Below, piece by piece: positions 1 through 64,000 of a stretch of 64,000 nucleotides of DNA. Source of the stretch: Candidatus Kaiserbacteria bacterium (lineage in GTDB: Bacteria > Patescibacteriota > Minisyncoccia > Phycocordibacterales > UBA918); the NCBI GenBank assembly GCA_020428795.1, contig JAGQME010000001.1:24178-88177 (forward strand). The letters run 5' to 3'. The notes beneath the pieces were generated by a model that saw nothing but the letters and a program-made list of their open reading frames with translations, was not told the DNA's origin and did no database searches. The number at the start of each line of letters is the position of its first letter. Position 1 is the stretch's first letter. The position numbers were made by a program, and so were the translations under genes.

Positions 1-506
1 CGGTAGCCAATCAAGAAAGTGCTTGGGTCTTCATCCATATCAATGAAGTCATCGACTGCTTCTTTGAATTTAGAAGATGCCGATCGACCAAAGGTTATTC
101 CCTCAACCTGACAGCCTTGGCTTTTTATGTATTCAACCAAGGGAATAAAATCTCCGTCGCCGGTAGCCAATACTATGGCGTCAACTTTAGGAGCAATCTT
201 GATAGCGTCAACGGCCATGCCAACATCCCAATCAGCCTTCTTGGCTCCGCCGTAAAAAATTTGTAAGTCTTTAGTTTTGATTTCGATTCCGATTTTTTCT
301 AAAGCTTCGAAGAAGGGTTGTTCTTCACCGCTTTCAGTGTTGACTACGTAACAAGCGGCTCTTATTAATTTGCGCCCACCAACGGCCGCACTTAAAACAG
401 CCGCAAAGTTAACTTTGCACTTGTGTAGATTTTTTGCACTGTGATATAAATTTTGCGTATCAATTATGACCGCTACCCGTTGTTCGGGTTGTCTGATAGA
501 TGACAT
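1..506 (-). CDS. NYN/LabA-like domain protein (PIN-like predicted RNase), 5' part of gene complete, extends off window start
   Basis: Manual reverse translation from the ATG at 504-506 gives MSSIRQPEQRVAVIIDTQNLYHSAKNL...ATGDGDFIPLVEYIK; the pattern of acidic residues and the GDGDF motif are typical of NYN/DUF88 proteins; not in the supplied ORF track because it runs off the edge. Confidence 0.55.
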   Translation of the reverse strand, partial: MSSIRQPEQRVAVIIDTQNLYHSAKNLHKCKVNFAAVLSAAVGGRKLIRAACYVVNTESGEEQPFFEALEKIGIEIKTKDLQIFYGGAKKADWDVGMAVDAIKIAPKVDAIVLATGDGDFIPLVEYIKSQGCQVEGITFGRSASSKFKEAVDDFIDMDEDPSTFLIGY

Positions 507-628
507 ATTTTTATGTGTAGTTTGGTTCGCCTAGACGAACTTAATAATATTAAAATAAGGACTGGTTTAGATAACCTTCGACAGTATACGATAACAAAAT
601 TGATGTTCCAAGCGGAACATCAATTTTG

Positions 629-895
629 TTATCGTTTTAGTCCTAGTTGAGCAATTAGCTTGTCGTAAGATTTAGCGTCTTTCTTCTGAAGATACTTTAA
701 ATGCTTTCGACGATCAGCTACCATTTGCAGAAGACCCCTTCTTGAGTGGAAGTCTTTCTTGTGCTTTTTTAGGTGCTTGGCTAGGTCTTCAATCTGGCGA
801 GTCAAAAGAGACACTTGAACTTCTGGTGAACCAGAATCATCATCGTGTCTTCTGACAGCTTTGATTGCATTTGATTTTTTTTGTTTGCTTAACAT
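629..895 (-). CDS. rpsO: 30S ribosomal protein S15
   Basis: 88 aa; [34 protein letters not shown]...[16 protein letters not shown] is the canonical S15 sequence pattern. Confidence 0.95.
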
Positions 896-1075
896 TTGGC
901 AAGTTTTTAAATTAGTCCTTTGGCGTAGATAGCGCCTAGTCCCTGTAGTAACCTGCGAAGGTTGTTACTACTATAGCACATTTTCTGACTTTTGCAAGTT
1001 ACACCGTAGATTTTGTTTTTGTCAAAAAGCCGATGGTTTCTGTTTTGCTATACTATATATGACGTACATATATAT

Positions 1076-1993
1076 ATGAATCTTACTCAACTCAAACGCC
1101 AATTCTTGGAATATCTTGAAATCGAACGGGGTCGGGCAGTTAAGACGGTAGAAAATTATGATCGCTATCTGACAAAATTCTTTGAATATGCCAAAACCGA
1201 TGATCCAAAAAAAATAACCGAAGATATGGTACGTGAGTTTAGGTTGTATCTTAATCGTCAGCCAGGTACCAAAGTCGGTAGTCGAATAGATCCAATGAAA
1301 AGACGCACCCAAAATTATTATCTAATCGCTCTAAGGGCTTTTCTAAAATATATTAGAAAAAGAGGGGTCACTTCACTTTCGCCGGAGGTAATAGAGTTGG
1401 CTAAGGTGCCAGAGCGATCATTGGATTTAATTACTCCCCAAGAACTCGATAGGTTGATGAAAGCGCCCGACACCAAAACTCCGCAAGGTTTGCGTGACCG
1501 AGCTATTTTGGAACTACTTTTCTCTACTGGACTTCGTATTTCTGAACTATGTGCTCTATCGATTGATGATGTTGATTTGAGTCGAGATGAATTTTCGGTT
1601 CGGGGAAAGGGTGATAAGGTGCGAGTGGTTTTTTTATCTGATTCAGCCAAAGAAGCTATTAGTCTTTACCTAAAAGCTCGTAAAGATATGGATGAAGCAC
1701 TTTTTATTCAATATGGAAAACGAGCTGATAAAGCTAAGGACAGACGTCTGTCTACCAGAGCGGTCCAGCGTACTCTAAAGTCGGCAGCTATTAAGGCTGG
1801 TATCACTCGCAAGGTATCACCTCATGTTATTCGCCATAGCTTTGCTACCGACTTACTAAGTAACGGGGCTGATTTGCGTTCGGTTCAAGCTCTCTTGGGT
1901 CACGCTAACATTGGTACCACTCAGATTTATACTCATGTGACAGACAAACACTTGCGTGACGTTCATAAGAAATATCACAGCCGGGGTGGGTGA
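1076..1993 (+). CDS. xerD: Tyrosine site-specific recombinase, XerC/XerD family
   Basis: Core-binding N-domain followed by catalytic motifs ...RHSFATDLL... and LLGHANIGTTQIYTHV (catalytic Tyr). ORF-track start at 1013 is probably an N-terminal over-extension; MNLTQLKRQFLEYLE at 1076 is the more likely start. Confidence 0.88.
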   Translation: MNLTQLKRQFLEYLEIERGRAVKTVENYDRYLTKFFEYAKTDDPKKITEDMVREFRLYLNRQPGTKVGSRIDPMKRRTQNYYLIALRAFLKYIRKRGVTSLSPEVIELAKVPERSLDLITPQELDRLMKAPDTKTPQGLRDRAILELLFSTGLRISELCALSIDDVDLSRDEFSVRGKGDKVRVVFLSDSAKEAISLYLKARKDMDEALFIQYGKRADKAKDRRLSTRAVQRTLKSAAIKAGITRKVSPHVIRHSFATDLLSNGADLRSVQALLGHANIGTTQIYTHVTDKHLRDVHKKYHSRGG

Positions 1994-2094
1994 GTTGTAG
2001 ATTGTAATTTTTTGTGGACTCACGGAAATGAGCTTGGTAGTCATCAGGGTGTCTTTGACTCCGGAGTTTTGGTATATCGTGACTTATTTTCTCG

Positions 2095-4506
2095 CTAGTA
2101 ATCAATGCTGGTAACGACATTACCAATATGGGCTAACACATGCTCTTTGCCATCTTTATCAAAATACCGAGCATCGTATGTTGTTGCTCCGATTTCGGGC
2201 TTACTTGAGACAGGTAGTGCAAATTCGGTCTGATTTGTAGCGTTTTCTACAAACTGTAAGATTAAACTTTTTGCTTTTGTAGCGTCAGCATTACTGCGCA
2301 CAATCTCATTAGATTCATCAGTCAGCACTACACGTTTGTTCGGATTTTGGATGTAATCAGAAGCTAGTATTTCCATGACCTGATCGTTATCGTTCTCCTT
2401 GATCCAATCGGGTAACCTGTCGAAATGTTCCCAATCAGCAATATTGTCAACTCTAGGTATGAAGACTAGTACATTTTGAGGTTCTTCCATTTCTCCTTCT
2501 GCACTTTTGAAACGTTGCGTTCGTCCATCTTTGAGATAGGTATATACAGAACCTTTGGCTGTTGTAATAGATTTTGGTACCTTAACTTCCTCGACCTCAT
2601 CTTCTGTTGTTTGAGTTTCAGGTTGATTCGGTTGTTTTTGTAGTTGTTTCCATTGGCTAAAATTACCGTCCATGTATGCCCAGAAGGCAGTTCTGTCGGT
2701 TAGCGTTTCTTTTGGAAAACCTACTTGTTCAAGAGCGCCAGGATATTGTTGTTCATAAACTTGATTAAGTTTGAAAATATCATTTTGATTTCGAGCCCGA
2801 ATCCATGGAACCACTTCGCTTTCAACTATTAACATTGACTGCTCTCCATTCTCTGTTTCAAAAGTTTCAATGGTTCCAATTATAAAACCACGATCAATTT
2901 TATCTTGCCAATCCGCAGTCTCTTCTTTATTGGCTGTAATCTTTTTGTATGGATATTCGGTACGAAAAATTTCAGCAGGCATTTTTTCAAGTCCGCTAGC
3001 TTTAACTCCAGCAACTCGGTGCGTACCGTCAAAGACAGAATAAATTGGTCCGGCTGGGCCTTCATAACTAGCCAGCTTAATTCTATCTCCTAGTTTATCT
3101 TCCGTATGGAAAATTCTTTCAACCCCGGCTTCATTTTCTGGGTTATTTATCTGGTCAACAATTTCTCCAATTCGACCTTTTCGTTCATTATACTCATGTG
3201 CCCATCCATCCTCATAATTATCAGCATTTGGACGACCAATTATTTTTTCAGTAGCAACCAACTCAAATGAGCCTTTATCAGCACGTGAAGGTTCAATATC
3301 ATAGAAACTTCTTGTATCAATAATAGGCTCGGCTTTTAACTTTTCATAGTCTGGTTCAGTATTTAAAGTTCCAGTAGCTTTTTCTGTTTGAATGTAGTTC
3401 ACAACACTGCTCTTACTGATTTCTTCGGTATTATTGATGATTGCTTCAACTTTCTCTTGATTTAATTGCTGTTGATCATTCGTAAGACTTTCGGTTATTA
3501 TACCCTCAAACGATTCTCTTGGCGTTTGAGTGATTTTGTCAGCGGGTGTTTCAGTTGAAGTGGGGTCTTCGGGTGATGGGTCATTCTGCTCATTTTTGAT
3601 ATCTGGAGCATTTGTTACCAAGCGTTCGTAATAAGCACTTTTTTGCGGAAATCGGTCACTAAATAATTTAATTGCTGTTTCTTCAGGGTTGTAATTAACA
3701 TTCCGTTTAAATAAACGATCATCATCGCTATTATATGTATCAGCTTCTCTCAGGCAGGCGGCAAAATCAGGGTCTTCTTTGATTGAGTTGGGTAATTCTT
3801 CATCAGTCACTCCACCAGCCATAATCGCATCTATTTGAGATTGAATCATTTCACGTTCTTTTGCTAAGGCTTCAATCTTTATTTTTTCTTGCGTTAACAC
3901 TTCGTAGCGATCTGACACTCCATTCATCTCAATCACCACATCCCGTCGGTTTAGTTTCAAGCGATCAGAGTCATCAGCTTCAATCATGGCATTTATTTCG
4001 TCTAACTCGCTTTGAAGTTTCTCTGTTGCTCGGTGGTTGCGTTCTAATCGTTCATTAAAACTTGCCTCTTGTTTGTCGAAGGATAAGAGTCTGTCTCGCA
4101 AGCTAGCTGTTTTACCGTCTAACACCTGCCCAGCAATAAAACTTTTTATGATCTCGTCCTTTTTATCCGGAGATTTTGGGTCTGCTTTGATAATATCAAT
4201 ATCAAGTTTGCTGCTGGTGATTCTGTGCTCTGCTTGATTGATTCGATTTTGTATTTCTGGTAGACGGTATTCAAAATGCGACGGCTCCGTTGTATTCGTG
4301 TCTTGCCACCTCTCCAGATCTATCAAGGCAGCATCTCGGTTAATTTCTGATAGACGAACTCCTTCTTCAAGAGCTTCAATACGTTCCTTTTTAGTATCTT
4401 CAATAGTTAAATTTCCAGCCTCAATCTTTTCTTTAGTACCAGGATTTTCATTCTGATTATTCTTTTCAATTGATGGTGTGGCGGGATTTTCAAATTCTTT
4501 TTGCAT
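2095..4506 (-). CDS. Large hypothetical protein: N-terminal coiled-coil/acidic half and a C-terminal region carrying a ParB/sulfiredoxin-like nuclease motif
   Basis: 803 aa, no signal peptide. N-half is low complexity and rich in E/K/D/Q with heptad-like character. Motif YSVFDGTHRVAGVKASGLEKMPAEIF (about aa 440-465) resembles the DGxHR...A core of ParB-like nuclease/Srx-fold domains. Starts 40 bp downstream of tRNA-Ala on the same strand. Confidence 0.5.
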   Translation of the reverse strand: MQKEFENPATPSIEKNNQNENPGTKEKIEAGNLTIEDTKKERIEALEEGVRLSEINRDAALIDLERWQDTNTTEPSHFEYRLPEIQNRINQAEHRITSSKLDIDIIKADPKSPDKKDEIIKSFIAGQVLDGKTASLRDRLLSFDKQEASFNERLERNHRATEKLQSELDEINAMIEADDSDRLKLNRRDVVIEMNGVSDRYEVLTQEKIKIEALAKEREMIQSQIDAIMAGGVTDEELPNSIKEDPDFAACLREADTYNSDDDRLFKRNVNYNPEETAIKLFSDRFPQKSAYYERLVTNAPDIKNEQNDPSPEDPTSTETPADKITQTPRESFEGIITESLTNDQQQLNQEKVEAIINNTEEISKSSVVNYIQTEKATGTLNTEPDYEKLKAEPIIDTRSFYDIEPSRADKGSFELVATEKIIGRPNADNYEDGWAHEYNERKGRIGEIVDQINNPENEAGVERIFHTEDKLGDRIKLASYEGPAGPIYSVFDGTHRVAGVKASGLEKMPAEIFRTEYPYKKITANKEETADWQDKIDRGFIIGTIETFETENGEQSMLIVESEVVPWIRARNQNDIFKLNQVYEQQYPGALEQVGFPKETLTDRTAFWAYMDGNFSQWKQLQKQPNQPETQTTEDEVEEVKVPKSITTAKGSVYTYLKDGRTQRFKSAEGEMEEPQNVLVFIPRVDNIADWEHFDRLPDWIKENDNDQVMEILASDYIQNPNKRVVLTDESNEIVRSNADATKAKSLILQFVENATNQTEFALPVSSKPEIGATTYDARYFDKDGKEHVLAHIGNVVTSIDY

Positions 4507-4546
4507 ACATTACTTATAATACACCCAGTCACTCGCCTCGTTCGCT

Positions 4547-4620
4547 TGGTGGACTCACGGGGAATCGAACCCCGAATTTATCCATGCCATGGATACGTAT
4601 TACCACTATACTATGAGCCC
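4547..4620 (-). tRNA. tRNA-Ala (anticodon GGC), CCA encoded
   Basis: Reverse complement GGGCTCATAGTATAGTGGTAATACGTATCCATGGCATGGATAAATTCGGGGTTCGATTCCCCGTGAGTCCACCA folds as a cloverleaf. Acceptor GGGCTCA/TGAGTCC has the G3:U70 Ala identity pair. D-stem GTAT/ATAC; anticodon loop ATGGCAT; T-arm CGGGG-TTCGATT-CCCCG. Confidence 0.85.
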
Positions 4621-5033
4621 TAAATTAAAATAATGTGGTGGCGACATTGTACTAGAAAAGAAGTAAAATCACCACCTGATAATGTATGGATATTTATCCC
4701 CAGTCAGTTTGTTGCACTAACTTGCCAATTTAATACAGAGGAGTAGAATTAATAGTGAATCCCCGTACATTCAAAGTTCTTTTTAAAAATTGTAGTAGAC
4801 TACAGCCACCCGTATGGCAGTAATCTGCTAATAACAAACAATTTTTATCACCCACGCTCATTTGTTGAGCAAAACCCACAACAACCCAATCAAATTTTTT
4901 CTTTCCTTTTCCCACCCCTGTCCGCCCTGCCCCCTTCGAAAAAAGCTCGATTACGGGTTGTTTTTTGTTGTGTTATTTTTATTTTTGTGCAAGAAACTTA
5001 ATCTTAGGTCTAATTTTTATATTTTTAAAAACT

Positions 5034-5085
5034 CAAACAAACTAAACCGGTGTGGGCCTTGGCCCACACCGGTTTAGTTTGTTTG
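5034..5085. terminator. Long perfect palindrome / bidirectional intrinsic-terminator-like hairpin downstream of the 5117..5953 gene
   Basis: CAAACAAACTAAACCGGTGTGGGCC-TT-GGCCCACACCGGTTTAGTTTGTTTG forms a stem of about 24 bp. Confidence 0.6.
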
Positions 5086-5116
5086 ATTGTTACTAAGCTG
5101 GTCTTATAGTTTATTC

Positions 5117-5953
5117 CTAAACCTTATTAATCTCAGCTTCGTTTCGTAATTCTTCAATTATGTCACTAACTTGATTTTGTTCAGCTTCTAATTTTAGTTG
5201 TTGTTCGATCTGAGTCTCAACTTCTTCCAGTGGTGGCAAGCCAGCCGCTTCCCCGCCAAGTCTTTCGTAGTATTCTAATACTTGTTGGTCGTCAATTTCT
5301 ACTTCAGTTATTTTAGTGTCAAGATAAGCTTGAATATGGAGATTGTCAGCGATGTTGGTTTTTAGTGTTTCTTCGGTAAGACCGAATTCTGTTAACAGTT
5401 CAGCGAAAGCCTCTTCTCCACCATTTTGAGTAACTAAGGTATCAATCTCAGCTTGTACCGCTTCGTCTGATGGTCGTTCGACTGACTCACTGGCGGCCTG
5501 TTTTAATAACTCATTATTTATAATGACATCGTAAGCCTGAGTTTCGATTTGTGATTTTACAACCAGATCATTGATATCGACCCCACTCTGTAGAGCATTT
5601 TGAGTGACTTGGGTAATACTTTCGGCCAGATCACCTCTAGTGACTGCTATCCCGTTTACATAAGCTACTGGCTCGGCCGCTTCTTCTGGGGTCAGGGTGA
5701 TATTTGGATTGTTGTCAGCGTCAGCATTGGCTTTATCATTGGCTAGTTGCATATAAGCGACCCCGGCTACAATCAAGACCAAGACAGCGACTCCGGCAAA
5801 AAATAATGAAGGCTTCATTTTTCTTTCTGGAGTGGTTTGGTCTGGGGTCGATAATGAATTACTGGTACTGTTAGCCATCGGCTCGTTATTGTTATCGATT
5901 GGTGATTGGTTTGTTTCAGATTCAGGGTTATTGGTTGTTTGATTTTGCTCCAT
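5117..5953 (-). CDS. Membrane-anchored SurA-N-like chaperone domain protein (PpiD/PrsA-like N-domain), low-complexity N-terminus
   Basis: 278 aa; N-terminal N/S/T-rich stretch, one TM helix (LFFAGVAVLVLIVAGVAYM), then VAYVNGIAVTRGDL...ETQAYDVIINNELLKQ resembling the SurA N-terminal domain. Confidence 0.45.
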   Translation of the reverse strand: MEQNQTTNNPESETNQSPIDNNNEPMANSTSNSLSTPDQTTPERKMKPSLFFAGVAVLVLIVAGVAYMQLANDKANADADNNPNITLTPEEAAEPVAYVNGIAVTRGDLAESITQVTQNALQSGVDINDLVVKSQIETQAYDVIINNELLKQAASESVERPSDEAVQAEIDTLVTQNGGEEAFAELLTEFGLTEETLKTNIADNLHIQAYLDTKITEVEIDDQQVLEYYERLGGEAAGLPPLEEVETQIEQQLKLEAEQNQVSDIIEELRNEAEINKV

Positions 5954-6137
5954 AAATATTTCTTAAATTCTGCGTTAAGTAATTTACGTATACAGTAGCA
6001 CGCTCATTATTTTTGTCACCGTTACGTTAAGCAGAACTACGTTGTATTGTTATATTTTGTTAGATTGCGGTGATGTTTTTACTAGTCGATCCAGAATACC
6101 TCGGGGTGTTAGGGCGGAAATGGCTAGGTGGATGTTT

Positions 6138-8546
6138 TTACAGATTAACATCATTTACATCTAGGTGAATAGTGTCACCTTTTTGGACTAGACCGCCAAT
6201 AATATTTTGGGCAACAGCTTCTTCTATAACATCTTGAATTACTCTTTGCATTGGTCTGGCTCCAAATACGGGGTCGTAACCCTTTTGGACTAGAGCATCG
6301 ACTAGGGCTGGAGTAAGGGATATTTGGTAACCTTGATCATTGATTCTGGATTGTAGTGAAGCCAGCATGAGCTTGGCGACGGAATGTTGTTCAGTAATGG
6401 TTAGTGGTTCAAATATAATAGTGTTATCAAAACGGTTTATTAATTCTGGTCGGTAAATTCCGGTCGATACAATTTCTTCGATTATATCTCTAGTGATGGT
6501 TTTTAGGTCCCTACCCTCCTTGACGGCGTCCATAATATGATTGCTACCGGCGTTACTAGTCGCAATAATAATAGTGTTTCTAGCATTAATTTTTTCACCA
6601 AAACCACTGGTAAACATTCCCTCGTCTAAGATTTGCAGGAATATGTCATGAATGGTTGGGTCAGCTTTTTCAAATTCGTCTAGCAACAATACGCTGTAAG
6701 GACGTTCTTGTAATAAAGAAGGTAATACCCCACTTTCTTCATTGTTGCCGATCATGTGACCAACTCTGTCTTCGCTACCGTATTCAGACATATCAAGACG
6801 AACCATTTTGTCTTCATCTCCAAAAAATATGTAGGCCAATGCCTTGGCGGTTTCTGTCTTTCCTACTCCGGTCGGACCAAGAAACAAGAATGAACCAATT
6901 GGTCGATCACTATTTACGATACCGGCTCTAGCTCTTCGCATAGTGCTTGATATAGCTGAAAGAGCAGAATCTTGCCCAATTACTCTGGCGTGTAAAGTGT
7001 CTTCTAGATTGAGTAATACGTCTCTCTCTTCACTAGTAACCGGTCCGACCGGCATGCCGGTTTTTTGAGCGATAACACTATAAACTAAGTCAGGGGTGTA
7101 AATATAATTCTCCGGTGCTCGCATTGCCACATCGGTCAAAAGAGCGATAGCCTTATCCGGCATGACACCATCAACCAGATATCGATCGGCCCCGACTGCG
7201 ATGGCTTCGATGGCTGGGTAAGTAAATAATCCATTTTGTTCATACTGAGTAGCAATTGATTGTAATAAGAAAATACTACCTTCTTGTCCGGGTTCTTCAA
7301 TTAAGATTTCTTCAAATCTTCTGGTAAAACCACTGTTTCTTTCAAGTGTATTATGAAAATTGCTTGGTGTATCTAATGCAATAATATGTAAGTGAGGATG
7401 AGCCAAGTATTCGTCCATTAGTTCCGGTACATATGAGCCAATTGATTCTGCTTGTTTTATGAAATTACTCATATTCTCTATCACCAATATAATATTTCCA
7501 GCCCCGAGTGATTCATTTAGTAGTTTTGTGAAAATATTTTCAAAACTGACTTTATTTTCGCTATTGGCAAAAATAGCGTCAGTGTCTAAGGTGACAAAAT
7601 TTTGATCTATCACCGAAGCGATAGCATTACCTTGTTTTATTTTGTCTGCTAAACCTATCACGATATCCATTTTACCAACTCCTGGTTGTCCGATTATCAA
7701 GGCATTAGCAGCTTGATTCCTAGCTAAGGCTTCTTCTAATTTGTTTATGTAGGGGGCAGAAAAATCATAGTTTCGGGTCAGACCTCCAAATACAGCGCTG
7801 GAATAAAGACTCTTAGTGTATCTCTCTAAATGATAGGTATGACCGTATGTCCAAGTACGAGCAATACCAGGTGTTTTTGACAACATATCACGGCTCCACC
7901 ACTTCTCTCTTCTCTTGAGAGCGTGGTTATTTTTAATTACCCAATTTAAGGCGCCAATAAAGTGTTCTTTTTGTACGCCAGATTGACCAAGTAGTTTGGA
8001 AAAGGCTGGATCGTTTTGCAGTATAAAGATACCAATGTTGATCAGAGTGACAACTTTTTCGTTATCAACCGGAATTGATTCAGTATTGATGATAGTTCTG
8101 TCACTACTGTTTAGATATTCAGAAATAGCTTGTTTAGTTATTCCGGTTCGACTTAAAACCAGACTACCAAGTGGTGACAAGGCAAAGCCCTTAAAAACAT
8201 CATTTTCGTATTGACCAAACGCCTCGGCTACTTCGTAGGTTATTCCACTCTCTGGTTTGCTACTGATGCCAATGACATTTTCTAATCCAAAAAAATAATA
8301 GTAGTTATGAAAACTATAGAGCAATAATTGCTCAATCCATAAGCTAGTAGCGATTAAGGTTAAACCAATAGCGTAATCAAAATAGTCATTTTGTCCAACA
8401 GCTAGAAGAAAGACACTAAGCAGTCCAGCTAACACAGCAATTGTTCCAAAAATTAGGCGTAATCTATTAAGCCAGTCTCTAGATATTATCTTGGTTAAGG
8501 CAATCGCTGGTTTATGATAGCGAAGAGAGTTTTTTAAAGTGAACAT
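6138..8546 (-). CDS. ClpA/ClpB/ClpC-family AAA+ ATPase, membrane-anchored, with degenerate first ATPase domain
   Basis: 802 aa. Two N-terminal TM helices. D1 has a Walker A-like IIGQPGVGKMDIV (T replaced by M) and no DE Walker B (ILVIENMS). D2 is intact (FLFLGPTGVGKTE ... VLLLDEFEKA ... sensor TSNAG) and the C-terminal ClpB-D2-small region reads GARPMQRVIQ. Confidence 0.82.
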   Translation of the reverse strand: MFTLKNSLRYHKPAIALTKIISRDWLNRLRLIFGTIAVLAGLLSVFLLAVGQNDYFDYAIGLTLIATSLWIEQLLLYSFHNYYYFFGLENVIGISSKPESGITYEVAEAFGQYENDVFKGFALSPLGSLVLSRTGITKQAISEYLNSSDRTIINTESIPVDNEKVVTLINIGIFILQNDPAFSKLLGQSGVQKEHFIGALNWVIKNNHALKRREKWWSRDMLSKTPGIARTWTYGHTYHLERYTKSLYSSAVFGGLTRNYDFSAPYINKLEEALARNQAANALIIGQPGVGKMDIVIGLADKIKQGNAIASVIDQNFVTLDTDAIFANSENKVSFENIFTKLLNESLGAGNIILVIENMSNFIKQAESIGSYVPELMDEYLAHPHLHIIALDTPSNFHNTLERNSGFTRRFEEILIEEPGQEGSIFLLQSIATQYEQNGLFTYPAIEAIAVGADRYLVDGVMPDKAIALLTDVAMRAPENYIYTPDLVYSVIAQKTGMPVGPVTSEERDVLLNLEDTLHARVIGQDSALSAISSTMRRARAGIVNSDRPIGSFLFLGPTGVGKTETAKALAYIFFGDEDKMVRLDMSEYGSEDRVGHMIGNNEESGVLPSLLQERPYSVLLLDEFEKADPTIHDIFLQILDEGMFTSGFGEKINARNTIIIATSNAGSNHIMDAVKEGRDLKTITRDIIEEIVSTGIYRPELINRFDNTIIFEPLTITEQHSVAKLMLASLQSRINDQGYQISLTPALVDALVQKGYDPVFGARPMQRVIQDVIEEAVAQNIIGGLVQKGDTIHLDVNDVNL

Positions 8547-8564
8547 ATATATGTATTGTCTAAA

Positions 8565-9032
8565 TTAAAATAACATCAAAATTCCCCAGATAAATAAAAT
8601 CACAATCAAGCCGGGTGCCAAAAGCCAAAAAGCATAGATAAAGCCTATAGACAGTATTTCAATTATTAAAACCATTAGGCCTATCAGTATCACTGCTGTG
8701 CGCATGACGGCTCCAACTAGCCGTGAGAATATATTGATAACAATGGCTCCAGCGATGGCTTCAAAGTCCCAACCACGTCCCTTTGACTCGGTCATTCTCT
8801 TCCAAGGAGAAAATAAAGATTTTAATAAAAGTACAATCGAAAAGAAATTAACGGTAAACCAAAGGAGGTTTTTCCAAATTTGAAATAATGAGCGCAGAGC
8901 AATTGAGTAATGCCACACTAGATAGTGGTTAAGAACTAAGATTGAAGTCATATATGTAGTATAACGTGAACCAGTCGTTAAAATTATTTCGGCTGTGTAT
9001 CTGAATAGATACTTTTTGGTATTTAGGGTCAA
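8565..9032 (-). CDS. Hypothetical multi-pass membrane protein (true start probably the internal MTSILV near 8951)
   Basis: 155 aa with 3-4 hydrophobic helices; sits upstream of and co-oriented with the Clp-like ATPase; 5' end overlaps the xthA start if taken at 9032. Confidence 0.35.
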   Translation of the reverse strand: MTLNTKKYLFRYTAEIILTTGSRYTTYMTSILVLNHYLVWHYSIALRSLFQIWKNLLWFTVNFFSIVLLLKSLFSPWKRMTESKGRGWDFEAIAGAIVINIFSRLVGAVMRTAVILIGLMVLIIEILSIGFIYAFWLLAPGLIVILFIWGILMLF

Positions 9033-9051
9033 AAACCCATATAATAGCCCT

Positions 9052-9846
9052 ATGAAGATATACTCATGGAACGTTAACGGAATTAGAGCCGTTGAAAGAA
9101 AGGGAGCCTGGCAAGATTTTATTGGTAAACATAAACCTGATATTGTCTGTATTCAAGAAACTAAGGCCCAGTACGGCCAAATTGAGTTAGATTTACCAGA
9201 TTATGAAGAATTTTGGTGTTCGGCCGATAAAAAAGGCTATTCCGGAACGGCTATTTTTAGCAAAATAGCACCAGAAGAGGTCTTGTATGGACTGCCAGAA
9301 CACATTGTTGCTAAATATGCCTTAGCGGATAACTATGGAGATACCAGTAAAGAAGGTAGAGTTTTAAGCCTAGAATTCCCTAATTTTTATCTTAGTACCG
9401 TTTACACGCCAAACGCTAAAGACGATTTAAGTCGTATTCCGATCAGGCAACAGTGGGACCCAGCTTATTTGGAGTATATGTGTGAGCTTAATGAGCAAAA
9501 ACCAGTTATTTTTTGTGGTGACTTAAATGTGGCCCACACTGAATTAGACTTGGCCCGACCAAAAGAAAATCAGGGCAAAAAAGGTTTTACCACAGAAGAG
9601 CGGACTGGTATTGACCATATGATTCAGGCTGGGTTCGTTGATTCCCTGCGAGTATTTAACAAGGAGTCCGGTCAGTACACTTGGTGGTCACACTGGGGTG
9701 GAGCTAGAGAGCGAAATGTTGGTTGGCGTATAGACTATGTTTTTGTTTCTGAAGCACTGCGGTCTATACTGAAAAATGCTCGAATCCATCCAGACCAAAT
9801 GGGTAGCGATCACTGTCCAGTATCAATCGATATAGCCTTAGATTAA
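9052..9846 (+). CDS. xthA: Exodeoxyribonuclease III / AP endonuclease (EEP family)
   Basis: MKIYSWNVNGIRAVERKG...DIVCIQETK...NAKDDLSRIPIRQQWD...GDLNVAHTELD...SDHCPVSIDI: all ExoIII catalytic motifs present. ORF-track start at 8995 is an over-extension. Confidence 0.9.
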   Translation: MKIYSWNVNGIRAVERKGAWQDFIGKHKPDIVCIQETKAQYGQIELDLPDYEEFWCSADKKGYSGTAIFSKIAPEEVLYGLPEHIVAKYALADNYGDTSKEGRVLSLEFPNFYLSTVYTPNAKDDLSRIPIRQQWDPAYLEYMCELNEQKPVIFCGDLNVAHTELDLARPKENQGKKGFTTEERTGIDHMIQAGFVDSLRVFNKESGQYTWWSHWGGARERNVGWRIDYVFVSEALRSILKNARIHPDQMGSDHCPVSIDIALD

Positions 9847-10587
9847 GTGTAAAAATAATCACACGAATCATAATTATGTCAATTGCCTTTCAGGCACCAC
9901 TTATTATAGCTATAAATAACAACGTATATTAGCTACTATGATTTTAAAAATTTTATAAAGGACATAAAAATTTTGTTATACACAGTTATCCCCAAGAATG
10001 TCCTTTACACTTTTTTATAAAGGACATAATATATTGGTAGGCCCAGAGAGGGCGAGCAGAGGTATCCGGAGTTCTCAACGGAAGCAAATTGTTTCTAAGG
10101 AGAGCTTCGGATATTTCCCTTAAAGAGTACATCAACAATTAATGAGTTAATACCTCCAACTCTAAGTTCATAACATCCCACCTTAGTAAAGCGAGTTGCC
10201 AAATGAACTGCGATCGGATAACGAACCCGTGGAGAAATTGGTTCGAAGTCCGACTCAGTTCATTAAAAGCAACTAAAATTATATTCATGTAAATCTAATA
10301 CGAATATATAATAGCTTTGCAAAAAAGAGCCATAAAATTTTGGAAATCTCAACGAGATAACCAGCAGAAGCAAAGCTTCACATAGGCTCAAACGAAAAAG
10401 GCCTGAGGAACCGGCAGCAAATCACCTTTCACCACCTCTGATTAGCTCCCGATTCCTCAGGCCTTTATTTATAAGTGAGCAAATGAACATAGCGACTATT
10501 GCGAACTATGTCTGCTATTTGTATGAAATATGGCCTATTGGCTCATTATTTCAACCATTTTTTATTAAAAAACCAAAATCTACCACC

Positions 10588-10617
10588 AGAAATCCCCCTT
10601 AAATAGGGGGATTTCTG
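10588..10617. terminator. Intrinsic terminator hairpin downstream of cca (AAATCCCCC...GGGGGATTT family)
   Basis: CAGAAATCCCCC-TTAAATA-GGGGGATTTCTG immediately after the cca stop, followed by a T-rich tract on the minus strand. Confidence 0.6.
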
Positions 10618-10637
10618 CATCAAACGCTTAGATTTGA

Positions 10638-12110
10638 CTATAAAACCTTATGTTCCTTAGCAATTTTTTGGAGAGCAGCCGTTTCTTCTTCTAACTGTTT
10701 TTTCTTGCCAGCTTCAGCTAGGTTTTTAAGCTCTGTTTCGTTCAGTAAATACAAGGCTTTAGCTCGGTTTTCCAGATATTCTTCAGTGTTTTTGCTAGGG
10801 TCTATCAACACCTCTTCCAACAGGGTGTGTAGGACATATCCAAGCTTTTTACCCGGTTTTTCCCCAGTAATATCCATAATTTTATCCCCATTTATCTTTA
10901 GCATCTTAACGGATATGGGGTCACGTAGCGCTTCGTCAACCATAGCTTTATATTTACGGAATCGAAACGGTTGCTCGTTGGGCCGACCGGTACCAATACG
11001 GTCACATACTCTTAGGTTCAGTAAGTCTTCAATATGTTCCTTACCGATTCTAACTATGGTACGGCGAACGGCAGCTAAGGTTATTTCGTCAGGATCTGAA
11101 AAAAACATATGCCACCGTACTAAATTCTCCACATTTTCACTCAATTCACTCGGTAGACGTAATCTAGACAGTATTTTCTTAGTCATTCTGGCTCCCACCA
11201 CTTCATGGCCATAAAATGTGTAATGCTTGTTTTTTCCTCCGGTTCGTCTGGTGGCTGGTTTGCCAATGTCATGGAGTAGAGCGGCTAGCCGTAGCTCGGT
11301 AGAGAAATTTTTATCAGCAGCGGCTTGCATAGTTCTTAGTAAGTGTTCATATACATCATATTTATGGATACCACCCTGTTCGCAACCAATTGAATTTTTG
11401 ATTTCTGGTAAAATATAATCAAGTAGTTCTAATTTTTCAAGGAAAATCAGGCCTTGCATCGGAGAGGTGGAATTGATAATTCTGATGAATTCACTAGCTA
11501 CTCTTTCAACTGAAATATGTTGAATTCGTTGACTATTTCGGACGATGGCGGTCATCGTCTCTAACTCAATTACAAAGCCCAATTCACTGGCTAGACGTAC
11601 GGCTCGCATCATTCGGAGAGCGTCTTCACCAAATCTTTGGTCCGGCACCCCAACTGTCTTTAATGTCTTCTCTGAAATGTCCTTTATGCCGTTGAATTCA
11701 TCCACTAATGTTTCATCTGATAGCTTGTAGGCAATAGCGTTAACGGTGAAGTCCCGCCTAGCCAAATCTTCCACTAAACTCACACCAAACTCGACTTTAT
11801 CGGGTCGTCTTGAATCAGAATATCCAGTCTCAAGCCGGTATGGTGTTACCTCCACTACTTTAAGGGTTTCGTCGGTTGTTTCTTCATTTTTTACCCCTAC
11901 TGTACCGTAATCATTATTACAAAAGCTGTCAGGAAACAGTTCTAGTATCTGATTAGGGTGAGCATTGGTGGTGATATCCCAGTCCTTAGGAGTTTTTTTG
12001 ATAAGTAAATCTCTTACACAGCCACCGACTAAATAGGCTTCAAAACCAGCGTTTTCTAAGGTTTCAGCTATCTTTCTTACCTCTAAAGGTATGTCACTCT
12101 TTTTAATCAT
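10638..12110 (-). CDS. cca: CCA-adding tRNA nucleotidyltransferase with HD domain
   Basis: Pol-beta head GGCVRDLLIKKTPKDWDITT; RLDxx...; HD domain LHDIGKPATR; 490 aa with a coiled-coil C-terminal extension. Confidence 0.88.
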   Translation of the reverse strand: MIKKSDIPLEVRKIAETLENAGFEAYLVGGCVRDLLIKKTPKDWDITTNAHPNQILELFPDSFCNNDYGTVGVKNEETTDETLKVVEVTPYRLETGYSDSRRPDKVEFGVSLVEDLARRDFTVNAIAYKLSDETLVDEFNGIKDISEKTLKTVGVPDQRFGEDALRMMRAVRLASELGFVIELETMTAIVRNSQRIQHISVERVASEFIRIINSTSPMQGLIFLEKLELLDYILPEIKNSIGCEQGGIHKYDVYEHLLRTMQAAADKNFSTELRLAALLHDIGKPATRRTGGKNKHYTFYGHEVVGARMTKKILSRLRLPSELSENVENLVRWHMFFSDPDEITLAAVRRTIVRIGKEHIEDLLNLRVCDRIGTGRPNEQPFRFRKYKAMVDEALRDPISVKMLKINGDKIMDITGEKPGKKLGYVLHTLLEEVLIDPSKNTEEYLENRAKALYLLNETELKNLAEAGKKKQLEEETAALQKIAKEHKVL

Positions 12111-12174
12111 GGATACCTCAATTGTATCAGAAAATGTTGCTTTTTCTTACTATAACACGTATTATTTTAGCGTT

Positions 12175-12246
12175 GCGCCTGTAGTGAAATGGATATCACA
12201 ACTGACTTCGGATCAGTTATTCTGGGTTCGAGTCCTGGCAGGCGCA
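12175..12246 (+). tRNA. tRNA-Arg (anticodon TCG), CCA not encoded
   Basis: GCGCCTGTAGTGAAATGGATATCACAACTGACTTCGGATCAGTTATTCTGGGTTCGAGTCCTGGCAGGCGCA. Acceptor GCGCCTG/CAGGCGC; D-stem GTGA/TCAC; anticodon stem ACTGA/TCAGT with loop CTTCGGA; T-loop TTCGAGT. Confidence 0.8.
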
Positions 12247-12295
12247 CAATATTAAATCCCCCTTTTAAAAGGGGGATTTAATATTGTGCGCCTGC
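12238..12295. terminator. About 25-bp perfect palindrome that incorporates the 3' acceptor strand of tRNA-Arg
   Basis: GCAGGCGCACAATATTAAATCCCCC-TTTTAAAA-GGGGGATTTAATATTGTGCGCCTGC; the left arm begins inside the tRNA, and the core is the same AAATCCCCC/GGGGGATTT motif as the hairpin at 10588. Confidence 0.6.
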
Positions 12296-12383
12296 GAAAA
12301 AGTCTGGGAGGCTGTTTTGATAGGACTAGACAAGGTGTATCGAAACTGTACCGAGTGTTATTTAACAATGTATAATAATATTA

Positions 12384-12668
12384 ATGGAATTATCAGAAAG
12401 ATATATAAAAACCCTTGAAAAAGAAGGTTTTATTAATATTTACGAGTGGCAGGATGTATCAGGTACCGAATATCCTTTGCATAGTCACCAAGATAAGGTC
12501 ACTATATTTTTAACAGACGGTTCGGTAACTTTTGATTTTTCAGGGGTTAAGAAAGAACTAGTGGCCCCGATCCGGTTTGATGTCCCACCAAATACCCCAC
12601 ACTCGGCTGTAGTCGGTCCCCAAGGGGCAATTTTTATTGTTGGTGAAATGATAGAGGGTGACTCTTAA
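12384..12668 (+). CDS. Small cupin-fold protein
   Basis: 94 aa; YPLHSHQDKVTIFLTDGSVTF ... PPNTPHSAVVGPQGAIFIVGE matches the cupin two-His motif pattern. Confidence 0.5.
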   Translation: MELSERYIKTLEKEGFINIYEWQDVSGTEYPLHSHQDKVTIFLTDGSVTFDFSGVKKELVAPIRFDVPPNTPHSAVVGPQGAIFIVGEMIEGDS

Positions 12669-12703
12669 GGATTGTTTCTTAATTTAGAGATCGTTTTATT
12701 TTT

Positions 12704-14515
12704 TTAGGACACCAAATTTTTTGACCAAGCTTTTACAATATTTTGTATGTTGGCGATCCAGTCGTCAGAATTATTAACTTCACCAATACTATCAACAATT
12801 TTATCTATTAAGATCTTTAGGTTATTGTGGTTAAACTGCTTGTTCTCTTCTCGCAGTTGTTTGAGTGTTTTTAATAATTCAATAAATTGCTTGATGGTGA
12901 GAGGGGCGATTTTTTGCTTTTGGCCTTTATAACCAACGGTATTCGCAATATAAAAAGTCTCAGCACTGTCAGTGTGAATTGTAGGGGCTAAGAAGACACA
13001 ACGGGCATTATCGTGCTTGTTTTCAAAATCACGTAAGTGTCGCATGACGGGTTGTCCCTCATTAAACCATTGGTCACGGCCGTTTAACATTGTGACCTCA
13101 CAGATCATATTAAAGCTATTGTAGAAACATTCAATGTCAGCCAAGCCACCTGGTGCGGTTGAAGTTGGTTGATTGTCGTCACCGACTGGGTAATTTGGTT
13201 TGATTTCTTTTGCGTCGTTTAGGGCGTACAGTCCCATTGTTGTTAGGTATTCAAGCATTAAGGCTCGATTTTCTAGTTCAAATATTTTTTCTAGTTGCTC
13301 GATGTAATCAGTAATTGATGAAATTGGTTGTGATTTGAGACGATTATTTTTTTCTTGTAAATCTTTACGTATCAAGCGTAAATTACTGATATGTAACGCT
13401 AGATCATCTTCAGTCATGGCGGATATAGCCGGCTGTTCATCAACTGTTAAACCAAGTTCGCTTTGCAATTCGATTACATTTTGATAGAGAGTATTGGCAA
13501 TTTCCGACAATTTATCTTTAGTATGCCAAGGTAAAATAGGTTGATTATCATCAGATAGATAGGTTAAATAAGCTTTTTTATCTACAAATTGTTTGGGTTT
13601 ATAGAATTCACTTTCAAATAAAGCTTCAATCTCAGTGTGTCGATTAGGTTCTAGGTCAATGTAGAAGCCATTACCTCGAATACGAACAAAACTGGTTAGA
13701 CGAAAGTATCTAATCGCATTATCACCGTAATCTTGCAGGTTTGTAATGAGTTTATTAATTTTTGCTTGATTACCAGTTCCTAAGAAATTAGTAATGAATT
13801 GTTTACGATATTTATCACGTATTTTTTTGCGTTCGGATTTCGTCTTGCCATTTTGTAGGTTGCGTAATTCGATTATTTTTCTTGCGTAGGACTCAATATC
13901 AGTATATTTAACCAAAGATGGTACAAAGAGTGAAAATTCCCCCTTGCTAATCCCCTTCGCCTTCTGTCCTTGTTCCATCTCCAATCTATTGACGGTGCTG
14001 ATTAGCTTTAAAGTAGCCACAAAAGGCACAGTCCCGTAATTACCATCGTTAGTAAATTCATTACTAGCTGGATTAGGTATTTGCCATTTAATAAATGATT
14101 TTAAGAACACTTCACCGGTGTTTTGGTCATCTTTGATCAGTTTTTTACCCAGCTCGGTTATCTTTAAAATTCCGTTATCAATAATCACAAAGCCAAACTT
14201 AGTGAGCGGGTTTAACGATTGGCGACCCCGCATCGAAAAGTCGGTGTAATTTTTTAATCTGAGAATCCTATCAATCGTTTCGTCATTAATTTCTAAGTCG
14301 GTGTCATTTATATTATTGATGATGTCCGGAGTTAATCCATTATAAAATTGCGTGTTGCCAAAGCCATAAAGTCTGTTTTTTATCAAAAGTTTCTGATAAT
14401 TGGCTTGATTAGCCTTATCCCAAGGCTTATTTTCAAGTAATTTAGTCACCACCAAAAAATCACGGAGACGTTCTGGGTTTCTGACCGTTGTTGTGATAGA
14501 CCAAGCTTTTAGCAT
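12704..14515 (-). CDS. Type IIS restriction (or nicking) endonuclease, AlwI / N.BstNBI / PleI / MlyI family
   Basis: 603 aa. Segments NPLTKFGFVIIDNGILKITELGKKLIKDDQNTGEVFLKSFIKWQIPNP, AIRYFRLTSFVRIRGNGFYIDL and MLNGRDQWFNEGQPVMRHL...CVFLAPTI match the conserved blocks of the RE_AlwI family as I recall them for N.BstNBI. Adjacent to a two-domain methyltransferase. Confidence 0.72.
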   Translation of the reverse strand: MLKAWSITTTVRNPERLRDFLVVTKLLENKPWDKANQANYQKLLIKNRLYGFGNTQFYNGLTPDIINNINDTDLEINDETIDRILRLKNYTDFSMRGRQSLNPLTKFGFVIIDNGILKITELGKKLIKDDQNTGEVFLKSFIKWQIPNPASNEFTNDGNYGTVPFVATLKLISTVNRLEMEQGQKAKGISKGEFSLFVPSLVKYTDIESYARKIIELRNLQNGKTKSERKKIRDKYRKQFITNFLGTGNQAKINKLITNLQDYGDNAIRYFRLTSFVRIRGNGFYIDLEPNRHTEIEALFESEFYKPKQFVDKKAYLTYLSDDNQPILPWHTKDKLSEIANTLYQNVIELQSELGLTVDEQPAISAMTEDDLALHISNLRLIRKDLQEKNNRLKSQPISSITDYIEQLEKIFELENRALMLEYLTTMGLYALNDAKEIKPNYPVGDDNQPTSTAPGGLADIECFYNSFNMICEVTMLNGRDQWFNEGQPVMRHLRDFENKHDNARCVFLAPTIHTDSAETFYIANTVGYKGQKQKIAPLTIKQFIELLKTLKQLREENKQFNHNNLKILIDKIVDSIGEVNNSDDWIANIQNIVKAWSKNLVS

Positions 14516-14536
14516 GGTCTGATTATGGCATAAAAG

Positions 14537-16525
14537 CTAATAATTAGTAATAAGTACCTCTACGGTCTTGTTATTTTTAGCGCTGGAGTGATAGTTGGAA
14601 TTTTTGTAATGATAATCCAATTTATGGACTTGGTAATTATGTTCTTTGGCCCATTTCTTTATTATTTTGTTAACATCGCCTTTATGTTCTAAGACGTTTG
14701 ATAGAGCAAATCTTACCTTTTTCTCGTCCAGTCTAGTCAAAAGTGAATAAAGATCCTTCTCATCCTTTTCAGTCCAGCCCCCCATTTCATTATAGCTAGC
14801 TAGACCCAATAGATAAGGTGGATCTAGGTATACAAAATCATCTTTATCCAACTTAATAGTTTCAATATCACGAAAATCTCCATTTTTAAAGGTTATTGTC
14901 TTTTCATTTGATATTTGGTTAAAAGCCGCTACGTTTTTTCTAGAACTGCCATTGTAGTCTCGTTTACCGACTGGCAGATTAAAATCACCGCTCGAATTAA
15001 ATCTTATTTGGTTATTAAAGGCGTATAAAACCAGCACTAACAGTAAATCAATCTGAGTTTTGTCTTGATTAAACTCATTACGGAGTTTTAGAAAAGCTTT
15101 TTTATTGTATTTTCCTAAACCTACTGAGCTATCAGCTTTATAGTGGTCGTAACCTTTGATATAGCTCTGACTTAAGTTAAAACGCTGAATGATATTAATT
15201 ATTTTCTGGTTCAGATCTTCAAAATTGTTGTTTTGAATCAATTTTAACAAGTTAACAACGTTATGATTTTTTTCGACACAGACTATATTTTGGGCTGTGG
15301 CATTAATACCAACGTTTGCACCACCGGAAAACACATCATAAAAAGTCTTAATGTCATCGGGAAAGAATTTTGTGATTTGCGGTAGAAGTTTGTGTTTACC
15401 ACCGGTGTAATTTAACGGCGATTTAACAAAACCACTTTGGACAGGGTTGTTTCTTGAAGCCATTATTTTCCGGCTTGAATTTGAAGAGACATTTACTTTG
15501 CACAAAAATATACGTTCCTTCAGATCATCTTTATTGGATTTACCGGTGGTAAATTGTCTAAAGTTAGTTTCAAAAACCTTTGTCTCTCCTCGTCTTTTTA
15601 AGGCTGATAGTATTTCATGGTCACTAATTCTCGACTGTGATCTCACATTTCCAGCTGTACCCATATCGTTATAAGAAACAAGAATGTATTTAGCTTTGAT
15701 GTTATCTATCAAATCACCAAAAGCAACCCCGGCCGATTTCATGTTGTATTTACTTTTGATGTGCGAACGGTCCATTTTTTTAGCAACTCCAAAAACCGCC
15801 CCTTTTTTCCAGGTAGCAATATTTTCTAGTAAATGATAAGCATCGGAATACTGTCTCGAATTATACGGTGGATCAATATAAACAATGTCGGCTTCTATTT
15901 TTTTTACCAATTCATTAGCGTCTTCTTTGTATATTTCAGTTAGACGAGTAGATTTTTTTAGTTCTAGAGGCAATAGAAAAAGCTTCTTTTCGGGAATGTC
16001 TATTTTTCTATAGGCGTCATAATGACCAACAGTGTTAGCGATTTTATCTAAGGCGTAAATTAACGATGTTATTAGATAGGCTTTCTCTCGGTAAGTGATT
16101 ACCTTTTTTTTAAATAATCCTTCAATATCGTCCCTAATAAAGCCTATTTTCTTAGCGTTTTCAGCGTCAAAATAAGTGTTAGAGAAGTTTTTAGAGAAGT
16201 AATTTTCTGGGTATTTTTGGGCTATTATATTGTTATAATACTTTAGTTTTTCTCTTAATTTTTTTTCTTGTATTTTGTCTTTACCAAAAAAAGCGGTGTA
16301 TACATAAGAATTTGAGTCCAAAATATCGTTTACGATAATTTTAGATTGATCATAAAAGTGATTGGCCACGGTACCGGTACCGGCAAAAATATCAGCAAAT
16401 GAATCAAATTTTATGTTTTCATCTCTTATTATTTTGTCTATAAAAGATAGAAGTTTGGTTTTAGAACCAAGATAGCGTCTCTGGGCCAGGTTAACCTTTT
16501 TATTTCCAAAATAGGCATCTTGCAT
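14537..16525 (-). CDS. Fused two-domain N6-adenine DNA methyltransferase (two Dam/D12-class modules), type IIS modification enzyme
   Basis: 662 aa with two copies of motif I + motif IV: FADIFAGTGTV ... VYIDPPYNSRQY and FYDVFSGGANVG ... VYLDPPYLLGLASY. Tandem MTase modules are typical for asymmetric type IIS sites. Confidence 0.85.
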   Translation of the reverse strand: MQDAYFGNKKVNLAQRRYLGSKTKLLSFIDKIIRDENIKFDSFADIFAGTGTVANHFYDQSKIIVNDILDSNSYVYTAFFGKDKIQEKKLREKLKYYNNIIAQKYPENYFSKNFSNTYFDAENAKKIGFIRDDIEGLFKKKVITYREKAYLITSLIYALDKIANTVGHYDAYRKIDIPEKKLFLLPLELKKSTRLTEIYKEDANELVKKIEADIVYIDPPYNSRQYSDAYHLLENIATWKKGAVFGVAKKMDRSHIKSKYNMKSAGVAFGDLIDNIKAKYILVSYNDMGTAGNVRSQSRISDHEILSALKRRGETKVFETNFRQFTTGKSNKDDLKERIFLCKVNVSSNSSRKIMASRNNPVQSGFVKSPLNYTGGKHKLLPQITKFFPDDIKTFYDVFSGGANVGINATAQNIVCVEKNHNVVNLLKLIQNNNFEDLNQKIINIIQRFNLSQSYIKGYDHYKADSSVGLGKYNKKAFLKLRNEFNQDKTQIDLLLVLVLYAFNNQIRFNSSGDFNLPVGKRDYNGSSRKNVAAFNQISNEKTITFKNGDFRDIETIKLDKDDFVYLDPPYLLGLASYNEMGGWTEKDEKDLYSLLTRLDEKKVRFALSNVLEHKGDVNKIIKKWAKEHNYQVHKLDYHYKNSNYHSSAKNNKTVEVLITNY

Positions 16526-16696
16526 AGCTACAGTGTAGCATTGATTGATTTTAGCTTGGTCTAAGCTTGTGGAAAATTTTTAGTTGCCTAAGCTAAAATC
16601 AGTTCCCTGTCTTAGATAGTTTCTTATTTTATCATTAATATATTTGTTTATAACACTAAAATGAACAGCTGTAATACTATATAATATATACATTAT

Positions 16697-17359
16697 ATGG
16701 TTCGAGATGAAAAAAAGCTAGAAATGGCAACGTATTATCGCAAGCGGGGTTTTTCTTATTCTGAGATAGCTAAAATAGTGGGAGTTTCAAAAGGTACAGT
16801 GAGTGCTTGGCTTAGTAAAAAATCCTTTTCAAAGAAGATAAAAACAGAAAATATCGCCCGTTCAGCTAAAGATAGCGCTACTCGACTGAGGTTGATTAAT
16901 TCAGCTCGCTATAAAGAACGTAGTAAGTTGTATGCACAAACCATAAAAGATGCTAAAACCCAATTTAAGCTCTACAAAAAAGACCCGCTATTTATCGCTG
17001 GCCTAATGCTCTACCGTAGCGTTGGGGCCAGTAAAGATGAAAGATTGATTAGGGTCACTAACTCAGAGTTAGATATTCATCGGATATTTATTAAGTTTAG
17101 TAAGACTTATTTAGGAGTAGAAAAAGACCAGATCAAGTTTTGGCTCCTGCTCTACCCTGATTTAGTTGAGAAAAGCTGTGTTAATTATTGGTCTAAAGGC
17201 TTAAAACTAAAATCTGCTCAGTGGTATAAAAATCAGGTTGTTTCTGGGCGAAGTAAAAAACAAACATTGCTTTATGGAGTTGGAAATACTATAATCGGAG
17301 GCACTGTTTTAAGGTTGAGGTTGATCACTTGGGTGGAGTTAGCTTTAAAAGAGTTGTAG
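16697..17359 (+). CDS. Hypothetical protein with N-terminal helix-turn-helix
   Basis: 220 aa; FSYSEIAKIVGVSKGTVSAWL is an HTH (sigma region-4/resolvase-type); the remainder is basic with no recognisable domain; lies between the R-M genes and tRNA-Gly. Confidence 0.4.
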   Translation: MVRDEKKLEMATYYRKRGFSYSEIAKIVGVSKGTVSAWLSKKSFSKKIKTENIARSAKDSATRLRLINSARYKERSKLYAQTIKDAKTQFKLYKKDPLFIAGLMLYRSVGASKDERLIRVTNSELDIHRIFIKFSKTYLGVEKDQIKFWLLLYPDLVEKSCVNYWSKGLKLKSAQWYKNQVVSGRSKKQTLLYGVGNTIIGGTVLRLRLITWVELALKEL

Positions 17360-17377
17360 GTACAATTAAATATAAAT

Positions 17378-17448
17378 GCGGCCATGGTTAAGTGGTATAA
17401 TGAGTCCTTGCCAAGGATTAGTCGGGAGTTCGATTCTCCCTGGCCGCA
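17378..17448 (+). tRNA. tRNA-Gly (anticodon GCC), CCA not encoded
   Basis: GCGGCCATGGTTAAGTGGTATAATGAGTCCTTGCCAAGGATTAGTCGGGAGTTCGATTCTCCCTGGCCGCA. Acceptor GCGGCCA/TGGCCGC; anticodon stem AGTCC/GGATT with loop TTGCCAA; T-arm GGGAG-TTCGATT-CTCCC. Confidence 0.88.
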
Positions 17449-17451
17449 CAA

Positions 17452-17480
17452 AGAAAAAAGACCTCCAAGGGTCTTTTTTT
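17452..17480 (+). terminator. Intrinsic terminator directly after tRNA-Gly
   Basis: AAAAAAGACCTCCAAGGGTCTTTTTTT. Confidence 0.55.
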
Positions 17481-17600
17481 GACTGTGGCCAGGGGCGTAG
17501 CTTTGTGCATACAAAGCGTTGCGCAGAATCGAAAAGCTTTTGTGATACTTTTGAGCTTTACAGCGAAAAAGTATCCAAAAGGTGTACAGAATCTGTAAGA

Positions 17601-17621
17601 TTCGATTCTCCCTGGCCGCAC
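17601..17621 (+). repeat. 21-nt perfect direct repeat of the 3' end of tRNA-Gly(GCC), T-loop through discriminator
   Basis: TTCGATTCTCCCTGGCCGCAC is identical to the tRNA 3' end. Upstream segments TGTGGCCAGGGG (17485-17496) and GAATCGAA (17526-17533) are complementary to it. Confidence 0.85.
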
Positions 17622-17630
17622 CCAATCAAT

Positions 17631-17664
17631 CAAACCCGCCAAAACAAGTGTTTTGGCGGGTTTG
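17631..17664 (+). terminator. Intrinsic terminator closing the tRNA-Gly trailer module
   Basis: CAAACCCGCCAAAACA-AGTG-TTTTGGCGGGTTTG, perfect 14-bp stem. Confidence 0.65.
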
Positions 17665-17777
17665 ATTACGTGTGTGTAATCAAAATTTTTTTGCTTAAAT
17701 ATAACCACTATTACAAAATATCAGTATGATATAATGTTATATCATACTGAGGGTTGATTGGTTTTTTATCATAAATT

Positions 17778-18422
17778 TTATTTAAAATTTATGAACACTA
17801 AAAATATAGCTATGCTAAAGGCTATATACTCGGTTATTGAAACCCAGTTAAGGCGTAGGTAATATTTTTCAATCCAATCTTCTATACCAAAACGGTTAAT
17901 ATAATCTGACAACTCTGCTTCCGACCAAGAGACTATAATTCGAAGCCTCTTCTCACTATCAGGTAAATTCTCCCAAAGACCTCTTTCTATCAATATTGAT
18001 TTTAGTAAATTCGCTCGTCTGCCAAGTAGTTTGTAACGTCTCTTGGTAATTGGCCACAGTAGCGGTATTCCCCATCCGGTGCCATAAAAATCATTGAAGA
18101 AATGTAGTAAAACAGCTATCAAAAACAACCAGCCCCAAAACGGTGCTAGGTAGATAAAAATAATACCTGCCAAAATAAATATTACCGGATAATGGAGGGC
18201 TTCTCTGTGGTCGTGGTTGTGTCCGGCTGAGGCGGCTACCCGACCTCTTTTTAATAGCTCTGGTAGGGCATCGAGGTCTGGGGACATGGCAAAGATAATT
18301 CCCACTATAAAATGCCAAGAGGGTTCAATTCCTACTATCAGCCCAGCTAAGATTGTAGCTAGTAAACCGTTAGCAACATCAGCAAGTAACGCTAGGACAT
18401 TTTTGATTTTCTTCATAGACAT
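17778..18422 (-). CDS. Membrane-bound metal-dependent hydrolase (DUF457/YdjM-like)
   Basis: 214 aa, multiple TM helices, H-rich motifs (HNHDHREALH; HFFNDF..GTGWGIPLLWP) as in YdjM family inner-membrane proteins. Confidence 0.45.
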   Translation of the reverse strand: MSMKKIKNVLALLADVANGLLATILAGLIVGIEPSWHFIVGIIFAMSPDLDALPELLKRGRVAASAGHNHDHREALHYPVIFILAGIIFIYLAPFWGWLFLIAVLLHFFNDFYGTGWGIPLLWPITKRRYKLLGRRANLLKSILIERGLWENLPDSEKRLRIIVSWSEAELSDYINRFGIEDWIEKYYLRLNWVSITEYIAFSIAIFLVFINFK

Positions 18423-18428
18423 TATTCT

Positions 18429-18782
18429 TTAATGAATAGTTTTAATTAGACCCATTTGACGCAATGTTTCGGCTAGTGCGTCATCGTCAGATATATCCAC
18501 AAATTCTTCTCTATGACTAGCAAGCTCAACGTATTCTCGGTAGGTGGCGCTGGCCGTGGTAACGGTTGTCCATTTTTTAAGGATTTCCGTTACAGAAACA
18601 ATACCAGTTTGATCACTTGGTTCGGGGTATAATTCGGGGTGTAATTTAAACCACATTCGGGCCAAAGCAATTTGTGCCTCAATAGATGATAGATTATATT
18701 TTGTCCCCTCAGGCCTTTCTTCTGCCTTTAGATAAGGGTTTTCTTGTATTAGAGGTAGGTTGTTTCTTTCCAATGAAGCCAT
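18429..18782 (-). CDS. Hypothetical protein
   Basis: 117 aa ORF co-oriented and nearly abutting the upstream and downstream genes; no recognisable motif. Confidence 0.35.
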   Translation of the reverse strand: MASLERNNLPLIQENPYLKAEERPEGTKYNLSSIEAQIALARMWFKLHPELYPEPSDQTGIVSVTEILKKWTTVTTASATYREYVELASHREEFVDISDDDALAETLRQMGLIKTIH

Positions 18783-18829
18783 AATTTAGTATGGATTGAA
18801 TCCTTGGTTACACATGAAACATTATATCA

Positions 18830-19672
18830 TTAAGATTTAGGGTTGTATGTGTAAAGGTGTACGTCACGTTGTGGGAACGGAATTGGAATATTGGCTCCAT
18901 CAAGGGCATTTTTAATCGATTCATTAAGGGTAAAGCGATGTTTTGGTTCGGTGCCAGCTTCTTTGACCCAGATCCTCACTAATAAATTAACGCTGGACTC
19001 ATCAAGTTTGTCTACCACCACCTGAGGGGCTGGGTCTTCTAATACTCCCTCTAATTCAGAAATAGCGTCAATAATCACCTCCCTAGCTTGTTCAATGGGT
19101 TGCAAATATGAGATGGAAACCTGACTCGTTATACGCACCATTCCCTCTTCTGAGTAATTTGTAACAGGATTACTAGTGATTTGTGAGTTCGGTAAATTTA
19201 TAAAAATATTATCGAGAGTGCGAATTTTGGTAGTACGTAAGGTTATGTCCTTTACTTGACCATACTTCCCTACCACCTCAATCCAGTCCCCATTCTTGTA
19301 TAATCTATCAACAAATATGTTAATTCCAGCCATAATATTAGCCAAAGATTCTTTAGCAGCAAAACCGACGGCTACTCCAGCAATACCAATACCAGCTAAA
19401 GCGGCGCTGACATCAATGCCGAGTTGGCTTAAAACCGTAATTACAGCAAATATGGTTATTAACCAACGATAAACTGATCTAACCAATATTTTTTGAAGAG
19501 CGCTTTCCAGTTTGGTCTTATGTAAAGCCGTTATTAATATACGAGACGTAATGTAGTAGAAGATAACAAACAAAACAGCCACTACCGTTGCTGATATTAA
19601 GTGTGGCACTGAAAGCCACATCGCCTCCGCTAAAGTTAATTGGGGTATATTTAATGAACCAAAGGCCTCCAT
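18830..19672 (-). CDS. Small-conductance mechanosensitive channel, MscS family
   Basis: 280 aa; TM helices followed by NIMAGINIFVDRLYKNGDWIEVVGKYGQVKDITLRTTKIRTLDN..INLPNSQI, the MscS beta-domain signature. Confidence 0.85.
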   Translation of the reverse strand: MEAFGSLNIPQLTLAEAMWLSVPHLISATVVAVLFVIFYYITSRILITALHKTKLESALQKILVRSVYRWLITIFAVITVLSQLGIDVSAALAGIGIAGVAVGFAAKESLANIMAGINIFVDRLYKNGDWIEVVGKYGQVKDITLRTTKIRTLDNIFINLPNSQITSNPVTNYSEEGMVRITSQVSISYLQPIEQAREVIIDAISELEGVLEDPAPQVVVDKLDESSVNLLVRIWVKEAGTEPKHRFTLNESIKNALDGANIPIPFPQRDVHLYTYNPKS

Positions 19673-19747
19673 ACTAGATTACTTTAATTATAGCAGTCGT
19701 CTAACAAAATATAGATACCACTCTTAATAACTCGGCAAATAATCATC

Positions 19748-19900
19748 TTATCCCCAGTGTCCCATAGAAACCATAATTTGGGGACAAAAGTGGATAACCG
19801 AGTGGATAGGTGGATAAAGGACAGAAGCCATTTGTCCTTTAAAGAATAAACAAACTATGTTTTTAGCCATTTTCTATTAAAATCGCTATTTTTATCCAAA
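19748..19900. promoter_or_regulatory. Cluster of DnaA-box-like 9-mers next to an AT-rich tract (candidate DnaA-binding region)
   Basis: TTATCCCCA (19748), AGTGGATAA (19789), AGTGGATAG (19801), GGTGGATAA (19809) and TTATCCAAA (19892), each within 1-2 mismatches of TTATCCACA or its complement TGTGGATAA; followed by an A/T-rich segment. Confidence 0.35.
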
Positions 19901-20141
19901 AAATCTAATAATACGTTTCACGTGAAACATATGACCAGTTTGTTTCATATGAAACGGATTGAAGGTGATAGGTTTATATCCCAGCTTCTTTATCGCGACA
20001 AATAGTTTAATGCTTAATATTTAAGCGTTTGAGCTTAATTTAGTTAATTAAGATATGTTCCATGTGTAACCAATGGTAATAATTAAGCACTTTATTAAAG
20101 TATTATAGAGCTTGGCGACAGATTGGTGCTATGATTAGTCT

Positions 20142-20546
20142 ATGGTTAGTAAGGTTGATAATAAGAAAACCGGTGATTTAGGTGAATTGATTACTGCCAA
20201 TTGGTTGGAAAATAAGGGCTATACAATTCTTAATTTAAAATATCTAAAGAAATATGGTGAAATTGATGTGGTGGCTCAAAAGGATTTAACGGTACATTTT
20301 ATTGAGGTCAAAACGGTTTCATATGAAACTAGGCAGGCTTTGGAATATGCTGTTACACATGAAACCTGGCGACCTGAAGAACAGGTACATAAAAAGAAGC
20401 AGTTTCAAATTTCTAAGGCAATCGAGGCTTGGTTGGCTGAGTATCGCTACACCGGAGACTTTCAGATTGATGTAGCGGCCGTGCGTATTGTTCCACGTGA
20501 AACATATGCCACTATTAATTTTCTAGATAATGTGATATTTGAGTGA
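20142..20546 (+). CDS. YraN-like (UPF0102) putative endonuclease
   Basis: 134 aa; GDLGELITANWLENKGYTILN ... GEIDVVAQ ... HFIEVKT fits the YraN/UPF0102 pattern. The coding sequence contains four copies of a 14-bp palindrome family. Confidence 0.65.
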   Translation: MVSKVDNKKTGDLGELITANWLENKGYTILNLKYLKKYGEIDVVAQKDLTVHFIEVKTVSYETRQALEYAVTHETWRPEEQVHKKKQFQISKAIEAWLAEYRYTGDFQIDVAAVRIVPRETYATINFLDNVIFE

Positions 20547-20727
20547 TCTTGGCACTGTTTCATGTGTAACGGACCCTTTTTGTTAGATTTGTTAACGAAA
20601 CACCTTGTTTTAGTCTAACGCAACCAACAAAACCCTTAGGGCAAATATTTTGCTGTAGGGGTTTTGTACTACTCTATATTTCTGAAGTAATCTTTTATTA
20701 AATTTATTGTGTGATACATTGGTGATA

Positions 20728-21123
20728 ATGAAATTTTTTGTTACAGGACGATCGTCTAATTACAATAGAGTAATTGAAGCTTTTGACAAAATTGAGGCTT
20801 CAGGCAACGAAGTTACGTTACGTTGGACGGATTTTCCGATGATAAAACCTTATAGTGAGAATTCAGAAAAGGCGGGTGAGTATTCTATTCAACAATTAAA
20901 GGGGATAGCAGAAGCAGACGTTTTTATTCTTTTTGCTCATGAAGACGGGACAGGTGTATTTACAGAATTTGGAGCAGCTTTGATAATGGAAATGCTTAAT
21001 AAAAAACTCAAGATATTTGCTATAGGAAACGATGATGTTAAAGGGAAGGCAATGTTTCACTTTCATCCAATAATTCAGTGGCGCAGTAGTGTTGATGAGA
21101 TCATTAGTGAAGTTACTAAATAA
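20728..21123 (+). CDS. Nucleoside 2-deoxyribosyltransferase-like (Rossmann-like) protein
   Basis: About 131 aa from MKFFVTGRSS; ADVFILFAHEDGTGVFTEFGAALIMEM..KIFAIG resembles the conserved D...GT.FE.G.A core of PF05014-type proteins; weak, motif-level only. Confidence 0.4.
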   Translation: MKFFVTGRSSNYNRVIEAFDKIEASGNEVTLRWTDFPMIKPYSENSEKAGEYSIQQLKGIAEADVFILFAHEDGTGVFTEFGAALIMEMLNKKLKIFAIGNDDVKGKAMFHFHPIIQWRSSVDEIISEVTK

Positions 21124-21292
21124 CCATTGGCTTTTTACACTATTGGTGATATTATTTTGCCCATGAAATGATGTTTAGTTTGGGTTGTAAGCAAGCTTCC
21201 GCCCTCTCTTCACTCGGTCATGTTGTGCAAATTTGTTTAGAGACTGTTTGAATAAGTATTTCACTCAACTAGAGCAGTCTAGGAGACTATTT

Positions 21293-21363
21293 CGGGGTGT
21301 AGCATAGTGGTAGTGTACGCGGTTTGGGACCGTGTGGTCCGGGTTCGATTCCCGGCTCCCCGA
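21293..21363 (+). tRNA. tRNA-Pro (anticodon TGG), CCA not encoded; acceptor stem has one T-T mismatch and the D-stem is short
   Basis: CGGGGTGTAGCATAGTGGTAGTGTACGCGGTTTGGGACCGTGTGGTCCGGGTTCGATTCCCGGCTCCCCGA. Anticodon stem CGCGG/CCGTG with loop TTTGGGA; T-arm CCGGG-TTCGATT-CCCGG. Imperfect acceptor and D arms lower confidence. Confidence 0.7.
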
Positions 21364-21364
21364 C

Positions 21365-21406
21365 AAATTATAATACCCACAGGATTTCCTGTGGGTATTA
21401 TAATTT
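21365..21406 (+). terminator. Perfect 19-bp-stem hairpin directly after tRNA-Pro
   Basis: AAATTATAATACCCACAGGA-TTT-CCTGTGGGTATTATAATTT. Confidence 0.65.
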
Positions 21407-21492
21407 TCGCTAGGGAATCGAAGCCCGATTGAGCTATTTTGAGAACGAAGTGAATCAAAATAGCCAATTGGGATACTGTTCGTGTTGCGAAA

Positions 21493-21513
21493 GATTCCCG
21501 GCTCCCCGACAAA
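21493..21513 (+). repeat. 21-nt perfect direct repeat of the 3' end of tRNA-Pro, T-loop through trailer
   Basis: GATTCCCGGCTCCCCGACAAA is identical to 21343-21363 plus 3 trailer nt. Upstream GGGAATCGAAGCCCGA (21413-21428) is an inverted, slightly mutated copy of the T-arm. Confidence 0.85.
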
Positions 21514-21600
21514 AAATAAGACAAATACAATAAGATCTTCTTTCTTAGAAAGGTTTTTATTATATCGTTGTACTAATGGTGGTGATATAATGGCCGTATT

Positions 21601-22029
21601 ATGCAGTCTAAGGAAGTCCATTTTTGTGGTAAGGTGGCTCAAAAAGCTATTATTGATAATGGTAAAGGGGAGATACTAATCGTAAGAGACCCTAGAGAAT
21701 CGGAAGAAGTTTGGGAGATTCCGGGTGGTCGTATAAATGAAGATGAGGAGCCAAAGTCAGCCCTAGCTAGAGAGATCAAAGAAGAGTTGGGTGTTGAAGT
21801 CGAGGTTGGGGAGGTTTTGTCCTTAGAGCAGTTTTGGCAACATTCAGATCAGGCTAAAGCTTTGCTAATTGTTTACGTCTGTAGAATGAAAAATCCAAAT
21901 GCCAGTCTTAATTTGGAGGCTAAAGAAGTAGCGGAGGCTAGATGGGTGACAGCAACGGAGTGTGATAAGCTTAATTTTTTCGTTGAATACCAAAGGGCTA
22001 TAAAAAAGTATTTTTCTGATAAGATATAG
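21601..22029 (+). CDS. NUDIX hydrolase
   Basis: Nudix box GGRINEDEEPKSALAREIKEELGVE. Confidence 0.8.
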   Translation: MQSKEVHFCGKVAQKAIIDNGKGEILIVRDPRESEEVWEIPGGRINEDEEPKSALAREIKEELGVEVEVGEVLSLEQFWQHSDQAKALLIVYVCRMKNPNASLNLEAKEVAEARWVTATECDKLNFFVEYQRAIKKYFSDKI

Positions 22030-22033
22030 AATT

Positions 22034-22957
22034 ATGATTACGTACTACTACCGCACCCTAAAAGACAGTGAACTTAAGATAATTAATGAGCCTAGAAACG
22101 GGGTCTGGGTTCATGTTGAAGAACCAACCGAAGATGATATAAAAATTCTTACGACTCAATTTGGTTTGGATGAAGATATTCTTGAGGATGCCCAAGACTT
22201 TTTTGAGGTACCGAGATTAGAAAGAGAAACTGGCGGTACTTATTTCTTTACACGCTATCCTTATGAAGAGACCAAAGAAGACACCGATTCAGCTCCGTTG
22301 ATGATTGTGATGGGGGAGTCGTTTGTTTTGACACTAACCCTACGTGACATACCACAATTTAATAAGCTTTTTGACGGCAAAGAGGCGGTACACACTACTC
22401 AAAAAGCCAAGCTGTTTATTCAGCTTATGACGGCTGTCACTACTTCTTATGAAAAAGAATTAGTGAGACTGCGAAGAGCGGTACATCGGGATCGGGCCAA
22501 GTTGAGACGGATCGGTAACACGGAGATAGTGCGTTTTGTGAATTATGAACACAAACTAAATGATATGGTGGCGGCTGTCGTGCCTACTAACACTTGGATT
22601 CAGCAGTTAACTAAAGGTAATTACATGCAACTTTATAACGACGATGTTGAGTTGATGGAGGACTTGGTGGTGGATAATAGCCAGTTAGTGGATTCAGCTC
22701 GTTCGGTTCTAAAAACCATCCAAAACGTCCGTAATGCCTCCGAAGTTATTTTGACCAATAATCTAAACACTACGATAAAAACCCTGACGGTCTTGACGAT
22801 TATTCTCACTGTACCAACTATTATAGCTTCTTTATATGGCATGAATGTGCCTTTACCGTTTGGAGAGAGTAAATATGGCTTTGTTTTTGTCCTACTTTTT
22901 ATTATGGTTGCGGTAAGTGGAATTGTTATGTTATTTAAGAAAAATAAGTGGTTGTAG
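22034..22957 (+). CDS. corA: CorA-family magnesium/cobalt transporter
   Basis: 307 aa; cytoplasmic domain followed by two C-terminal TM helices with YGMNVPLPF (the YGMN signature). Confidence 0.85.
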   Translation: MITYYYRTLKDSELKIINEPRNGVWVHVEEPTEDDIKILTTQFGLDEDILEDAQDFFEVPRLERETGGTYFFTRYPYEETKEDTDSAPLMIVMGESFVLTLTLRDIPQFNKLFDGKEAVHTTQKAKLFIQLMTAVTTSYEKELVRLRRAVHRDRAKLRRIGNTEIVRFVNYEHKLNDMVAAVVPTNTWIQQLTKGNYMQLYNDDVELMEDLVVDNSQLVDSARSVLKTIQNVRNASEVILTNNLNTTIKTLTVLTIILTVPTIIASLYGMNVPLPFGESKYGFVFVLLFIMVAVSGIVMLFKKNKWL

Positions 22958-22960
22958 AGT

Positions 22961-23578
22961 ATGGGTGATAAACAACAGGTTTTTTATATTCACGGCGGTA
23001 AAGCTTACTCTAATTATAGCGATTATATTGAATATTTAAAAACAGCTGAGATTCGTAATTTGCCGAGTTCAATACAAATGAAAAAATGGTCTAATTCACT
23101 GCCTGAAAGTTTGGGAGAAGACTACGAGGTATTCATGCCATCAATGCCAAACTCAAATAATGCCAAATATAAGGAGTGGAAAATTTGGTTTGAAAGGCAT
23201 TTTGAATACTTAAAAGATGGGGTGGTATTACTTGGTTGGTCACAAGGAGGGTATTTTTTGACTAAATATCTAATCGAAAACGAATTACCGTTTATTGCTA
23301 AGGCTTTAATCTTAGTGGCAGCACCATTTGAGGCAGATGATTTTGGTGGTGAAGATGGTGGTGATTTTGCTTTTGCTACGGAAAAAGTAGGTGATATAGC
23401 CGAAAAAGTAGAAAAAATATATATTTTGCACTCCAAGGATGACTTTGTAGTACCTTATGATCATGCCTTGAGGTTTAAGGCAGGGTTGCCTCCGGCAACC
23501 CTGCTCTCCTTTGAGGATAAAAATCACTTTTTGATAGAGGAGTTTCCGGAAATAATCAGCCTTATCAAAAGTATGTAG
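22961..23578 (+). CDS. Alpha/beta-hydrolase-fold serine hydrolase (RBBP9/YdeN-like)
   Basis: 205 aa; nucleophile elbow GWSQGG; late D and H (HSKDDFVVPYDHA) consistent with a Ser-Asp-His triad. Confidence 0.55.
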   Translation: MGDKQQVFYIHGGKAYSNYSDYIEYLKTAEIRNLPSSIQMKKWSNSLPESLGEDYEVFMPSMPNSNNAKYKEWKIWFERHFEYLKDGVVLLGWSQGGYFLTKYLIENELPFIAKALILVAAPFEADDFGGEDGGDFAFATEKVGDIAEKVEKIYILHSKDDFVVPYDHALRFKAGLPPATLLSFEDKNHFLIEEFPEIISLIKSM

Positions 23579-23695
23579 GTGGTCTATCGGTTATTTTTTG
23601 TAGACTGGTCAATCTTAAATACTCTCATTTATAATATGTGATATTGACATCGATCAGAAAGTGGTCTGCTTTTCTGGCTTTATCCCAGTGATCTC

Positions 23696-24331
23696 TTGAA
23701 AGATTGTGCTGTTTTGCACGTCTTCACGTATAATGGTTCTTGCATGGCTCTTGATAACCAAGAAAATTCACAAAAGGACCACGAAGAGCGTTTTTTGAAA
23801 GCTTTCGAGGAATATAGTGACGCCTTGTTTCGTCACGCCTTTTTGCGCATAAGTGATAGAGAACGGGCGATTGATGTGGTTCATGACACTTTCGCCAAGG
23901 TTTGGACTTATGTCCGAAATGGTCACGAAATAAAGTCGTATCGTCCATTTTTGTATAAGGTTCTTAATAACCTAATCATTGATGAATATCGTAAGGCCAA
24001 GGAAGCTTCGTTGGATGCTCTAATGGAGTCGGAGGGGGTGGACGAGGGTTCGTTTAATGAATTATCGGAGGATACGGTCAAATCGTTGGTGGCGACTCTC
24101 GATGGTCGTAAGGCGTTTGATTTACTGGTTGAAATTCCCGATACGTATCGTGAGGTGTTAGTTCTCAGATTTGTTGATGAACTTGGACCAAAGGAGATAT
24201 CAGAATTGATTGAAGAATCAGAGAATGTTATATCAGTTAGGTTATTTAGAGGTTTAAAACTCTTAAAAACCCTGATAACTAAGCAAGAGGAAGCGATGGA
24301 AAGGAAGCGTCTAGCTAAAAAAGCTAGTTAA
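23696..24331 (+). CDS. ECF-type RNA polymerase sigma-70 factor
   Basis: Region 2 (DAIDVVHDTFAKVWTYV..YRPFLYKVLNNLIIDEYRK) and region 4 HTH (EVLVLRFVDELGPKEISELIEESENVISVRLFRGLKLL). Start may be the internal Met near 23744. Confidence 0.85.
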   Translation: MKDCAVLHVFTYNGSCMALDNQENSQKDHEERFLKAFEEYSDALFRHAFLRISDRERAIDVVHDTFAKVWTYVRNGHEIKSYRPFLYKVLNNLIIDEYRKAKEASLDALMESEGVDEGSFNELSEDTVKSLVATLDGRKAFDLLVEIPDTYREVLVLRFVDELGPKEISELIEESENVISVRLFRGLKLLKTLITKQEEAMERKRLAKKAS

Positions 24332-24338
24332 TAAAATT

Positions 24339-25841
24339 ATGAAGAAATTTACTCAACAACTACATAAAAAGACCGACGGCATTTATCTGCGGTCTAGTGA
24401 GAAGCGTCTGCTACGGGAGCGAGTTGTTGCTTATATGGAGTATCATCCATTACCGACTAATTTAAATACTAAGAAAGCGGACCAGAAACAGTCTGTTTCG
24501 AAAAACAGTAAGTCTATCACCTCAGAAGCGTTTGTAGTTTTTAAGCTAAACGCTCGCTGGTTCCAGAGCTTTGCCATTTTAGGGGTGTTGTTTATCGTGG
24601 TTGGTCTGCCAACTTTGGCTGAAAGATCACTACCAGGCGATATTTTGTATCCAATGAAAGTACAGGTAAACGAAGAAGTACGTTCTTCTCTGGCCTTTTC
24701 TCCGTACGCAAAAGTAGAGTGGGAAGCGACTCGACTGGAACGTCGTTTGGCCGAAGCTCGTTTGCTCGCTCAAGCTGGAAAACTAACCGAAGAAGTGGAG
24801 CAAGATGTGGCCGAGGCTGTTAAGAAGCATTCAGACTCAGCTCAACAAACAATTCTAGCTCTAAAAGCCACCGATACTGAGGAAGCTGCTTTAGCCGAAA
24901 TTTCACTGGTTTCCGTCTTAGAGGCTCAGAATGACTTATTTAATATCCAGAATGAAACGGAAACATCGGTAGATGATTCGGGTGAAGGGATGGTTAAAGA
25001 AAATAATGGCACCTTAGCCATGGCGGTCAGAACAGCTTTTGTGGCCGCTGAGAACGTGCACAAAGATACCCCGGTGACTCCGGCTCGGCTGTTTGCGGTA
25101 ATTGAAAAGGAAACCACCTACGCAGAGGAATTGTTTGCTTCAATCTCAAAAGACACTTCGGCTGAAGAAAAACAAAATATCGACAGAAGGTTGGATGATA
25201 TAAGACGAAAAGTAGAAGAAGCTCAGAAGTTAAACATTTCTTTAGCGGAAATGTCTCCTGAAATTTCTGTTATTAATGAGGCTAGTACCTCGGATGGTGA
25301 TTTGGTTTCTCAAGACAATGATATTGAGACTGAGGTAGAGGTTGGGAGCGATAACGGTCTTTATCTAAAGACAAATCAGGAGATTTTGAGTCTATTAAGG
25401 ATAGCTCTGACTGACACCAGAAAACTAATCAATTTTATGACTGATATTGAAATCCGTAATTCTTTTTCTGTCGATGAGTTAGTACCAATTACTCTGACAA
25501 CTGAAGAGAGACAGATTGCTGTTAAGGAAAATCTTAATAAGGTGTCTAGTTTGATGAAGGTGGTTAATTCCAAAAAGCTAGAAGCGGAATTGGTGGATAA
25601 GGTAACAACCGGCAAAGCAACAGTCAGTGAGTTAGTTGAAAAAGCCAATTTAGCTTTGGAAAAAGAAGCTTTGACTGAAGCTGAACAAGCGACTAATGAT
25701 GCGTTAAGTTTGGCCGAGGACCTAATGGTCTTAACTGATAAGAGTCCGGTTGATCTAACTAATATTTCAATTGTAAACTCTTCTTCCAGTACCGCTACCG
25801 CTACTGATGAAATAGTATCGACCACCACGGATGGTGTTTAG
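24339..25841 (+). CDS. Putative anti-sigma factor / DUF5667-like membrane protein cotranscribed with the ECF sigma
   Basis: 500 aa; one TM helix (FQSFAILGVLFIVVGLPTLA) after a cytoplasmic N-terminus; long helical extracytoplasmic domain; stop/start within 8 bp of the sigma gene. Confidence 0.5.
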   Translation: MKKFTQQLHKKTDGIYLRSSEKRLLRERVVAYMEYHPLPTNLNTKKADQKQSVSKNSKSITSEAFVVFKLNARWFQSFAILGVLFIVVGLPTLAERSLPGDILYPMKVQVNEEVRSSLAFSPYAKVEWEATRLERRLAEARLLAQAGKLTEEVEQDVAEAVKKHSDSAQQTILALKATDTEEAALAEISLVSVLEAQNDLFNIQNETETSVDDSGEGMVKENNGTLAMAVRTAFVAAENVHKDTPVTPARLFAVIEKETTYAEELFASISKDTSAEEKQNIDRRLDDIRRKVEEAQKLNISLAEMSPEISVINEASTSDGDLVSQDNDIETEVEVGSDNGLYLKTNQEILSLLRIALTDTRKLINFMTDIEIRNSFSVDELVPITLTTEERQIAVKENLNKVSSLMKVVNSKKLEAELVDKVTTGKATVSELVEKANLALEKEALTEAEQATNDALSLAEDLMVLTDKSPVDLTNISIVNSSSSTATATDEIVSTTTDGV

Positions 25842-25865
25842 AGTCTTTAAAGCTGTAAATATCAG

Positions 25866-25926
25866 ACTGAATCCTGTCAAATGAAACAACACCCGCAGGG
25901 TGTTGTTTCATTTGACAGGATTCAGT
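25866..25926. terminator. 29-bp perfect-stem hairpin after the anti-sigma-like gene
   Basis: ACTGAATCCTGTCAAATGAAACAACACCC-GCA-GGGTGTTGTTTCATTTGACAGGATTCAGT. Two further hairpins follow at 26055-26091 and 26101-26149. Confidence 0.6.
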
Positions 25927-26194
25927 AAGACCTTTATATTGTTAGAGATGTTTAATGACCGATATCTAAAAATAAGTCATCTGCGATTTATTTCGATTAT
26001 AATTTGCATTATTAAGCGTAATCGGTCGTTTGCGGTGTAATTTGAATGTAAATAATGCAAAACGACCTCATAAAATGAGGTCGTTTTGCATTTATGTGAT
26101 GAGCGTGGGTAAATGAAGTAATGATAATTGTCTCATTTACCCAGCTCATGACGAGTCTGGACGGCAAAGTGCCGGTGATCTTTGGGAGGATAAA

Positions 26195-26455
26195 ATGATT
26201 GTTAGTTTGGAGGAGCTCTGTGAAGCCTTCGGTGTGGAGGGTGGACCGGAGGGTATGACGGCCGATGAGATATTGACCAAATTCAAAAAGCGGTACAAGG
26301 CCCTAAACGACAAAAGGGAGTTGGTTGACATCGTCCGCAGATTATTCGGTAAAGAGTTTGCTCTTGATTTACAACACTCTAGCTGTGTTATTGCGGAAAA
26401 GCTCTTTATGAGTCGTATCGAGTCTCAGGTGGCCAAATGGGTGAAGGGCGGTTAA
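26195..26455 (+). CDS. Hypothetical small protein
   Basis: 86 aa; good RBS GGGAGGATAAAATG; locally GC-richer than surroundings; no recognisable motif. Confidence 0.4.
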   Translation: MIVSLEELCEAFGVEGGPEGMTADEILTKFKKRYKALNDKRELVDIVRRLFGKEFALDLQHSSCVIAEKLFMSRIESQVAKWVKGG

Positions 26456-26536
26456 GACATCGCCCTCGCCCCACCATCATTTATCATTTTAGTTCTTTCT
26501 TTTTATATTATAATTAAGCGTTAATCATTTATTATT

Positions 26537-27316
26537 ATGACAACCAAAATCCTTGGCATTCAGTTTAGAAAAAACCCTGTCTCTAAAGAACAGGAGCGGG
26601 TCTGTATGGTTAGGGAGGCGGGTGTTTATTGTGATATCGATTTTATCGATGGTTTTGACAAACAAATCGATTGGAATTACCCCGAAGTAGTTATGCAGGA
26701 ATACGACGGAGTTATTTTGGGCGGTTCTGGAGACTTTGATTTTGACGGAAATCGTGATGAAAAAGACGAATCTCGTCAGATGTCGTATGAGTTATTGGGG
26801 ATGTTGAGACCACTATTTCAATATTTATTTGATAACGATATTCCCACGCTGGGTATTTGTTACGGACATCAATTGCTGGGAGCCTTTGCGGGTGCTCAGG
26901 TACGTTACGATGAGACACAGAAGAAGACTCGGTCGCATGAGGTTAAACTGATGATTGATAAAAATGATTTCTTTATCTTTAGTGATTTACCTGATACCTT
27001 TTTTGCGCAGTATGGTCATAAGGATGTTTTGGATAGAGTTCCAGACGGAGCCGTTCTTTTGATGAATGGTGGGGAAAAGTGTCGAGTGTCTGCCCTTAAA
27101 TACAAGAACAATATATACACCACTCAATTTCACCCAGAACTAAATTACGAAGACATGGTTTCAAGAATGAAAAATAATCCTGATTATCTGCCAGAAGGCA
27201 CTTTGGCGGAAGAGGTTTTTAAACCTAGTCCAGACGCTACTAAAATCTTACGTAACTTTAGTAAATTGATAGCTAGTCATAAAGAAGGCTCGACAGAGTT
27301 GGTTGAGTCTGTATAA
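26537..27316 (+). CDS. Class I glutamine amidotransferase-like protein
   Basis: GATase1 nucleophile elbow LGICYGHQLL plus downstream H/E (QFHPE). Confidence 0.8.
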   Translation: MTTKILGIQFRKNPVSKEQERVCMVREAGVYCDIDFIDGFDKQIDWNYPEVVMQEYDGVILGGSGDFDFDGNRDEKDESRQMSYELLGMLRPLFQYLFDNDIPTLGICYGHQLLGAFAGAQVRYDETQKKTRSHEVKLMIDKNDFFIFSDLPDTFFAQYGHKDVLDRVPDGAVLLMNGGEKCRVSALKYKNNIYTTQFHPELNYEDMVSRMKNNPDYLPEGTLAEEVFKPSPDATKILRNFSKLIASHKEGSTELVESV

Positions 27317-27411
27317 TTGGTCTATTATGCAAGGGATGATTACATCATATTTCTACTTTTGGTTTACCACTGAGGAAACTCAGGGGGTTTTCAGTACATG
27401 ATGTACTAGCT

Positions 27412-27453
27412 GAAAACGGACCGAGTTTCCTGAAGGAAACTCGGTCCGTTTTC
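27412..27453. terminator. Perfect 19-bp-stem hairpin after the GATase gene
   Basis: GAAAACGGACCGAGTTTCC-TGAA-GGAAACTCGGTCCGTTTTC; preceded by another hairpin GTTTTCAG...CTGAAAAC at 27388-27418. Confidence 0.6.
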
Positions 27454-27503
27454 TTTTGCCGGTCGAGTAAATTACCAAAATATTTTTTAGTCATTTACTC
27501 GGT

Positions 27504-27794
27504 TTGCAAAGTAGCAATCGAACGGACCGCCCGTTTGGCGGAGAAATAGTTCTTAAAAATCGAGGGAAGAGGGAAAGATCAATGTTGGATACGAATCAAA
27601 GGGGTGGAGCTGTCTACGCAACTCTCATCGAGAGTTGCGATTACTGGACCAAGCAGGCTTTCTATATCTTGACTGCCTGTGGCCTTAGCGATGAGGTAGC
27701 TTACCTTGTCGCTACAGACACAGACAAGGCTTATCGAAACCAGGAAGAATTGCTAAAGCTTCTTGATTATCTTTTAGCCAAGATCAAAAGATGA
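27504..27794 (+). CDS. Hypothetical small protein (start possibly the internal Met at about 27582)
   Basis: ORF only; a weak RBS lies before the internal MLDTNQRG start. Confidence 0.3.
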   Translation: MQSSNRTDRPFGGEIVLKNRGKRERSMLDTNQRGGAVYATLIESCDYWTKQAFYILTACGLSDEVAYLVATDTDKAYRNQEELLKLLDYLLAKIKR

Positions 27795-27951
27795 AAACGA
27801 TCTAAGGTGTAGGCTGATCAACTTTTGACCAATTAGGTCGCCGGAAGAAAGGGCGAGCGATAGCTCGCCCTTTTCCTATTGTATTCGGGTTGCGCTCAGA
27901 CCCATCTTTGGTACCATCAGGGATGAGTTATATAATATTAATTTTTTTGAC

Positions 27952-29058
27952 ATGGAATATTTATCTGCAAACGCTATCACCGCTTTACTACCAGAAATGG
28001 CTTACGAATTACCCTTGTTTGGCGTGCTAGATTTACGTATATTTATACTCTCGCTCAGCGTTTTTCTGGCTCTCAGCTTCTCTTTTTGGTTGTTGCGAAT
28101 CATCGTCTTAGCTAATCTAAAAAGACTATCTCGTCTGACCACGACCGATATCGATGATGTGGTAATCGACGCTATTAAGGGGGTAAGACCGTGGGTTTAT
28201 AACATTATCGCTCTTTTCTTAGCTTTACAGTTTTTCACTCTACCTCAATTGGTGGCCAATCTGTTACTGGCGGTATTTTTATTTGCGGTTGTCTGGCAGA
28301 TTGTGGAAATTGCCGTTTGTTTTGTTGATTATGGTACTCGTCGGTGGCTGGAAAAAGATGAAGATGGTGACGGTGAAATTGATCCTAACTCAGCTACTGC
28401 CTCTAACATGGTGGCTTTACTAGCCAGAATTGTATTATGGGCGTTAGGGATTTTATTTGTTCTATCTAATCTTGGTATTGAAGTCACGTCTTTGATTGCT
28501 GGACTCGGTATTGGCGGTATCGCTGTGGCCTTTGCTTTACAAGGAATTCTTTCGGACTTATTCGCTTCTTTTTCTCTTTACGCTGACAAACCGTTTCGAA
28601 TTGGTGATTTTGTAGTGATTGGTAATGATTCCGGTACGGTCCAAAAAATCGGTATTAAATCAACTCGTCTTAAGACCTTACAAGGAGAAGAATTGGTAGT
28701 GTCAAATAGTGAACTTACCACTGCCAGGGTGCAAAATTTCAAAAAAATGGATGAAAGAAGAATTGTATTAACACTTGGCGTGACCTACGACACTCCCTAT
28801 GAAAAGGTAAAAAACATCAACGGAATGATTGAAGAGATTTTTGACAAAGTTGATGGCGGACGATTAGACCGAGTTCATTTTACGACTTTTGCTGACTCAG
28901 CTTTGTTATTTGAGGTGGTCTATTACGTGGAATCTTCTGACTACACAGATTATTTGAATATTCAGCAAATATTCAACCATAATCTTATGAAAAGATTTGC
29001 CGATGAACAAATTGAATTCGCTTACCCCACTCAGACTATTTTTGTGAAAAAGGATTAG
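27952..29058 (+). CDS. Mechanosensitive ion channel, MscS family (second paralogue)
   Basis: 368 aa; N-terminal TM helices then GIEVTSLIAGLGIGGIAVAFALQGILSDLFASFSLYADKPFRIGDFVVIGNDSGTVQKIGIKSTRLKTLQGEELVVSNSEL, the MscS pore helix plus beta-domain. Confidence 0.85.
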   Translation: MEYLSANAITALLPEMAYELPLFGVLDLRIFILSLSVFLALSFSFWLLRIIVLANLKRLSRLTTTDIDDVVIDAIKGVRPWVYNIIALFLALQFFTLPQLVANLLLAVFLFAVVWQIVEIAVCFVDYGTRRWLEKDEDGDGEIDPNSATASNMVALLARIVLWALGILFVLSNLGIEVTSLIAGLGIGGIAVAFALQGILSDLFASFSLYADKPFRIGDFVVIGNDSGTVQKIGIKSTRLKTLQGEELVVSNSELTTARVQNFKKMDERRIVLTLGVTYDTPYEKVKNINGMIEEIFDKVDGGRLDRVHFTTFADSALLFEVVYYVESSDYTDYLNIQQIFNHNLMKRFADEQIEFAYPTQTIFVKKD

Positions 29059-29108
29059 CAACCAACCAATTATTTTAATTTTGGTGGGGTGGTCAAAATA
29101 GTATTTAA

Positions 29109-30176
29109 CTATAACTCGTTACTAAGTAGGGTCTGCAAGAAGGGGACCATGGTTTGTCTAAATATTTTGGCTCGGAAGGGTAGGTTGCCACTAACATTTT
29201 GGGCCAAATTATAACCAGTCTCTTCTTTGATGGTTCTGTCTACATAAGATAGAGATATGGCTCGTAGACTACCGGCTCCAAATCTACTGTCGTCACCTTT
29301 GGTAGAAATCATACCAATCGCTCTACCGGCTTCATTGACTATTGGTCCGCCGGAAGCACCTTGTTCTCCCACTTTTGAACCAGCAATAGAAAACAAATCA
29401 ACGTAGTTAGAACCAAAAGTCATCAATTCAACGATTGAAGATTGGGTTTCTATCTCTATCAGTTCGGCTCCAGAACCCTCTCTTTGCATGATAGAGGCTG
29501 GATAGCCAGCGGCGGTGATGGGACTTGAGACAGCCCCGACTGTTAGTAGGTTGGTATCTATGGCAAGAGCGGGGAAGTGGGCCGGCATTGGTGCTTGGTC
29601 GGTACGGCCGGTAACGTACAAAAGAGCGTAGTCACGTTCGCCGGTACCGGAGGGGGAGGTTTCTGTTAGTAAATTGGCGTGCTCTTGAATCCAGGCCGGT
29701 GATATGTAGAGTAGATCAGTGTTGTAGGTAGGGGTGGCGGGAGTACCGGTACGTAAAACACAGGAAGAGTCTCCGTCTATGATGCCATCAAGTAGTAAAA
29801 ACTGGGCTACGTGGGCGTTTGTTATGATAACACCGGTATCGTTTATAAAATAACCGGAGCCAGTAGTAGAACGAGTGTATTCGTCGGTGGTGAAAGTACA
29901 AAAAATATTGACCAGAGCTTCTTTAGTGGTGACTTTAGTGGGTGGGGTGATTACACCGTCTATGACAGAGGCTCCTTGGTAATTGATATTATCCAGTAGT
30001 ACGCTGGGGATGGCTGAGTCGTGTTGGTATTGTGAAGAGATATCGACTAAATTTTCTCCTTCATTGGTTGAGGTTGGATCCGGTTCAATGTATTCAGCAA
30101 TAATAGTCGCCAAGTTATTGGTGAAAGCTAAATAACCCATTAATATAGCTACTAAAATTTCTTGAATAAATTGCAT
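29109..30176 (-). CDS. Secreted trypsin-like serine protease (S1 family)
   Basis: N-terminal signal/TM; catalytic His block GSGYFINDTGVIITNAHV; Ser block GASGGPIVNEAGRAIGMIS. Confidence 0.75.
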   Translation of the reverse strand: MQFIQEILVAILMGYLAFTNNLATIIAEYIEPDPTSTNEGENLVDISSQYQHDSAIPSVLLDNINYQGASVIDGVITPPTKVTTKEALVNIFCTFTTDEYTRSTTGSGYFINDTGVIITNAHVAQFLLLDGIIDGDSSCVLRTGTPATPTYNTDLLYISPAWIQEHANLLTETSPSGTGERDYALLYVTGRTDQAPMPAHFPALAIDTNLLTVGAVSSPITAAGYPASIMQREGSGAELIEIETQSSIVELMTFGSNYVDLFSIAGSKVGEQGASGGPIVNEAGRAIGMISTKGDDSRFGAGSLRAISLSYVDRTIKEETGYNLAQNVSGNLPFRAKIFRQTMVPFLQTLLSNEL

Positions 30177-30254
30177 ATTTTTTAGAGTATAACAAAACTA
30201 TTCCAGTATCCGTTAGTCTATAGGTGCACAGACAATAAAACCAAAGGCCAATCT

Positions 30255-30710
30255 CTAAGAAACTGTCTTTAAATCTGAGTTGGCGAGATCAAGTAACTCT
30301 TTAAATAATGGGGAGATAGCTTCGGGAATTTCTGAAATAGGAAACCATTTTGCTTCACTGATTTCTGCTTTATCGATTTTAAAATCACCGGTGGTAGCCT
30401 CGGCTATAAATAAATGGATGGTATCTCTCTTGTACTCAGCTTCGGTATAGACCTCCGTGATTTTCCTAATGTTTTTTAGTTCCAGATTAACTTCTTCTTT
30501 AACTTCTCGTCTTAAGGCTTGTTCAGTTGACTCACCTTTTTTCAGGCCACCGCCTACTATTGTATATTGGATATTGCCATAGGTGTGTCTAACCATTAGT
30601 AGGTGACTATCGTATATAATAAAGCATTTTACTCCAGTGGTGACAGGTCTTCTTAAAAACCAGTAGGTCTTGGCTAGAGGGTAAAGAGTTCTATATATTA
30701 AGGCTCTCAT
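30255..30710 (-). CDS. NUDIX hydrolase
   Basis: Nudix box GGGLKKGESTEQALRREVKEEVNLEL. Confidence 0.8.
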   Translation of the reverse strand: MRALIYRTLYPLAKTYWFLRRPVTTGVKCFIIYDSHLLMVRHTYGNIQYTIVGGGLKKGESTEQALRREVKEEVNLELKNIRKITEVYTEAEYKRDTIHLFIAEATTGDFKIDKAEISEAKWFPISEIPEAISPLFKELLDLANSDLKTVS

Positions 30711-30854
30711 AAAGTCGGTGATTATAGAACTATAGCAGAGTTTTGTTTGAATTTATTATGATAGGATACTAATTTATAAGTTAGTTAATATTACTTGACT
30801 AAATATATACTAAACTATAATATAGTATATATTGAATAATCAATGTAAACTAAC

Positions 30855-31991
30855 ATGATAAATATTAATATCTGTAAAAAAGTCTCACAACCAACTGGAT
30901 ATATAGCGTCAATACCAGAAACTTTTCCTAATAAGGACCTTTTTAATGTACCACCAAATATTTTATTTAAGGCGGTAGAAGCAGAAAGATTGATTGGTAA
31001 GTTGGACGGTATCACCTTAACTCTTCCGGACATAAATTTTTTCCTCAGAATGTTTTCATATAAAGATGCTACCTCTTCAGCTCAAATAGAAGGCACACAA
31101 GCAACTATGGCTGAGGCTTTGGCTGTAGAAGCAGAGATAGAAAATGATAAAACCGATGCCTCTGATATTATTTTCTATATAAAAGCTTTAGAGTACGGAA
31201 TTGAAAGACTTAAAGAATTTCCAATATCACTTCGGTTCATTCGTGAGATCCATGCCAAACTTATGGATGGTGCTAGGTCAACTCATTTTGCTGATCCTGG
31301 AGAATTTAGAAAAAGTCAGAATTGGATTGGAGGCACAAACTTAAGTAATGCTACTTTTGTTCCTGTACCTCATACCGAAATGAACTTATGTTTAGGTGAT
31401 TTAGAAAAATTTCTTTATGATGACGCCGCCACTCTACCACTAATTTCTATTGCTTACGCTCATGCACAATTTGAAACCATTCACCCTTTTTTGGATGGTA
31501 ACGGTCGGGTGGGTAGACTTCTGATAACTTTTCTCCTTATGAAAAAAGGAGTGTTGGAAAAACCGGTGTTATTTTTATCTTCTTATTTTAATAAATACAA
31601 AAAGATTTATTACGATAAACTCAGTGGATATCATGACGATGGAGATGTTTTTGGATGGGTAGATTTTTTTCTAGACGGTGTTATTGAGACAGCGAATGAA
31701 GCTATTAAGATTTCAGGTGAAATAAGACAAATTAGGGACAGAGATATGGCTAAGATACAAAGTTTATCAAAACGTGAATCAGATAGTGGGGTAAAGGTTC
31801 TTAATTATTTGTTTGAAAATCCAATTATTACTACAAAAAGTATTATGAACATTACGGGCTTTACTCGAGCTGGTGCTCAGGGTGTAATAGATCGTTTTGT
31901 TGGACTGGGCATCTTGGTGGAAGAAAATAAGGAAAGTAATTACGATGTAAAGTATACGTACGAAGAATACTTTATGGCGTTTGTAAGATAA
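30855..31991 (+). CDS. Fic/DOC family protein with C-terminal winged-helix domain
   Basis: Fic motif HPFLDGNGRVGRLLITFLL (HPFx[DE]GNGR); 378 aa. Confidence 0.9.
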   Translation: MININICKKVSQPTGYIASIPETFPNKDLFNVPPNILFKAVEAERLIGKLDGITLTLPDINFFLRMFSYKDATSSAQIEGTQATMAEALAVEAEIENDKTDASDIIFYIKALEYGIERLKEFPISLRFIREIHAKLMDGARSTHFADPGEFRKSQNWIGGTNLSNATFVPVPHTEMNLCLGDLEKFLYDDAATLPLISIAYAHAQFETIHPFLDGNGRVGRLLITFLLMKKGVLEKPVLFLSSYFNKYKKIYYDKLSGYHDDGDVFGWVDFFLDGVIETANEAIKISGEIRQIRDRDMAKIQSLSKRESDSGVKVLNYLFENPIITTKSIMNITGFTRAGAQGVIDRFVGLGILVEENKESNYDVKYTYEEYFMAFVR

Positions 31992-32178
31992 AAAACAAAA
32001 CCAACTCTTGGAACAATCGAAAAAATTACTCATGCTCTTGGAGCTGAGATTAAAGATCTTATTGTAGCATTTCAAGGGAGTGCGGGTGAAGTCCGGCACG
32101 GTGGTTTTGCTTAAAATAATCCCGTTTAACGGCGAGGTTGTCTTACTCTGAGTTTATTTCAAAACACGAAGTTGCAAA

Positions 32179-32200
32179 TTGTGCGGGTGAGAAGAATCGA
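32179..32200 (-). repeat. 22-nt perfect direct repeat of the 3' end of tRNA-Gly(TCC), T-loop through trailer
   Basis: Plus-strand TTGTGCGGGTGAGAAGAATCGA is identical to 32394-32415. Plus-strand TTCGATTCTTC at 32309-32319 is the inverted partial copy. Confidence 0.85.
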
Positions 32201-32395
32201 TTACCTTCGCATTAGTATATTCATCGGCTAACGCCTCGAATATACTGTGCTACGCAACCCCGACGCTCGAATCGACCTCGCTTCGCTTTGGTCGATATAC
32301 TCGCTCTTTTCGATTCTTCACGTGAGCAAAAACGTTTGCTTATTTCACCCTCCCAACCAAAAACGGGCGCACTTTCGTACGCTCATTTTTGTTTG

Positions 32396-32466
32396 TGCGG
32401 GTGAGAAGAATCGAACTCCCGACTACTGCTTGGAAGGCAGTCGTTTTACCACTAAACTACACCCGC
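32396..32466 (-). tRNA. tRNA-Gly (anticodon TCC), CCA not encoded
   Basis: Reverse complement GCGGGTGTAGTTTAGTGGTAAAACGACTGCCTTCCAAGCAGTAGTCGGGAGTTCGATTCTTCTCACCCGCA. Acceptor GCGGGTG/CACCCGC; D-stem GTTT/AAAC; anticodon stem ACTGC/GCAGT with loop CTTCCAA; T-stem has two G-U pairs. Confidence 0.8.
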
Positions 32467-32851
32467 AAATGATATTTATAAATAAAGAATTTACTTCATT
32501 TTCTCAATTGTGACGGTTATCAGGTTTCCTTATAGGGTTTCCCTTAATCCGCTATTTTGAAATATTTAGTTTAAGCCAATTACTTCAAAGTCTCACGATT
32601 CTAGCATACGTACCGCATATTTCAATCACAAACACAAAAGCCCCGACTGGGGCCTTTGTGTTTGTGATGGGAAATAGCGAAAAAATAACTCTTTGTATTT
32701 CCACATAGCGTAATACCTCCGCTACACCAATATTTTAACACATTTAAACTCAGGGTTTTATAGGTGATATTGTAATAAGCTGGGGAAAAGCCAAAAAGCC
32801 AAGCCCCTGTTTGATGAATCAAACAGGGGCTTGGCGGAGATTAAGAAGGGA

Positions 32852-33124
32852 TTATTTTACCGCTTCCTTTAGGGCTTTAGCAGCGCGGAATTTTGGTACT
32901 CGCATTGCTGGTACTTGGATAGCTTCACCGGTTCGTGGATTACGAGCGGTTCTAGCGTCACGCATTTTAGCTGAGAATATACCTAACCCAGCGATTGAAA
33001 CTTCTTGTCCAGCCTTAAGGGTATCAATGATGCTATTTAGCATAGTTTCAACTGCTCGCTCAGCATCTGCTTTTGTAATACCAAGCTCTTCGTGTACTTT
33101 ATTGATGATATCTGCCTTGTTCAT
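32852..33124 (-). CDS. hup: DNA-binding protein HU
   Basis: 90 aa MNKADIINKV...GFGIFSAK.R.AR.ARNPRTGE.I.VPA..VPKF..AK.LK, canonical HU; hairpin terminator at about 32795-32830. Confidence 0.95.
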   Translation of the reverse strand: MNKADIINKVHEELGITKADAERAVETMLNSIIDTLKAGQEVSIAGLGIFSAKMRDARTARNPRTGEAIQVPAMRVPKFRAAKALKEAVK

Positions 33125-33334
33125 AATTAAATTTTATACTATTTCAGCGAGTAAAATTTTGTGTGAAAACTTTCACACCATGCCTTACTTATATGGCTTG
33201 CAAAACATTATATAGCAACATATTAGCTCTGCAACGACTTGTAAATGTTTTTTTGTGTGTTCTAGTAAAATTGACTATGACCAAAAAATTTTTGTGCTAT
33301 CATAAAAATCTATTAAAAGTAATATCTATTCAAA

Positions 33335-33892
33335 ATGAAAATTGGAGTAATGGGTGCTAAGGGAAGTTTTTCAGAGCAGGCTGGTGAGTTGTTTAAACAA
33401 CGACACTCAATTCCGGAGAGTGATATTGTACCCTTAGTTTCAGCCGAAAATGTACTAATGTCGGTGGAATCGGGTGAGATAGATAAGGGCATTTTTCCGA
33501 TTGAAAACAGTAACGGTGGAATTGTTATTGAAGCAGTACACGCCATGGCTAAACATCGGTTTATGATCGAAGAGATGTTCGAATTAGATGTTCATCATAT
33601 GCTTTTGGTTAAACCTGGTATGACGGCTTCACATATTAAGACAGTTTGTTCCCACGATCAGGCTTTGAAACAGTGTCGAATGTATCTTAAGAGAGTGTGG
33701 CCGGAGGCGGAGATTGTACCCTACGCTGATACTGCTAAAGCCGCTGAAGATCTGGGTAACGGTGTGCTAAGTGATACTACGGCCGTGATCGCTCCTAGGC
33801 GGTGTGCCGAGATATACGGACTAGAGATATTGGAAGAGTCTATTCAAGATTTAAAATTTAATTACACTACTTTTGTAGTGGCGGTGAAATAG
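33335..33892 (+). CDS. Prephenate dehydratase catalytic domain protein (no ACT domain)
   Basis: 185 aa; MKIGVMGAKGSFSEQA ... FPIENSNGGIV ... TVCSHDQALKQC match PDT N-terminal and catalytic-region motifs. Confidence 0.65.
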   Translation: MKIGVMGAKGSFSEQAGELFKQRHSIPESDIVPLVSAENVLMSVESGEIDKGIFPIENSNGGIVIEAVHAMAKHRFMIEEMFELDVHHMLLVKPGMTASHIKTVCSHDQALKQCRMYLKRVWPEAEIVPYADTAKAAEDLGNGVLSDTTAVIAPRRCAEIYGLEILEESIQDLKFNYTTFVVAVK

Positions 33893-33894
33893 TA

Positions 33895-34410
33895 ATGCCT
33901 GAGAAAATTTATAACAAAGTAGTGGTTGTAGACGAAAACGATAGCGAGATCGGGGCTGAATATATGATGGATGCTATTAATAAGGGTTTAATTAGACGAG
34001 CTTCAAGGGTTTTTGTCTTTAATAAGAATGGTCAGATTTTGGTTCAGCGACGAAGCGAGTATGTTTTAAAACCATTATTACTTGATCAATCAGCAGCTGG
34101 TCATGTCGATGAGGGAGAGACTTATTATGAGGCTGCTGTAAGAGAACTTAATGAAGAGCTGGGCATTAAAAATGTTGATTTGGAAGAAATAGTTGTATCT
34201 TTGAGGACGACTGATTTTTATAATGCTGTTTATAGAGTAATTATTGAAAACGATGAGCAGATAAATTTTGATACCGAAGAGGTGGCAGAGGTGATTTGGT
34301 TTGACGTAAAAGATCTAGATAAAGAAATGTTGCATAAACCGGAAAATTTTAATAAATCTTTTATACAGATGTGGGGCAGTTTGCGTGACCGGCTGATGAT
34401 GGCTGTTTAA
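33895..34410 (+). CDS. NUDIX hydrolase (third in window)
   Basis: Nudix box AAGHVDEGETYYEAAVRELNEELGIK. Confidence 0.75.
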   Translation: MPEKIYNKVVVVDENDSEIGAEYMMDAINKGLIRRASRVFVFNKNGQILVQRRSEYVLKPLLLDQSAAGHVDEGETYYEAAVRELNEELGIKNVDLEEIVVSLRTTDFYNAVYRVIIENDEQINFDTEEVAEVIWFDVKDLDKEMLHKPENFNKSFIQMWGSLRDRLMMAV

Positions 34411-34419
34411 TATAAAAGA

Positions 34420-34745
34420 AGCGTGCGCCCCAGGACTGTCCCGGAACGCACTTGGTCAATGGGCGGGGATTCCGTACGAGCGGAACCATTCAGCCAGATT
34501 GGCTCTGGCCACCGGTCCCCAGATTGGACCCCATACCCTCTCCGTCACCGAGAGGCAGTCATGAACCCACTCAGCGAGGTTGTAGGCGAGCAGTTGCTGG
34601 AGCCAAAAAGTCTGGGCTCCGTTGACTGCCGCCAAGAACTCCGGGCTGGGTGGCTCTGGGATTTCAAGACCCCACCCACCCGCTCTGTTACAAAACATCG
34701 GCGTCTCCTTTCCATTCCACCATACTCCTCTAATTAAAAAAATGC
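34420..34745. ncRNA. GC-rich about 320-bp noncoding island, candidate structured RNA of unknown class
   Basis: Local GC far above the about 38 percent background; overlapping ORFs of 80-104 aa on both strands (shadow ORFs); bounded by the NUDIX gene and the rny terminator; contains AAAGTCTGGGCTCC, resembling the RNase P P4 strand, but the locus is too short for a full RNase P RNA. Confidence 0.3.
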
Positions 34746-34762
34746 AAATTGGGGTGTCTAAT

Positions 34763-34809
34763 AAAAAACGTTAAAGGCGCCTCCATCGGAGGCGCCTTTA
34801 ACGTTTTTT
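34763..34809. terminator. Bidirectional intrinsic terminator (21-bp perfect stem) after rny
   Basis: AAAAACGTTAAAGGCGCCTCC-ATC-GGAGGCGCCTTTAACGTTTTT. Confidence 0.65.
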
Positions 34810-34815
34810 ATTAGA

Positions 34816-36345
34816 CTACCTAGCGTAACTTACCACTCTCGTCTCACGTATCACGTGTACCTTGATCTCACCCGGATATCTTAACTGAGCTTCAATGGTG
34901 GTAGCGATCGTCCTAGCCAGACCGCTGGCCTCAAAATCGTTGAGGGTCTCTGGGTTAACAATGACTCTGATCTCTCGACCAGCTGAGATAGCAAAGGCCT
35001 TATCGACTCCAGCTAAACTGGTAGCGATGGCTTCTAGTTCACTCAAACGCTTGATGTAATTTTCAAGTGAATCACGTCTAGCGCCAGGTCTAGAGCCAGA
35101 CAGTGAATCAGCCACCTGAACAATAATTGATTCCGGAGTTTCGTAGGGATATTCTTCATGATGGGCCCGCATGGCCAATATTACTCTTTCATCGACATCG
35201 TATTTTTGTAGAATTCTGATACCAATTTCTACGTGTGTACCAGCTACTTCATGACTAACAGTTTTGCCGATATCATGTAAGAGGGCTCCTGCTCTGGCTA
35301 CTGCCACGTCAGCCCCGACTTCTTCAGCGATTATAGCTGCCATATGGGCCATCTCAACGGAATGCCAAAGAACATTTTGGCCATAACTGGTACGAAAATG
35401 TAGCCGACCAAGAATGGTTAATAGGTCCGGGTGTAGGTTTGGCACATTGGCATCATAAGCAGCTTTTTCACCCATTTTACGCACGGTACCGGCTACTTCT
35501 TTTCTGGCTGCTTCGACACACTCTTCAATTTTGGCTGGCTGAATACGCCCGTCTTTCATTAGGGCCTCAAGCGCCACCCTAGCTATTTCTCGTCTGATTG
35601 GATCAAAAGAAGAAAGGGTAATGTATCCAGGAGTGTCGTCTATTAACACATCCACTCCAGTCATTCTTTCAAAGGTGCGAACATTACGGCCTTCTTTTCC
35701 AATTACCTTACCCTTCATTTCTTCGTTGGGTAGCTCTACATTGGCCGTCATTATATTGGTCGGCATGTTGTTTCCCAGACGATGAAGGGTCGCTAAAAGA
35801 ATATTCTGAGCCTTAGCTTCATATATTTCCTCACCAGCTAGGGTCATTTTACGGATTCTTTCCTCTAAATCACCGGCTCTTTCTACCTCCATTTTAGCCA
35901 CTACTTGTTCAAAGGCTTCTTCTTTGCTTAGAGAAGCGATTTCCTCAAGCTTGTTGTCTAGCTCGTCCTTGCGTTCATCTAGACGTACCTTTAAGGTTTT
36001 TATTTCTTCTATTTTGCTTCGCACAGCTTCTTTTTCAGAGTCTAGACTGATTTGACGTTCATCAAGAAGCTCCTCCTTCTTTTCCAAGCGGTCTTCTTTG
36101 TGTTTTATTTTTTCTTCTTTTTCTTTAAACTCCGCTTTTGCTTCCGTCTCTATTTTATCGGCTTTGGCCTCCGCTTTTTCCACTATCTTAAATGCCTGTT
36201 CTTCGGCTTTTAGCATCTTTTCTTTTAGGTCTATTTCAACCGATGCTTTTTGTCCAAGGGCGTGTAGGTATCGTAGGTAGTAACCAGAAGCTATGCCGAT
36301 TATGAGCGCTGCCAAGGCAATGCCCAAAATAATCAAGGTTGGCAT
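34816..36345 (-). CDS. rny: Ribonuclease Y
   Basis: N-terminal TM helix, coiled-coil, KH domain (VIGKEGRNVRTFE), HD domain (LLHDIGK ... HHE), C-terminal ...IRETRVVSYAR. Confidence 0.9.
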   Translation of the reverse strand: MPTLIILGIALAALIIGIASGYYLRYLHALGQKASVEIDLKEKMLKAEEQAFKIVEKAEAKADKIETEAKAEFKEKEEKIKHKEDRLEKKEELLDERQISLDSEKEAVRSKIEEIKTLKVRLDERKDELDNKLEEIASLSKEEAFEQVVAKMEVERAGDLEERIRKMTLAGEEIYEAKAQNILLATLHRLGNNMPTNIMTANVELPNEEMKGKVIGKEGRNVRTFERMTGVDVLIDDTPGYITLSSFDPIRREIARVALEALMKDGRIQPAKIEECVEAARKEVAGTVRKMGEKAAYDANVPNLHPDLLTILGRLHFRTSYGQNVLWHSVEMAHMAAIIAEEVGADVAVARAGALLHDIGKTVSHEVAGTHVEIGIRILQKYDVDERVILAMRAHHEEYPYETPESIIVQVADSLSGSRPGARRDSLENYIKRLSELEAIATSLAGVDKAFAISAGREIRVIVNPETLNDFEASGLARTIATTIEAQLRYPGEIKVHVIRETRVVSYAR

Positions 36346-36503
36346 AGTATTTTGAACTAATGAATAAGGGTACAGACAGTCAGAAAATCATACTCTGTAG
36401 TAGAAACATAGCAGAATTACGGCGAACTGGAAAGGGGTGTGTCTAAAATTATGGTTAGAAACTATCTAAATTTTAGAATAGTTACTATCCAAAGAATCCT
36501 ATT

Positions 36504-37100
36504 CTACTTATGTACTTCGTCTATCAGGCCGTATTTTTTGGCCTCTTCTGCGTCCATAAAGAAGTCACGGTCAGTGTCTTTTTCGATTTCGGATAATTTC
36601 TTACCACTTGCTTTTGCTAGCATTTTATTTAAGCGCTCTCTGGTTTTGAGGATGTGTCTAGCGGTAATTTCTATATCACTGGCCTGTCCTTGGGCTCCTC
36701 CCCAAGGTTGATGAATCATTACCTCAGCGTTGGTTAGAGCAAACCGCTTACCTTTAGCGCCTTGGGAAAGTAATATTGAACCCATCGAAGCGGCCATACC
36801 GACACAGACCGTGGATACGTCAGGTTTAATATGATTCATGGTGTCAACAATAGCCAAACCAGCGGTGACGCTACCACCTGGTGAATTTATATACAGAGAA
36901 ATATCTTTTTTAGAATCTTCCGATTCCAAAAATAATAATTGGGCCACCACCAGATTGGCCATATGGTCTTCAATTGGACCGGTGATAAAGATGATACGTT
37001 CTTTAAGTAGCCTAGAGTAGATATCAAAAGCACGTTCACCGGCTTGGGTCTTTTCAATTACCATTGGTACTAAAAAATCATTTATTTCAGATTGTTTCAT
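36504..37100 (-). CDS. clpP: ATP-dependent Clp protease proteolytic subunit
   Basis: 198 aa; [51 protein letters not shown] ... catalytic Ser (GMAASMGS) and His (MIHQP). Confidence 0.95.
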
Positions 37101-37165
37101 AATTTATATTCCTATTATTATTCGTGACTGACAGCGTTTATCCTAACAGAAAGTTAAACGGTTGA

Positions 37166-37210
37166 AAACAAAACGGTCGCACGGCAAAGCCGTGCGACCG
37201 TTTTGTTTTT
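37166..37210. terminator. Intrinsic terminator after tig (about 20-bp perfect stem)
   Basis: AAAACAAAACGGTCGCACGG-CAAA-GCCGTGCGACCGTTTTGTTTT. Confidence 0.65.
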
Positions 37211-37225
37211 GGGTAATCAATGAAT

Positions 37226-38386
37226 CTAGGCTTCTTCAAGCATTTTCATAACAGCCTCATTTTGGAGAATTGATTCAACGTAAATCTTAACTCTGGCTGG
37301 ATCAGCGTCTTTGTATTGTTCAAGTAGTTGCTTAACTTGGTTTTCTACCAAAGTATCATCAGCTTTGATATTTTCAGTCTTAGCAATCTCGTTTAGAATC
37401 AATTGTAATTTGGCTCGCTTTTCTGCAGCCGGAGTCCATTCTTTCTTTAGATCTTCTTTAGTTTTTTTGATATGACCGAGGTAGTCGTCCATTCGTAGGT
37501 TACTTCTAGCTAAATCTTCGGTCATTTGAGCAAACATTTGTTCTAGTTCTGAATCTACCAATACTTGAGGTAGCTCAAGCTCACTCGCTTCTATGATTGA
37601 ATCAGTAATCTTAGCTCGGTGAGTGGCTTTGACCTCTTGTTCTTTTTCTAGGGCCAGATGTTCCTTTAATTTAGCTTTAAAATCAGCTACCGTTTCAAAT
37701 TGACCAGGTTGACCAAGAGTCTTTACGTATTCATCGGTTAGTTCTGGTAAAGGTTCCTCTTTAGTGTCATCTTCATCAACTGCAGTTTTATAAGCTTCGG
37801 ACTCAAGAGTTGGTAGGTCTTTTGTTTCGTCATGATCGTGATCACAGTTTTCATCATGTACGTGCTCAGTTTGTTCATTGGCAACAGCTTTGGCTTGCAG
37901 TTTTTCGTAAGCTCGTTTCTGTCTTTGAATATCTACAATTTGTTTCTCTAAGTCTTCGTCAGTTACTTCGGTTGAAGTCTTGGTTTGATTAGTAGTTTTG
38001 GCTAGGGTTTTAAAATCAGGTAGAGTGATTTCTGGTAAGGTAGCTACGGTGAAAGTAAAGCCAAGTGGATTGTCTTTAGCGATTTTAGTGATATTGATTT
38101 GGGGATACCCAATGGCATCGATATTATGTTCTTTTAAGACTAGTGGGTAAATTTTAGCTAGAGCTCTTTCCGCCATCTCACTTAGCACGGTCATTTCACC
38201 AACTCTTTCCACTACCACTTTTTCTGGCACATGACCGGGACGAAAACCGTCTACTTTTAGATCTTGTCCACAACGTTTAATAGCGGCCGTTCGTTCTTTT
38301 TCTAATTCGGAAAAAGGTATTTCACCGGTTATTTTTACTTGTGATTTAGCCTCTTTTTCCACGGTGTATTGTTTGATAAAGTCCAT
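37226..38386 (-). CDS. tig: Trigger factor
   Basis: N-terminal ribosome-binding domain with GFRPGHVP signature; 386 aa; upstream of clpP in the conserved tig-clpP arrangement. Confidence 0.88.
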   Translation of the reverse strand: MDFIKQYTVEKEAKSQVKITGEIPFSELEKERTAAIKRCGQDLKVDGFRPGHVPEKVVVERVGEMTVLSEMAERALAKIYPLVLKEHNIDAIGYPQINITKIAKDNPLGFTFTVATLPEITLPDFKTLAKTTNQTKTSTEVTDEDLEKQIVDIQRQKRAYEKLQAKAVANEQTEHVHDENCDHDHDETKDLPTLESEAYKTAVDEDDTKEEPLPELTDEYVKTLGQPGQFETVADFKAKLKEHLALEKEQEVKATHRAKITDSIIEASELELPQVLVDSELEQMFAQMTEDLARSNLRMDDYLGHIKKTKEDLKKEWTPAAEKRAKLQLILNEIAKTENIKADDTLVENQVKQLLEQYKDADPARVKIYVESILQNEAVMKMLEEA

Positions 38387-38485
38387 ATAAATATTCTTAT
38401 GATAGTTTGTGAATTAACAGGTGGTTAGTGTACTAATAATAAAATTTTTTGCAACCAAAAAGTCATTTCTATGTTCACTGAAGTG

Positions 38486-38552
38486 ATCCAAAAAACCATC
38501 GAGATCTGGCTCTATTATTTTTTAAAGCCAGATCTCGATGGTTTTTTTGGAT
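38486..38552. terminator. About 27-bp-stem near-perfect palindrome downstream of the 38617..39042 gene / upstream of tig
   Basis: GATCCAAAAAACCATCGAGATCTGGCT...AGCCAGATCTCGATGGTTTTTTTGGAT. Confidence 0.55.
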
Positions 38553-38616
38553 ATGTTTATTAGTCCGCTCAGAGTGCCCCCGAGGCGTTAGTCTAGGGAT
38601 AGTCAGATGGGTGTTT

Positions 38617-39042
38617 TTACTGTTGTGCCTCGGCTACGGTTTCTAGTTCGGCGTTGATAGCGTTTATTTCTGAGTCTAGAGTTTCTAAGTCGGTGCTTTC
38701 TATGTCAGCTTCAATGGCTGAAAGCTCATCTGATGTACTGGTAGTTAGAGTGGCGTCGGTCTGTGCCCTAGCTGTAGTGCTTTCCGGTTCTTTGTTTTGG
38801 GCGGCGGTTGGTCGCAGAGAATTACTTGGCACAATCTCTGTCTTCTTGATCAGTAGTTGCCAGTAAAACAAACCAGCCAGTATAAGTAATAAGAGAATTA
38901 TCATAGAAGCCAGCATGTAGGGCATGTAGGCACGATTGTTGGAACGAATTTTAGGTGAACTAAAACTCGTCTCCACAGAATTATCCGGAATTTTTAGTTC
39001 ATCATCGGAGAAAGTTGGTGGAGCATTTTTTTTCATAACCAA
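38617..39042 (-). CDS. Hypothetical single-pass membrane protein
   Basis: 141 aa; one TM helix (MLASMIILLLLILAGLFYWQLLI); acidic C-terminal tail. Confidence 0.4.
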   Translation of the reverse strand: MVMKKNAPPTFSDDELKIPDNSVETSFSSPKIRSNNRAYMPYMLASMIILLLLILAGLFYWQLLIKKTEIVPSNSLRPTAAQNKEPESTTARAQTDATLTTSTSDELSAIEADIESTDLETLDSEINAINAELETVAEAQQ

Positions 39043-39053
39043 GATATTTTACC

Positions 39054-39689
39054 TTATTCCACCGTTGTAGAACTAGTGGCGCTGTTAATGGTTGGAGCGG
39101 ATTTGAGTAGGGACACCGTCTTTCTTAGTCCAGAGTGGCTGGCTCGCAAAGTATTGGCAATAGCTACGTAGGTTTCTTTCAAGATAGTCATGGTTGATTG
39201 AGGATTTTCTGAAGATACGGCCAATAATACTTTTTGATCGATATCTTTAAGGGTGGCTCTAGCTTCAGCTAAAGTGATTTTGGTTTTATTTAATTCAGAT
39301 TCAGCTTGACTGGTGTCTTGGCCTGCAGCTTTGGTCTTGGCGATTCGACTTTCTAAACGTAGGACGATTCCTTCCATGCGCAGTACAGCAGCATCCATTT
39401 TGTTACTCATATTGGAGGCGAGGTTGATCAGTCTTTTTTGGGTTGGTTCACTTAAACTAACTCCAGCTTTTAAAGGAGTAGGATTGGTTTTGGCCTGCGG
39501 TAGGACCGTCTCTTTGGTAGTGGTACTTTGGTCGGAAGTGGTACTAATACTACTTGAAGCTGAAGTGGAGTTTGTAGAAGTGGAGATTAAATCACTTTGG
39601 GCCAAAACTATTAAATGAGAAGTGACGAATAAACCGGTTATAAATAAGGCAAGATATATATATTTGAATTTTAAAAACGATGTTTGCAT
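39054..39689 (-). CDS. Hypothetical secreted Ser/Thr-rich protein
   Basis: 211 aa; signal peptide, S/T-rich linker, predicted helical C-domain; 12-bp gap to downstream gene. Confidence 0.4.
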   Translation of the reverse strand: MQTSFLKFKYIYLALFITGLFVTSHLIVLAQSDLISTSTNSTSASSSISTTSDQSTTTKETVLPQAKTNPTPLKAGVSLSEPTQKRLINLASNMSNKMDAAVLRMEGIVLRLESRIAKTKAAGQDTSQAESELNKTKITLAEARATLKDIDQKVLLAVSSENPQSTMTILKETYVAIANTLRASHSGLRKTVSLLKSAPTINSATSSTTVE

Positions 39690-39784
39690 ACCAATATTTT
39701 AAGACTTGATTATAGTATAGCTTTGATTGATTAATAAGTTTGTTTTCTATGCACAACTTAAATCTTAAATTTAGTATTGGGATA

Positions 39785-39848
39785 AACCCCACCAAAAACA
39801 CCAAGCGGTATCCCGATCGGGATACCGCTTGGTGTTTTTGGTGGGGTT
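39785..39848. terminator. 30-bp perfect-stem palindrome after the pyrophosphatase gene
   Basis: AACCCCACCAAAAACACCAAGCGGTATCCCGATCGGGATACCGCTTGGTGTTTTTGGTGGGGTT. Confidence 0.6.
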
Positions 39849-39868
39849 GGTTTTAGATAATTTAGTTA

Positions 39869-40789
39869 CTAAAGTTTTAGACTAGGTAGGATTTGTTTTT
39901 TGCGGGACATAATACCTGGTAATACTTCGGTATCGCTTTCCACTTTAACACCAAAGGAGGCAGATATTATCTGACTGGTTAGTTCATTGTAAGTTAAAAC
40001 AGTAGCTTCCTCGTTTAGGATATCAACAATAAAGAAAAGTACGTCATCAACATCACTTTCTTCAGCGATGGTGTCAGTTATGGCCTTGATTAGACCAGTT
40101 TTTCTTTCTAAGACAGTTTTTGGATCAGTGGTTTCGATAACTGATACTCTAAGATTTTTATCTCCAACTGCGTACTTTTTACTATCAAGTTTGATCAAAC
40201 CAGTGTCAGTGAAGTTTGAAATATCAGATTTGGCGGCAAACATTTCGTCAGCATATTTTTCAATATCTATTTCTAGGTCCTTGGCTAAAGTCTCGGCCAC
40301 ATCTTTGTCGTGTGGGGTGGTGGTAGGACTACGAAAAGCCAAGGTGTCAGAAAGAATACAGGACAGAATAACACCCTTTATTTCCGTGGCTATGTCCACT
40401 CCAGACGATATTATTTCGTCGTACATAACGGTGGCGGTGCAGGCCAATGGTCGCATAGTTATTTTAACCGGTGACTCGGTGGTCAAGCCCCCAACTAATT
40501 TGTGATGGTCAATAATTTCACGAATATTTACCTCATTAATATTAGTAAATAATTCTTGGGGGTTATTGGTATCAACGATAATCACTTCGTCTTCGACTGA
40601 AACTGACTCTAGTAATTCTGGGGTGTCTATTTGCCAGTGGTTTAATACGAACTTTGTTTCTGAGTTTAGTTCACCGAGCACGTATGGTTTAGCTTCTGTG
40701 CCGGTATGATTACTCAAATACCAAGCCCAAATAATGGCACTACCAGTGGCGTCAGTATCAGGTGACAGGTGTCCGAATACTTTTATCAT
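39869..40789 (-). CDS. ppaC: DHH-family phosphoesterase, likely Mn-dependent (family II) inorganic pyrophosphatase
   Basis: 306 aa; N-terminal HLSPDTDATGSA (DHH motif I), DHHK, DHHA2-like C-domain; length and motif spacing typical of PpaC. Confidence 0.7.
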   Translation of the reverse strand: MIKVFGHLSPDTDATGSAIIWAWYLSNHTGTEAKPYVLGELNSETKFVLNHWQIDTPELLESVSVEDEVIIVDTNNPQELFTNINEVNIREIIDHHKLVGGLTTESPVKITMRPLACTATVMYDEIISSGVDIATEIKGVILSCILSDTLAFRSPTTTPHDKDVAETLAKDLEIDIEKYADEMFAAKSDISNFTDTGLIKLDSKKYAVGDKNLRVSVIETTDPKTVLERKTGLIKAITDTIAEESDVDDVLFFIVDILNEEATVLTYNELTSQIISASFGVKVESDTEVLPGIMSRKKQILPSLKL

Positions 40790-40818
40790 AGTAATTTTTG
40801 GATATTTAAGAGTGATAA

Positions 40819-42246
40819 TTATTTATCTTTTTCGTCTTCTGACAAAACAGCCTCTGCTTCTTCTGGGGTGTCTATTTCATCCTCTTCTTCAGAGTCGGGT
40901 GTCATATCTCTATCTTTGGTTGGTTCGTCTTCTTCCGGTAGTTCTGGTTTGGTAGTAGTAGCGTCTTCGTTTTCTAATACATCGTCATCAGCCCCCACTT
41001 CTGATTCGATTGGTGCGTCGATTTCTACACTACCATCAGCGTCTGCTTCCGCCAGAGGTTCACCTTTAGCTGACACAATATCTATTTTCCAACCGGTTAA
41101 TTTGGCCGCTAGTCTTACGTTTTGACCACCTCTACCAATGGCTAAGGACTGTTGGTCTGGAGCTACTTCCACGATGGCGTGACCTCTGGAATCTTCGTTT
41201 TCTGATGGTGTCTTTGGTTCACTTTCTATAGTGACGTTAAGGACTTGAGCGGGAGATAGAGAGTCTTCGATAAAGTTAATTGGCTCTTCTGACCATTCTA
41301 TAATGTCAATTTTTTCGCCTCCTAGTTCACTCATGACAGTTGAAACCCGAACACCTCGTTGTCCAACCAAAGAACCAACGGGGTCTATGTGTTGATCGTT
41401 GGCATAGACGGCTATCTTTGAACGAGCGCCAGCTTCTCTAGCAATCGCTTTTATTTCCACTACTCCAGTTTGGATTTCTGGTGCTTCAATTGCAAATAAG
41501 CTAGCCAAGAAATCTGGATGAGAGCGAGATAATTTAAGGAAAACCCCTCTGGCTGTTTCATCTACCTCAATCAAAGAAGCGCGGATACGGTCACCTGGTT
41601 TGAATCTTTCGCCGGGGATTTGTTCATCGTAGGGCATGATTCCGGTGACTCGACCAAGGTCAACATAAAGGTTGCCACGTTCGAATCTTTGTACATGTCC
41701 CATCACTACGTCACCCTCTTTTTGTCCAAATTCTTTCAAAGCAGACTCTTTCTCAGCCTCTCTTACTTTTTGGATGATTACTTGCTTGGCCGTCTGGGCC
41801 GCAATTCGTCCGAAATCGTCTTTATTTTCTAGAGGGAAAACTAGTTCATCACCAACCTGCACATCTTTTTTGATCATTCTGGCTGTATCAATCATGATAT
41901 GTTTCTCAGCGTCAAACCTAACCAAACCGTCGATGGCGGGGGTTTCATTATCGTCTCGGCGTCGATCATCAACTTCTTCGGCACTGTCATCAGTCTCCGG
42001 TTTAATCATAGTTTCGTCTAAGACGATCTTGATCTGGCTAAAGATAGTTGTTCCGCTATCCAAATCAAAATTACAACGGATAATTTGTCCTCTTTTACCG
42101 TATTCTTTTTTGTAAGCAGTGGCTAGAGATTGTTCAATCGCTTCCATCATTTTGGCCCTAGGTATTCCACGCTCTTCTTCCATTTCGCCCAATACAGAGT
42201 GAATAACTTTTAAATCAAACATATTAATAATCTTTAAATTTGCCAA
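40819..42246 (-). CDS. nusA: Transcription termination/antitermination factor NusA with acidic C-terminal extension
   Basis: N-terminal domain, S1 (GDELVFPLEN..FGRIAAQTAKQVI), two KH domains (RGVRVSTVMSELGGEKIDII; GQNVRLAAKLTGWKIDIV), acidic D/E-rich tail. Confidence 0.9.
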   Translation of the reverse strand: MANLKIINMFDLKVIHSVLGEMEEERGIPRAKMMEAIEQSLATAYKKEYGKRGQIIRCNFDLDSGTTIFSQIKIVLDETMIKPETDDSAEEVDDRRRDDNETPAIDGLVRFDAEKHIMIDTARMIKKDVQVGDELVFPLENKDDFGRIAAQTAKQVIIQKVREAEKESALKEFGQKEGDVVMGHVQRFERGNLYVDLGRVTGIMPYDEQIPGERFKPGDRIRASLIEVDETARGVFLKLSRSHPDFLASLFAIEAPEIQTGVVEIKAIAREAGARSKIAVYANDQHIDPVGSLVGQRGVRVSTVMSELGGEKIDIIEWSEEPINFIEDSLSPAQVLNVTIESEPKTPSENEDSRGHAIVEVAPDQQSLAIGRGGQNVRLAAKLTGWKIDIVSAKGEPLAEADADGSVEIDAPIESEVGADDDVLENEDATTTKPELPEEDEPTKDRDMTPDSEEEDEIDTPEEAEAVLSEDEKDK

Positions 42247-42529
42247 TGATTTAAATAATAGCTATACATAAAGCTATATAAAATCATATCTTAATAATTT
42301 CTACACAATATGCGCGGGCCGTAGGCCCGCGCATATCTGTCATCTCGATATATTACTCTTTTAAATATAAAAAGCAAATTTACAAAGTAACACTCTTCTA
42401 CAAAGGGTGTTACTTTGTAAATTTAAAGATTAATCAGAGTTAATCTGTAGGTAACTAATATTAAAAAAATATTAGTGCTGTATAATGTAAACATATTGTA
42501 ATGGTGATGTTGCGAGGTTCTTTTTATAT

Positions 42530-44284
42530 ATGCGTATTCAAGATGAACAACTAAAACGATTTATAGGCGACGCTGGTCTGGTTAGTAAAAAAGATATCGC
42601 TGAAGCGGAGAAAGTAGCTAAGGAGGAAAAGAGAACTCTGGCTGAAGCTTTGATTGCGTCTGGAACCATGACTGAAGACGATATGCGTCGAGTAGAGTCT
42701 TATGTGTTAGGTATCCCTTTTGTTTCTCTCAAAGGAGTTAAGGTGGATTTTTCCATATTGTCATTAATACCAGAGCCGGTAGCTCGCAACCACAATATTA
42801 TTGCTTTTAAAAAGAACGAAGAGTCGTTGGAAGTAGCTATGCTAGATACTGCTGATTTACCAGCGATAGATTTCATAAAGAAAAAAGTTGGACTAAAAAT
42901 ATTGCCCCGTCTAACTGATACAGAGTCAATGAAATCGGCTCTTTTGCAGTATCAGAAAACTCTCAAAGATGAATTTGGTGACCTAATAATGAAAGAAACA
43001 TCGGCTTTGAAAACTATTGCCGAAGATACCGGTGAGGAAGCTACTGAAGAAGATCTAAAGAAAATGGCCGAAGATTTGCCAGTGGTCAGAATAGTGGATA
43101 CCTTATTGAGGCACGCTATTATTCAAGGTGCTTCTGATATTCATATTGAACCTATGGAGGAGTCTGTTTTGGTGCGTTATCGAATCGACGGCATCTTGCA
43201 CGATGCCATGACTTTACCTAAAAACGCCGCTCCTACCATAGTGGCTAGATTAAAAGTTTTATCAAATCTCAAACTCGATGAAAAAAGATTGCCACAAGAT
43301 GGCCGGTTTAAGATGGAAATGGATGGCCAAAAAGTTTCCTTCCGAGTTTCGATTCTACCAATTTTCTTCGGTGAGAAAGTAGTAATGCGTTTACTGCGAG
43401 AAAATCGTTCTGGTTTTACCTTAGAAGGAATTGGTTTTCACGGTTCTTCTTTAGAAAGGTTGCAAGATGCCATGAAACAAACCACTGGCATAATTTTGGT
43501 AACGGGACCAACTGGTTCTGGTAAAACTACCAGCCTCTATACCGTGCTGGATCTACTTAATACCCCAGAAGTAAATATTTCTACTATTGAAGACCCGGTC
43601 GAATACCAAATGCCTAGAATAAACCAGACCCAAGTTAAATCGGAGATCGGTTTTACTTTTGCCACCGGTTTGCGTTCCTTAATGCGTCAAGACCCAGACA
43701 TTATTATGGTTGGTGAGATTCGTGATAAAGAGACTGCCAGTCTAGCCATTAACGCCGCTTTGACCGGTCACTTAGTATTGGCCACTGTTCACACTAATTC
43801 TTCTTCTGGTACGGTGGCTCGTTTGGTAGATATGGGAGTAGAGACATTTTTGCTGGTCTCAACCCTAAGAGTAGCGGTTGGGCAAAGACTGGTGAGGCGA
43901 TTGCGTGAAGACGCTAGAGAACCGTATAAACTTAGTTCTGATGAAAAAAGTGAGTTAGGTAAACACGCTGATATGGATAAGGTTTTGGAGGTTCTAAAAG
44001 AAGAGCAAATTATTGCCAATAATGCTACGTGGAACAGTGTTGATTTTTATCACGCTAAAGATGTGCCAGAGGGGGAAGAGGCCTATAAGGGTAGAATCGG
44101 TATCCACGAAATATTGCCGATGAGTCCATCTATAAAAGAAATGGTTATGTCCGGAGCTACCGCTGATCAAATTCAAGAACAAGGGCGTAAAGAAGGGATG
44201 CTCACTATGCTTGAAGACGGTATCTATAAGGCCGCCAAAGGTTTGACTACAATTGAGGAAGTATTGCGAGTAATTAACGAGTAA
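42530..44284 (+). CDS. pilB: Type IV pilus assembly ATPase PilB / GspE family
   Basis: 584 aa; GSPII_E N-terminal domains; Walker A ILVTGPTGSGKTTSL; Asp/His boxes; tetracysteine-less variant. Confidence 0.9.
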   Translation: MRIQDEQLKRFIGDAGLVSKKDIAEAEKVAKEEKRTLAEALIASGTMTEDDMRRVESYVLGIPFVSLKGVKVDFSILSLIPEPVARNHNIIAFKKNEESLEVAMLDTADLPAIDFIKKKVGLKILPRLTDTESMKSALLQYQKTLKDEFGDLIMKETSALKTIAEDTGEEATEEDLKKMAEDLPVVRIVDTLLRHAIIQGASDIHIEPMEESVLVRYRIDGILHDAMTLPKNAAPTIVARLKVLSNLKLDEKRLPQDGRFKMEMDGQKVSFRVSILPIFFGEKVVMRLLRENRSGFTLEGIGFHGSSLERLQDAMKQTTGIILVTGPTGSGKTTSLYTVLDLLNTPEVNISTIEDPVEYQMPRINQTQVKSEIGFTFATGLRSLMRQDPDIIMVGEIRDKETASLAINAALTGHLVLATVHTNSSSGTVARLVDMGVETFLLVSTLRVAVGQRLVRRLREDAREPYKLSSDEKSELGKHADMDKVLEVLKEEQIIANNATWNSVDFYHAKDVPEGEEAYKGRIGIHEILPMSPSIKEMVMSGATADQIQEQGRKEGMLTMLEDGIYKAAKGLTTIEEVLRVINE

Positions 44285-44288
44285 TAAA

Positions 44289-45515
44289 ATGCCTACTTTT
44301 ATTTATCATGGTAAAGACGATAAAGACATAAAGGTTTCTAAGACTGTTGAAGCCACTGACCGTTATGCAGTTTATGAAATTGCCCGCAACAATGGACACA
44401 CGGTCACTTCAATTGATGAACAAAAGAAACATTCACTTAAAGCCATCTTTAATATCCAACGACTAGAGTATCTGATGAGTCGGGTTAAAGATGATGAGCT
44501 AGTCATGGTGACTAGAAATTTAGGTTCCATGTTGGTGGCTGGCTTACCTCTCTCTAGAGCTTTGTCGGTGATTGAGAGACAGAGTAAAAACCCTCGGCTT
44601 AAAGGGGTGATGAGTGATATAAGAGAAAAAATAAACGAAGGTTCGCAATTTTACGAGGCTTTAGAGGCTTATCCTAAGGTATTTAGTAATCTGTACATAG
44701 CAATGGTCAGAGCAGGAGAAGAAAGCGGCGGTCTTTCAGAAGCTCTAAAAACCCTAAGTGTTCAAATGGAAAGATCTTCTAATTTAAAGAAGAAGATTAA
44801 AGGAGCCATGATTTATCCAGCGATTGTGATTGTTATCTTGGTTATTATTGGAATCTTAATGATGATTTTTGTTATGCCTTCCATCACTGGTACCTTTAAA
44901 AGTCTAGATGTCGAGCTACCGACTACGACCAAGATCCTAATCACTGTTAGTGATTTTATGGCGGCTAATACCGTAGCAACCCTGATCGGACTGATTTCTT
45001 TTGTGTTGGGCGGAATTTATTTTTTGAGAACCAAAGCTGGTCATATCACTACTTCATATATTATTCCTAAATTGCCAGTTATCGGCAAAATAGCCAAAGA
45101 AGTAAACGCCGCTCGCACCTCAAGGACCCTATCTTCTTTGTTGTCGTCTGGGGTTGATGTGATTCGGGCCTTAAATATCACCGAAGAGGTGGTACAAAAT
45201 GTTTTTTATAAAAAAATTATTGCGGAGGCGGCCGTTAGAGTTGAAAAGGGTACACCACTTTCTGAGGTGTTTATTGAACGAGAAGATTTGTATCCGGTTT
45301 TGGTGGGGGAGATGATCTTGGTGGGTGAAGAAACCGGAGATATTTCTCACATGCTACATGAACTAGCTATTTTTTATGAAAATGAAGTGGAACAAAAAAC
45401 CAAGGACCTCTCGACTATTATCGAGCCGATACTGATGGTGGTGATCGGTGGAGCAGTTGGTTTCTTTGCTCTCGCTATGATTGCTCCGATCTATTCTATT
45501 GGCGATAGTATTTAA
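44289..45515 (+). CDS. pilC: Type IV pilus inner-membrane platform protein PilC / GspF family
   Basis: 408 aa, duplicated GspF domains, three TM segments, ends ...IAPIYSIGDSI. Confidence 0.9.
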   Translation: MPTFIYHGKDDKDIKVSKTVEATDRYAVYEIARNNGHTVTSIDEQKKHSLKAIFNIQRLEYLMSRVKDDELVMVTRNLGSMLVAGLPLSRALSVIERQSKNPRLKGVMSDIREKINEGSQFYEALEAYPKVFSNLYIAMVRAGEESGGLSEALKTLSVQMERSSNLKKKIKGAMIYPAIVIVILVIIGILMMIFVMPSITGTFKSLDVELPTTTKILITVSDFMAANTVATLIGLISFVLGGIYFLRTKAGHITTSYIIPKLPVIGKIAKEVNAARTSRTLSSLLSSGVDVIRALNITEEVVQNVFYKKIIAEAAVRVEKGTPLSEVFIEREDLYPVLVGEMILVGEETGDISHMLHELAIFYENEVEQKTKDLSTIIEPILMVVIGGAVGFFALAMIAPIYSIGDSI

Positions 45516-45519
45516 TCTT

Positions 45520-47310
45520 ATGAAGCTCAAGTTCGGTCATAAACAAAATATTAACCGAAGTATAATTTATGGCAGTAAGCAGGCCGGTTTTAGTTTTGTG
45601 GAGTTAATTGTAACCGCAGCTATGGTGGCCTTGGTTTTTGGGGGATTGTATGCTGGTGTAAGTTCAATGATTAAAGTAATCGCCAATTCCAAAGCTAAAG
45701 CCGGAGCGACTGCTTTAATGGTAGGAAGAATGGAGTATATTCGTTCCTTACCCTATAGTCAGGTCGGTACTGTTAGTGGAGTACCACCAGGACTCATTCC
45801 TCAAAACAGTACCACCAGCATCAATGGCATTATTTACAATGAAAGAATTTTAATTGAGTATGTTGACGATGAAGCTGATGGTTATGGAGGAGCAGATGTG
45901 AATGCGATTTTGGCTGATTATAAAAGAGTGAAGGTTGAATATAGTTGGCAAAACAAAGGAGTGACTAAAACCGTATCCTTGGTATCAAATATAGTACCGG
46001 TTGGTATAGAAACTACTGACGGGGGCGGTACCATAAAGGTAAATGTTTTTAATGCATTAACACAACCGGTTTCTGGTGCTGAAGTAAGATTCATCAACAC
46101 TTCTTCAAGCACTATGCCAATTGACACCACTCGTTTTACTGGTGTTGATGGTTTAGCTTATTTATCTGGGGCTCCAGCGATGGCAAACTATGAAATTTAT
46201 GTCACTAAAACTGGCTATTCTTCTGATAGCACTTATATTGCCACTTCAACAAACCCCAACCCTAGTACACCGCCAGTTTCTGTAATAGAGAGTGCTGTAT
46301 CAACTATGAATTTTCAGATTGATTTGCTTAGTAATCTAAATATTAAAACACAAAGCAATCCTACTTACGCTTCTTTTGAAGATAATTTTCTGAATGATAC
46401 TCTATTGGCCACCAGTAGTAATACGGTAGTTAGTGGTGGCAGTTTAGTGTTGGCTGATTCTGGCGGTATCTATCAAAGCAGTGGTTTTGCTATCAGTACC
46501 ACTACTACACCGAGTCCAATAGAGGGTTGGTACAGTGTTGATTTTGCTGCCAATATCCAATCCTCTACCTCTGTCTTGATGTCACTTTATTATGATAACT
46601 CGGGTGTCCTTACTTTGGTACCTGACACAGATTTACCAGGTAACAGCGTTGGTTTCTCAACTAGTCCGATTGACATACAGTCTTTGGACACATCTACTTA
46701 TGACAATCTATCCTTGGGAGCAACGTTATCAACTATTGATACCGCTTATACACCTAGTATAGATGATTGGTCTATTACTCACATAGTCTCGCAACCAAAC
46801 TTAAGTGGTGTGCCAATCACAGTCATAGGCAATAAGACCATCGGAACTTACGTTGATCTGACTCCGGTTTATAAATATCTAAAGAGTGATAGTACCGACG
46901 GTAGTGGCGAATTAAATCTGACTGATATTGAGTATGATTTGTACTCATTTGAAATAGATCCTAGTACCTACAGTATTATTGAGATTTGTGATATGACACC
47001 AGTTTCTTTGGTTCCTAATGATACGGTTAATGTCGATATTACCTTAGGTAGTCCAACTGCCTCACAACTATTAGTAAGAGTAGTTGATCCAAGTCAGTCA
47101 CCAATTGCTAACGCCACTGTTAGACTAGAAAGAAGCGGTGTAGATGTTACCCAAACCACTAGTTTGTGTGGGCAGACTTATTTTACTGGAGGGTTACCGG
47201 TTGCTGATGATTATCAGGTGACAGTCTCAGCTCCCGGCTACATAACAGAAGTATTAGGAACTACAACTGTAAATTCTTCCAGTGTTTTGGATGTAAATCT
47301 GGGTTCATAA
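45520..47310 (+). CDS. Large prepilin-like protein (type IV pilin N-terminus plus ~570-aa S/T-rich extracellular domain)
   Basis: Class III signal: basic leader then G-FSFVELIVTAAMVALVFGG (the G/FxxxE prepilin cleavage-methylation motif). ATG at 45520 (ORF-track TTG at 45481 overlaps the pilC stop). Confidence 0.6.
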   Translation: MKLKFGHKQNINRSIIYGSKQAGFSFVELIVTAAMVALVFGGLYAGVSSMIKVIANSKAKAGATALMVGRMEYIRSLPYSQVGTVSGVPPGLIPQNSTTSINGIIYNERILIEYVDDEADGYGGADVNAILADYKRVKVEYSWQNKGVTKTVSLVSNIVPVGIETTDGGGTIKVNVFNALTQPVSGAEVRFINTSSSTMPIDTTRFTGVDGLAYLSGAPAMANYEIYVTKTGYSSDSTYIATSTNPNPSTPPVSVIESAVSTMNFQIDLLSNLNIKTQSNPTYASFEDNFLNDTLLATSSNTVVSGGSLVLADSGGIYQSSGFAISTTTTPSPIEGWYSVDFAANIQSSTSVLMSLYYDNSGVLTLVPDTDLPGNSVGFSTSPIDIQSLDTSTYDNLSLGATLSTIDTAYTPSIDDWSITHIVSQPNLSGVPITVIGNKTIGTYVDLTPVYKYLKSDSTDGSGELNLTDIEYDLYSFEIDPSTYSIIEICDMTPVSLVPNDTVNVDITLGSPTASQLLVRVVDPSQSPIANATVRLERSGVDVTQTTSLCGQTYFTGGLPVADDYQVTVSAPGYITEVLGTTTVNSSSVLDVNLGS

Positions 47311-47325
47311 ATTAGTGTAAAGTTT

Positions 47326-47940
47326 ATGTTTAACAAAATTTTCTTAAAAAGAGGCATGACATTAGTTGAAATGATGGTAGCAGTTAGTTTGTTTTCCATT
47401 TTGACATTAGTAGTCACTAGTAGTATTAACGCAATGTATCGTTACAACTCTTACACCTTCGCTCAAGCCTATCAAGTACAAAACGCTCGCCTTGGTATGC
47501 AGTCTTTGATTCGTGATGTGCGAGAAATGACCTTTGCTGATGATGGTACTTTTCCGCTAGCTATCATGGAGGAAAATAAAATTGCTTTTTATAGTGATAT
47601 TGATAGAGATAATAGTGTTGAGTATGTAGAGTTTTCCTACAATGGTACAACAACAATAATTAAAAATGTCTACAATGCAACTGGCAGCCCACTTACATAT
47701 AACCTAGGTTCACCGGACGAAACATATACTCTTTCAAGGTATGTGCAGAATAATATACAGGGAACTTCTACTTTTATGTATTATGATAATGATGGAAATC
47801 AATTATTTTCACCATCTGACATTACTGATGTTCGTTTTGTCCAAGCTCAGATTATTGTAAATATAGATCCGGTTCGTGACCCTGGGCAGTTTATGCTTCG
47901 CTCCAGCGCTTCATTACGTAATGTTAAAGAAAATATATGA
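47326..47940 (+). CDS. Prepilin-type minor pilin / pseudopilin
   Basis: G-MTLVEMMVAVSLFSIL prepilin N-terminal motif; 204 aa. Confidence 0.6.
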   Translation: MFNKIFLKRGMTLVEMMVAVSLFSILTLVVTSSINAMYRYNSYTFAQAYQVQNARLGMQSLIRDVREMTFADDGTFPLAIMEENKIAFYSDIDRDNSVEYVEFSYNGTTTIIKNVYNATGSPLTYNLGSPDETYTLSRYVQNNIQGTSTFMYYDNDGNQLFSPSDITDVRFVQAQIIVNIDPVRDPGQFMLRSSASLRNVKENI

Positions 47941-49370
47941 TTAAAAATTTTAATCAACACAATAAGGGGGCGCTACTAGTGCTAGTTTTGGTGTTTGGAA
48001 CAATATTTTTTCTTATTGTTATGAGCTTTATGGGTTTTGTAGTGACTCAATCACAAATTCAGGAAAATAAGCTCCAACAAGAGAGGGCATTGGCTATTGC
48101 CGAGGCCGGTTTGGATTATTACAAATGGTTTTTGGCACACTACCCTAGCGATGTAACCAATGGTACTGGTTTACCTGGACCTTATGACATTCCCTATTCT
48201 GATCCTGAATTGGGAGTAATTGGCACCTCAAGTTTATCGATTGCTAGTTCTACTTACTGTGGGGTAGTTTCTAATATTGAAATTTATTCAACTGGTTATA
48301 CTGCCGAAAAACCAAATCTGACTCGTACTGTCTATGGTCGATACTCCAGACCAACGGTAGCCGAATATGCTTATATTATTAATTCCAATGTCTGGGCCGG
48401 CCCCGATCGAACCATTATTGGTCCTTACCACTCAAATGGTGTTATTCGTATGGATGGAACTAATAATTCTACCGTCACTAGCGGACAAGAAGACTGGGTT
48501 TGTGATGGTTCAATCAATTGTGGCGCTAGTGGCGTTACTCTAGATGCTGTGTTTGGTGATGGTCCAAACTTTGCTTTATGGAATTTTCCTTCAACTCCTA
48601 TTAACTTTACTGGACTAACTCTAGATTTGGCTGTTATGAAAGATAGAGCAGAAAATGGAGGTGGTATTTCTATACCACCTACAGCTTCAAATGATTACGG
48701 CTATCGCTTGGATTTTCAAAACGACGGTACGTTAGATGTATATACGGTCGACACCGTATATAGTTATTATAGTTATAACTCTGAAGATGGCGATGGTTCT
48801 GAAAGAAATGTAATTGATGACGATAATTTTTATGCTACTTATACTCTTAACCCTGATTGTCCGTTAGTCTTTGTCGAAGACAAGGTCTGGTTAGGGGGTG
48901 ATTTATCTATGAAAGTAACAGTTGCTGCTGCGGATACTGATACCGCCGGAGTTGATCCTTCTATTATCTTAAATGACAATATTACTTATGCTACTTCTTC
49001 AGCCGGTCTGTTAGCAGTAGCTGAAGATGATGTTTTGGTGGGGTTGGTTGTACCAGATAATATGATCCTTAATGGCATATTTGTTGCTCAGAATGGTCGT
49101 TTTGGACGCAATCATTATAGAACCTCTGGTTCCTATGATGTTTTAAGTATCCATGATTCTTATGTAAAAAGAAATTCACTAACTATAAACGGAACCATTG
49201 TGTCGAATGGTCGTGTGGGGACAAAATGGGTTAATGGATTTGGTAATTTTACCTCTGGATTTGATACAAGATATAATTCTTACGACCGCAATCTCGTAGA
49301 CGACCCGCCTCCGTTAGCTCCTCACACCTCAGACGACTATAGGTTTATCGAGTGGCGAGAAGAGATTTAG
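47937..49370 (+). CDS. Pilus-associated hypothetical protein with N-terminal TM helix (PilX-like position)
   Basis: 477 aa; N-terminal hydrophobic helix KGALLVLVLVFGTIFFLIVMSFMG; overlaps previous gene by 4 bp; last gene of the pilus cluster. Confidence 0.4.
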   Translation: MIKNFNQHNKGALLVLVLVFGTIFFLIVMSFMGFVVTQSQIQENKLQQERALAIAEAGLDYYKWFLAHYPSDVTNGTGLPGPYDIPYSDPELGVIGTSSLSIASSTYCGVVSNIEIYSTGYTAEKPNLTRTVYGRYSRPTVAEYAYIINSNVWAGPDRTIIGPYHSNGVIRMDGTNNSTVTSGQEDWVCDGSINCGASGVTLDAVFGDGPNFALWNFPSTPINFTGLTLDLAVMKDRAENGGGISIPPTASNDYGYRLDFQNDGTLDVYTVDTVYSYYSYNSEDGDGSERNVIDDDNFYATYTLNPDCPLVFVEDKVWLGGDLSMKVTVAAADTDTAGVDPSIILNDNITYATSSAGLLAVAEDDVLVGLVVPDNMILNGIFVAQNGRFGRNHYRTSGSYDVLSIHDSYVKRNSLTINGTIVSNGRVGTKWVNGFGNFTSGFDTRYNSYDRNLVDDPPPLAPHTSDDYRFIEWREEI

Positions 49371-49406
49371 TCAGCCAGACTTTTGAGCGTGCTATAATTT
49401 TTTGAT

Positions 49407-50189
49407 ATGAATAAAAGAAAACCACCGCTTGTTGTGGGTAATTGGAAGCAAAATCCTAGTTCAATCACCGGGTCAGCCAACTTAATTCGTGACCTGATTA
49501 AGGGTCTTGGTAGTAAAAAAAGAGTTACCGAGGTAATGGTGGCGCCCCCGGCGGTGTTTCTAAGTCAAGTAGCTAAAGATATTAAAAAGCGTCCAATTGG
49601 TTTGGTAGCCCAAGCTGTATCGTCAAACAGTGGTGGCGCTCATACGGGAGAAATTTCCGCTAGCATGTTAAAGAGTGTGGGAGTCGAAGGAGTAATTATT
49701 GGTCATTCTGAAAGAAGAATGAGTGGTGTAAGTGACCAAACTGTTAACGTTATTCTTAAGGTGGTGATAGCTAATAAACTAACTCCGATTATTTGTGTGG
49801 GGGAGACAGAGAGAGATAGTAGTGGTGATTTCTATTCAACTGTTGAGTTTCAGATTGTAAATGCTCTCACTGATATTGCTTCCAGTAAAGTTTCTGGGAT
49901 AGTGATTGCTTACGAACCGGTCTGGGCCATTGGGTCTGGTGTTACCGCTACTACGGAGGATATTCTAGAGATGAAACTTTTTATTCAAAAAGTATTAATT
50001 AATTTGTATGGACGTAATGTGGCCAACAAGGTCCGCATATTATACGGGGGATCAGTAAAACCAAAAAATGCTACCGAGATTTATCAATCAGGCGAAGTTG
50101 ATGGTTTTTTGATTGGTGGAGCCAGTCTCAAAGCCAAAGATTTTGTCTCGATTATCTCGTCTGTCGAAGCGGTTTTTAATGAATCGTAA
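49407..50189 (+). CDS. tpiA: Triosephosphate isomerase
   Basis: VVGNWKQN, IGHSERR, AYEPVWAIGSG, GGSVKPKN: all TIM signatures. Confidence 0.9.
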   Translation: MNKRKPPLVVGNWKQNPSSITGSANLIRDLIKGLGSKKRVTEVMVAPPAVFLSQVAKDIKKRPIGLVAQAVSSNSGGAHTGEISASMLKSVGVEGVIIGHSERRMSGVSDQTVNVILKVVIANKLTPIICVGETERDSSGDFYSTVEFQIVNALTDIASSKVSGIVIAYEPVWAIGSGVTATTEDILEMKLFIQKVLINLYGRNVANKVRILYGGSVKPKNATEIYQSGEVDGFLIGGASLKAKDFVSIISSVEAVFNES

Positions 50190-50194
50190 TTTGT

Positions 50195-51319
50195 ATGAAG
50201 ACTCTGAAAGATTTGAAAATTAAAAAAGGTAGCTATGTTTTGGTACGGACTTCTCTAAATGTACCCATCGAAGATGGTCAGGTTCGCAACCAGTTTAGAA
50301 TAATGCGAGATTTGCCCACTATCAATATATTGGTAAATGCTGGAGCTAGAGTCATATTGTGTGGCCACATTGGTAGTAATGGTGAACAGAGTCTTAAGCC
50401 AGTAGCTGATGTCTTAGAGACACATTTAAAGCTGGTTATGTCGCCGGAGGTGCTTGGTAGTAAGACCTTGGATTTGCGAGATAAGCTACAGGACGGTGAA
50501 GTATTACTTTTAGAAAACCTTAGATTAGATCCTAGAGAAAAGAAAAACGACGAAGAATTTGCCAGGGGCTTGGCTGATTTAGCCGAAGTTTTTGTTATGG
50601 ACGCTTTTCCAGCTGCTCATCGGAGTCATGCTTCGGTGGTAGGGGTGCCAAAATATTTACCCACCTACGCCGGTATAAATTTTATGCATGAGTACGATGA
50701 GTTAACTAAGGCTCTTAAACCAAAAACGCCATCACTATTTATGTTGGGGGGAGCAAAGTTTGATACTAAAATGCCTTTGGTGGAGAAGTTTCTAGATTTG
50801 TATGATCACATATTTATCGGCGGTGCCTTAGCTAATGATTTTTTTAAAGCCAAAGGTTATGAGATAGGTAAATCGTTGGTCTCGGATGTTTCTTTGGTAG
50901 ATAGCCCACTCTTAAGTCACCCTAAGATATTAGTGCCGGTTGATGTGGTAGTGGACGGTCCGGATGGTAGACACATCGCCTTGCCTGATAATGTTAGCAA
51001 AGAAGAGACTATCTTTGATGTTGGACCAGCTACGGTTGAGATGCTGAAACCGCTTATACAAAATGCCAAAATGGTTTTATGGAATGGCCCGTTTGGAGAT
51101 TATGAAAGAGGGTTTGAAGCGCAGACAGTGGCTACAGCCAAATTGGTGGCCAATACCAAAGGATACTCAGTTTTGGGTGGTGGAGATACGATTGCCGCTA
51201 TTGAGTCACTTTGTAACCAAGAGTGTTATGGTTTCTTATCAACCGCCGGTGGAGCGATGCTAACGTTTCTAGAGCATGGTACTCTGCCAGCGATTGAAGC
51301 AATGGAGTCAGAAAGTTAG
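50195..51319 (+). CDS. pgk: Phosphoglycerate kinase
   Basis: VLVRTSLNVPIEDGQVRNQFRI, hinge and C-terminal GGGDT..A-like motifs (LGGGDTIAAIE); 374 aa. Confidence 0.9.
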   Translation: MKTLKDLKIKKGSYVLVRTSLNVPIEDGQVRNQFRIMRDLPTINILVNAGARVILCGHIGSNGEQSLKPVADVLETHLKLVMSPEVLGSKTLDLRDKLQDGEVLLLENLRLDPREKKNDEEFARGLADLAEVFVMDAFPAAHRSHASVVGVPKYLPTYAGINFMHEYDELTKALKPKTPSLFMLGGAKFDTKMPLVEKFLDLYDHIFIGGALANDFFKAKGYEIGKSLVSDVSLVDSPLLSHPKILVPVDVVVDGPDGRHIALPDNVSKEETIFDVGPATVEMLKPLIQNAKMVLWNGPFGDYERGFEAQTVATAKLVANTKGYSVLGGGDTIAAIESLCNQECYGFLSTAGGAMLTFLEHGTLPAIEAMESES

Positions 51320-51320
51320 G

Positions 51321-51740
51321 TTATAAATTGGCTTTTATAGCGGAGACAATTTTTTCTAACTCATCACTTTCAGCCATTTGGCCACTTGGCAAAATTTTGC
51401 CAAGTGGTATCTCGTCCGAAGTCATCGGATAGAGTTTGATATGTACATGGGGAACCTCAAAGCCTTCTATTACGTAGCAAGTTCTTAAAGTAGAAAAGGT
51501 CTGATCAAGAGCCTTAGCTATTTTTCGACTGATTTTCATAAGGTGTAGATAGGTGTCTTCGTCTAAACGGCCGATGTAGTCTACTTCTTGTTTGGGAATA
51601 ATGAGGGTTTGGCCTGGTACGGCTGGGGATATATCTAATATAGCAACACAAACATCATCTTCGTAGATGAAGAAGCCCGGTAATTCACGATTTATTATTT
51701 TACTGAAAATACTCGACATAATAGGTGAATTATAACGCAA
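51321..51740 (-). CDS. HIT-family (histidine triad) protein
   Basis: 139 aa; histidine triad-like PHVHIKLYP near the C-terminus. Confidence 0.75.
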   Translation of the reverse strand: MRYNSPIMSSIFSKIINRELPGFFIYEDDVCVAILDISPAVPGQTLIIPKQEVDYIGRLDEDTYLHLMKISRKIAKALDQTFSTLRTCYVIEGFEVPHVHIKLYPMTSDEIPLGKILPSGQMAESDELEKIVSAIKANL

Positions 51741-51767
51741 AACTCTGATCGTGGTAACATAGAGCTT

Positions 51768-53471
51768 ATGTCAGAATATCGCCTGTTTCCTAGCGTGCCA
51801 AGTGCGGTGTCGGCTGAGTTGGCCCATCTAACACCTCACCTACAACAACTATTGTATCGTCGTAACATCACTGACAAACAATCAGCCAGCGATTTCTTGG
51901 AACCGGATTATGAAAGAGATTTGCACGACCCCTTTCTTCTCAATGATATGGACCCAGCTGTTTGTAGGATTGAGCTAGCTATTAAAAAAAATGAGCACAT
52001 TTTAATTTTTAGCGACTATGATTGTGACGGTATTCCGGGGGCAGTGGTTTTGCATGATTTTTTTACTGCCATTGGCTACTCTAATTTTTCTAATAAGATT
52101 CCTCACCGACATTTTGATGGTTTTGGTTTAAATATTGATTTGATCAAAGATATTCAAAAAACTGAACCCAAACCAACTCTGATCATCACTATTGATTGTG
52201 GTACCACTGACAGTGGGGCGGTCAAATTGGCTAGTGAATTTGGAATTGATGTAATTATTACCGATCATCATGAACCAAAAGATGTCTTACCAGAAGCGGT
52301 GGCGGTGGTTAATCCTAAGGTTGGCAACACCTATCCATTTAGTGGTCTCTGCGGAGCAGGAGTGGTGTTTAAGTTGGTACAAGCGCTTATTATAAAAGGC
52401 AACTATAAATTAGTAGCTGGTTATGAAAAATGGTGGCTTGATATGGTGGGATTGGCTACGGTGGCCGACATGGTGCCTTTACTTGGTGAGAATAGAGCTT
52501 TGGCTCATTACGGCTTAACAGTGTTGCGTAAGTCTCGTCGGCCTGGTTTACAACAATTATTAAAAACCCAAAAAGCCAATCAATCAAAATTAACTGAAGA
52601 TGATATCGGTTTTACCATTGGTCCAAGAATAAACGCTGCTTCCAGAATGGATAATCCTGAAGATGCTTTTTTTATGCTGGCCACTAAGGATGAGGGTGAA
52701 GCAGGCGCCTACGTGAATCATTTAGAAAAACTAAACCAAGAAAGAAAGACAGCAGTGGCTTTGATGACGAAGGATATTCATAAAAGATTAAAATTGATTG
52801 ATGAGGTGCCACCGGTGCTGGTAATGGGTAATCCTGACTGGCGACCTTCTTTGGTTGGACTAGCCGCTTCAAAATTGGCCGAAGAATACAATCGGCCAGT
52901 CTTTTTGTGGGGTCGAGACGGAAACGAGAAATACAAAGGTTCCGCTAGAGGTGGCGGTCGGGTGAGTGTAATAAATATAATGGAAGCGGGGGCTGAGGTT
53001 TTCTTAGAATTTGGGGGACACCATATGTCCGGTGGGTTCACTGTTTTGGATGAATATATCCATAATTTCGGTGAGAGTCTCAATCAGGCTTTTCTTAGTC
53101 TCGGGGAGAAGGCTGATGTCTCTGAGCCGTTGGTTGTTGATATGGAACTAAATTTGGACGATATCGATAATACTTTTATTTTTAATCAAAACAAATTAGC
53201 GCCTTTTGGTCACAGTAACCCTAAGCCGGTCTATCTGTTTTCGGGAGTAACCCCAAACAACGTCTCTGTTTTTGGTAAAGCTAAGGATCATACTAAATTA
53301 GAGTTTGAAACAAACGGTCTGGCTAAAGAGGCGATTTGTTTTTTTAAAACCCCAGATAAATTTGCGATGACACCCAAAGTCGGCCAAAAGCTATCGCTTT
53401 TGGCCGAACTCGAACAATCCTTCTTTATGGGCCGGTTGCAGACTCGTCTCAGAATAGTTGACATTGTTTGA
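51768..53471 (+). CDS. recJ: Single-stranded-DNA-specific exonuclease RecJ (DHH/DHHA1)
   Basis: DHH motifs ILIFSDYDCDGIPG, ITIDCGT, ITDHHEP; DHHA1 GGHHMSGG; OB-like C-terminal domain; 567 aa. Confidence 0.85.
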   Translation: MSEYRLFPSVPSAVSAELAHLTPHLQQLLYRRNITDKQSASDFLEPDYERDLHDPFLLNDMDPAVCRIELAIKKNEHILIFSDYDCDGIPGAVVLHDFFTAIGYSNFSNKIPHRHFDGFGLNIDLIKDIQKTEPKPTLIITIDCGTTDSGAVKLASEFGIDVIITDHHEPKDVLPEAVAVVNPKVGNTYPFSGLCGAGVVFKLVQALIIKGNYKLVAGYEKWWLDMVGLATVADMVPLLGENRALAHYGLTVLRKSRRPGLQQLLKTQKANQSKLTEDDIGFTIGPRINAASRMDNPEDAFFMLATKDEGEAGAYVNHLEKLNQERKTAVALMTKDIHKRLKLIDEVPPVLVMGNPDWRPSLVGLAASKLAEEYNRPVFLWGRDGNEKYKGSARGGGRVSVINIMEAGAEVFLEFGGHHMSGGFTVLDEYIHNFGESLNQAFLSLGEKADVSEPLVVDMELNLDDIDNTFIFNQNKLAPFGHSNPKPVYLFSGVTPNNVSVFGKAKDHTKLEFETNGLAKEAICFFKTPDKFAMTPKVGQKLSLLAELEQSFFMGRLQTRLRIVDIV

Positions 53472-53514
53472 GCCCGCTCTATAGTGTTTTAAGGTTGTCG
53501 GGAGGATAAACAAA

Positions 53515-53721
53515 GTGGACAAGGGTGAGCTTAAACCAGGTAGGTATGTTTTGGCTGAAACCTTTCTTGTGACAGTTACTAGGAAGGGTGACAGAACTTA
53601 CCTTAAGGGATTGTGTAGTAATGGAGAAATATTGGTTTTTGAAATTATGGATAATGGTAGAAAAGTCATATTACTTGATAGGGGTCGTAGACTAGGACCC
53701 TACAGTATCAGCCGCCTTTAG
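53515..53721 (+). CDS. Hypothetical small protein
   Basis: 68-aa ORF, no motif. Confidence 0.3.
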   Translation: MDKGELKPGRYVLAETFLVTVTRKGDRTYLKGLCSNGEILVFEIMDNGRKVILLDRGRRLGPYSISRL

Positions 53722-53824
53722 AATGAGGATAAGCGAAAGCTAGACTCAATTAATTATGGGCGGCTTTCGTGTTTTGTAGTTTGGTGGGGTGCTATTTATT
53801 TAGCTAATTGTTATACTGCTTTTT

Positions 53825-54241
53825 ATGAATAAAATTATTGCTTACACCGATGGCGGAGCGAGAGGTAATCCAGGACCGGCCGGAATCGGAGTTTATATTA
53901 CTGACGAATCAGGAAAGGTTTTAAAAGAAGTAAAGGAAGCGATCGGTAATAGCACTAATAATTTTGCTGAATACAATGCGGTTTTGGTGGCTTTGCAGAC
54001 TCTAAAGCAACTCTATGGCAAAAAATCCAAAGAAATGTCGTTTGAAATCCGTCTGGATAGTGAATTGGTTAAAAAACAATTAAATGCCGAGTATCAGATC
54101 AAAGAACCTGGTTTAGTGCCAATGTTTATTGAAATACACAATCTAAGGGTGGCCAATTTTCCCAACCTAATCCTCACTCATGTTCCCCGTGAAAAAAATA
54201 AAGAAGCCGACCGGTTGGTCAATGAAGCCCTTGATGCCTGA
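53825..54241 (+). CDS. rnhA: Ribonuclease HI
   Basis: IIAYTDGGARGNPGPAGIGVYI ... AEYNAVLVAL ... EADRLVNEA: RNase H type 1 catalytic D-E-D-D pattern. Confidence 0.8.
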   Translation: MNKIIAYTDGGARGNPGPAGIGVYITDESGKVLKEVKEAIGNSTNNFAEYNAVLVALQTLKQLYGKKSKEMSFEIRLDSELVKKQLNAEYQIKEPGLVPMFIEIHNLRVANFPNLILTHVPREKNKEADRLVNEALDA

Positions 54242-54271
54242 AGTTTGTCTCGTAAATAATCTTATCATTGA

Positions 54272-54300
54272 CACAATTAAGTAACTCTTTATAATCTCAC
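54272..54300 (+). promoter_or_regulatory. Sigma-70-like promoter for the downstream noncoding locus
   Basis: TTGACA - 16 nt - TATAAT (ttgacacaattaagtaactctttataat). Confidence 0.4.
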
Positions 54301-54307
54301 GCTAGGG

Positions 54308-55115
54308 TGGGGCAATCGTGCAACACCAAAACCGCTATGATGCGGTAAGCAGGGAGAGATGATTTGTTGTACAACGATAATTACCCACTGGGGTTGATCC
54401 TGTCTAGAAAGTTACCTAGGCCGGAAAATATGGAGGACTCCGAATTCGTGGGATACAAGACTTTTGCCAAGAGCTTGCGGAGACCGGACACGGAAGATCT
54501 GGTGTCGTTGCATTTCCATGTATTGTCTAGGGAGGTGCAAGCCAGACGATGGAGAGTGGTCGGGTATGATTTCGATTCTCCCCAAAGGGTTGATTTGGTT
54601 TTGAAGGCTGTACCCGACAATACTACTCCAGATGCCGATCAGATTCTGGTGGTCTTGGTTGGCGGTCGTCTGGAACTGGCTTTTTCCATGCATTTTCCAA
54701 GATAGGTACCATTAGACTCTAAATTCTGTATAGGGTACCAATCTAAAAGTAGGGCACGGCCGATGGCCATCGGCCGTGCCCAAAGGAGATAAGCACAGTG
54801 TGTCATTTGACCACTGGGCTTTTTTGTTGTATTTTGGGGATAGGCGGTCCAGCCGGATCGCTGGCAATTTTGGGAGGCGGGCATGAGGGTGCTTGAGAAT
54901 TCGGTTTTGATTGAGGAAATTTCCTGCCCGCAAAGGTGAAGTACCAGTCTCCCAGAGGGGTGCTGATTCATCGGTAACTCGCACCGGTGTTGAACGGACG
55001 GCCCCGACACCGGCTGTAGGGCTGGTGAGGGAGATTACGCCTTATCGTCCCTAATATAGGGACTTCGTCCGATTCGCCCAGAAGGCGAATCGGACTCAAC
55101 GTATCTGCTACACTC
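54308..55115 (+). ncRNA. About 800-nt promoter- and terminator-bounded GC-rich noncoding locus, candidate large structured RNA (class unresolved)
   Basis: GC well above background; 6-frame track shows mutually overlapping ORFs on both strands (shadow ORFs); many local hairpins (CGTCCCTAATATAGGGACTTCG, CCGATTCGCC-CAGAA-GGCGAATCGG); ends with stem CTGCTACACT/AGTGTGCAG followed by TTTTTTATTTT immediately before the ComEC start. Confidence 0.4.
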
Positions 55116-55144
55116 TAAGTGTGCAGAGTTTTTTATTTTATACA

Positions 55145-56737
55145 ATGGTAATTAGTTTTGGTCTTGGTATCTTCGTCCAATCTTTTTACGTTATAGATAA
55201 AATCAGTATTCTTTGGTTTCTCAGCATAGCGCTAGCGCTAGCATTGGTTTGGCGTCGTCGAACAGTTTCGTCTGATCGTATAAATTTAGCCTCAAATCTA
55301 GTCTTACTCTTTGTAGTGTTTGTTTTTTGTTTTGCGTTGGGAGCGGTTAGGATGCTTTGGGCAGAACAATACTTTATTAACACAGAAGCCGAATCCAAAT
55401 TTGAAGAGGAGATTCAAATTACCGGAGTGGTTGTTAGAGAGCCCGACGTTCGTTCCAATAGTACGCAATTGTTTGTGCGAATCGATAACGGTGAATTATT
55501 CTTAGTTAGAACAGATCGTTACTCTGGTATCAATTACGGCGATGAGTTGATGATATCAGGCACGCTTTCTAAAGCTGAGGCTTTTGAAACAGATTTAGGT
55601 CGGACCTTTAATTATCCTGATTACCTCAGAGCCAAGGGGGTTAGTCATATAATATCGTGGGCTGAGATTGAGGTCGTTGATGTCAATCAAGGTAATTTTT
55701 TGCTTCATTTTATCCTTACACAAAAACAGGACTTTATGCACAGATTGGAGGAGGTGATTATTGAACCTGAAGTTGGTTTGGCGGAGGGTCTCCTTCTTGG
55801 TGTTAAACAGGGTTTGGGAGACAATTTGGAGATGGCTTTTCGTAAAACCGGTATCATCCACATTGTGGTCTTATCTGGTTACAACGTGATGTTGGTGGTA
55901 ACTTTTGTCTTGTATGTGTTTGCTTATTTTTTACCGTTTCGAGCTAGATTGATAGCCGGAGTAATAGCGATTGCCCTATTTGCTTTGCTGGTCGGCTTAT
56001 CATCAACGGTTGTTCGGGCTTCAGTGATGGCCTCCTTACTTTTAATGGCCAGAAGTATTGGTAAATCATATCAAGTTTTGCGGGGGTTGGTGGTGGCGGG
56101 GATAATTATGTTAATCATTAATCCCTATCTCTTGGCTTTTGATATTGGTTTCCAACTATCTTTTATTGCCACCCTAGGTTTGATTTTGGTCGCTCCCTAC
56201 GTTGAGTCAAAGTTTAAGGCGGTACCAACTTCGTTTGGTATACGAGAATTTTTGACAGCCACTATTTCTACTCAGATATTTGTGCTACCAATCTTGTTAT
56301 ATCAAATTGGTGAGTTTTCAGTGGTAGCTGTTCTGGTGAATGTTTTAGTTCTACCAATGGTACCAGTGGCCATGATGTTGACTTTCTTGGTTGGAGTAAC
56401 TGGTGTCTTTAGTGCGACGATTGCCAGTGTCTTTGGTTTCTTGGCCTACCTGTCTCTTTTGTACATAATAACCTTAGCAGAGGGTTTTGCTTCACTACCA
56501 TTTTCCGCTTTGGTGGTACCAGCTTTCCCATTTTGGGTAGTGATAGGGGGTTATATTTTAATTGCGATTGTTTTGTACATTAAATTTAAGACCAATCAAA
56601 AAATTGAAGCTTATGATTTGATTGAGTCATTCGTTAAATCCAAATCCGCTGAGTCAACCGATGATAATGGTAGAGAGTCGGTAGTGAGTTGGTTTGTCGA
56701 AGAAGAGTCGATCGTGAAAACTAGATTAAGTAGGTAG
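55145..56737 (+). CDS. comEC: ComEC/Rec2-family DNA internalisation channel (competence domain only)
   Basis: About 530 aa, polytopic; DUF4131-like N-region then Competence domain (GIIHIVVLSGYNVMLV...); no C-terminal MBL domain in this ORF. ATG at 55145 preferred over 55121. Confidence 0.78.
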   Translation: MVISFGLGIFVQSFYVIDKISILWFLSIALALALVWRRRTVSSDRINLASNLVLLFVVFVFCFALGAVRMLWAEQYFINTEAESKFEEEIQITGVVVREPDVRSNSTQLFVRIDNGELFLVRTDRYSGINYGDELMISGTLSKAEAFETDLGRTFNYPDYLRAKGVSHIISWAEIEVVDVNQGNFLLHFILTQKQDFMHRLEEVIIEPEVGLAEGLLLGVKQGLGDNLEMAFRKTGIIHIVVLSGYNVMLVVTFVLYVFAYFLPFRARLIAGVIAIALFALLVGLSSTVVRASVMASLLLMARSIGKSYQVLRGLVVAGIIMLIINPYLLAFDIGFQLSFIATLGLILVAPYVESKFKAVPTSFGIREFLTATISTQIFVLPILLYQIGEFSVVAVLVNVLVLPMVPVAMMLTFLVGVTGVFSATIASVFGFLAYLSLLYIITLAEGFASLPFSALVVPAFPFWVVIGGYILIAIVLYIKFKTNQKIEAYDLIESFVKSKSAESTDDNGRESVVSWFVEEESIVKTRLSR

Positions 56738-56801
56738 TTTTTAAGAAAAGGTTCAGGGGACAAATCCCCTGAACCTTTTCCTTTTAATCTTTATATGTTC
56801 A

Positions 56802-57377
56802 CTAAACTCGATTAGCTACTACTTCCCAGTTAAGATTTTTAAAAAAGGCTTCAATGTACTTACTTTTATCAGCCGGTAGATAATCTCGCATGTAGGAGTG
56901 TTCCCACATATCCAATCCCAGAACAATATCCAAATCAGCCAAGTGACCTAAGTGTTGTTCGTCAACCCAAGTACACACTAATCGGTTTACGGTCTTGTCA
57001 AAGTAGCACATCGACCAGCCTACTCCTCTTGTCTTTGCTATGGTACTGAAGTGAGTGATAAAGTTTTCTAGTGAGCCAAACTGGGCTTCGATTAAGTTTT
57101 TTAGATTGCCTTCGGGCAGGGGTTTGGCTCCACCTTCAAATTGAGAAAAGTAGGCTTCGTGGTTTTTCATACCACCAAACTCAAAACCCAAACGTCTTTG
57201 TACTTCAGCTAAGGCATAGCTATTTTCCTCCGGCGTTTTTTCCATTTCAGCAATCGTAGCGTGAATTAAGTTTACATGTTTAACGTAGCCTTGGTATAGA
57301 CCAATGTGCGAGTCAATGGTTTCTTTAGAAATACCGTCTAATTCTGGTATGTCAAATGTCTTAGCTTCGTATTGCAT
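56802..57377 (-). CDS. sodA: Fe/Mn superoxide dismutase
   Basis: 191 aa; N-terminal helical hairpin with His ligands, C-terminal DMWEHSYMRDY (metal-binding D..WEH.YY signature). Confidence 0.9.
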   Translation of the reverse strand: MQYEAKTFDIPELDGISKETIDSHIGLYQGYVKHVNLIHATIAEMEKTPEENSYALAEVQRRLGFEFGGMKNHEAYFSQFEGGAKPLPEGNLKNLIEAQFGSLENFITHFSTIAKTRGVGWSMCYFDKTVNRLVCTWVDEQHLGHLADLDIVLGLDMWEHSYMRDYLPADKSKYIEAFFKNLNWEVVANRV

Positions 57378-57426
57378 AAATTAAATTTCCAAACTAATAA
57401 AGTCCAAGCATAGTATCATATGGAGA

Positions 57427-58323
57427 ATGTATATGCATGAGTATGATGAAGATTTTGTTAGAAAACGTTTGATAATTTTGGGTTTCTTGATCTTGGTCAC
57501 TTTTGGTGTTTGGGTAATTCCTTTTATAGATGGAGATTTGTCAGCTAAGGTAAGTGGTGATAATCAATATTTAAAAGTAAGCTTCTTGGATGTGGGACAA
57601 GGAGATGCGATTTTTATTGAGACTAAAGACAAGGTCCAAGCTTTAATTGACGGTGGTCCAAATGAGGCAGTTTTACGTCAACTAAGTTCACAGATGGGTT
57701 TGTTTGATCGAACTATTGATGTGGTAATTGGTACTCATCCTGATAAGGATCATATTGGGGGGTTGGTGGATGTCTTAGACCGTTATAAGGTGTCGATGAT
57801 TTTAAAAACCGATAATGTAAACGACACCAGTGTTTCCAAACTATACGAAGAAAAAATTGAACAAGAGGGGGCAGAAGTGATTTATGCTAGGCGGGGACAA
57901 AAAATCAAGCTAGGTGAATTTACTACCATTGAAGTTTTGTATCCAGAGACTGAGGTAAAGGATGTGGAGAGTAATGCCTCGTCGATTGTGGTCAAAGTTG
58001 TTTATGGTGATACTAGTTTTATGTTGAGTGGTGATTCACCAAAACAGATCGAAGAGTATTTGGTACTTACTTCAGGCGAACACCTTAAAAGCAACGTACT
58101 AAAGGCCGGACATCATGGCTCAAGAACTTCTACCTCCGAACTATGGCTGACCGAGGTTGATCCGGATTACGCTGTAATTTCAGCTTCGAGTGATAATCGT
58201 TACGGTCATCCCCATCAAGAAGTAATAGATTTGCTTTTTAATTACGGGGTGGAGATTCTATCAACGGCTGAGAGAGGCACTATTGAAATGTACTCGGATG
58301 GACTTGACGTTTGGTATAAATAA
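57427..58323 (+). CDS. Metallo-beta-lactamase-fold hydrolase (ComEC C-terminal-domain-like), N-terminal TM anchor
   Basis: FLDVGQGDAIFIE ... GTHPDKDHIGGL ... GHHGS: MBL motifs as found at the C-terminus of full-length ComEC. Confidence 0.72.
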   Translation: MYMHEYDEDFVRKRLIILGFLILVTFGVWVIPFIDGDLSAKVSGDNQYLKVSFLDVGQGDAIFIETKDKVQALIDGGPNEAVLRQLSSQMGLFDRTIDVVIGTHPDKDHIGGLVDVLDRYKVSMILKTDNVNDTSVSKLYEEKIEQEGAEVIYARRGQKIKLGEFTTIEVLYPETEVKDVESNASSIVVKVVYGDTSFMLSGDSPKQIEEYLVLTSGEHLKSNVLKAGHHGSRTSTSELWLTEVDPDYAVISASSDNRYGHPHQEVIDLLFNYGVEILSTAERGTIEMYSDGLDVWYK

Positions 58324-58354
58324 TGTTTTTATTATCAATAAAAGAGGGGTGAAA

Positions 58355-58528
58355 ATGAAGATTTGTCCGTTTTGTTTTAGCAAGTTAATTCGGCATGACA
58401 GCGTGTGGCAGTGTCTGAAGTGTAGCAAAGATTTTGAAGGAGGTCTGCGAGTACGTGGTCCGAAAAATAAAGAAAATAAAAGAAAAGACGGTATTTCTGC
58501 CGGCAAGCCCCGCATCATGAGTAAGTGA
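58355..58528 (+). CDS. Small zinc-ribbon protein
   Basis: 57 aa MKICPFCFSKLIRHDSVWQCLKCSKDF... with CPxC...CxxC; RBS AAGAGGGG 7 nt upstream. Confidence 0.4.
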   Translation: MKICPFCFSKLIRHDSVWQCLKCSKDFEGGLRVRGPKNKENKRKDGISAGKPRIMSK

Positions 58529-58560
58529 TGCGGGCCGTTCGTTTATTGGTTTATCGTGGG

Positions 58561-58600
58561 GCAGAAAAGGCCCGCACCTTTAGGTGCGGGCCTTTTCTGC
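58561..58600. terminator. Bidirectional terminator between the zinc-ribbon ORF and rpmB
   Basis: GCAGAAAAGGCCCGCACC-TTTA-GGTGCGGGCCTTTTCTGC followed by TTTTAT. Confidence 0.6.
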
Positions 58601-58609
58601 TTTTATATG

Positions 58610-58852
58610 TTAAATAAGGTTGGCTTCCTTTAGGGTATTGTAGGCGCCATTTTTTGCTATGGTACGCAAACCTTTGGTGGAAACTTTTATGGTTACGTGT
58701 TTATCAAGCTCAGGAACAAAGATTTTTTTCTTTTGCAGATTAGCTTGACGACTTACTTTTCCGCATGGGTTAAATTGCGTCGCACGGGTGCGGTTTGAAT
58801 ATCGGCCCCCGATCTGGGTCTTCTTGCCGGTGATGTCACATTGTTTTGCCAT
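58610..58852 (-). CDS. rpmB: 50S ribosomal protein L28
   Basis: 80 aa MAKQCDITGKKTQIGGRYSNRTRATQ..F.PNLQKK...V, canonical L28. Confidence 0.9.
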   Translation of the reverse strand: MAKQCDITGKKTQIGGRYSNRTRATQFNPCGKVSRQANLQKKKIFVPELDKHVTIKVSTKGLRTIAKNGAYNTLKEANLI

Positions 58853-58926
58853 ATGATTGGTTTTAGTGGCGCTATCGTACCATAATGCTTTGAATCTGCA
58901 AGCTTTTCACGTATGATTATAAACCT

Positions 58927-59556
58927 ATGGAACAAATCGCTATTTTAATAGTCCTGATATTATCAATCGTAATTCACGAAATGGCTCATGGTCACGTTGC
59001 TAATTGGCTCGGTGATCCAACTGCCCGCTTACAGGGTCGTTTGTCTCCAAACCCACTTGTTCACATTGATCCACTTGGTTCGGTTTTAATTCCAGCTCTA
59101 CTCTTCTTTAGCCAAACCGGTATTATTTTTGGTTGGGCCAAACCGGTTCCTTATAATCCATACAATCTCCGTAATCAAAAATGGGGAGAGGCTATAGTCG
59201 CTATTGCCGGACCGGCGGTTAACATTTTACTAGCTGTTATTTTTGCTCTCATCATTAGAAGTTCGGACATTCTAAATCTATCTCAATCATTTACAGAAAT
59301 CGCAACGTACATAGTGTTTATTAATATATTGTTGGCTATGTTTAATATGTTGCCGATTCCACCACTTGATGGTTCAAAGATATTGTTGGCCGTATTGCCG
59401 TTTAGAGCGCAAATGCAGTACAGGAAATTCATGGTCATAATGGAACGTTTTGGTTTAATTGGCATGTTCCTTTTTATCTACGTATTTATTACTTTTTTCT
59501 CGGGGCCATTCTTTGGTTTTGTGGAGAATCTGGTCGGCCTCTTAATTGGCAATTAA
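58927..59556 (+). CDS. Site-2-protease-like zinc metallopeptidase (peptidase M50 family, short form)
   Basis: 209 aa polytopic; HEMAHG zinc motif in TM1-2; NPLVHIDPLG downstream motif. Confidence 0.7.
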   Translation: MEQIAILIVLILSIVIHEMAHGHVANWLGDPTARLQGRLSPNPLVHIDPLGSVLIPALLFFSQTGIIFGWAKPVPYNPYNLRNQKWGEAIVAIAGPAVNILLAVIFALIIRSSDILNLSQSFTEIATYIVFINILLAMFNMLPIPPLDGSKILLAVLPFRAQMQYRKFMVIMERFGLIGMFLFIYVFITFFSGPFFGFVENLVGLLIGN

Positions 59557-59633
59557 GACTATATTGATCAGTCGTATCAAAAGTAGATTTTTTATTGCAA
59601 ATTTTTACATATATAGTATTGTATGCGGGCTTT

Positions 59634-60041
59634 ATGGCAACAATAAATCAATTAACAAGAAACAAGCGACGTGATCCGGCTACCAAAAGTAAGACGGGTT
59701 CTCTTCAGCTAGGCTTCAACTCTATTAAGAATAAAGCCAACTCATATAACTCACCGTTTAAACGTGGGGTTTGTACTAGGGTGACTACTAAAACTCCGAG
59801 AAAGCCGAACTCAGCGATTCGAAAGATCGCCCGTGTTCGTTTAAGTAACGGACAGGAAATCACTGCCTACATCCCAGGTGAAAAACACTCTCTCCAAGAA
59901 CACTCAGTGGTATTGGTGCGAGGTGGACGAGTTAAGGATATTGGTGTGCAATATACGGTTGTGCGTGGTAAATACGATGCTACCGGAGTTGATAAGCGTA
60001 TGCAGGGGCGTAGTCGATACGGCGCCAAGAAACCTAAATAG
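59634..60041 (+). CDS. rpsL: 30S ribosomal protein S12 (with an about 11-aa insertion in the N-terminal region)
   Basis: [13 protein letters not shown]...[72 protein letters not shown]...[10 protein letters not shown]; ORF-track start at 59595 is an over-extension. Confidence 0.9.
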
Positions 60042-60371
60042 CGTTCAGCTATACCCCGTCTGCTTTGTCGCACGGCGTAAATTTTTTCTCACAGTACTTA
60101 AGTACAGCTCGGAAAAATTTCTTTGTGCTCCGCGCATCCGGGGCATCCTGAACACTATTTAAGACAAGTCTCATTTTATCTAAAATATTTTAGATAAATC
60201 ACGTACTGAACCTGAAAATTTAATAATTTTTCAAGTTCAGGAATAGTATATATTCGCTACAGATTATAGGATGCGACTCAAGTTAAAGCTTCGGAGTCAA
60301 ATTATGCGAAGAATGAAACATGTTTCCATACATATCTCATTCTTAATCTTTATTAAAATTAAGAACAAATT

Positions 60372-60845
60372 ATGCGACGACCAATTAAAAATCGTAACGT
60401 TGTACAGCCAGATATAAAATTTGGCTCAGTGGACGTTGAAAGATTGATCAACTACATCATGCTTAGGGGTCAGAAGGAGACTGCTCGTAAGATCGTGTAT
60501 GGTGCTTTTGAAGAAATTAAAAATGCTAAAGAAGGGGGTGGTGATCCATTAGAGATTTTCAACACAGCTCTTCGTAACGCGGGTCCTCAGATGGAAGTCC
60601 GATCTCGCCGAGTGGGTGGTGCCAACTATCAGGTGCCCCGTGAAGTCCGACCAGAGCGTAGACACGCTTTAGCTCTACGTTGGATTATTAATGCAGCTAG
60701 AGGTCAAAAAGGTATTCCTATGCACTCAGCTTTAGCTAAGGAATTGATGATGGCAGCCAGAGAAGAGGGAGCGGCCGTGAAAAAGAAGGAGGATACTCAT
60801 AAGATGGCTGAGGCTAACCGTGCTTTTGCCCACTTCGCTTGGTAA
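60372..60845 (+). CDS. rpsG: 30S ribosomal protein S7
   Basis: 157 aa MRRPIKNR...[21 protein letters not shown]...[17 protein letters not shown]...R...ALRWI. Confidence 0.9.
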
Positions 60846-61095
60846 TAGACATTTTTGTCACGATACTACGCAAAAGGCCCAAAAATTTGTAAGCCGTATG
60901 TTTATCATGGTGAACAATTTTTGGGCCTTTTGCCTTGTTTCGTTTAGAAAATATCAGTTACTAAAACCCCGTAATTGGCGATGTACTCCTCATGATTAAT
61001 CTAAATTTTTGGTTTTACAAATTAGATAAATTATATCGACTCATTTTTTTGTTGGCTGTTTCCGCTTAAAAGATTCGGTTTAGTTATACGGTATA

Positions 61096-61539
61096 ATGTC
61101 TGGTATGAAACAAAATATGGAGGGAGGAAACGAGAAAGCTCTGTCTATACTTGAGCGCAAGCGACAGGAAGCTTTTTTGTCGGTTATAAACACGCTTGAT
61201 GAACGTTTTTTGGTAGATTTGAAGCAGTCTTTTAAGAGTCACGAACAAGAATATTCAATCACTTCACTAGAGGATTGTATAGTTGCTTTTGCTCAGCAAA
61301 ATCGAGAATTGACTGAAGAGTTATATAGAGAAATTGTTTCTCAAAATGAATATCATAAAGAACAGGCTATAGCCAAACTCCGAGAGTTATTTGTAGCCTA
61401 TGAAAAAACAGTCGCTCTTTTCACTGAGTTACGCAGTTACCATCCGACCGTAGCTAGTAAATTGGCGGAGAGATTACCAGCTCTTAAGGTTGTGGTCGAA
61501 CAGGCTGAAAAACAGTGGACAGAGTTAGACAAAAATTAG
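61096..61539 (+). CDS. Hypothetical helical protein
   Basis: 147-aa ORF immediately upstream of and co-oriented with the GH15-like gene (2-bp gap). Confidence 0.4.
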   Translation: MSGMKQNMEGGNEKALSILERKRQEAFLSVINTLDERFLVDLKQSFKSHEQEYSITSLEDCIVAFAQQNRELTEELYREIVSQNEYHKEQAIAKLRELFVAYEKTVALFTELRSYHPTVASKLAERLPALKVVVEQAEKQWTELDKN

Positions 61540-61540
61540 T

Positions 61541-62587
61541 ATGGAAATAGATTTTGAAACAGAAATAAAACAACACCTAGATGTCATTCGTACTATGCAG
61601 ACCCCGACGGGAGTTTTTACCGCTTCGGCTGAAGATACTTTTTATAACAAAGCTTGGTTGAGAGACATTTACTTTATCGTTTTATCTTTTCTTGAAGTTG
61701 GTGAAATCGAGACAGTCAAAAAAGCGGCCAAAGCTCTGCTTCAAGTTTTAATTAAGAATCAAGATAAAATTGACTGGGCCATCGCCAACAAACCACACGA
61801 AACTTGGCAGTACATTCATGCTCGCTTTCATCCTGAGACTTTTGAGGAATATTGGGAAGAGTGGGGGAATAGCCAAAATGATGCGGTGGGTGAGGTCTTG
61901 AACTTGCTAGTTGAATTAGAGTTAAGAGGTGAAGGGGTTGTAGAAACAGAAGCTGAAAAAGCGATGTTGCAAAAATTGATTGATTACTTGGTTTCACTTG
62001 AATACTGGCACGATAGTGATAACGGTATTTGGGAAGAGAATCTGGAAATACACGCTTCATCAATTGGGTCTGTTTTGGCCGCCCTAAGAAAAGCTAGGCA
62101 GTTAGATTGGTTGCATGTGCCAGATAGCGCTATTGAATTAGGTGAACAGTCACTTAATAATTTATTGCCAAGAGAATCTACTACCAAGTTTGTCGATTTG
62201 GCTTTACTGACTCTAATTTACCCCTTCGAGGTTACTAAAGAAGAAGAAACTTTAGAGATTTTAAGAAATGTTGAATATCATTTAGTAAAAGATAAAGGAG
62301 TTTTGCGATATAAATTCGACCGTTATTACAACCACAACGATGATGGTTACAGTGAAGAGGCAGAGTGGTGTTTTGGCTTGTCATGGTTGGCTATTATCTA
62401 TGCAGATAGAGGTCAAGTTGACAGAGCTTGGTATTATTTGGAAAGGGCTAAAAATGCTGTAACAAAAGATGGAAAGGTGCCGGAAGCTTATTTTTCACAT
62501 ACTGATAATCCAAACCCAAATACACCATTAGCGTGGGCAGAAAGTATGTACGTTATTGCTCTCAAGAAGATTCGAGACTTAGGCTAG
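61541..62587 (+). CDS. Glycoside hydrolase family 15-like (glucoamylase/glucodextranase-type alpha/alpha-6 barrel) protein
   Basis: 348 aa; NGIWEENLEIHASSIG matches the GH15 catalytic WEE(V) motif region; additional W/Y-rich helical repeats. Confidence 0.6.
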   Translation: MEIDFETEIKQHLDVIRTMQTPTGVFTASAEDTFYNKAWLRDIYFIVLSFLEVGEIETVKKAAKALLQVLIKNQDKIDWAIANKPHETWQYIHARFHPETFEEYWEEWGNSQNDAVGEVLNLLVELELRGEGVVETEAEKAMLQKLIDYLVSLEYWHDSDNGIWEENLEIHASSIGSVLAALRKARQLDWLHVPDSAIELGEQSLNNLLPRESTTKFVDLALLTLIYPFEVTKEEETLEILRNVEYHLVKDKGVLRYKFDRYYNHNDDGYSEEAEWCFGLSWLAIIYADRGQVDRAWYYLERAKNAVTKDGKVPEAYFSHTDNPNPNTPLAWAESMYVIALKKIRDLG

Positions 62588-62623
62588 CGTCATCTAGGAG
62601 GTATTTATGATATACTCGCCATT

Positions 62624-63088
62624 ATGAAAAAAGGTATTCTTTTGCTCTTGGTCGGTTTTTGTCTGGGGATTATAGCTCTTTGGTTGGCTAGCTACTACAA
62701 CGTAAAAATTGTTGAGGAGACTATCAGAGATAATGTGCATCTGGAGACCACCGTAGTTGATGTTTTTAAATTTACTTTAGAGGAAGAGGTTCGTAAAAAG
62801 ACTGGTGAACCGGAAGCTGGCTTTAAGCCAGAGGATTATTTGGCGGTATTTCCAGGTCTTAGCAGTTCGGATTTTAATGGAGTGATTGGTAATAGTGGTA
62901 CTTATGTTTTAGAAAATGGTAAGTTAGTCTTCAATCTAAAAGAGACCGGCCTCAGACCAACTACTTATGGCGGAATTGGCAGAACTGGCATGAAAACTTT
63001 GTTAAATAATATTGCCGAGCGAAGCAAGATTGATCTGACTGCCAACGGAACTCTGACTGATGTGATGCGGGTTTTAACAACCGAGTAG
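62624..63088 (+). CDS. Hypothetical membrane-anchored protein
   Basis: 154 aa; N-terminal TM helix (ILLLLVGFCLGIIALWLASYY). Confidence 0.4.
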   Translation: MKKGILLLLVGFCLGIIALWLASYYNVKIVEETIRDNVHLETTVVDVFKFTLEEEVRKKTGEPEAGFKPEDYLAVFPGLSSSDFNGVIGNSGTYVLENGKLVFNLKETGLRPTTYGGIGRTGMKTLLNNIAERSKIDLTANGTLTDVMRVLTTE

Positions 63089-63181
63089 ATCATCAGAACT
63101 TTTGTATTTTAGACCGATGATAGTAACCCTCATCACTTAAGACATTTCATTTTTGCTCATAATAAGGTAAGGTACTGTCCT

Positions 63182-64000
63182 ATGTCACAAAAGCAAGGCA
63201 TCATAACTTTTAATAATGTTTCTTTTGAACACGACCCCACCAAAAAGACTTTGGTAGAGGCTAGTTTTTCGGTTCGACGGGGAGCAAAGTTTGCTTTAAT
63301 GGGCCAAAACGGAGCCGGCAAGAGCACCTTGTTCTCTTTAATCACTGGAGCGCTTAAAGCCGACTCTGGAGATGTTAATGTTTATCCTAAAACTTCTATC
63401 GCCCTGTCTCGTCAAGTGATTCCAAGAGATGAATTAGAATTAACGGTCAGAGAATTTTTTGAAAAATGTTTTCAAGAAAAAGTCTATGATATTGATCCAA
63501 GAATAGACACGGTTTTAGAAATCGTAAATCTTGTACCCACTCCCAAAATAAAAGATACTTTTAAAGATCGAATTGTGGGTAGTTTTTCTGGTGGTCAGCA
63601 AGCTAGATTACTTTTGGCTTCGGCTTTAATTCAGAATCCGGACGTTCTTCTTCTTGATGAGCCGACCAATAATCTTGACCGTGAAGGTATTATTCACTTG
63701 ACGGCTTATCTCCAAAATTACAATAAAACCGTGATCGTAATTTCTCACGATTCAGAATTTCTTAATGCTTTTACCAGAGGGGTTTTGTATTTGGATATTC
63801 ATTCACATCAAGTTGAGCAGTACGATGGCAACTATCACGATGTGTTAAAAGATATCGCCGCCAGAGTTCTAAAAGAGCAAAGACAAAATGCTCAGGCCGA
63901 GAAAGAAATCCAAGCCAACAAAGACAAGGCCAATTTCTTTGCTCACAAAGGTGGGAATATGCGTATGGTAGCCAAACGAATGCGTGAAAAGGTGGAGGAG
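63182..64000 (+). CDS. ABC-F family ATPase (EttA/Uup-like), N-terminal part; continues beyond window
   Basis: MSQKQGIITFNNVSFEH..., Walker A GQNGAGKSTL, signature FSGGQQARLLLA, Walker B LLLDEPTNNLD, then a basic/Q-rich linker start (KEQRQNAQAEKEIQANKDKA) typical of ABC-F. Not in the ORF track because it is truncated by the window end. Confidence 0.8.
   Translation, partial: MSQKQGIITFNNVSFEHDPTKKTLVEASFSVRRGAKFALMGQNGAGKSTLFSLITGALKADSGDVNVYPKTSIALSRQVIPRDELELTVREFFEKCFQEKVYDIDPRIDTVLEIVNLVPTPKIKDTFKDRIVGSFSGGQQARLLLASALIQNPDVLLLDEPTNNLDREGIIHLTAYLQNYNKTVIVISHDSEFLNAFTRGVLYLDIHSHQVEQYDGNYHDVLKDIAARVLKEQRQNAQAEKEIQANKDKANFFAHKGGNMRMVAKRMREKVEE

Follow-up and report, generated by a model that had tools for sequence, protein, structure and literature searches.

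A class-wide array of putative parS sites in and around yraN, beside a probable replication origin, in Paceibacteria

Why does a 14-bp palindrome recur before, inside and just after the yraN gene of a Paceibacteria/Kaiserbacteria bacterium, and which protein could bind it? The window (the whole 64-kb stretch of DNA that was analysed) is an ordinary chromosomal stretch; its gene content includes NusA, trigger factor, ClpP, RNase Y, rpsL, type IV pilus genes and glycolytic enzymes. All seven copies reported by the first-pass annotation are present as written, the fifth starting at 20352 rather than at 20353, and an eighth exact copy was found at 18807–18820. The eight matches to GTTNCANNTGNAAC all fall at 18807–20570, that is, within 1.8 kb, and the other 62 kb of the window contain none. 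Dinucleotide-preserving shuffles yielded a mean of 0.06 and a maximum of two matches, and none of the 100 shuffles reached eight. When at most one mismatch is allowed, GTTNCAYRTGNAAC occurs at no position of the 64-kb window outside the cluster; in a scan with up to three mismatches all matches outside the cluster have exactly three, which is the background level. Five of the eight copies are non-coding.

For comparison, 80 yraN loci of different Paceibacteria species were used together with flanks of up to 10 kb left and right of the gene (1.22 Mb). The motif has 254 matches in these loci, or 262 together with the window's own locus, and about 1.2 in shuffled sequence. The 100 bp before yraN hold 8.3 copies per kb, the interval +100 to +200, where codons 59–63 lie, holds 9.0 and the stretch just 3' of the stop codon 2.75; at distances above 5 kb from the gene (approximately 530 kb over the 80 loci) not a single copy was found. 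At least one strict site is present within 1 kb in 66 of 81 loci, and at least three sites in 44. The possibility of a dispersed abundant word, left open by the first-pass annotation, is rejected by this distribution and by the single cluster in the window. The non-coding copies are positionally conserved among relatives, and the whole module is conserved across the class, in the order CCA-adding enzyme, HTH protein, tRNA-Gly, DnaA boxes with the palindromes, yraN, tRNA-Pro, CorA, hydrolase, sigma factor and DUF5667. The non-coding gap upstream of yraN has a median length of 471 bp, and an Rfam scan returned tRNAs only. Many additional one-mismatch sites are visible in the related loci.

The palindrome has a known counterpart. 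The parS consensus, TGTTNCACGTGAAACA, holds from Firmicutes to Proteobacteria, and TGTTCCACGTGAAACA, found at position 20489 of the window, is the Bacillus subtilis parS consensus (PMC7022226). The 16-mer TGTTNCACGTGAAACA is matched at 16 of 16 positions by the segment 20489–20504 and at 15 of 16 by 19914–19929; the remaining six copies differ from it by two to four mismatches, most of which are transitions in the central CG or at the two ends of the palindrome. We consider it quite probable that the palindromes are parS sites, that they make up a ParB-type centromere array next to a probable origin, and that yraN hosts them passively. The array is most likely a chromosome-segregation landmark and not a yraN-specific operator.

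The palindromes, their host gene and the HTH neighbour are located in the window as follows.

16697–17359: gene of the HTH neighbour, a protein with an N-terminal HTH, a 50-residue helix and an alpha/beta domain of no known family
18807–18820, no strand: parS-like palindrome GTTACACATGAAAC, two mismatches to the 16-mer, intergenic between two minus-strand genes, in a segment absent in related loci
19915–19928, no strand: putative parS core GTTTCACGTGAAAC, 15/16 to the consensus 16-mer, first of an upstream pair with 27 bp spacing
19942–19955, no strand: putative parS variant GTTTCATATGAAAC with a CATATG centre, second of the upstream pair
20057–20070, no strand: putative parS variant GTTCCATGTGTAAC, 85 bp 5' of the yraN start codon
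20142–20546, plus strand: yraN (UPF0102, PD-(D/E)xK nuclease family, 134 aa; Pfam PF02021, E=5e-17; NCBIfam YraN; PDB 3FOV, E=8e-9; AF2 pLDDT 88)
20316–20329, no strand: putative intragenic parS variant GTTTCATATGAAAC, codons 59–63, VSYET, the most conserved embedded site of the clade
20352–20365, no strand: putative intragenic parS variant GTTACACATGAAAC, codons 71–75, VTHET
20489–20504 (14-bp core 20490–20503), no strand: perfect 16-bp match to parS, TGTTCCACGTGAAACA, codons 117–121, VPRET
20557–20570, no strand: putative parS variant GTTTCATGTGTAAC, 11 bp 3' of the yraN stop; sites of relatives lie at +390 to +460

Over the 262 sites the central free positions vary by transitions only (C 141 and T 120; A 151 and G 110). 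The most frequent centre is CATATG (93 sites), followed by CACGTG (82), CACATG (58) and CATGTG (27); about two thirds of the sites carry CATATG, CACATG or CATGTG and not the canonical CACGTG. The flanks of the 262 sites favour T...A, which extends the palindrome to 16 bp. Among the upstream non-coding sites canonical CACGTG is the commonest centre (50 of 111), often paired with a variant 24–26 bp away; the same spacing of 24–26 bp is seen in the upstream pairs of relatives that are equivalent to the pair in the window. The canonical 14-mer core was found in 37 of the 80 related loci. Such a logo marks a specific binder for which either Y-R combination at the dyad is acceptable; characterised parS sets do not typically show this tolerance.

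The three intragenic copies start at codons 59, 71 and 117, all in frame 0, and encode VSYET, VTHET and VPRET, exactly as the first-pass annotation had it. One of its two explanations was constraint at the protein level only, namely an internal V-x-x-E-T repeat whose DNA palindromy is incidental. YraN homologues are numerous (960 detectable, the best about 60% identical), and in a subfamily alignment of 26 of them VSYET, VTHE/GT and VPRE(T/K) are indeed nearly invariant. Even so, a codon test over loci L001–L052 and the window rejects the protein repeat as the cause. The top codon reaches a fraction of 1.00 at V59 (GTT), 0.92 at S60 (TCA), 0.96 at Y61 (TAT) and 1.00 at E62 (GAA) in the first pentapeptide, 0.95 at V71 (GTT) in the second, and 1.00 at P118 (CCA), 0.98 at R119 (CGT) and 0.96 at E120 (GAA) in the third. 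In other conserved columns, including the catalytic E-V-K, this fraction is only 0.3–0.75, and fixation of synonymous codons is confined to the motif. VSYET is encoded by the exact 14-mer GTTTCATATGAAAC in 41 of 46 cases (89%), against 2.4% predicted from local codon usage.

Amino-acid replacements also follow the DNA. At the VSYET site the substitutions are S/T/P, Y/H/R/C and E/G/V/A, which is exactly the coding capacity of NCA-YRT-GNA; in variant peptides such as VTHET, VSHET, VSYGT, VSRET, VSCAT and similar ones the DNA motif survives and the peptide does not. Some relatives have a fourth in-frame site, V-A-R-G-T, encoded by GTTGCACGTGGAAC near codon 40. The classical YraN of PDB 3FOV lacks the V-x-x-E-T peptides, and in the AlphaFold model (pLDDT 88) the pentapeptides are placed at a strand end or loop, in a low-confidence inserted loop and at a hairpin turn; the VTHET site (20352) begins in the 'AVT' of the family and extends into an 11-aa insertion of YraN that is specific to the clade. 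Because of the fixed codons, the substitutions that track the DNA, the absence of the peptides from 3FOV and their placement in loops and turns, the DNA sites are the selected objects and the YraN protein accommodates them. Protein-level constraint as the sole explanation, which also leaves the five non-coding copies in the window and the mostly non-coding copies of relatives unaccounted for, is almost certainly wrong. The observation is genuine, departs from chance and reflects a function of the DNA itself.

The other explanation of the first-pass annotation, a multiplied site of a dimeric DNA-binding protein, is right in kind, given that synonymous codons are fixed, non-coding copies are kept and amino-acid changes track the degeneracy of the DNA; its more specific form, an autoregulatory yraN operator, is not the best fit. 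The same annotation had called the invasion of a coding sequence by such sites unusual. This does not apply to parS, for which sites within genes are well known; the one in B. subtilis spo0J also reads V-P-R-E-T in the same frame, as N-V-P-R-E-T.

Immediately upstream, the array is adjoined by a cluster of DnaA boxes. Boxes with one mismatch each start at 19748, 19789, 19809 and 19892, and the region is composed of the following elements.

19748–19756: further one-mismatch DnaA box
19789–19817, minus strand: DnaA-box pair TTATCCACt and TTATCCACc, 20 bp apart, with a weaker box between
19816–19840, no strand: inverted repeat AAAGGACA-N9-TGTCCTTT, which abuts the right-hand DnaA box
19841–19914, no strand: 74-bp stretch with 80% A+T between the DnaA boxes and the first putative parS
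19892–19900: further one-mismatch DnaA box

A DnaA-box pair in the same orientation, exactly 20 bp apart and about 100 bp 5' of the first putative parS, is found in close and distant loci alike. At −200 to −100 one-mismatch DnaA boxes reach a class-wide density of 13.75 per kb against a background of about 0.3, i.e. an approximately 40-fold excess. The composite GGATAAAGGAC is conserved at this position in 58 of 81 loci, and in relatives the invariant extension GGATAAAGGACA and an inverted partner, TGTCCTTT, often come after the box pair. By its composition, the 74-bp A+T stretch could be an unwinding element or a promoter region.

Among the features by which an oriC is recognised, a DnaA-box cluster beside an AT-rich region is present here. 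Linkage to dnaA and dnaN was seen in a single related locus (L067), where dnaA-dnaN lies 1.1 kb downstream of yraN with more boxes in between; dnaA is absent from the window and from the other 79 of the 80 loci. Such linkage is not an absolute requirement for an origin. A sign change of the orientation-corrected third-codon GC skew was found neither in the window nor in the average over the related loci. The raw GC skew seems to switch at 20 kb, and much of this switch is due to gene orientation. After correction the skew is +0.13 to +0.17 across the 10 kb to the right of yraN and about zero across the 10 kb to the left, with per-locus values of −0.10 to +0.19 in the left flank. The step from about zero to +0.15 is sharp, clade-wide and located exactly at yraN; in the window nearly all genes on both sides of yraN are G-rich on the plus strand at third positions. 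A classical bidirectional origin, as defined by GC skew, was considered and rejected, since the step has no sign flip after orientation correction. A hypervariable island in the left flank, considered as the cause of the zero skew, proved only partly true, the synteny on that side being moderate. Because the skew shows a step and not a sign flip, we hold the claim for the DnaA-box region to that of a probable origin, an assignment that we regard as reasonably likely to be correct.

From the identity of the motif and its surroundings we infer ParB as the binder, a role of the array in segregation and an oriC in the DnaA-box region. No ParB or ParA gene was detected in the 64-kb window by Pfam on 50 ORFs or by tblastn and phmmer, and tblastn and phmmer found none in the flanks of up to 10 kb around yraN in the 80 loci; the ParB and ParA queries were verified as genuine. 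DnaA and DnaN were likewise absent from the window by the same searches. Known par operons usually lie inside the 20% origin domain, and adjacency is not required (PMC7022226). As all bacteria share this motif as their ParB site, a ParB encoded elsewhere in the genome would by a wide margin be the simplest candidate for the binder.

Sites of the parS type are short inverted repeats at which dimers of the partition protein ParB load. By analogy with known systems, ParB dimers would use their helix-turn-helix domains to read each site and, with CTP bound, would close as clamps that slide onto the flanking DNA, and the resulting ParB complex would mark the origin region for segregation and SMC loading. 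Eight sites in 1.8 kb, two of them canonical and six with transitions at the central CG or outer positions, could form a dense loading zone. With the array about 100 bp from the DnaA-box pair and the AT-rich stretch, the centromere and the probable origin may constitute one compact module. The yraN gene would be its passive host: in the yraN reading frame the sites are translated as V-x-x-E-T where secondary-structure elements end, and selection acting on the DNA may have frozen codons and channelled the choice of amino acids there. Spreading of ParB could dampen yraN expression as a side effect.

Would a different protein account for the array equally well? The absence of ParB and ParA genes near yraN in every locus speaks for a lineage-specific dimeric regulator other than ParB, which would bind the sites either as an origin or centromere factor or as the transcriptional regulator of the module. 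Its best candidate is the HTH neighbour, which lies upstream of yraN, always co-oriented, in 42 of the 80 loci and in several of them ends 330–460 bp before yraN, making the DnaA-box and parS region a shared intergenic space. Its architecture resembles that of dimeric MerR-like palindrome binders (AF2 pLDDT 91.6; weak MerR_1 match). Yet nothing ties this gene to the motif: the motif is absent from the gene's own upstream region, and distant loci L054–L080 keep the boxes and near-parS sites without the neighbour. Convergence of an unrelated regulator on the same 16-mer that ParB recognises across phyla is itself unlikely. The 617 homologues of the HTH neighbour are all confined to this group, with none on plasmids or phages; no Pfam or NCBIfam family beyond HTH and no PDB match by sequence or fold was found. 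The idea that it is a disguised ParB or a LAGLIDADG protein was rejected for lack of any family or fold match, and hhalign against the HTH domain of ParB (Spo0J) gave a probability of 1.2%, with no detectable relation. We regard this binder as quite unlikely. It is equally possible that the HTH neighbour reads the AAAGGACA...TGTCCTTT repeat.

An autoregulatory array, in which a repressor or activator controls yraN through multiple operators, would agree with the three sites within 230 bp upstream of the yraN start codon and with the tie between the sites and yraN in every locus. It agrees less well with sites conserved inside the coding sequence and after the stop and, in the window, with a site 1.3 kb upstream between unrelated genes. 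The promoter and terminator scan of the locus, promoter consensus included, did not rise above shuffled background; the sequence equals parS, and the adjacent DnaA boxes fit an origin-region element better. An operator function of this kind is very unlikely. The protein YraN itself might bind or nick the sites, since proteins of the PD-(D/E)xK fold often recognise palindromes as dimers, and the gene would then sit on its own cis sites. The very tight class-wide linkage of array and yraN, the invariance of the catalytic residues D42, E55 and K57 in the subfamily alignment and the lack of par genes nearby would all suit such a role. Against it stand the canonical ParB nature of the motif, the hazard of an active nuclease cutting beside DnaA boxes and the absence of evidence for sequence specificity in any YraN; moreover, the linkage is equally explained if yraN is simply an origin-adjacent gene. 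We consider binding by YraN highly improbable. A parS array beside an origin-like DnaA-box module is most probably what the locus contains.

A broader reading, which we consider unlikely, is that origin, centromere and yraN of Paceibacteria are fused in a fixed module (HTH gene, tRNA-Gly, DnaA-box pair, parS pair, yraN with two to four in-frame parS, parS, tRNA-Pro) that is unlinked from dnaA and parAB. With parS on only one side of the boxes, at a one-sided skew step, such a module could mean strongly asymmetric or effectively unidirectional replication, or else a non-ParB reader (the HTH/coiled-coil neighbour or YraN) in a lineage with remodelled segregation machinery.

The kind of element that we report, most probably a parS array, is well known; its setting is newly described and conserved. 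The literature searched contains nothing that connects Parcubacteria, Patescibacteria, CPR or YraN with parS, oriC or ParB. No earlier description seems to exist of a module fixed at yraN throughout the class, of sites embedded in frame so that they shape the YraN protein, of the relaxed dyad centre or of the missing linkage to par and dnaA genes. A DnaA-box pair followed by parS at yraN would show in a simple way, from sequence, where the centromere and probably also the origin lie in a large uncultured class. It could be used for orienting and checking metagenome-assembled genomes, for coverage-based estimates of growth rate and for the construction of replicating or segregating vectors for candidate-phyla bacteria. 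The locus is also an unusually clean natural case of a DNA-binding site that overrides codon choice and dictates protein sequence: hundreds of species carry three to four V-x-x-E-T pentapeptides. Both the skew step on one side only and the lack of par genes nearby are oddities of a concrete, testable sort.

Among the closest known systems is that of parS and Spo0J (ParB) in B. subtilis, which uses the same 16-bp palindrome, with few sites per genome, located in the origin domain. Its parS sites are often inside genes. In B. subtilis the sites are distributed over hundreds of kb and one of them lies in parB, whereas here eight sites occupy 1.8 kb and parAB is not within 10 kb; furthermore, about two thirds of the centres here are CAYRTG other than CACGTG, and one gene serves as the host throughout the class. 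Several parS sites near oriC that nucleate one ParB complex, as in Caulobacter crescentus, Corynebacterium glutamicum and Myxococcus xanthus, can be likened to the present array. In these three bacteria the parS clusters span several kb to tens of kb, beside parAB and kilobases from DnaA boxes; in the array described here, by contrast, about 100 bp separate the first site from the DnaA-box pair, and par genes are missing from the neighbourhood. The numbers of parS sites are 5 in C. crescentus, 10 in C. glutamicum and 22 in M. xanthus (Table 1, PMC7022226).

Streptococcus pneumoniae has ParB-parS without ParA, acting mainly in SMC loading (PMC7022226). It offers a precedent for parS without ParA that is relevant here, where no ParA was seen; in S. 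pneumoniae ParB is documented, whereas in this clade it is a presumed partner of the sites. The Noc-binding sites (NBS, ATTTCCCGGGAAAT), recognised by a paralogue of ParB, resemble the sites described here in being palindromic 14–16-mers bound by a HTH protein of the ParB family. NBS differ from parS at the positions that set specificity; unlike them, the sites at yraN have retained G at position 2 and A at position 7, as in parS. NBS are also dispersed away from the origin, in contrast to the clustered sites at yraN. A final parallel is provided by oriC regions with Spo0A, CtrA or HP1021 boxes, in which sites of a second protein are interleaved with or adjacent to DnaA boxes, as in the present locus. 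Those boxes are lineage-specific, whereas here a universal centromere motif extends through a coding gene.

The right-hand box of the DnaA-box pair upstream of yraN, the YraN/UPF0102 nuclease-family gene, carries an invariant extension, AGGACA, with which it forms the composite motif GGATAAAGGAC (window positions 19789-19840). Of 81 loci (the window and the related Paceibacteria loci L001-L080), 58 have this composite at the corresponding position, and in 28 of those 58 it is followed 6-50 nt downstream by an inverted partner, TGTCCTTT. Only 11 more occurrences of the composite were found elsewhere (1.3 Mb). It may be a site for another origin factor, such as the conserved HTH protein encoded nearby. 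The features surrounding the module of DnaA boxes and parS sites (palindromes matching the ParB-binding consensus) in the window are:

12704-16525, minus strand: AlwI-type restriction endonuclease and fused D12-class adenine methyltransferase
16697-17359, plus strand: HTH protein of 220 aa (HTH at the N terminus; also one single helix of 50 residues and an alpha/beta domain)
17778-19672, minus strand: YdjM-like, 117-aa hypothetical and MscS-like genes, between tRNA-Gly and the DnaA boxes
21293-21364: tRNA-Pro (TGG in the window)

The HTH gene is the co-oriented neighbour upstream of the module in 42 of the 80 related loci. The protein has 617 homologues, all within this bacterial group; beyond the HTH it was assigned to no family, and its fold had no match in PDB.

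Relatives have an additional in-frame parS near codon 40 of yraN (about +99 to +129), usually GTTGCACGTGGAAC or GTTGCACGTGAAAC and encoding V-A-R-G/E-T. It is found in loci L001, L006, L007, L010, L025, L027, L031, L032, L034, L041 and L045-L047, and is absent from the window yraN. The site at codons 117-121 is perfect in the window, whereas in relatives it usually carries a single mismatch (VPREK, GTTCCACGTGAAAA).

The tRNA genes on both sides of yraN are conserved. tRNA-Gly, located upstream (17378-17449 in the window), is represented by 51 copies on the plus strand. tRNA-Pro, located downstream, is represented by 72 copies across the 80 loci at +0.4 to +2.5 kb; 39 of them are plus-strand and 33 minus-strand, a split that suggests recurrent local inversion.

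Two segments left of yraN set the window apart from related loci. None of the 52 closest loci has an equivalent of the restriction-modification segment, whose GC content is lower (0.33-0.36); the segment was probably inserted recently between the genes for the CCA-adding enzyme and the HTH protein. The YdjM-like, hypothetical and MscS-like genes are not at the corresponding position in relatives, and the sole match of the MscS-like gene is to the paralogue located at +7 kb. This second, window-specific segment contains the eighth parS (18807).

Orientation-corrected third-codon GC skew in L001-L080, taken in every 2-kb bin from -10 kb to +10 kb, is about zero left of yraN and +0.13 to +0.17 right of it: it changes at yraN in a one-sided step with no sign flip. 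In the window (about 1-64000), third positions are rich in G on the plus strand to either side of the gene. Asymmetric replication and rearranged left flanks are possible causes of the step.

Two further elements lie elsewhere in the window:

1013-1993, plus strand: tyrosine recombinase at the window's left end, of the XerC/D-like or phage-integrase family
25874-25918: inverted repeat CTGTCAAATGAAAC / GTTTCATTTGACAG, shortly after a gene that ends at 25841

The inverted repeat is the source of two 3-mismatch hits to the palindrome motif; it resembles a terminator hairpin and not a parS. The recombinase gene is near a tRNA gene (4550-4620, minus strand); no record was found of the exact product that the window encodes, though the gene calls on a related contig (L093) include a 305-aa version.

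The dnaA and dnaN genes lie directly downstream of yraN only in locus L067 (683-4847). In that locus DnaA boxes are found upstream of yraN and again in the interval separating it from dnaA, and this gene order may be the ancestral arrangement.

What the first reader, a model, noticed from the sequence alone, without database searches (positions are those of the whole stretch)
21293..21560. Second instance: tRNA-Pro(TGG) + 19-bp-stem hairpin + inverted T-arm copy + perfect 21-nt 3'-end repeat
The module is arranged in this order:
- tRNA-Pro, 21293-21363;
- a perfect palindrome AAATTATAATACCCACAGGA/TCCTGTGGGTATTATAATTT, 21365-21406;
- GGGAATCGAAGCCCGA (21413-21428), the reverse complement of the tRNA T-arm with a C/G transposition;
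- an internal 10-bp hairpin GCTATTTTGA...TCAAAATAGC;
- GATTCCCGGCTCCCCGACAAA (21493-21513), identical to the tRNA 3' end including 3 nt of trailer.
The identity extending into the non-tRNA trailer (CAAA) argues for a duplication or recombination origin rather than convergent tRNA-like sequence. The tRNA itself has a T-T mismatch in the acceptor stem and a weak D-stem, so the functional tRNA-Pro 3' half might even be ambiguous between the two copies.
Basis: seen in the sequence. Interest (0 to 1): 0.8.

Follow-up and report, generated by a model that had tools for sequence, protein, structure and literature searches.

The report
Miniature mobile element behind tRNA-Pro
The repeat after this tRNA-Pro gene marks a recently inserted 146-bp non-coding, hairpin-rich element from a large, apparently undescribed family that sits behind about half the tRNA genes sampled in a group of tiny-genome (Patescibacteria) bacteria, and each copy brings its own replacement tRNA 3' end.

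Summary
tRNA-Pro(TGG) lies at 21293-21363. A perfect 21-nt repeat of its 3' end lies 146 nt downstream. Between them are a 20-nt-arm palindrome, an inverted T-arm copy and a 10-bp hairpin.

It is not a decaying tRNA. Four near-identical metagenome contigs lack exactly these 146 bp, so this is an insertion/deletion polymorphism.

Two more tRNAs in the window (Gly-GCC, Gly-TCC) have the same architecture, and tRNA-Arg has a decayed copy. In related Patescibacteria loci, 32 of 64 tRNAs carry an inverted copy of their own 3' end downstream.

A conserved scaffold motif occurs in at least 120 metagenome contigs, behind tRNAs of 16 amino-acid specificities. Each is followed by a copy of a tRNA 3' end. 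Its helices covary strongly.

The inverted copy matches the functional tRNA end, not the distal repeat. The unit is therefore [replacement 3' end, terminator, inverted copy, scaffold], and the distal repeat is the displaced old end.

Best reading: a miniature, non-autonomous, tRNA-targeting integrative element, probably active as a folded single strand. The mobilising enzyme is unknown. I found no matching Rfam family, phage, plasmid or paper.

The parts
21293..21363 (+). tRNA-Pro(TGG), intact. No CCA is encoded. The discriminator is A21363.
   Evidence: ARAGORN. Rfam RF00005 at 61.8 bits. The same gene is found in the empty-site contigs L001-L004.
21347..21367 (+). X1 / DR1: the proximal 21-nt repeat. 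It covers T-loop G57 to the discriminator plus CAAA and is part of the working tRNA. In the family model it is the element-borne replacement 3' end.
   Evidence: Family evidence that the inverted copy matches the proximal copy.
21368..21513 (+). The 146-bp inserted segment. It can equally be written as 21347-21492, because the breakpoint cannot be placed within the 21-bp repeat. It is absent from L001-L004.
   Evidence: Alignment A1. Gene spacing is 332 nt in L002/L003 against 478 nt in the window.
21365..21406 (+). Element-borne terminator-like palindrome: A/T-rich arms, a CCCACAGG/CCTGTGGG core, then TTTT. It is the centre of a larger imperfect palindrome X1-terminator-X'.
   Evidence: The equivalent hairpins in other members carry A-tract/T-tract arms.
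21413..21422 (+). X'b: GGGAATCGAA, the inverted copy of the T-loop and T-stem 3' strand. X'b pairs with GATTCCC of X1 or X2 (helix P2).
   Evidence: P2 is 86% paired with covariation at the variable T-loop position across 121 members.
21424..21472 (+). Scaffold Y, a long hairpin. P3 is CCCGATTG/CAATTGGG with a G.T pair. A21432 is bulged. P4 is GCTATTTTGA/TCAAAATAGC. The tip GAGAACGAAGTGAA fits the family motif GA[NN..N'N']GAA.
   Evidence: Alignment A3 and pair counts. Loop census. Covariance model R1 scores 94.1 bits on + against 21 bits on -.
21473..21492 (+). The conserved single-stranded linker ATACTG, then hairpin P5. Here P5 is atypical (TTCGT-GTT-GCGAA); in the family it is usually 5 bp with a GTA triloop. 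One A follows before the distal repeat.
   Evidence: P5 pairs covary: 38-48 double changes per position.
21493..21513 (+). X2 / DR2: the distal 21-nt repeat, which is the displaced original tRNA 3' end. It is followed by the native trailer found in the empty alleles.
   Evidence: In older family members this copy diverges while X' still matches X1.
21539..21560 (+). Native tRNA-Pro trailer with a weak hairpin (CTTTC-TTA-GAAAG) and a T-run. It is identical in occupied and empty alleles.
   Evidence: Read from the sequence and alignment A1. The terminator function is inferred only.
17429..17621 (+). Sister element behind tRNA-Gly(GCC) 17378-17448. DR 17429-17449 = 17601-17621 (172-nt spacing), with a terminator, a split inverted copy carrying a bulged hairpin, and the same scaffold class.
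   Evidence: R1 hit 17522-17615 at 53.2 bits, E = 8.8e-13, not in the training set. Present in L005/L006.
32179..32414 (-). Sister element behind tRNA-Gly(TCC) 32395-32466 (minus strand). The 22-nt DR is 32393-32414 = 32179-32200 (214-nt spacing). It belongs to a different scaffold subfamily, shared with two elements in L007.
   Evidence: Not detected by R1.
12238..12365 (+). Decayed member behind tRNA-Arg(TCG) 12175-12247. It has a perfect 29+29 palindrome that includes the acceptor 3' strand, a degenerate bulged hairpin, an X'b-like AGGACTAGA, most of the scaffold deleted, and a P5-like GGTGTATCGAAACTGTACCGAGTG.
   Evidence: X1:downstream duplex -29.6 kcal/mol. The assignment is by eye and inferred.

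Best explanation
The 146 bp are one copy of a miniature (about 100-230 bp), non-coding, non-autonomous integrative element that targets the 3' part of tRNA genes.

The unit has four parts:
1. X, a copy of the tRNA from the T-loop to just past the discriminator.
2. Its own terminator hairpin.
3. X', an inverted copy of X. In this copy only the T-loop/T-stem part is present.
4. A conserved structured scaffold: the long hairpin P3/P4 with a GA..GAA tip, the linker GTACTG, and the small hairpin P5.

Integration is a reciprocal (Campbell-type) crossover inside the roughly 13-21 bp that X shares with the resident tRNA gene. The element's X becomes the working 3' end, so the tRNA stays intact and properly terminated. 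The resident 3' end is pushed 146 nt downstream as a now useless direct repeat, which decays with time.

Shown:
- the anatomy;
- the exact presence/absence polymorphism;
- the family, its tRNA-matched X/X' and its covarying helices;
- that X' tracks the proximal copy;
- tandem accretion of units.

Inferred:
- The element moves as a small circular, hairpin-folded single strand of the tRNA-sense polarity, in which X pairs with X' and so presents the crossover region as duplex.
- The recombinase is supplied in trans. My preferred candidate type is a tyrosine recombinase acting on a folded site, as for CTX phage attP or integron attC.
- The scaffold is the recognition/assembly module for that machinery.

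The confidence of 0.5 is for the whole statement. That it is a mobile tRNA-targeting miniature element of this geometry I put at about 0.85. The specific crossover and enzyme type I put at about 0.4-0.5.
For: Polymorphism. L001-L004 come from three ENA assemblies and one Logan run. They are identical in the flanks and lack exactly the DR-to-DR 146 bp. The Gly(GCC) element is present in contigs from one of the same assemblies, ERZ27309210.

Youth. The DR and the palindrome are perfect. Only 3 of 19 related tRNA-Pro genes carry a DR.

Family in related genomes.
- 23 of 65 tRNAs in the related loci plus the window have a DR of at least 14 nt located 99-228 nt downstream. The upstream control gives 0 of 65.
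- 32 of 64 have a 3'-end:downstream duplex of -20 kcal/mol or better, against 2 of 64 upstream.

Family in metagenomes.
- The scaffold motif is found in at least 120 metagenome loci.
- 90 of 131 hits have a same-strand tRNA within 700 nt upstream, covering 16 amino-acid specificities. In nearly all hits the motif is followed by P5 and a tRNA 3'-end-like sequence.

Structure.
- 94.2% of cells are paired.
- There are 607 double-sided changes against 187 in shuffles (0 of 500 shuffles reach the observed value). Slid controls give 26-52% pairing.
- G.U exceeds A.C 45:22 on the tRNA-sense strand.
- z = -10.45 as ssDNA.

Geometry. X' fits the proximal copy in 25 of 28 informative cases. In tandem arrays each X is followed by its own terminator and matching X' (L050).

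Accretion. Arrays of 2 or more units mix subfamilies. L138 has two identical 171-bp units.

Empty tRNAs have plain terminators without X'.

No ORF, integrase, transposase or RT lies in or beside any unit. The only recombinase in the window is Xer-like.
Against: - No enzyme has been linked to the elements, so mobility in trans is inferred.
- One occupied/empty pair cannot separate insertion from precise DR-mediated deletion.
- Excision or circle forms have not been seen. A 146-bp double-stranded circle would be very strained, which is why a single strand is proposed.
- It is unexplained how X and X' are re-programmed together for dozens of tRNAs while the scaffold stays the same.
- Mismatches between X1 and X' show no strand bias: 27 against 19. 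The long palindrome could therefore act as duplex DNA.
- A subfamily has a conserved altered T-loop (CGAAATTCC) in the distal copy, and some units lack any upstream tRNA. Neither follows simply from the model.
- X' matching X1 could also come from arm-to-arm gene conversion within the palindrome rather than from co-transfer.
Confidence: 0.5

Rival explanations
1. Single-strand 'peel-and-paste' or rolling-circle transposition by an HUH enzyme supplied in trans (IS200/IS605 TnpA or RAYT-like, or IS91-like). The element inserts 3' of a short motif common to all tRNA T-arms (GTTC / TTCGA) without target duplication. The repeat exists only because the element carries X.
For: - The elements are small and rich in hairpins, with subterminal hairpins at both ends (the terminator near the left end, P5 at the right end).
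- There is a strand-specific G.T over A.C excess.
- P4 tips are often GCGAAGC, which I know as a very stable DNA mini-hairpin (own knowledge).
- The repeat boundary falls just after GGTTC of the T-arm in the window copy.
- The right end usually ends in ..TTC before GA.
- Arrays resemble REP/BIME clusters.
- IS91's reported GTTC/CTTG target preference is own knowledge.
Against: - No Y1/Y2 HUH transposase was seen in the window or among recurrent ORF families of 120 loci.
- In the folded form the shared segment X is base-paired with X', whereas HUH enzymes cut single-stranded sites (own knowledge).
- In the CGAAATTCC subfamily the element-specific sequence extends past the T-loop, so the joint is not always after TTCGA.
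Confidence: 0.17
2. A host-beneficial structured RNA gene linked to tRNA genes. It could be an sRNA or tRNA mimic processed from the 3' trailer, or an antisense regulator of the tRNA 3' half. It would spread with partial tRNA duplications rather than as a selfish element.
For: - Strong covariation, conserved loop motifs and a G.U excess on the tRNA-sense strand.
- Folded as RNA, the X'-scaffold-X2 segment gives z = -5.75.
- The fold topology is loosely tRNA-like: a closing helix, a long arm, a short arm and a tRNA 3' tail.
- The elements are very frequent in reduced genomes.
Against: - The element-borne terminator lies between the tRNA and the scaffold.
- No conserved promoter was found.
- The distal copy X2, needed for the closed RNA fold, is the part that decays.
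- Presence is patchy at orthologous tRNAs, and near-identical strains are polymorphic.
- Tandem arrays mix different subfamilies.
- No Rfam family matches even at E <= 10.
Confidence: 0.12
3. A remnant of a large prophage or genomic island that integrated at tRNA-Pro with a tyrosine integrase and later lost almost everything between attL and attR.
For: The direct repeat of the tRNA 3' end from the T-loop onward is the classical att signature (own knowledge). One search shows that repeat here.
Against: - Independent deletions would not leave the same 75-100-nt covarying scaffold at more than 120 loci and at all kinds of tRNA.
- Unit sizes cluster at 99-228 bp.
- The DR and palindrome are perfect, which indicates a recent event.
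- No similarity to any phage or plasmid record, and none in IMG/VR contigs.
Confidence: 0.04
4. A local replication or repair accident (slippage plus fold-back at the terminator) created a lineage-specific duplication. The empty alleles are the ancestral state or DR-mediated deletions. No mobility or function is involved.
For: The palindrome centred on a terminator and the 21-bp repeats are the kinds of structure such errors can produce (own knowledge). Precise loss between 21-bp repeats is plausible.
Against: About 85 nt of the insert (scaffold and P5) has no source in the local sequence, yet it is near-identical to elements at other tRNAs in other organisms. For example, the P4 region differs at only 2 positions from L120 tRNA-Leu. 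The 146 bp are missing as one block.
Confidence: 0.03
5. RNA-mediated spread. The unit is transcribed, folds as a tRNA-like RNA, is copied by a reverse transcriptase, and the cDNA recombines with the tRNA gene.
For: There is RNA-type covariation with a G.U excess. Precedents for 3' tRNA-like ends used by RTs exist, such as the Mauriceville retroplasmid (own knowledge).
Against: - The repeat carries the genomic trailer (CAAA), not CCA.
- The palindrome includes trailer and terminator, which points to a DNA-level origin.
- An internal terminator would truncate the RNA.
- No RT lies near the elements. The only RVT_3 hit in the window, at 53825-54241, is an RNase H-type protein.
Confidence: 0.05

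Closest known systems
tRNA-gene-integrating islands and prophages with tyrosine integrases (T-loop / 3'-end sublocations; own knowledge of Williams 2002)
   Same: - A direct repeat consisting of the tRNA 3' part from the T-loop to the end.
- An element-borne copy that restores the gene.
- Empty sites in relatives.
- Tandem accretion at one tRNA.
   Different: - Size of 100-230 bp instead of kilobases.
- No integrase or any other gene.
- A conserved structured scaffold and an inverted copy of the target.
- One scaffold family serves tRNAs of 16 amino-acid specificities.
CIMEs and other integrase-less, att-flanked cis-mobilisable elements; MITE-type non-autonomous elements (own knowledge)
   Same: Non-autonomous, presumably mobilised in trans, and flanked by att-like repeats.
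   Different: - CIMEs are deletion derivatives of ICEs, kilobases long and tied to one att site.
- MITEs have terminal inverted repeats and 2-10-bp target duplications.
- Here there are no TIRs, and the repeat is 14-27 bp of tRNA.
Folded single-strand recombination sites: CTX phage attP(+)/Xer (IMEX) and integron attC/IntI (own knowledge)
   Same: - An inverted repeat folds so that a single strand presents a duplex copy of the target site, with bulges or extra hairpins in one arm.
- Integrated copies accumulate in tandem.
- A Xer-type recombinase is the only recombinase seen in the window.
   Different: The target is a tRNA 3' end, not dif or attI. No link to Xer or IntI has been shown. The elements carry no cargo.
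IS200/IS605-derived PATEs, REP/BIME-RAYT elements, and IS91 (target GTTC/CTTG) (own knowledge)
   Same: - Short, hairpin-dominated and strand-specific, with no protein.
- Clustered in arrays.
- A possible short conserved target motif present in every T-arm.
   Different: Those elements do not carry a replacement copy of their target gene or an inverted copy of it. No HUH enzyme was found here.
Tycheposons of Prochlorococcus (own knowledge of Hackl et al. 2023)
   Same: tRNA-targeted, with arrays of partial tRNA 3' ends left by repeated integration.
   Different: Tycheposons are kilobase-scale with tyrosine recombinase and cargo genes. They have no conserved non-coding scaffold.
IS110/IS1111 bridge (seek) RNAs (own knowledge)
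   Same: A structured non-coding module whose variable segments match the insertion target, which suggests programmable targeting.
   Different: Bridge RNAs sit inside an element that encodes its recombinase, use short split guides in internal loops, and leave only a dinucleotide core. None of that was seen here.

Membership tests
Tyrosine-integrase tRNA-integrating element | Direct repeats (att core) made of the 3' part of the target tRNA, flanking the insert | tested here: met
   The 21-nt perfect DR runs from T-loop G57 to discriminator +4.
Tyrosine-integrase tRNA-integrating element | An unoccupied site with a single core exists in close relatives | tested here: met
   L001-L004 lack exactly 146 bp.
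Tyrosine-integrase tRNA-integrating element | An integrase gene inside the element next to the att site | tested here: not met
   The insert is 146 bp with no ORF. None of the 121 aligned units has room for a gene. No integrase lies next to any element. The only recombinase in the window is Xer-like, 20 kb away.
MITE (DDE-transposon derivative) | Terminal inverted repeats and a short (2-10 bp) target-site duplication | tested here: not met
   The ends TTATAAT.. and ..GCGAAA are not inverted repeats. The repeat is 21 bp of tRNA.
IS200/IS605 PATE or REP-RAYT element | Subterminal hairpins on one strand and no target duplication | tested here: inconclusive
   Hairpins lie near both ends, and there is a strand-specific G.U excess. 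The repeat can be read as element-borne rather than as a duplication.
IS200/IS605 PATE or REP-RAYT element | A cognate Y1 HUH transposase or RAYT in the genome | tested here: inconclusive
   None was found in the 64-kb window or among recurrent ORF families of 120 loci. The rest of the genome was not available.
IMEX / CTX-type or integron attC-type folded site | A single strand folds into a hairpin that reconstitutes the duplex target site | tested here: met
   X pairs with X' across the terminator. Downstream duplexes of -20 kcal/mol or better occur at 32 of 64 tRNAs against 2 of 64 in the control.
IMEX / CTX-type or integron attC-type folded site | The site resembles dif (Xer) or carries R/L boxes with GTTRRRY (IntI) | not tested
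   The dif site of this lineage is unknown. GTTCGAA does not fit GTTRRRY, judged by eye.
Known RNA families (Rfam 15), including ribozymes, tmRNA, Y-RNA-like and group I introns | A match to a curated covariance model | tested here: not met
   Only tRNA passes. Nothing relevant appears even at E <= 10 on 21280-21570 and 17370-17700.
Group I intron in Patescibacteria tRNA genes (10.1101/2025.07.03.662931) | The intron interrupts the tRNA (anticodon loop 35/36) and has a group I core | tested here: not met
   The tRNA is uninterrupted, the insert lies after it, and there is no group I hit. The paper was read.

The most novel reading that the evidence does not exclude
The inverted copy X' (with or without its bulged hairpin), together with X, works as a programmable guide. 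In the folded single strand (DNA or RNA) it displays or mimics the tRNA gene's 3' end. A sequence-independent machinery supplied in trans, recruited by the conserved scaffold, then integrates the element wherever the guide matches. This would be a protein-free, re-targetable integration cassette that has been re-programmed for essentially every tRNA, and a new mechanism class alongside bridge RNAs and folded att sites.
Probability: 0.15. Interest if true: 0.92.

Novelty: new variant of a known kind. Interest (0 to 1): 0.75.

Why it matters
Patescibacteria (CPR) have some of the smallest bacterial genomes and are thought to be poor in mobile DNA. Yet about half of the tRNA genes sampled in this lineage are followed by these 100-230-bp structured units, sometimes several in tandem.

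If they are mobile, they would be among the smallest integrative elements described. Their design keeps the host gene intact by supplying a replacement 3' end and a terminator. They pair one conserved scaffold with target-matched segments for tRNAs of 16 amino-acid specificities, which hints at modular, possibly programmable targeting.

There are practical consequences too:
- The elements explain partial tRNA 3'-end copies and long palindromes behind tRNA genes in these assemblies.
- They are strain-level presence/absence markers.
- They point to an unidentified recombination activity, possibly a host Xer-type enzyme acting on folded DNA, that could be looked for experimentally.

Tried and rejected
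- **Rfam.** Scans at gathering and at E <= 10 thresholds found only tRNA. The weak sRNA/miRNA hits are hairpin noise.
- **Phage and plasmid databases.** No match in the phage (INPHARED) or plasmid (PLSDB) collections. Two scaffold patterns gave 0 hits in IMG/VR viral contigs. The elements are therefore not a phage attP that I could find.
- **Enzyme search in the window.** Pfam/NCBIfam annotation of about 55 window ORFs found one Xer-like recombinase (1013-1993). It found no integrase, transposase, HUH enzyme or RT near any element.
- **Enzyme search by neighbourhood.** I clustered 1285 ORFs from 120 element-bearing loci. The recurrent families are ordinary syntenic genes: YqgF-like, tRNA-binding, PilM-like, YraN.
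- **The HTH protein.** It always sits just upstream of tRNA genes and looked promising. It is present whether or not an element is there, so I rejected it as the mobilising enzyme.
- **Strand test on X1/X' mismatches.** No significant bias, 27 against 19.
- **Hammerhead, other small ribozymes, K-turn.** I compared by eye only. The GA..GAA tip resembles the hammerhead stem-II flank, but CUGAUGA is absent. Rejected.
- **T-T mismatch as a sign of pseudogenisation.** Rejected; it is conserved in 19/19 relatives.
- **Literature.** Eight full-text searches found no description. The closest hit concerns group I introns at tRNA position 35/36 and is unrelated.
- **More occupied alleles.** A look-up through the upstream gene gave no informative contig. 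No records exist for the proteins flanking the Gly(TCC) element.
Full report
**Observation**

- tRNA-Pro(TGG) lies at 21293-21363 (ARAGORN; Rfam 61.8 bits).
- The 21-nt string GATTCCCGGCTCCCCGACAAA occurs at 21347-21367 and again at 21493-21513. No further copy appears with up to 3 mismatches, and none is expected by chance.
- Between the copies are a 20-nt-arm perfect palindrome (21365-21406), an inverted copy of the T-arm (21413-21428, 88%) and a perfect 10-bp hairpin (21433-21464).
- As a single strand, 21347-21513 folds at -42.8 kcal/mol with DNA parameters, z = -10.45.

**It is an insertion/deletion polymorphism**

The CorA protein just downstream is encoded on four metagenome contigs from other samples (L001-L004). 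Aligned with the window, their flanks are identical apart from one SNP. They lack exactly the 146 bp from one repeat to the other, leaving tRNA-Pro followed directly by the trailer that follows the distal repeat in the window. ARAGORN calls the same tRNA-Pro in them.

The distal repeat is therefore the native 3' end and trailer context, and the 146 bp are extra. The repeat and palindrome are perfect, and only 3 of 19 related tRNA-Pro genes carry such a repeat. I take this as a recent gain, although a precise repeat-mediated loss in the other strains cannot be excluded from one pair.

**It is one of several in the window**
- tRNA-Gly(GCC) 17378-17448 has a 21-nt repeat of its 3' end 172 nt downstream.
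- tRNA-Gly(TCC) 32395-32466 (minus strand) has a 22-nt repeat 214 nt downstream.
- Each insert starts with a terminator-like hairpin. It then has an inverted copy of its own tRNA's 3' end, split by a small hairpin in the two Gly cases. Structured sequence follows, then the repeat.
- tRNA-Arg(TCG) has a perfect 29+29 palindrome that includes its acceptor 3' strand, followed by degenerate remains of the same layout.
- The Gly(GCC) insert is present in contigs from one of the same assemblies where the Pro site is empty.

**It is a family**

The organism is a Patescibacterium of the Paceibacteria/Kaiserbacteria type. The closest species representatives share about 64% CorA identity and the same local tRNA synteny. 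In those 21 loci plus the window:
- 23 of 65 tRNAs have an exact repeat of at least 14 nt of their own 3' end 99-228 nt downstream. None has one upstream.
- 32 of 64 have a strong duplex between the 3' end and downstream sequence, against 2 of 64 for upstream sequence.
- Presence is patchy for any given tRNA.
- tRNAs without an element have plain A-tract/hairpin/T-tract terminators and no inverted copy.

**The scaffold is conserved and widespread**

The Pro insert shares a conserved scaffold with inserts at Arg and Gly tRNAs of other species. It hit no viral contig.
- Of 131 hits, 90 have a same-strand tRNA within 700 nt upstream, 74 of them 20-130 nt away.
- These tRNAs cover 16 amino-acid specificities.
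- In nearly all hits the scaffold is followed by a small hairpin and then by a sequence that looks like a tRNA 3' end.

**Structure**

On an alignment of 121 distinct units, the proposed helices are 94.2% paired. They are P3, P4, a 2-bp tip helix, P5, and P2 between the inverted T-loop copy and the distal repeat.
- There are 607 double-sided changes against 187 +/- 10 in shuffles (0 of 500 shuffles reach the observed value). Slid controls drop to 26-52% pairing.
- P4 and P5 covary at almost every position.
- P3 and the linker TACTG are fixed by the search pattern. P3 covaries across subfamilies.
- The P4 tip follows GA[NN...N'N']GAA, often GCGAAGC or GCTTGC.
- In the variable pairs, G.U outnumbers A.C 45 to 22. 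The tRNA-sense strand is therefore the one that folds, as RNA or as single-stranded DNA.
- A covariance model built from this alignment scores the Pro unit at 94 bits on the plus strand against 21 bits on the minus strand. It also finds the Gly(GCC) unit of the window, which was not used for training, at 53 bits, E = 9e-13.
- In the related loci it finds further units behind tRNAs whose distal repeat has already decayed.
- The Gly(TCC) unit belongs to another scaffold subfamily, shared with two units in L007.

**Which copy belongs to the element**

The proximal and distal copies differ in 28 of 74 cases. In those, the inverted copy pairs better with the proximal, in-gene copy in 25 and with the distal copy in 1. 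In tandem arrays each copy is followed by its own terminator and a matching inverted copy (L050).

The unit is therefore [3'-end copy, terminator, inverted copy, scaffold, P5], and the distal repeat is the displaced former 3' end. This is the geometry of classical tRNA-integrating elements, shrunk to about 150 bp with no gene.

Arrays of two or more units are common and mix subfamilies. L138 has two identical 171-bp units.

The modules are exchangeable.
- The terminator/inverted-copy module of Gly(TCC) is conserved across five species while the scaffold behind it belongs to different subfamilies.
- The P4 region of the window's Pro unit is nearly identical to that of a unit at tRNA-Leu in L120.
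- The scaffold plus P5 is bracketed on both sides by the palindromic T-loop core TTCGAA/TCGA. This is read from the sequences.

**Mechanism**

What is shown: a block insertion bounded by a tRNA-derived repeat; a family with target-matched segments and a covarying scaffold; accretion of units; and no coding capacity.

What I infer: integration occurs by a reciprocal crossover inside the segment shared with the tRNA. The element acts as a small circular, folded single strand in which X pairs with X', and the recombinase is supplied in trans.

I prefer a tyrosine-recombinase-type reaction on a folded site for three reasons.
- The crossover segment is duplex in the fold.
- One arm carries bulges or an extra hairpin, as in attC and CTX attP (own knowledge).
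- The only recombinase seen is Xer-like.

The main rival is HUH-type single-strand transposition at the T-arm motif GTTC/TTCGA. Neither enzyme class has been tied to the elements. Annotation of the window and clustering of 1285 ORFs from 120 loci gave no candidate.

A host RNA-gene reading is weakened by four observations: the internal terminator, the decay of the distal copy, the patchy and polymorphic distribution, and the mixed arrays.

**Comparison and novelty**

No Rfam family, phage or plasmid record matches. Eight full-text searches found no description. The only Patescibacteria tRNA paper found concerns group I introns at position 35/36.

The finding fits the logic of tRNA-targeting integrative elements and of non-autonomous miniature elements. 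It fails the defining tests of each known family: no integrase, no TIR or short TSD, no HUH enzyme found. I therefore rate it a new variant of a known kind. There is a minority possibility (about 0.15) that the matched direct and inverted segments act as a programmable guide, which would be a new mechanism.

**Unexplained**
- How X and X' are re-programmed together.
- Units with no tRNA upstream (L030, L031, L075, L125, L140).
- A subfamily with a conserved altered T-loop (CGAAATTCC) in the distal copy.
- The role of the invariant GTAC(T/A)G linker and the GTA triloop.

Noticed in passing
window 16697-17359 (+); homologues in L005-L026, L045, L050, L053, L103, L109, L110, L119, L147: A 220-aa protein with an N-terminal transposase-like HTH (HTH_23/HTH_28) and an unassigned C-terminal ~150 aa ends 10-55 nt upstream of a same-strand tRNA gene in 29 of 35 homologues. 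The tRNA is mostly Gly-GCC, also Arg-TCG and Arg-CCT. It sometimes occurs as tandem paralogues. It is present whether or not the tRNA carries an element.
   Followed up: partly
window 12175-12365: tRNA-Arg(TCG) is followed by a perfect 29+29-nt palindrome that includes its acceptor 3' strand, and then by what looks like a decayed, internally deleted member of the same element family with no distal repeat.
   Followed up: partly
window 12704-16525 (-): An AlwI-type restriction endonuclease and a D12-class adenine methyltransferase lie between tRNA-Arg and the HTH gene/tRNA-Gly. In the related loci these two tRNAs lie closer together (about 0.9-4.2 kb apart, against about 5.1 kb here), so this may be an inserted R-M cassette.
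   Followed up: no
L031 2540-2900 and 4400-4620; also L030, L037, L075, L095, L125, L140: These are complete units with no tRNA gene upstream. The leftmost 'tRNA 3' end' reads TTCGAAC + 9-10 nt + an acceptor 3' strand. In L031 it starts about 35 nt from a divergent gene start.
   Followed up: partly
L138 (minus strand) 2540-2960 versus L105: Two identical 171-bp units lie in tandem behind tRNA-Leu(CAA) in L138. In both L138 and L105 the last distal repeat is followed by the same native trailer; the number of units in L105 upstream of that repeat was not checked.
   Followed up: partly
L070 about 200-370; L140 about 2800-2890: The small 'bulged' hairpin that splits the inverted copy contains a further insertion of roughly 65-125 nt in these two loci. 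It may be a hotspot for nested insertions.
   Followed up: no
L011, L012, L015, L017, L032 (tRNA-Gly-TCC); window 21433-21464 versus L120 and L063: Modular exchange. The terminator + inverted-copy module is conserved for one tRNA across species, while the scaffold behind it belongs to different subfamilies. Conversely, near-identical scaffold hairpins sit at different tRNAs. The exchangeable scaffold is bracketed by the palindromic T-loop core TTCGAA on both sides.
   Followed up: partly
window 21298/21359 and all tRNA-Pro(TGG) genes in L007-L026: The U6.U67 mismatch in the acceptor stem of tRNA-Pro(TGG) is conserved in 19 of 19 genes, while pair 5:68 covaries (G-C to A-T). It is a lineage feature rather than damage.
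   Followed up: yes
window 4480-4550 (minus strand), just after tRNA-Ala(GGC): The trailer AGCGAACGAGGCGAGTGAC resembles the 3' part of another scaffold subfamily (..GCGAAC..GTGAC). It may be a remnant. There is no terminator before the next gene.
   Followed up: no
window 42530-49370 and 55121-56737: Type IV pilus/secretion genes (T2SSE, T2SSF, a pilin-like protein) and ComEC are present, consistent with natural DNA uptake as single strands. This could matter for how the elements spread.
   Followed up: no

Follow-up and report, generated by a model that had tools for sequence, protein, structure and literature searches.

A 64,000-nt stretch of DNA from Candidatus Kaiserbacteria (hereafter, the window) carries a gene for tRNA-Gly(TCC) on its minus strand, and this gene is followed by a structured element that we call module C. 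On balance, we favor the view that module C belongs to a family of miniature (~150–350 bp), protein-less insertion cassettes that is spread across Patescibacteria and occupies the 3′ ends of tRNA genes. The data presented below establish the anatomy of the module, its membership in the family, the tRNA-specific nature of the family's arms, the boundaries of the repeats, and a strand-specific structure with covariation.

The last ~20 nt of the tRNA gene constitute the proximal copy of a segment termed S. The repeated sequence, TTGTGCGGGTGAGAAGAATCGA, occurs exactly twice, at 32179-32200 and 32393-32414; a search that tolerated up to three mismatches uncovered no further matches, and 100 shuffles yielded none. 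The start-to-start spacing of the two copies is 214 nt, and thus the distal one begins ~195 nt past the end of the tRNA. No ORF is present in the 192 nt between them. The features of the module and its immediate surroundings are:

32395..32466 (start 32395/6), minus strand: tRNA-Gly(TCC), host gene of module C (ARAGORN; Rfam tRNA, 72.6 bits)
32393..32414, minus strand: proximal S, from T-loop nucleotide 2 to the tRNA 3′ end plus 2–3 trailer nt (TCGATTCTTCTCACCCGCACAA; exact 22-nt repeat)
32355..32394, minus strand: h, directly 3′ of the tRNA and resembling an intrinsic terminator, with an A-tract, a hairpin with a GAAA loop, and a T-tract (terminator scan, 32382-32367; fold)
32345..32354, minus strand: S′A, GGGAGGGTGA, imperfectly complementary to the acceptor 3′ strand in S (sequence)
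32325..32341, minus strand: P2 hairpin, AAGCAAA-CGTT-TTTGCT, splitting the inverted copy (sequence, fold)
32309..32319, minus strand: S′T, GAAGAATCGAA, the complement of the T-stem 3′ strand and T-loop, followed by the conserved junction AAAG (sequence)
32201..32308, minus strand: UNIT, composed of a P4 hairpin with tandem G·A (32265-32304), a long P5 hairpin (32204-32259), and the 3′ junction GG-TAA (fold z −5.3; 75% identity over 126 nt to L067:1911-2034)
32179..32200, minus strand: distal S, which repeats the tRNA 3′ segment perfectly and in direct orientation (exact repeat)
32080..32089, minus strand: third, truncated copy of the tRNA-Gly(TCC) 3′ end, comprising its last 10 nt (TCACCCGCAC; exact, co-oriented with the other two)
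30855-31991: Fic gene, in extra DNA adjoining module C relative to the synteny of locus L001

A preliminary description of this DNA had reported the 22-nt direct repeat, a small hairpin, a complement of the T-loop and T-stem, and a further short stem in the spacer. All four were recovered: the repeat is exact, the hairpin at 32324-32341 pairs AGCAAA with TTTGCT, GAAGAATCGAA occupies 32309-32319, and the TCGAATCGACC/GGTCGAT stem lies within module C at 32268-32296. The extent that it assigned to the inverted copy, the T-loop complement, was too narrow, as the acceptor strand is covered as well. The inverted copy in module C consists of GGGAGGGTGA and GAAGAATCGAA; interrupted by a hairpin, these two parts are complementary to almost the entire 3′ segment, and S′A pairs with distal S in the minimum-free-energy fold. 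This coverage of the acceptor strand and the existence of a lineage-wide family had both gone unseen.

Membership in the family was judged by several features: co-orientation with, and a position downstream of, a tRNA; a direct copy of the T-loop-to-3′-end segment; an inverted copy; and a core with P4/P5 and a GAARAG junction. Module C carries all parts of this S-h-S′-UNIT-S definition, and its P2 is a hairpin of the same kind as those of other members. Using blastn, we found that its core matches a segment behind tRNA-Gly(GCC) in another genome (L067:1911-2034; 75% over 126 nt, E = 2e-18). A covariance model (R1) built from the cores of the A type described below failed to match module C because it represents only one subfamily. 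The third copy of the tRNA end, TCACCCGCAC, is located at the edge of the extra DNA that contains the Fic gene, as judged by synteny with L001. Exact-protein look-ups found the Fic and NUDIX proteins adjoining module C not to be on record, and the contigs reached via PDT and HU were too short to span the module. A short ORF fragment (31986-32112) was read as the C-terminal half of an XRE-type HTH protein; Pfam provides no confirmation.

Module C is one of four such elements in the window, which follow the genes for tRNA-Gly(GCC) (module A), tRNA-Pro(TGG) (module B), tRNA-Gly(TCC) (module C), and tRNA-Arg(TCG) (decayed). Their shared plan is a tRNA ending in S, the terminator hairpin h, S′ (inverted S, usually split by P2), UNIT (a three-way junction), and S:

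17378..17621, plus strand: module A, whole, with tRNA-Gly(GCC) 17378-17449, h 17450-17480, S′A 17485-17495, P2 17496-17523, S′T 17524-17533, P4 17536-17582, P5 17589-17603, and distal S 17601-17621 (covariance model, 76 bits; fold)
21293..21510, plus strand: module B, whole, with tRNA-Pro(TGG) 21293-21364, h 21365-21406, S′T 21413-21422, P4 21424-21472, P5 21479-21491, and distal S 21493-21510 (repeat, fold, covariance model, indel)
12175..12355, plus strand: tRNA-Arg(TCG) and decayed module (module 12238-12355), with a perfect 29-nt-arm palindrome S-h-S′A lacking a spacer (12238-12295), a P2-like hairpin (12296-12319), decayed S′T and junction/P5 remnants (12322-12355), and no distal S (inverted-repeat scan; read by eye against the family)

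The repeat of module A is exact (17429-17449 and 17601-17621), and that of module B is approximate (21347-21376 and 21493-21522). The fold z-scores relative to shuffled sequences were −5.3 for module C, −9.5 for A, and −9.4 for B. Together with the common architecture, these values uphold the preliminary conclusion that the three co-linear modules are of one recurring kind and not a product of chance or artifact; the 11-mer GAATCGAAAAG is indeed common to A and C. Do the spacers share structure beyond their tRNA-derived parts? A plain MAFFT alignment of the three was uninformative, and their homology is visible only via other genomes. There, each core has homologues: A at 112 loci, B at L116 and L077 (blastn), and C at L067. 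Module B also scored 18.1 bits (E = 0.014) against the covariance model from A-type cores. The sequence of module A is identical in two other assemblies.

The 112 loci were found with a 19-mer from the module A core, CAGAATCTGTAAGATTCGA; they reside in 97 genome assemblies, all but two of which are labelled Patescibacteria. The cassette family thereby delineated spans ~95 species of these ultra-small bacteria, with several copies per genome. Of 121 instances, 76 had a tRNA called by ARAGORN on the same strand 70–230 nt upstream, and none had one on the opposite strand; most of the remaining instances were judged by eye to be cut by locus ends. These upstream tRNAs have 36 different anticodons, S and S′ match the local tRNA, and the orientation relative to the tRNA is invariant. 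The cores themselves are related across different tRNAs: that of module A is homologous to one behind tRNA-Arg in L002 (72% over 159 nt), and in L100, tRNA-Met and tRNA-Asp are each followed by a core, the two cores being 98.5% identical over 200 nt and accompanied by differing h, P2, S′, and S. As the 121 instances were picked by a single exact 19-mer, estimates of conservation drawn from them are biased.

The boundaries of the repeats were also consistent. A copy of the last 14 nt of the tRNA was present within 450 nt downstream for 54 of 163 tRNAs and upstream for 0 of 173; the former value, about one third of the sampled tRNA genes, comes from loci that were picked for carrying a cassette. 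In all 13 modules without the selecting 19-mer, the left boundary fell inside the T-loop. The right boundary was 0–4 nt past the tRNA end in 34 of 40 cases. The duplications are 15–43 nt long and are bounded by tRNA landmarks. Distal copies lack CCA, and some repeats extend into the flank (module B, +12; L013, +10; L108, +22); we conclude that gene DNA, rather than mature tRNA, was duplicated.

These boundaries are reminiscent of the islands, prophages, and ICEs that integrate into tRNA genes by means of tyrosine integrases, with a T-loop sublocation, as Reiter et al. in 1989 and Williams in 2002 are said to have described. In those elements, the repeat runs from the T-loop crossover point to the tRNA 3′ end, a condition met by the modules (in module C, by a perfect 22 nt); the insert supplies a replacement 3′ end that leaves the tRNA intact; and tandem arrays occur. 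Empty and occupied alleles differ by one repeat-to-repeat unit, which is met for module B only. By contrast, the modules are 150–350 bp long (1/100 of the size), have no integrase or any other gene, and contain a conserved, structured core as well as the att segment in inverted form. One family of such cores serves dozens of different tRNAs.

The evidence for module B came from four other assemblies (L117-L120), drawn from four samples, in which CorA and the flanks are 100% identical. They lack the module, with an exact gap of 146 bp, and the flanking DNA that lies past distal S in the window is retained. The same populations carry modules A and C. Thus, the module is gained or lost as an exact repeat-to-repeat unit. 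This indel and the T-loop-to-tRNA-end extent of the repeat are consistent with the view that the repeat is att-like. The indel could nonetheless be a precise deletion between repeats instead of an insertion, as gain was not directly observed. The empty tRNA-Pro junction reads GGGTTC-S-AAAAAATAAGAC, and a hypothetical circle or tandem would read GCGAAA-S-AAATTATAAT; a metagenome scan for the core-S junction of module B returned no match. For module C, an empty allele was not observed, and the start of the module is present in L128 and L129.

How might such a cassette operate? We envision that it would be joined to the gene inside S, between the T-loop and the 3′ end, and that it would bring its own copy of S, followed by the terminator h. 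With S and h borne by the cassette, the tRNA would still be complete and terminated after insertion. The original 3′ end would be pushed downstream to become the distal direct repeat; in module C, distal S would be this displaced end. In the tRNA-sense single strand, S′ pairs with distal S, closing UNIT into one compact fold with a helix that repeats the tRNA's own acceptor/T-stem helix. That proximal S and h are cassette-borne is inferred; for module B, the inference rests on the flank kept by the empty allele. We likewise infer that S′ may neutralize the spare 3′ end in read-through transcripts, build a cis-acting fold for mobilization, or both. Movement is inferred to be catalyzed in trans. 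A candidate agent would be a host tyrosine recombinase acting on the folded single strand, as for CTX phage and integron cassettes; alternatively, homologous recombination after DNA uptake could use the tRNA and S as arms.

The principal competitor to this insertion model is that the modules are host-functional, structured RNAs linked to tRNAs. Such an RNA would arise by read-through from the tRNA promoter, with RNase P/RNase Z cleaving at the tRNA-like closing helix, and it would have a role in tRNA processing, in protein binding, or as a decoy or antisense regulator directed at the tRNA 3′ end; the duplications would be the means by which the domain is built, and presence/absence would reflect local dispensability. 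We consider this unlikely, yet much of the structural evidence, which also counts toward the cassette reading, speaks for it. The tRNA-sense strand folded better than the antisense strand in 90 of 105 instances (−48.5 vs. −43.6 kcal/mol, p = 1e-14), and it has more G-U pairs (345 vs. 196) and GNRA loops (31 vs. 7). Covariation was evident in P3 and P4 and, between subfamilies, in P5; the pair formed by the T-loop and anti-T-loop covaries family-wide. The P3 helix score is inflated, as its partners were chosen by complementarity. The junction and loop sequences GAARAG, GUACA, and UGUAA are exactly conserved across ~95 species while the interior of P4 varies freely, and the P2 loops AACUGCUU and CUGGGAG are conserved. 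The S′:S helix reproduces the acceptor/T-stem helix of the neighboring tRNA, S′ still matches distal S at L002:18010-18250 despite a decayed proximal tRNA copy, and the invariant orientation fits an RNA as well.

Other observations are difficult to reconcile with a host function. Near-identical strains lack module B, and orthologous tRNAs in syntenic relatives bear full, truncated, vestigial, or no modules, with decayed or truncated copies at L001, at L002, and in the window's Arg module. Distal S has decayed in many copies. Tandem arrays of identical or different cores are found at one tRNA (L009, L011, L024, L108, L116, L077). A strong terminator precedes the core. Moreover, any complementary pair would close the fold, and function alone leaves the identity of the helix to the tRNA unexplained. 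No expression data stand behind this proposal.

A second alternative, which appears improbable to us, holds that the modules arose incidentally from errors made when palindromic terminators were replicated: a template switch would lengthen the hairpin into the tRNA 3′ end, slippage would duplicate S, and the core, without any mobility, would spread only by gene conversion. In many loci, S-h-S′ is indeed one continuous palindrome (the 29-nt arms at the window's tRNA-Arg; L010, L038, L108), the genome has many long, perfect palindromic terminators, and we infer that the self-complementary TCGA of the T-loop could act as a switch-back point. What such errors do not explain is a conserved, covarying, foreign core of 60–250 nt behind 36 tRNA types in 97 assemblies, the identical 200-nt cores with different arms in L100, or the clean 146-bp unit indel.

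Least tenable, and largely refuted, is the idea that a large island or prophage with an integrase entered at each tRNA and was later almost wholly deleted, each module being an independent scar of such an event; the extent of the direct repeat is classical for tRNA-integrating elements, and the DNA adjoining module C relative to L001 (Fic gene, short ORF fragment, third partial tRNA end) could be cited in its favor, but the spacers, in the window as well as in the 97 assemblies, have one architecture and homologous cores in common, their sizes are tightly clustered, no integrase remnants were found, and the 19-mer is absent from 2.9 million viral contigs. The preliminary description had named independent scars as the outcome that would undercut it; the homologous cores argue otherwise.

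Several further candidates were set aside. The junction sequences of the modules do not, by eye, fit the cores of hammerhead or hairpin ribozymes (on catalysis itself there are no data), and a box C/D-like guide was also dropped by eye. A retroviral-type primer-binding site is disfavored, again by eye, by the lack of a CCA complement unless the gene encodes CCA. The orientation never varies, as it would in an invertible switch; the target is duplicated, contrary to IS200/IS605-type ends; and self-primed reverse transcription of a terminated pre-tRNA requires extra assumptions to give the observed order.

Returning to the insertion cassette, we sought an enzyme that might move it. Clustering of neighboring ORFs within 3.5 kb of 117 instances revealed no recurrent integrase, transposase, or reverse transcriptase, and only housekeeping genes recurred. 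The window has a single recombinase gene:

1013..1993, plus strand: Xer-type tyrosine recombinase (Pfam Phage_integrase, 3e-49, and SAM_1; syntenic in L002)

This gene lies 16–31 kb from the three full modules; the decayed Arg module is nearer, at ~10 kb. Its product is no more than a candidate for an enzyme acting in trans: no evidence links it to the modules, and the integrase/Xer binding consensus whose sharing had been raised as a possibility could not be demonstrated. Scanning the whole window against Rfam 15 at gathering thresholds, we found that nothing but tRNAs passed; a permissive scan (E up to 10) of module A and one long-type module gave only noise, with no match to YrlA, to tRNA, or to a self-cleaving ribozyme (hammerhead, hairpin, twister, hatchet, pistol, HDV-like). 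A full-text literature search for the motif had no match, and the sole yield of a keyword search was a preprint from 2025 concerned with group I introns at position 35/36 in the tRNAs of Patescibacteria (10.1101/2025.07.03.662931). Those introns are a different phenomenon, as the modules lie outside an intact tRNA. The cassette family appears to be undescribed so far.

Three classes of known elements bear comparison. Like CIMEs and MITE-like repeats (ERIC, Correia, RUP, REPIN), the modules are small, non-coding, multi-copy, and non-autonomous; they share long RNA hairpin folds, a location in transcribed intergenic DNA, and presence/absence polymorphism. However, the terminal inverted repeats of MITEs are the same in every copy and their target duplication is short and fixed, whereas the arms S′ and S differ per locus to match the local tRNA, the duplication is 15–43 nt, and a parent element did not come to light. 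CIMEs, for their part, are derivatives of kilobase size that arose by deletion and have no conserved fold. With the attP(+) site of CTX phage (XerCD) and the attC site of integrons (IntI), the modules have in common the succession of a direct copy, body, inverted copy, structured loop, and direct copy, as well as structure specific to one strand, cassette arrays, and the lack of a recombinase in the unit; to attC, they further bear a mere resemblance in their stem (S′:S) with a side hairpin (P2), the core as a loop, and a better-folding sense strand. They depart from both in targeting a tRNA gene end rather than dif or attI, in arms of 20–40 nt that are tRNA-specific, in the absence of a demonstrated recombinase, and in G-U and GNRA signals that suggest folding of RNA rather than DNA. 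Cores of the R″/R′ type (RYYYAAC ... GTTRRRY) were not seen at the stem ends when instance listings were inspected by eye, without a dedicated motif search, and no integron integrase was among the neighbors. Finally, as in tRNA-like RNAs (mascRNA, plant viral TLS, bacterial YrlA), the closing helix is an acceptor/T-stem stack with a side hairpin where the D/anticodon arm would emerge. Unlike them, the modules pair the discriminator and the base that follows it and hence leave no NCCA end free; a large junction stands in place of the T-loop; and the helix copies the neighboring tRNA and not one fixed mimic.

Considerations against the cassette reading must also be weighed. The mobilizing enzyme has not been identified, and neither an excised nor a circular form was observed. 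The terminator h lies ahead of the core, whose transcription therefore depends on read-through. A cassette with the S of one tRNA cannot simply move to another, and our model leaves unexplained how the arms were re-tailored for 36 kinds of tRNA with related cores. In addition, the exact 19-mer across ~95 species and the G-U/GNRA signals would fit a host-useful RNA equally well. More speculatively, the modules may belong to a novel class of mobile element, one that encodes no protein and homes in on tRNA genes via a folded single strand, RNA or DNA; such an element would bring a substitute 3′ end for the tRNA, a terminator, and an antisense segment capping the displaced end, its arms would be re-templated from the landing tRNA, and one core lineage would have colonized most tRNA genes of a bacterial class. 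We entertain this broader proposal as a possibility, though a doubtful one.

The genomes of Patescibacteria are tiny and leave selfish DNA little space. If the modules are mobile, they show harmless parasitism of essential genes by an element that encodes nothing, and the agent that moves them could disclose a new route of recombination or retro-homing into tRNA genes. Should they instead be functional RNAs, they would represent a lineage-specific layer of tRNA processing or control. For annotation, the cassettes create pseudo-tRNA ends, break assemblies, and mark strain-level variation, and the conserved three-way-junction core is a candidate for a new RNA family.

The preliminary description had placed, behind the minus-strand tRNA-Gly(TCC), a small hairpin, an inverted copy of the T-loop and T-stem, and a perfect 22-nt copy of the tRNA's 3' end. 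All of these details were confirmed, and the arrangement is real and not random. The window comes from a genome of Candidatus Kaiserbacteria (Patescibacteria); its CorA protein matches one recorded at NCBI under that organism name with 100% identity. Exact copies of the 22-mer TTGTGCGGGTGAGAAGAATCGA lie at 32179-32200 and 32393-32414; no third copy with three or fewer mismatches was found in the window (39.5% G+C), and none appeared in 100 shuffles. The tRNA, one of five identified in the window by ARAGORN and Rfam, and the parts of the cassette behind it (module C) are arranged as follows:

32395-32466, minus strand: tRNA-Gly(TCC) (ARAGORN, Rfam)
32355-32394, minus strand: h, terminator-like hairpin
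32345-32354, minus strand: S'A, inverted acceptor part
32325-32341, minus strand: P2, hairpin
32309-32319, minus strand: S'T, inverted T-stem/T-loop part
32265-32304, minus strand: P4, hairpin
32204-32259, minus strand: P5, hairpin
32179-32200, minus strand: distal S, direct copy

Read in the direction of the tRNA, the order of parts is identical in every module: S, h, S', UNIT, and the direct copy of S. S begins in the T-loop and comprises the last ~20 nt of the tRNA together with 0-4 nt beyond its 3' end; h, an A-tract/hairpin/T-tract, is an intrinsic terminator by scan; and S' is S inverted, with P2 usually separating its acceptor part from its T-stem/T-loop part. The core of the UNIT consists of the junction GAARAG, the variable hairpin P4 with tandem G.A at its base, the junction GUACA, and the short hairpin P5 with the loop UGUAA. 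Pairing of S' with the distal S closes this core as a three-way junction. The three modules of the window folded much more stably than shuffled sequence (z-scores of -5.3, -9.5 and -9.4). The repeats of the other two are:

17429-17449 / 17601-17621: perfect 21-nt repeat of module A, behind tRNA-Gly(GCC)
21347-21376 / 21493-21522: 30-nt repeat (90% identity) of module B, behind tRNA-Pro(TGG)

A fourth module, at tRNA-Arg(TCG), is decayed. A perfect 58-bp palindrome (12238-12295; 29-nt arms, no spacer) begins within this tRNA gene, contains its last 10 nt and also serves as its terminator; a P2-like hairpin and core remnants follow. Further long, perfect intergenic palindromes lie at 39785-39848 (32-nt arms), 34756-34816, 37165-37209 and 27412-27453.

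The family was scanned for with a shared 19-mer, CAGAATCTGTAAGATTCGA, using one genome per species, which yielded 112 loci in 97 assemblies. Except for a chance hit and a contig that is probably mis-binned, all carriers were labelled as Patescibacteria (Paceibacteria, Parcubacteria, Kaiser-, Nomura-, Zambryskibacteria and others). Of 121 instances, 76 had a tRNA 70-230 nt upstream on their own strand, and none had one on the opposite strand; on inspection of the loci, most of the remaining instances were judged to be cut by locus ends. These tRNAs represent 36 different anticodons, and S and S' fit the local tRNA in each case, including at two variable T-loop positions (for example, the pairs AATCGAA/TTCGATT, ATTCGAA/TTCGAAT, ACTCGAA/TTCGAGT and AGTCGAA/TTCGACT). 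Subfamilies differ by a mini-hairpin or a ~55-nt hairpin within the distal S, by a longer 5' domain ("long type"), and in the sequence of P5.

In a search with a covariance model trained on 28 short-type cores, module B was the top non-training match (18.1 bits, E 0.014); it also matches the cores of loci L116 and L077 from other assemblies. For module C, which this narrow model did not hit, the core aligns with L067:1911-2034 at 75% identity over 126 nt (E 2e-18); that L067 segment is located behind a tRNA-Gly(GCC), and its arms fit this tRNA. Judged by these sequence matches, all three window modules are members of one superfamily.

Some unusual arrangements were also observed. In L067 (4378-4620, minus strand), a duplicate of the first ~35 nt of tRNA-Pro precedes the gene. 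The gene is followed by a P2-like hairpin (loop CTGGGAG) and then, with no core between, by 33 nt that repeat its 3' part from the variable loop on; here, within the same lineage, a tRNA has been partially duplicated in a different way. Modules were present behind tRNA-Ile(TAT) in L033, L074 and L104. In those of L033 and L074, the stretch of the tRNA from the anticodon loop to the 5' strand of the T-stem is directly repeated, with the core at the position of the T-loop; they look like a 3'-half pseudo-tRNA with an interrupted T-loop. The acceptor parts of the distal copies are closer to one another than to the resident tRNAs, and the distal copy of L074 cannot pair with the 5' end of its resident tRNA.

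In its behavior, the repeat resembles an att site. When the last 14 nt of every tRNA in the fetched loci and the window were searched for, allowing one mismatch, a downstream copy within 450 nt was found for 54 of 163 tRNAs (18 of 80 among those not linked to the selecting 19-mer), and an upstream copy for none of 173. In each of the 13 modules without the 19-mer, identity began within the T-loop (-1 to +6 from its first T); the other end of the identity lay 0-4 nt beyond the tRNA in 34 of 40. No distal copy had an added CCA, and some repeats continue into the flank (12 nt in module B, 10 nt in L013, 22 nt in L108); what was duplicated was therefore gene DNA, not mature tRNA. About 26 of 76 instances have a distal S that matches the tRNA at 100%; in the rest, it has decayed to varying degrees.

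At the syntenic loci of three relatives (L001-L003; CorA ~70% identical to that of the window), modules are distributed patchily among the orthologous tRNAs. The tRNA-Arg(TCG) of L002 has a full module, with an inverted copy that fits the Arg tRNA and a core 72% identical to that of window module A over 159 nt. Behind tRNA-Gly(GCC), module A is represented by a 3'-truncated copy in L001, and only a vestige is present in L002. Empty sites are tRNA-Pro in all three and tRNA-Gly(TCC) in L001; ARAGORN called no tRNA-Gly(TCC) in L002 or L003. A decayed tRNA-Gly(TCC)-like sequence with a broken T-stem, uncalled by ARAGORN, occupies L002 18010-18079 and precedes a complete module.

Four other assemblies (L117, ERZ27309210; L118, ERZ28655704; L119, ERZ27309208; L120, SRR6747736) have a CorA identical to that of the window and flanks identical except for one SNP. 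All four have tRNA-Pro and lack module B, and their alignment to the window contains one clean 146-bp gap of exactly one repeat-to-repeat unit. The empty site retains the flank that follows the distal S in the window; hence, the S copy preceding h is part of the inserted DNA. The proximal S and h would thus be cassette-borne, as in Campbell-type integration. A precise repeat-to-repeat deletion would look no different; collapse of the repeat is unlikely, because these assemblies used k=141, far above the repeat length. These populations also carry an identical module A, as well as the start of module C, which has four SNPs.

Other signs of turnover are tandem arrays (L009, L011, L024, L108, L116 and L077), some of which mix core subtypes behind one tRNA; two mismatches between the outermost and middle S copies of the L116 array, the only one checked for this; and two long-type cores in L100, 98.5% identical over 200 nt, that lie behind tRNA-Met and tRNA-Asp with h, P2, S' and S all different. 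Two independent assemblies, L128 and L129, have contigs that both end inside P2 of module C (equivalent to window ~32335). They differ from the window by four SNPs in 60 nt of h/S'A and one in 460 nt upstream; one h/S'A change makes the terminator palindrome more perfect. The breaks and the SNP excess suggest that module C is internally heterogeneous in this population.

The surroundings of the modules also differ from those in relatives. In L001, the genes run trypsin-like protease, NUDIX, tRNA-Gly(TCC); between NUDIX and module C, the window has an additional ~1.5 kb (30711-32178), containing:

30855-31991: Fic/Doc-family gene
31986-32112: 40-codon ORF fragment, by our own reading the tail of an XRE-type regulator (unconfirmed by Pfam)
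32080-32089: 3'-terminal 10 nt of tRNA-Gly(TCC), third exact copy

An earlier and larger insertion at this tRNA may have left this DNA behind. Elsewhere, tRNA-Arg and the HTH gene upstream of tRNA-Gly(GCC) are separated by genes (12704-16525) for an AlwI-type restriction endonuclease and a fused D12-class adenine methyltransferase. No gene called in the L001-L003 loci corresponds to either of them, and they probably represent a mobile restriction-modification insertion.

In 90 of 105 instances, the sense (tRNA) strand gives a more stable fold than the complementary strand (mean -48.5 vs -43.6 kcal/mol, Wilcoxon p 1e-14). It also has more G-U pairs (345 vs 196) and GNRA tetraloops (31 vs 7; the energy model's GNRA bonus favors such loops). 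In an alignment of 28 sequences, in which P3 partners were picked by complementarity, the proposed helices were 89.8% paired (79.6% in shuffles) with 68 double-change cells (24.9 in shuffles); sliding the partners reduced paired cells to 16-44%. The P5 stem covaries across subfamilies (GAATC/GATTC, GGTCC/GGACC, CTCC/GGAG) while the UGUAA loop is kept, and L002:18010-18250 retains S' complementarity to the distal S behind a decayed tRNA copy. The strand asymmetry, the covariation and this retained pairing show that selection acts on the single-stranded fold of the sense strand. These signals favor RNA; folded single-stranded DNA is not excluded.

The best-supported interpretation is that the modules are miniature, non-autonomous insertion cassettes whose site is the 3' end of a tRNA gene. 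Like tRNA-integrating islands, they have the crossover in the T-loop and supply the replacement 3' end; unlike them, they also bring a terminator, lack any gene and have a conserved folded core. The only ORF families that recur beside modules are housekeeping genes. A Xer-type tyrosine recombinase (1013-1993), syntenic in a relative, is the sole recombinase of the window; DNA-uptake genes (ComEC, type IV pilus), RecJ and an RNase H-like gene were also found, and no reverse transcriptase or transposase was detected among ~60 larger ORFs scanned against Pfam.

We infer that S' pairs with the displaced 3' end so that in read-through transcripts the real tRNA would not misfold onto it, and that the same pairing would close the core into a fold recognized for mobilization. 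Three routes are conceivable, none of them shown: a host tyrosine recombinase acting on the folded single strand, homologous recombination after DNA uptake with the tRNA and S as arms, or a cDNA route. In CTX phage and integron cassettes, tyrosine recombinases work on folded single strands with the direct-inverted-loop-direct topology that is also seen in the modules. The arms could possibly be matched to a new tRNA by gene conversion from the adjacent tRNA and hairpin-templated correction.

The main rival to insertion cassettes, a tRNA-linked RNA useful to the host, is not excluded; such usefulness and a mobile origin are mutually compatible. Rfam had no matching family, the motif was absent from 2.9 million viral contigs scanned, and the literature searched contained nothing on it. 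The nearest known kinds are tRNA-targeting integrative elements and MITE-like repeats; the family, which meets the defining features of neither, is large and apparently undescribed.
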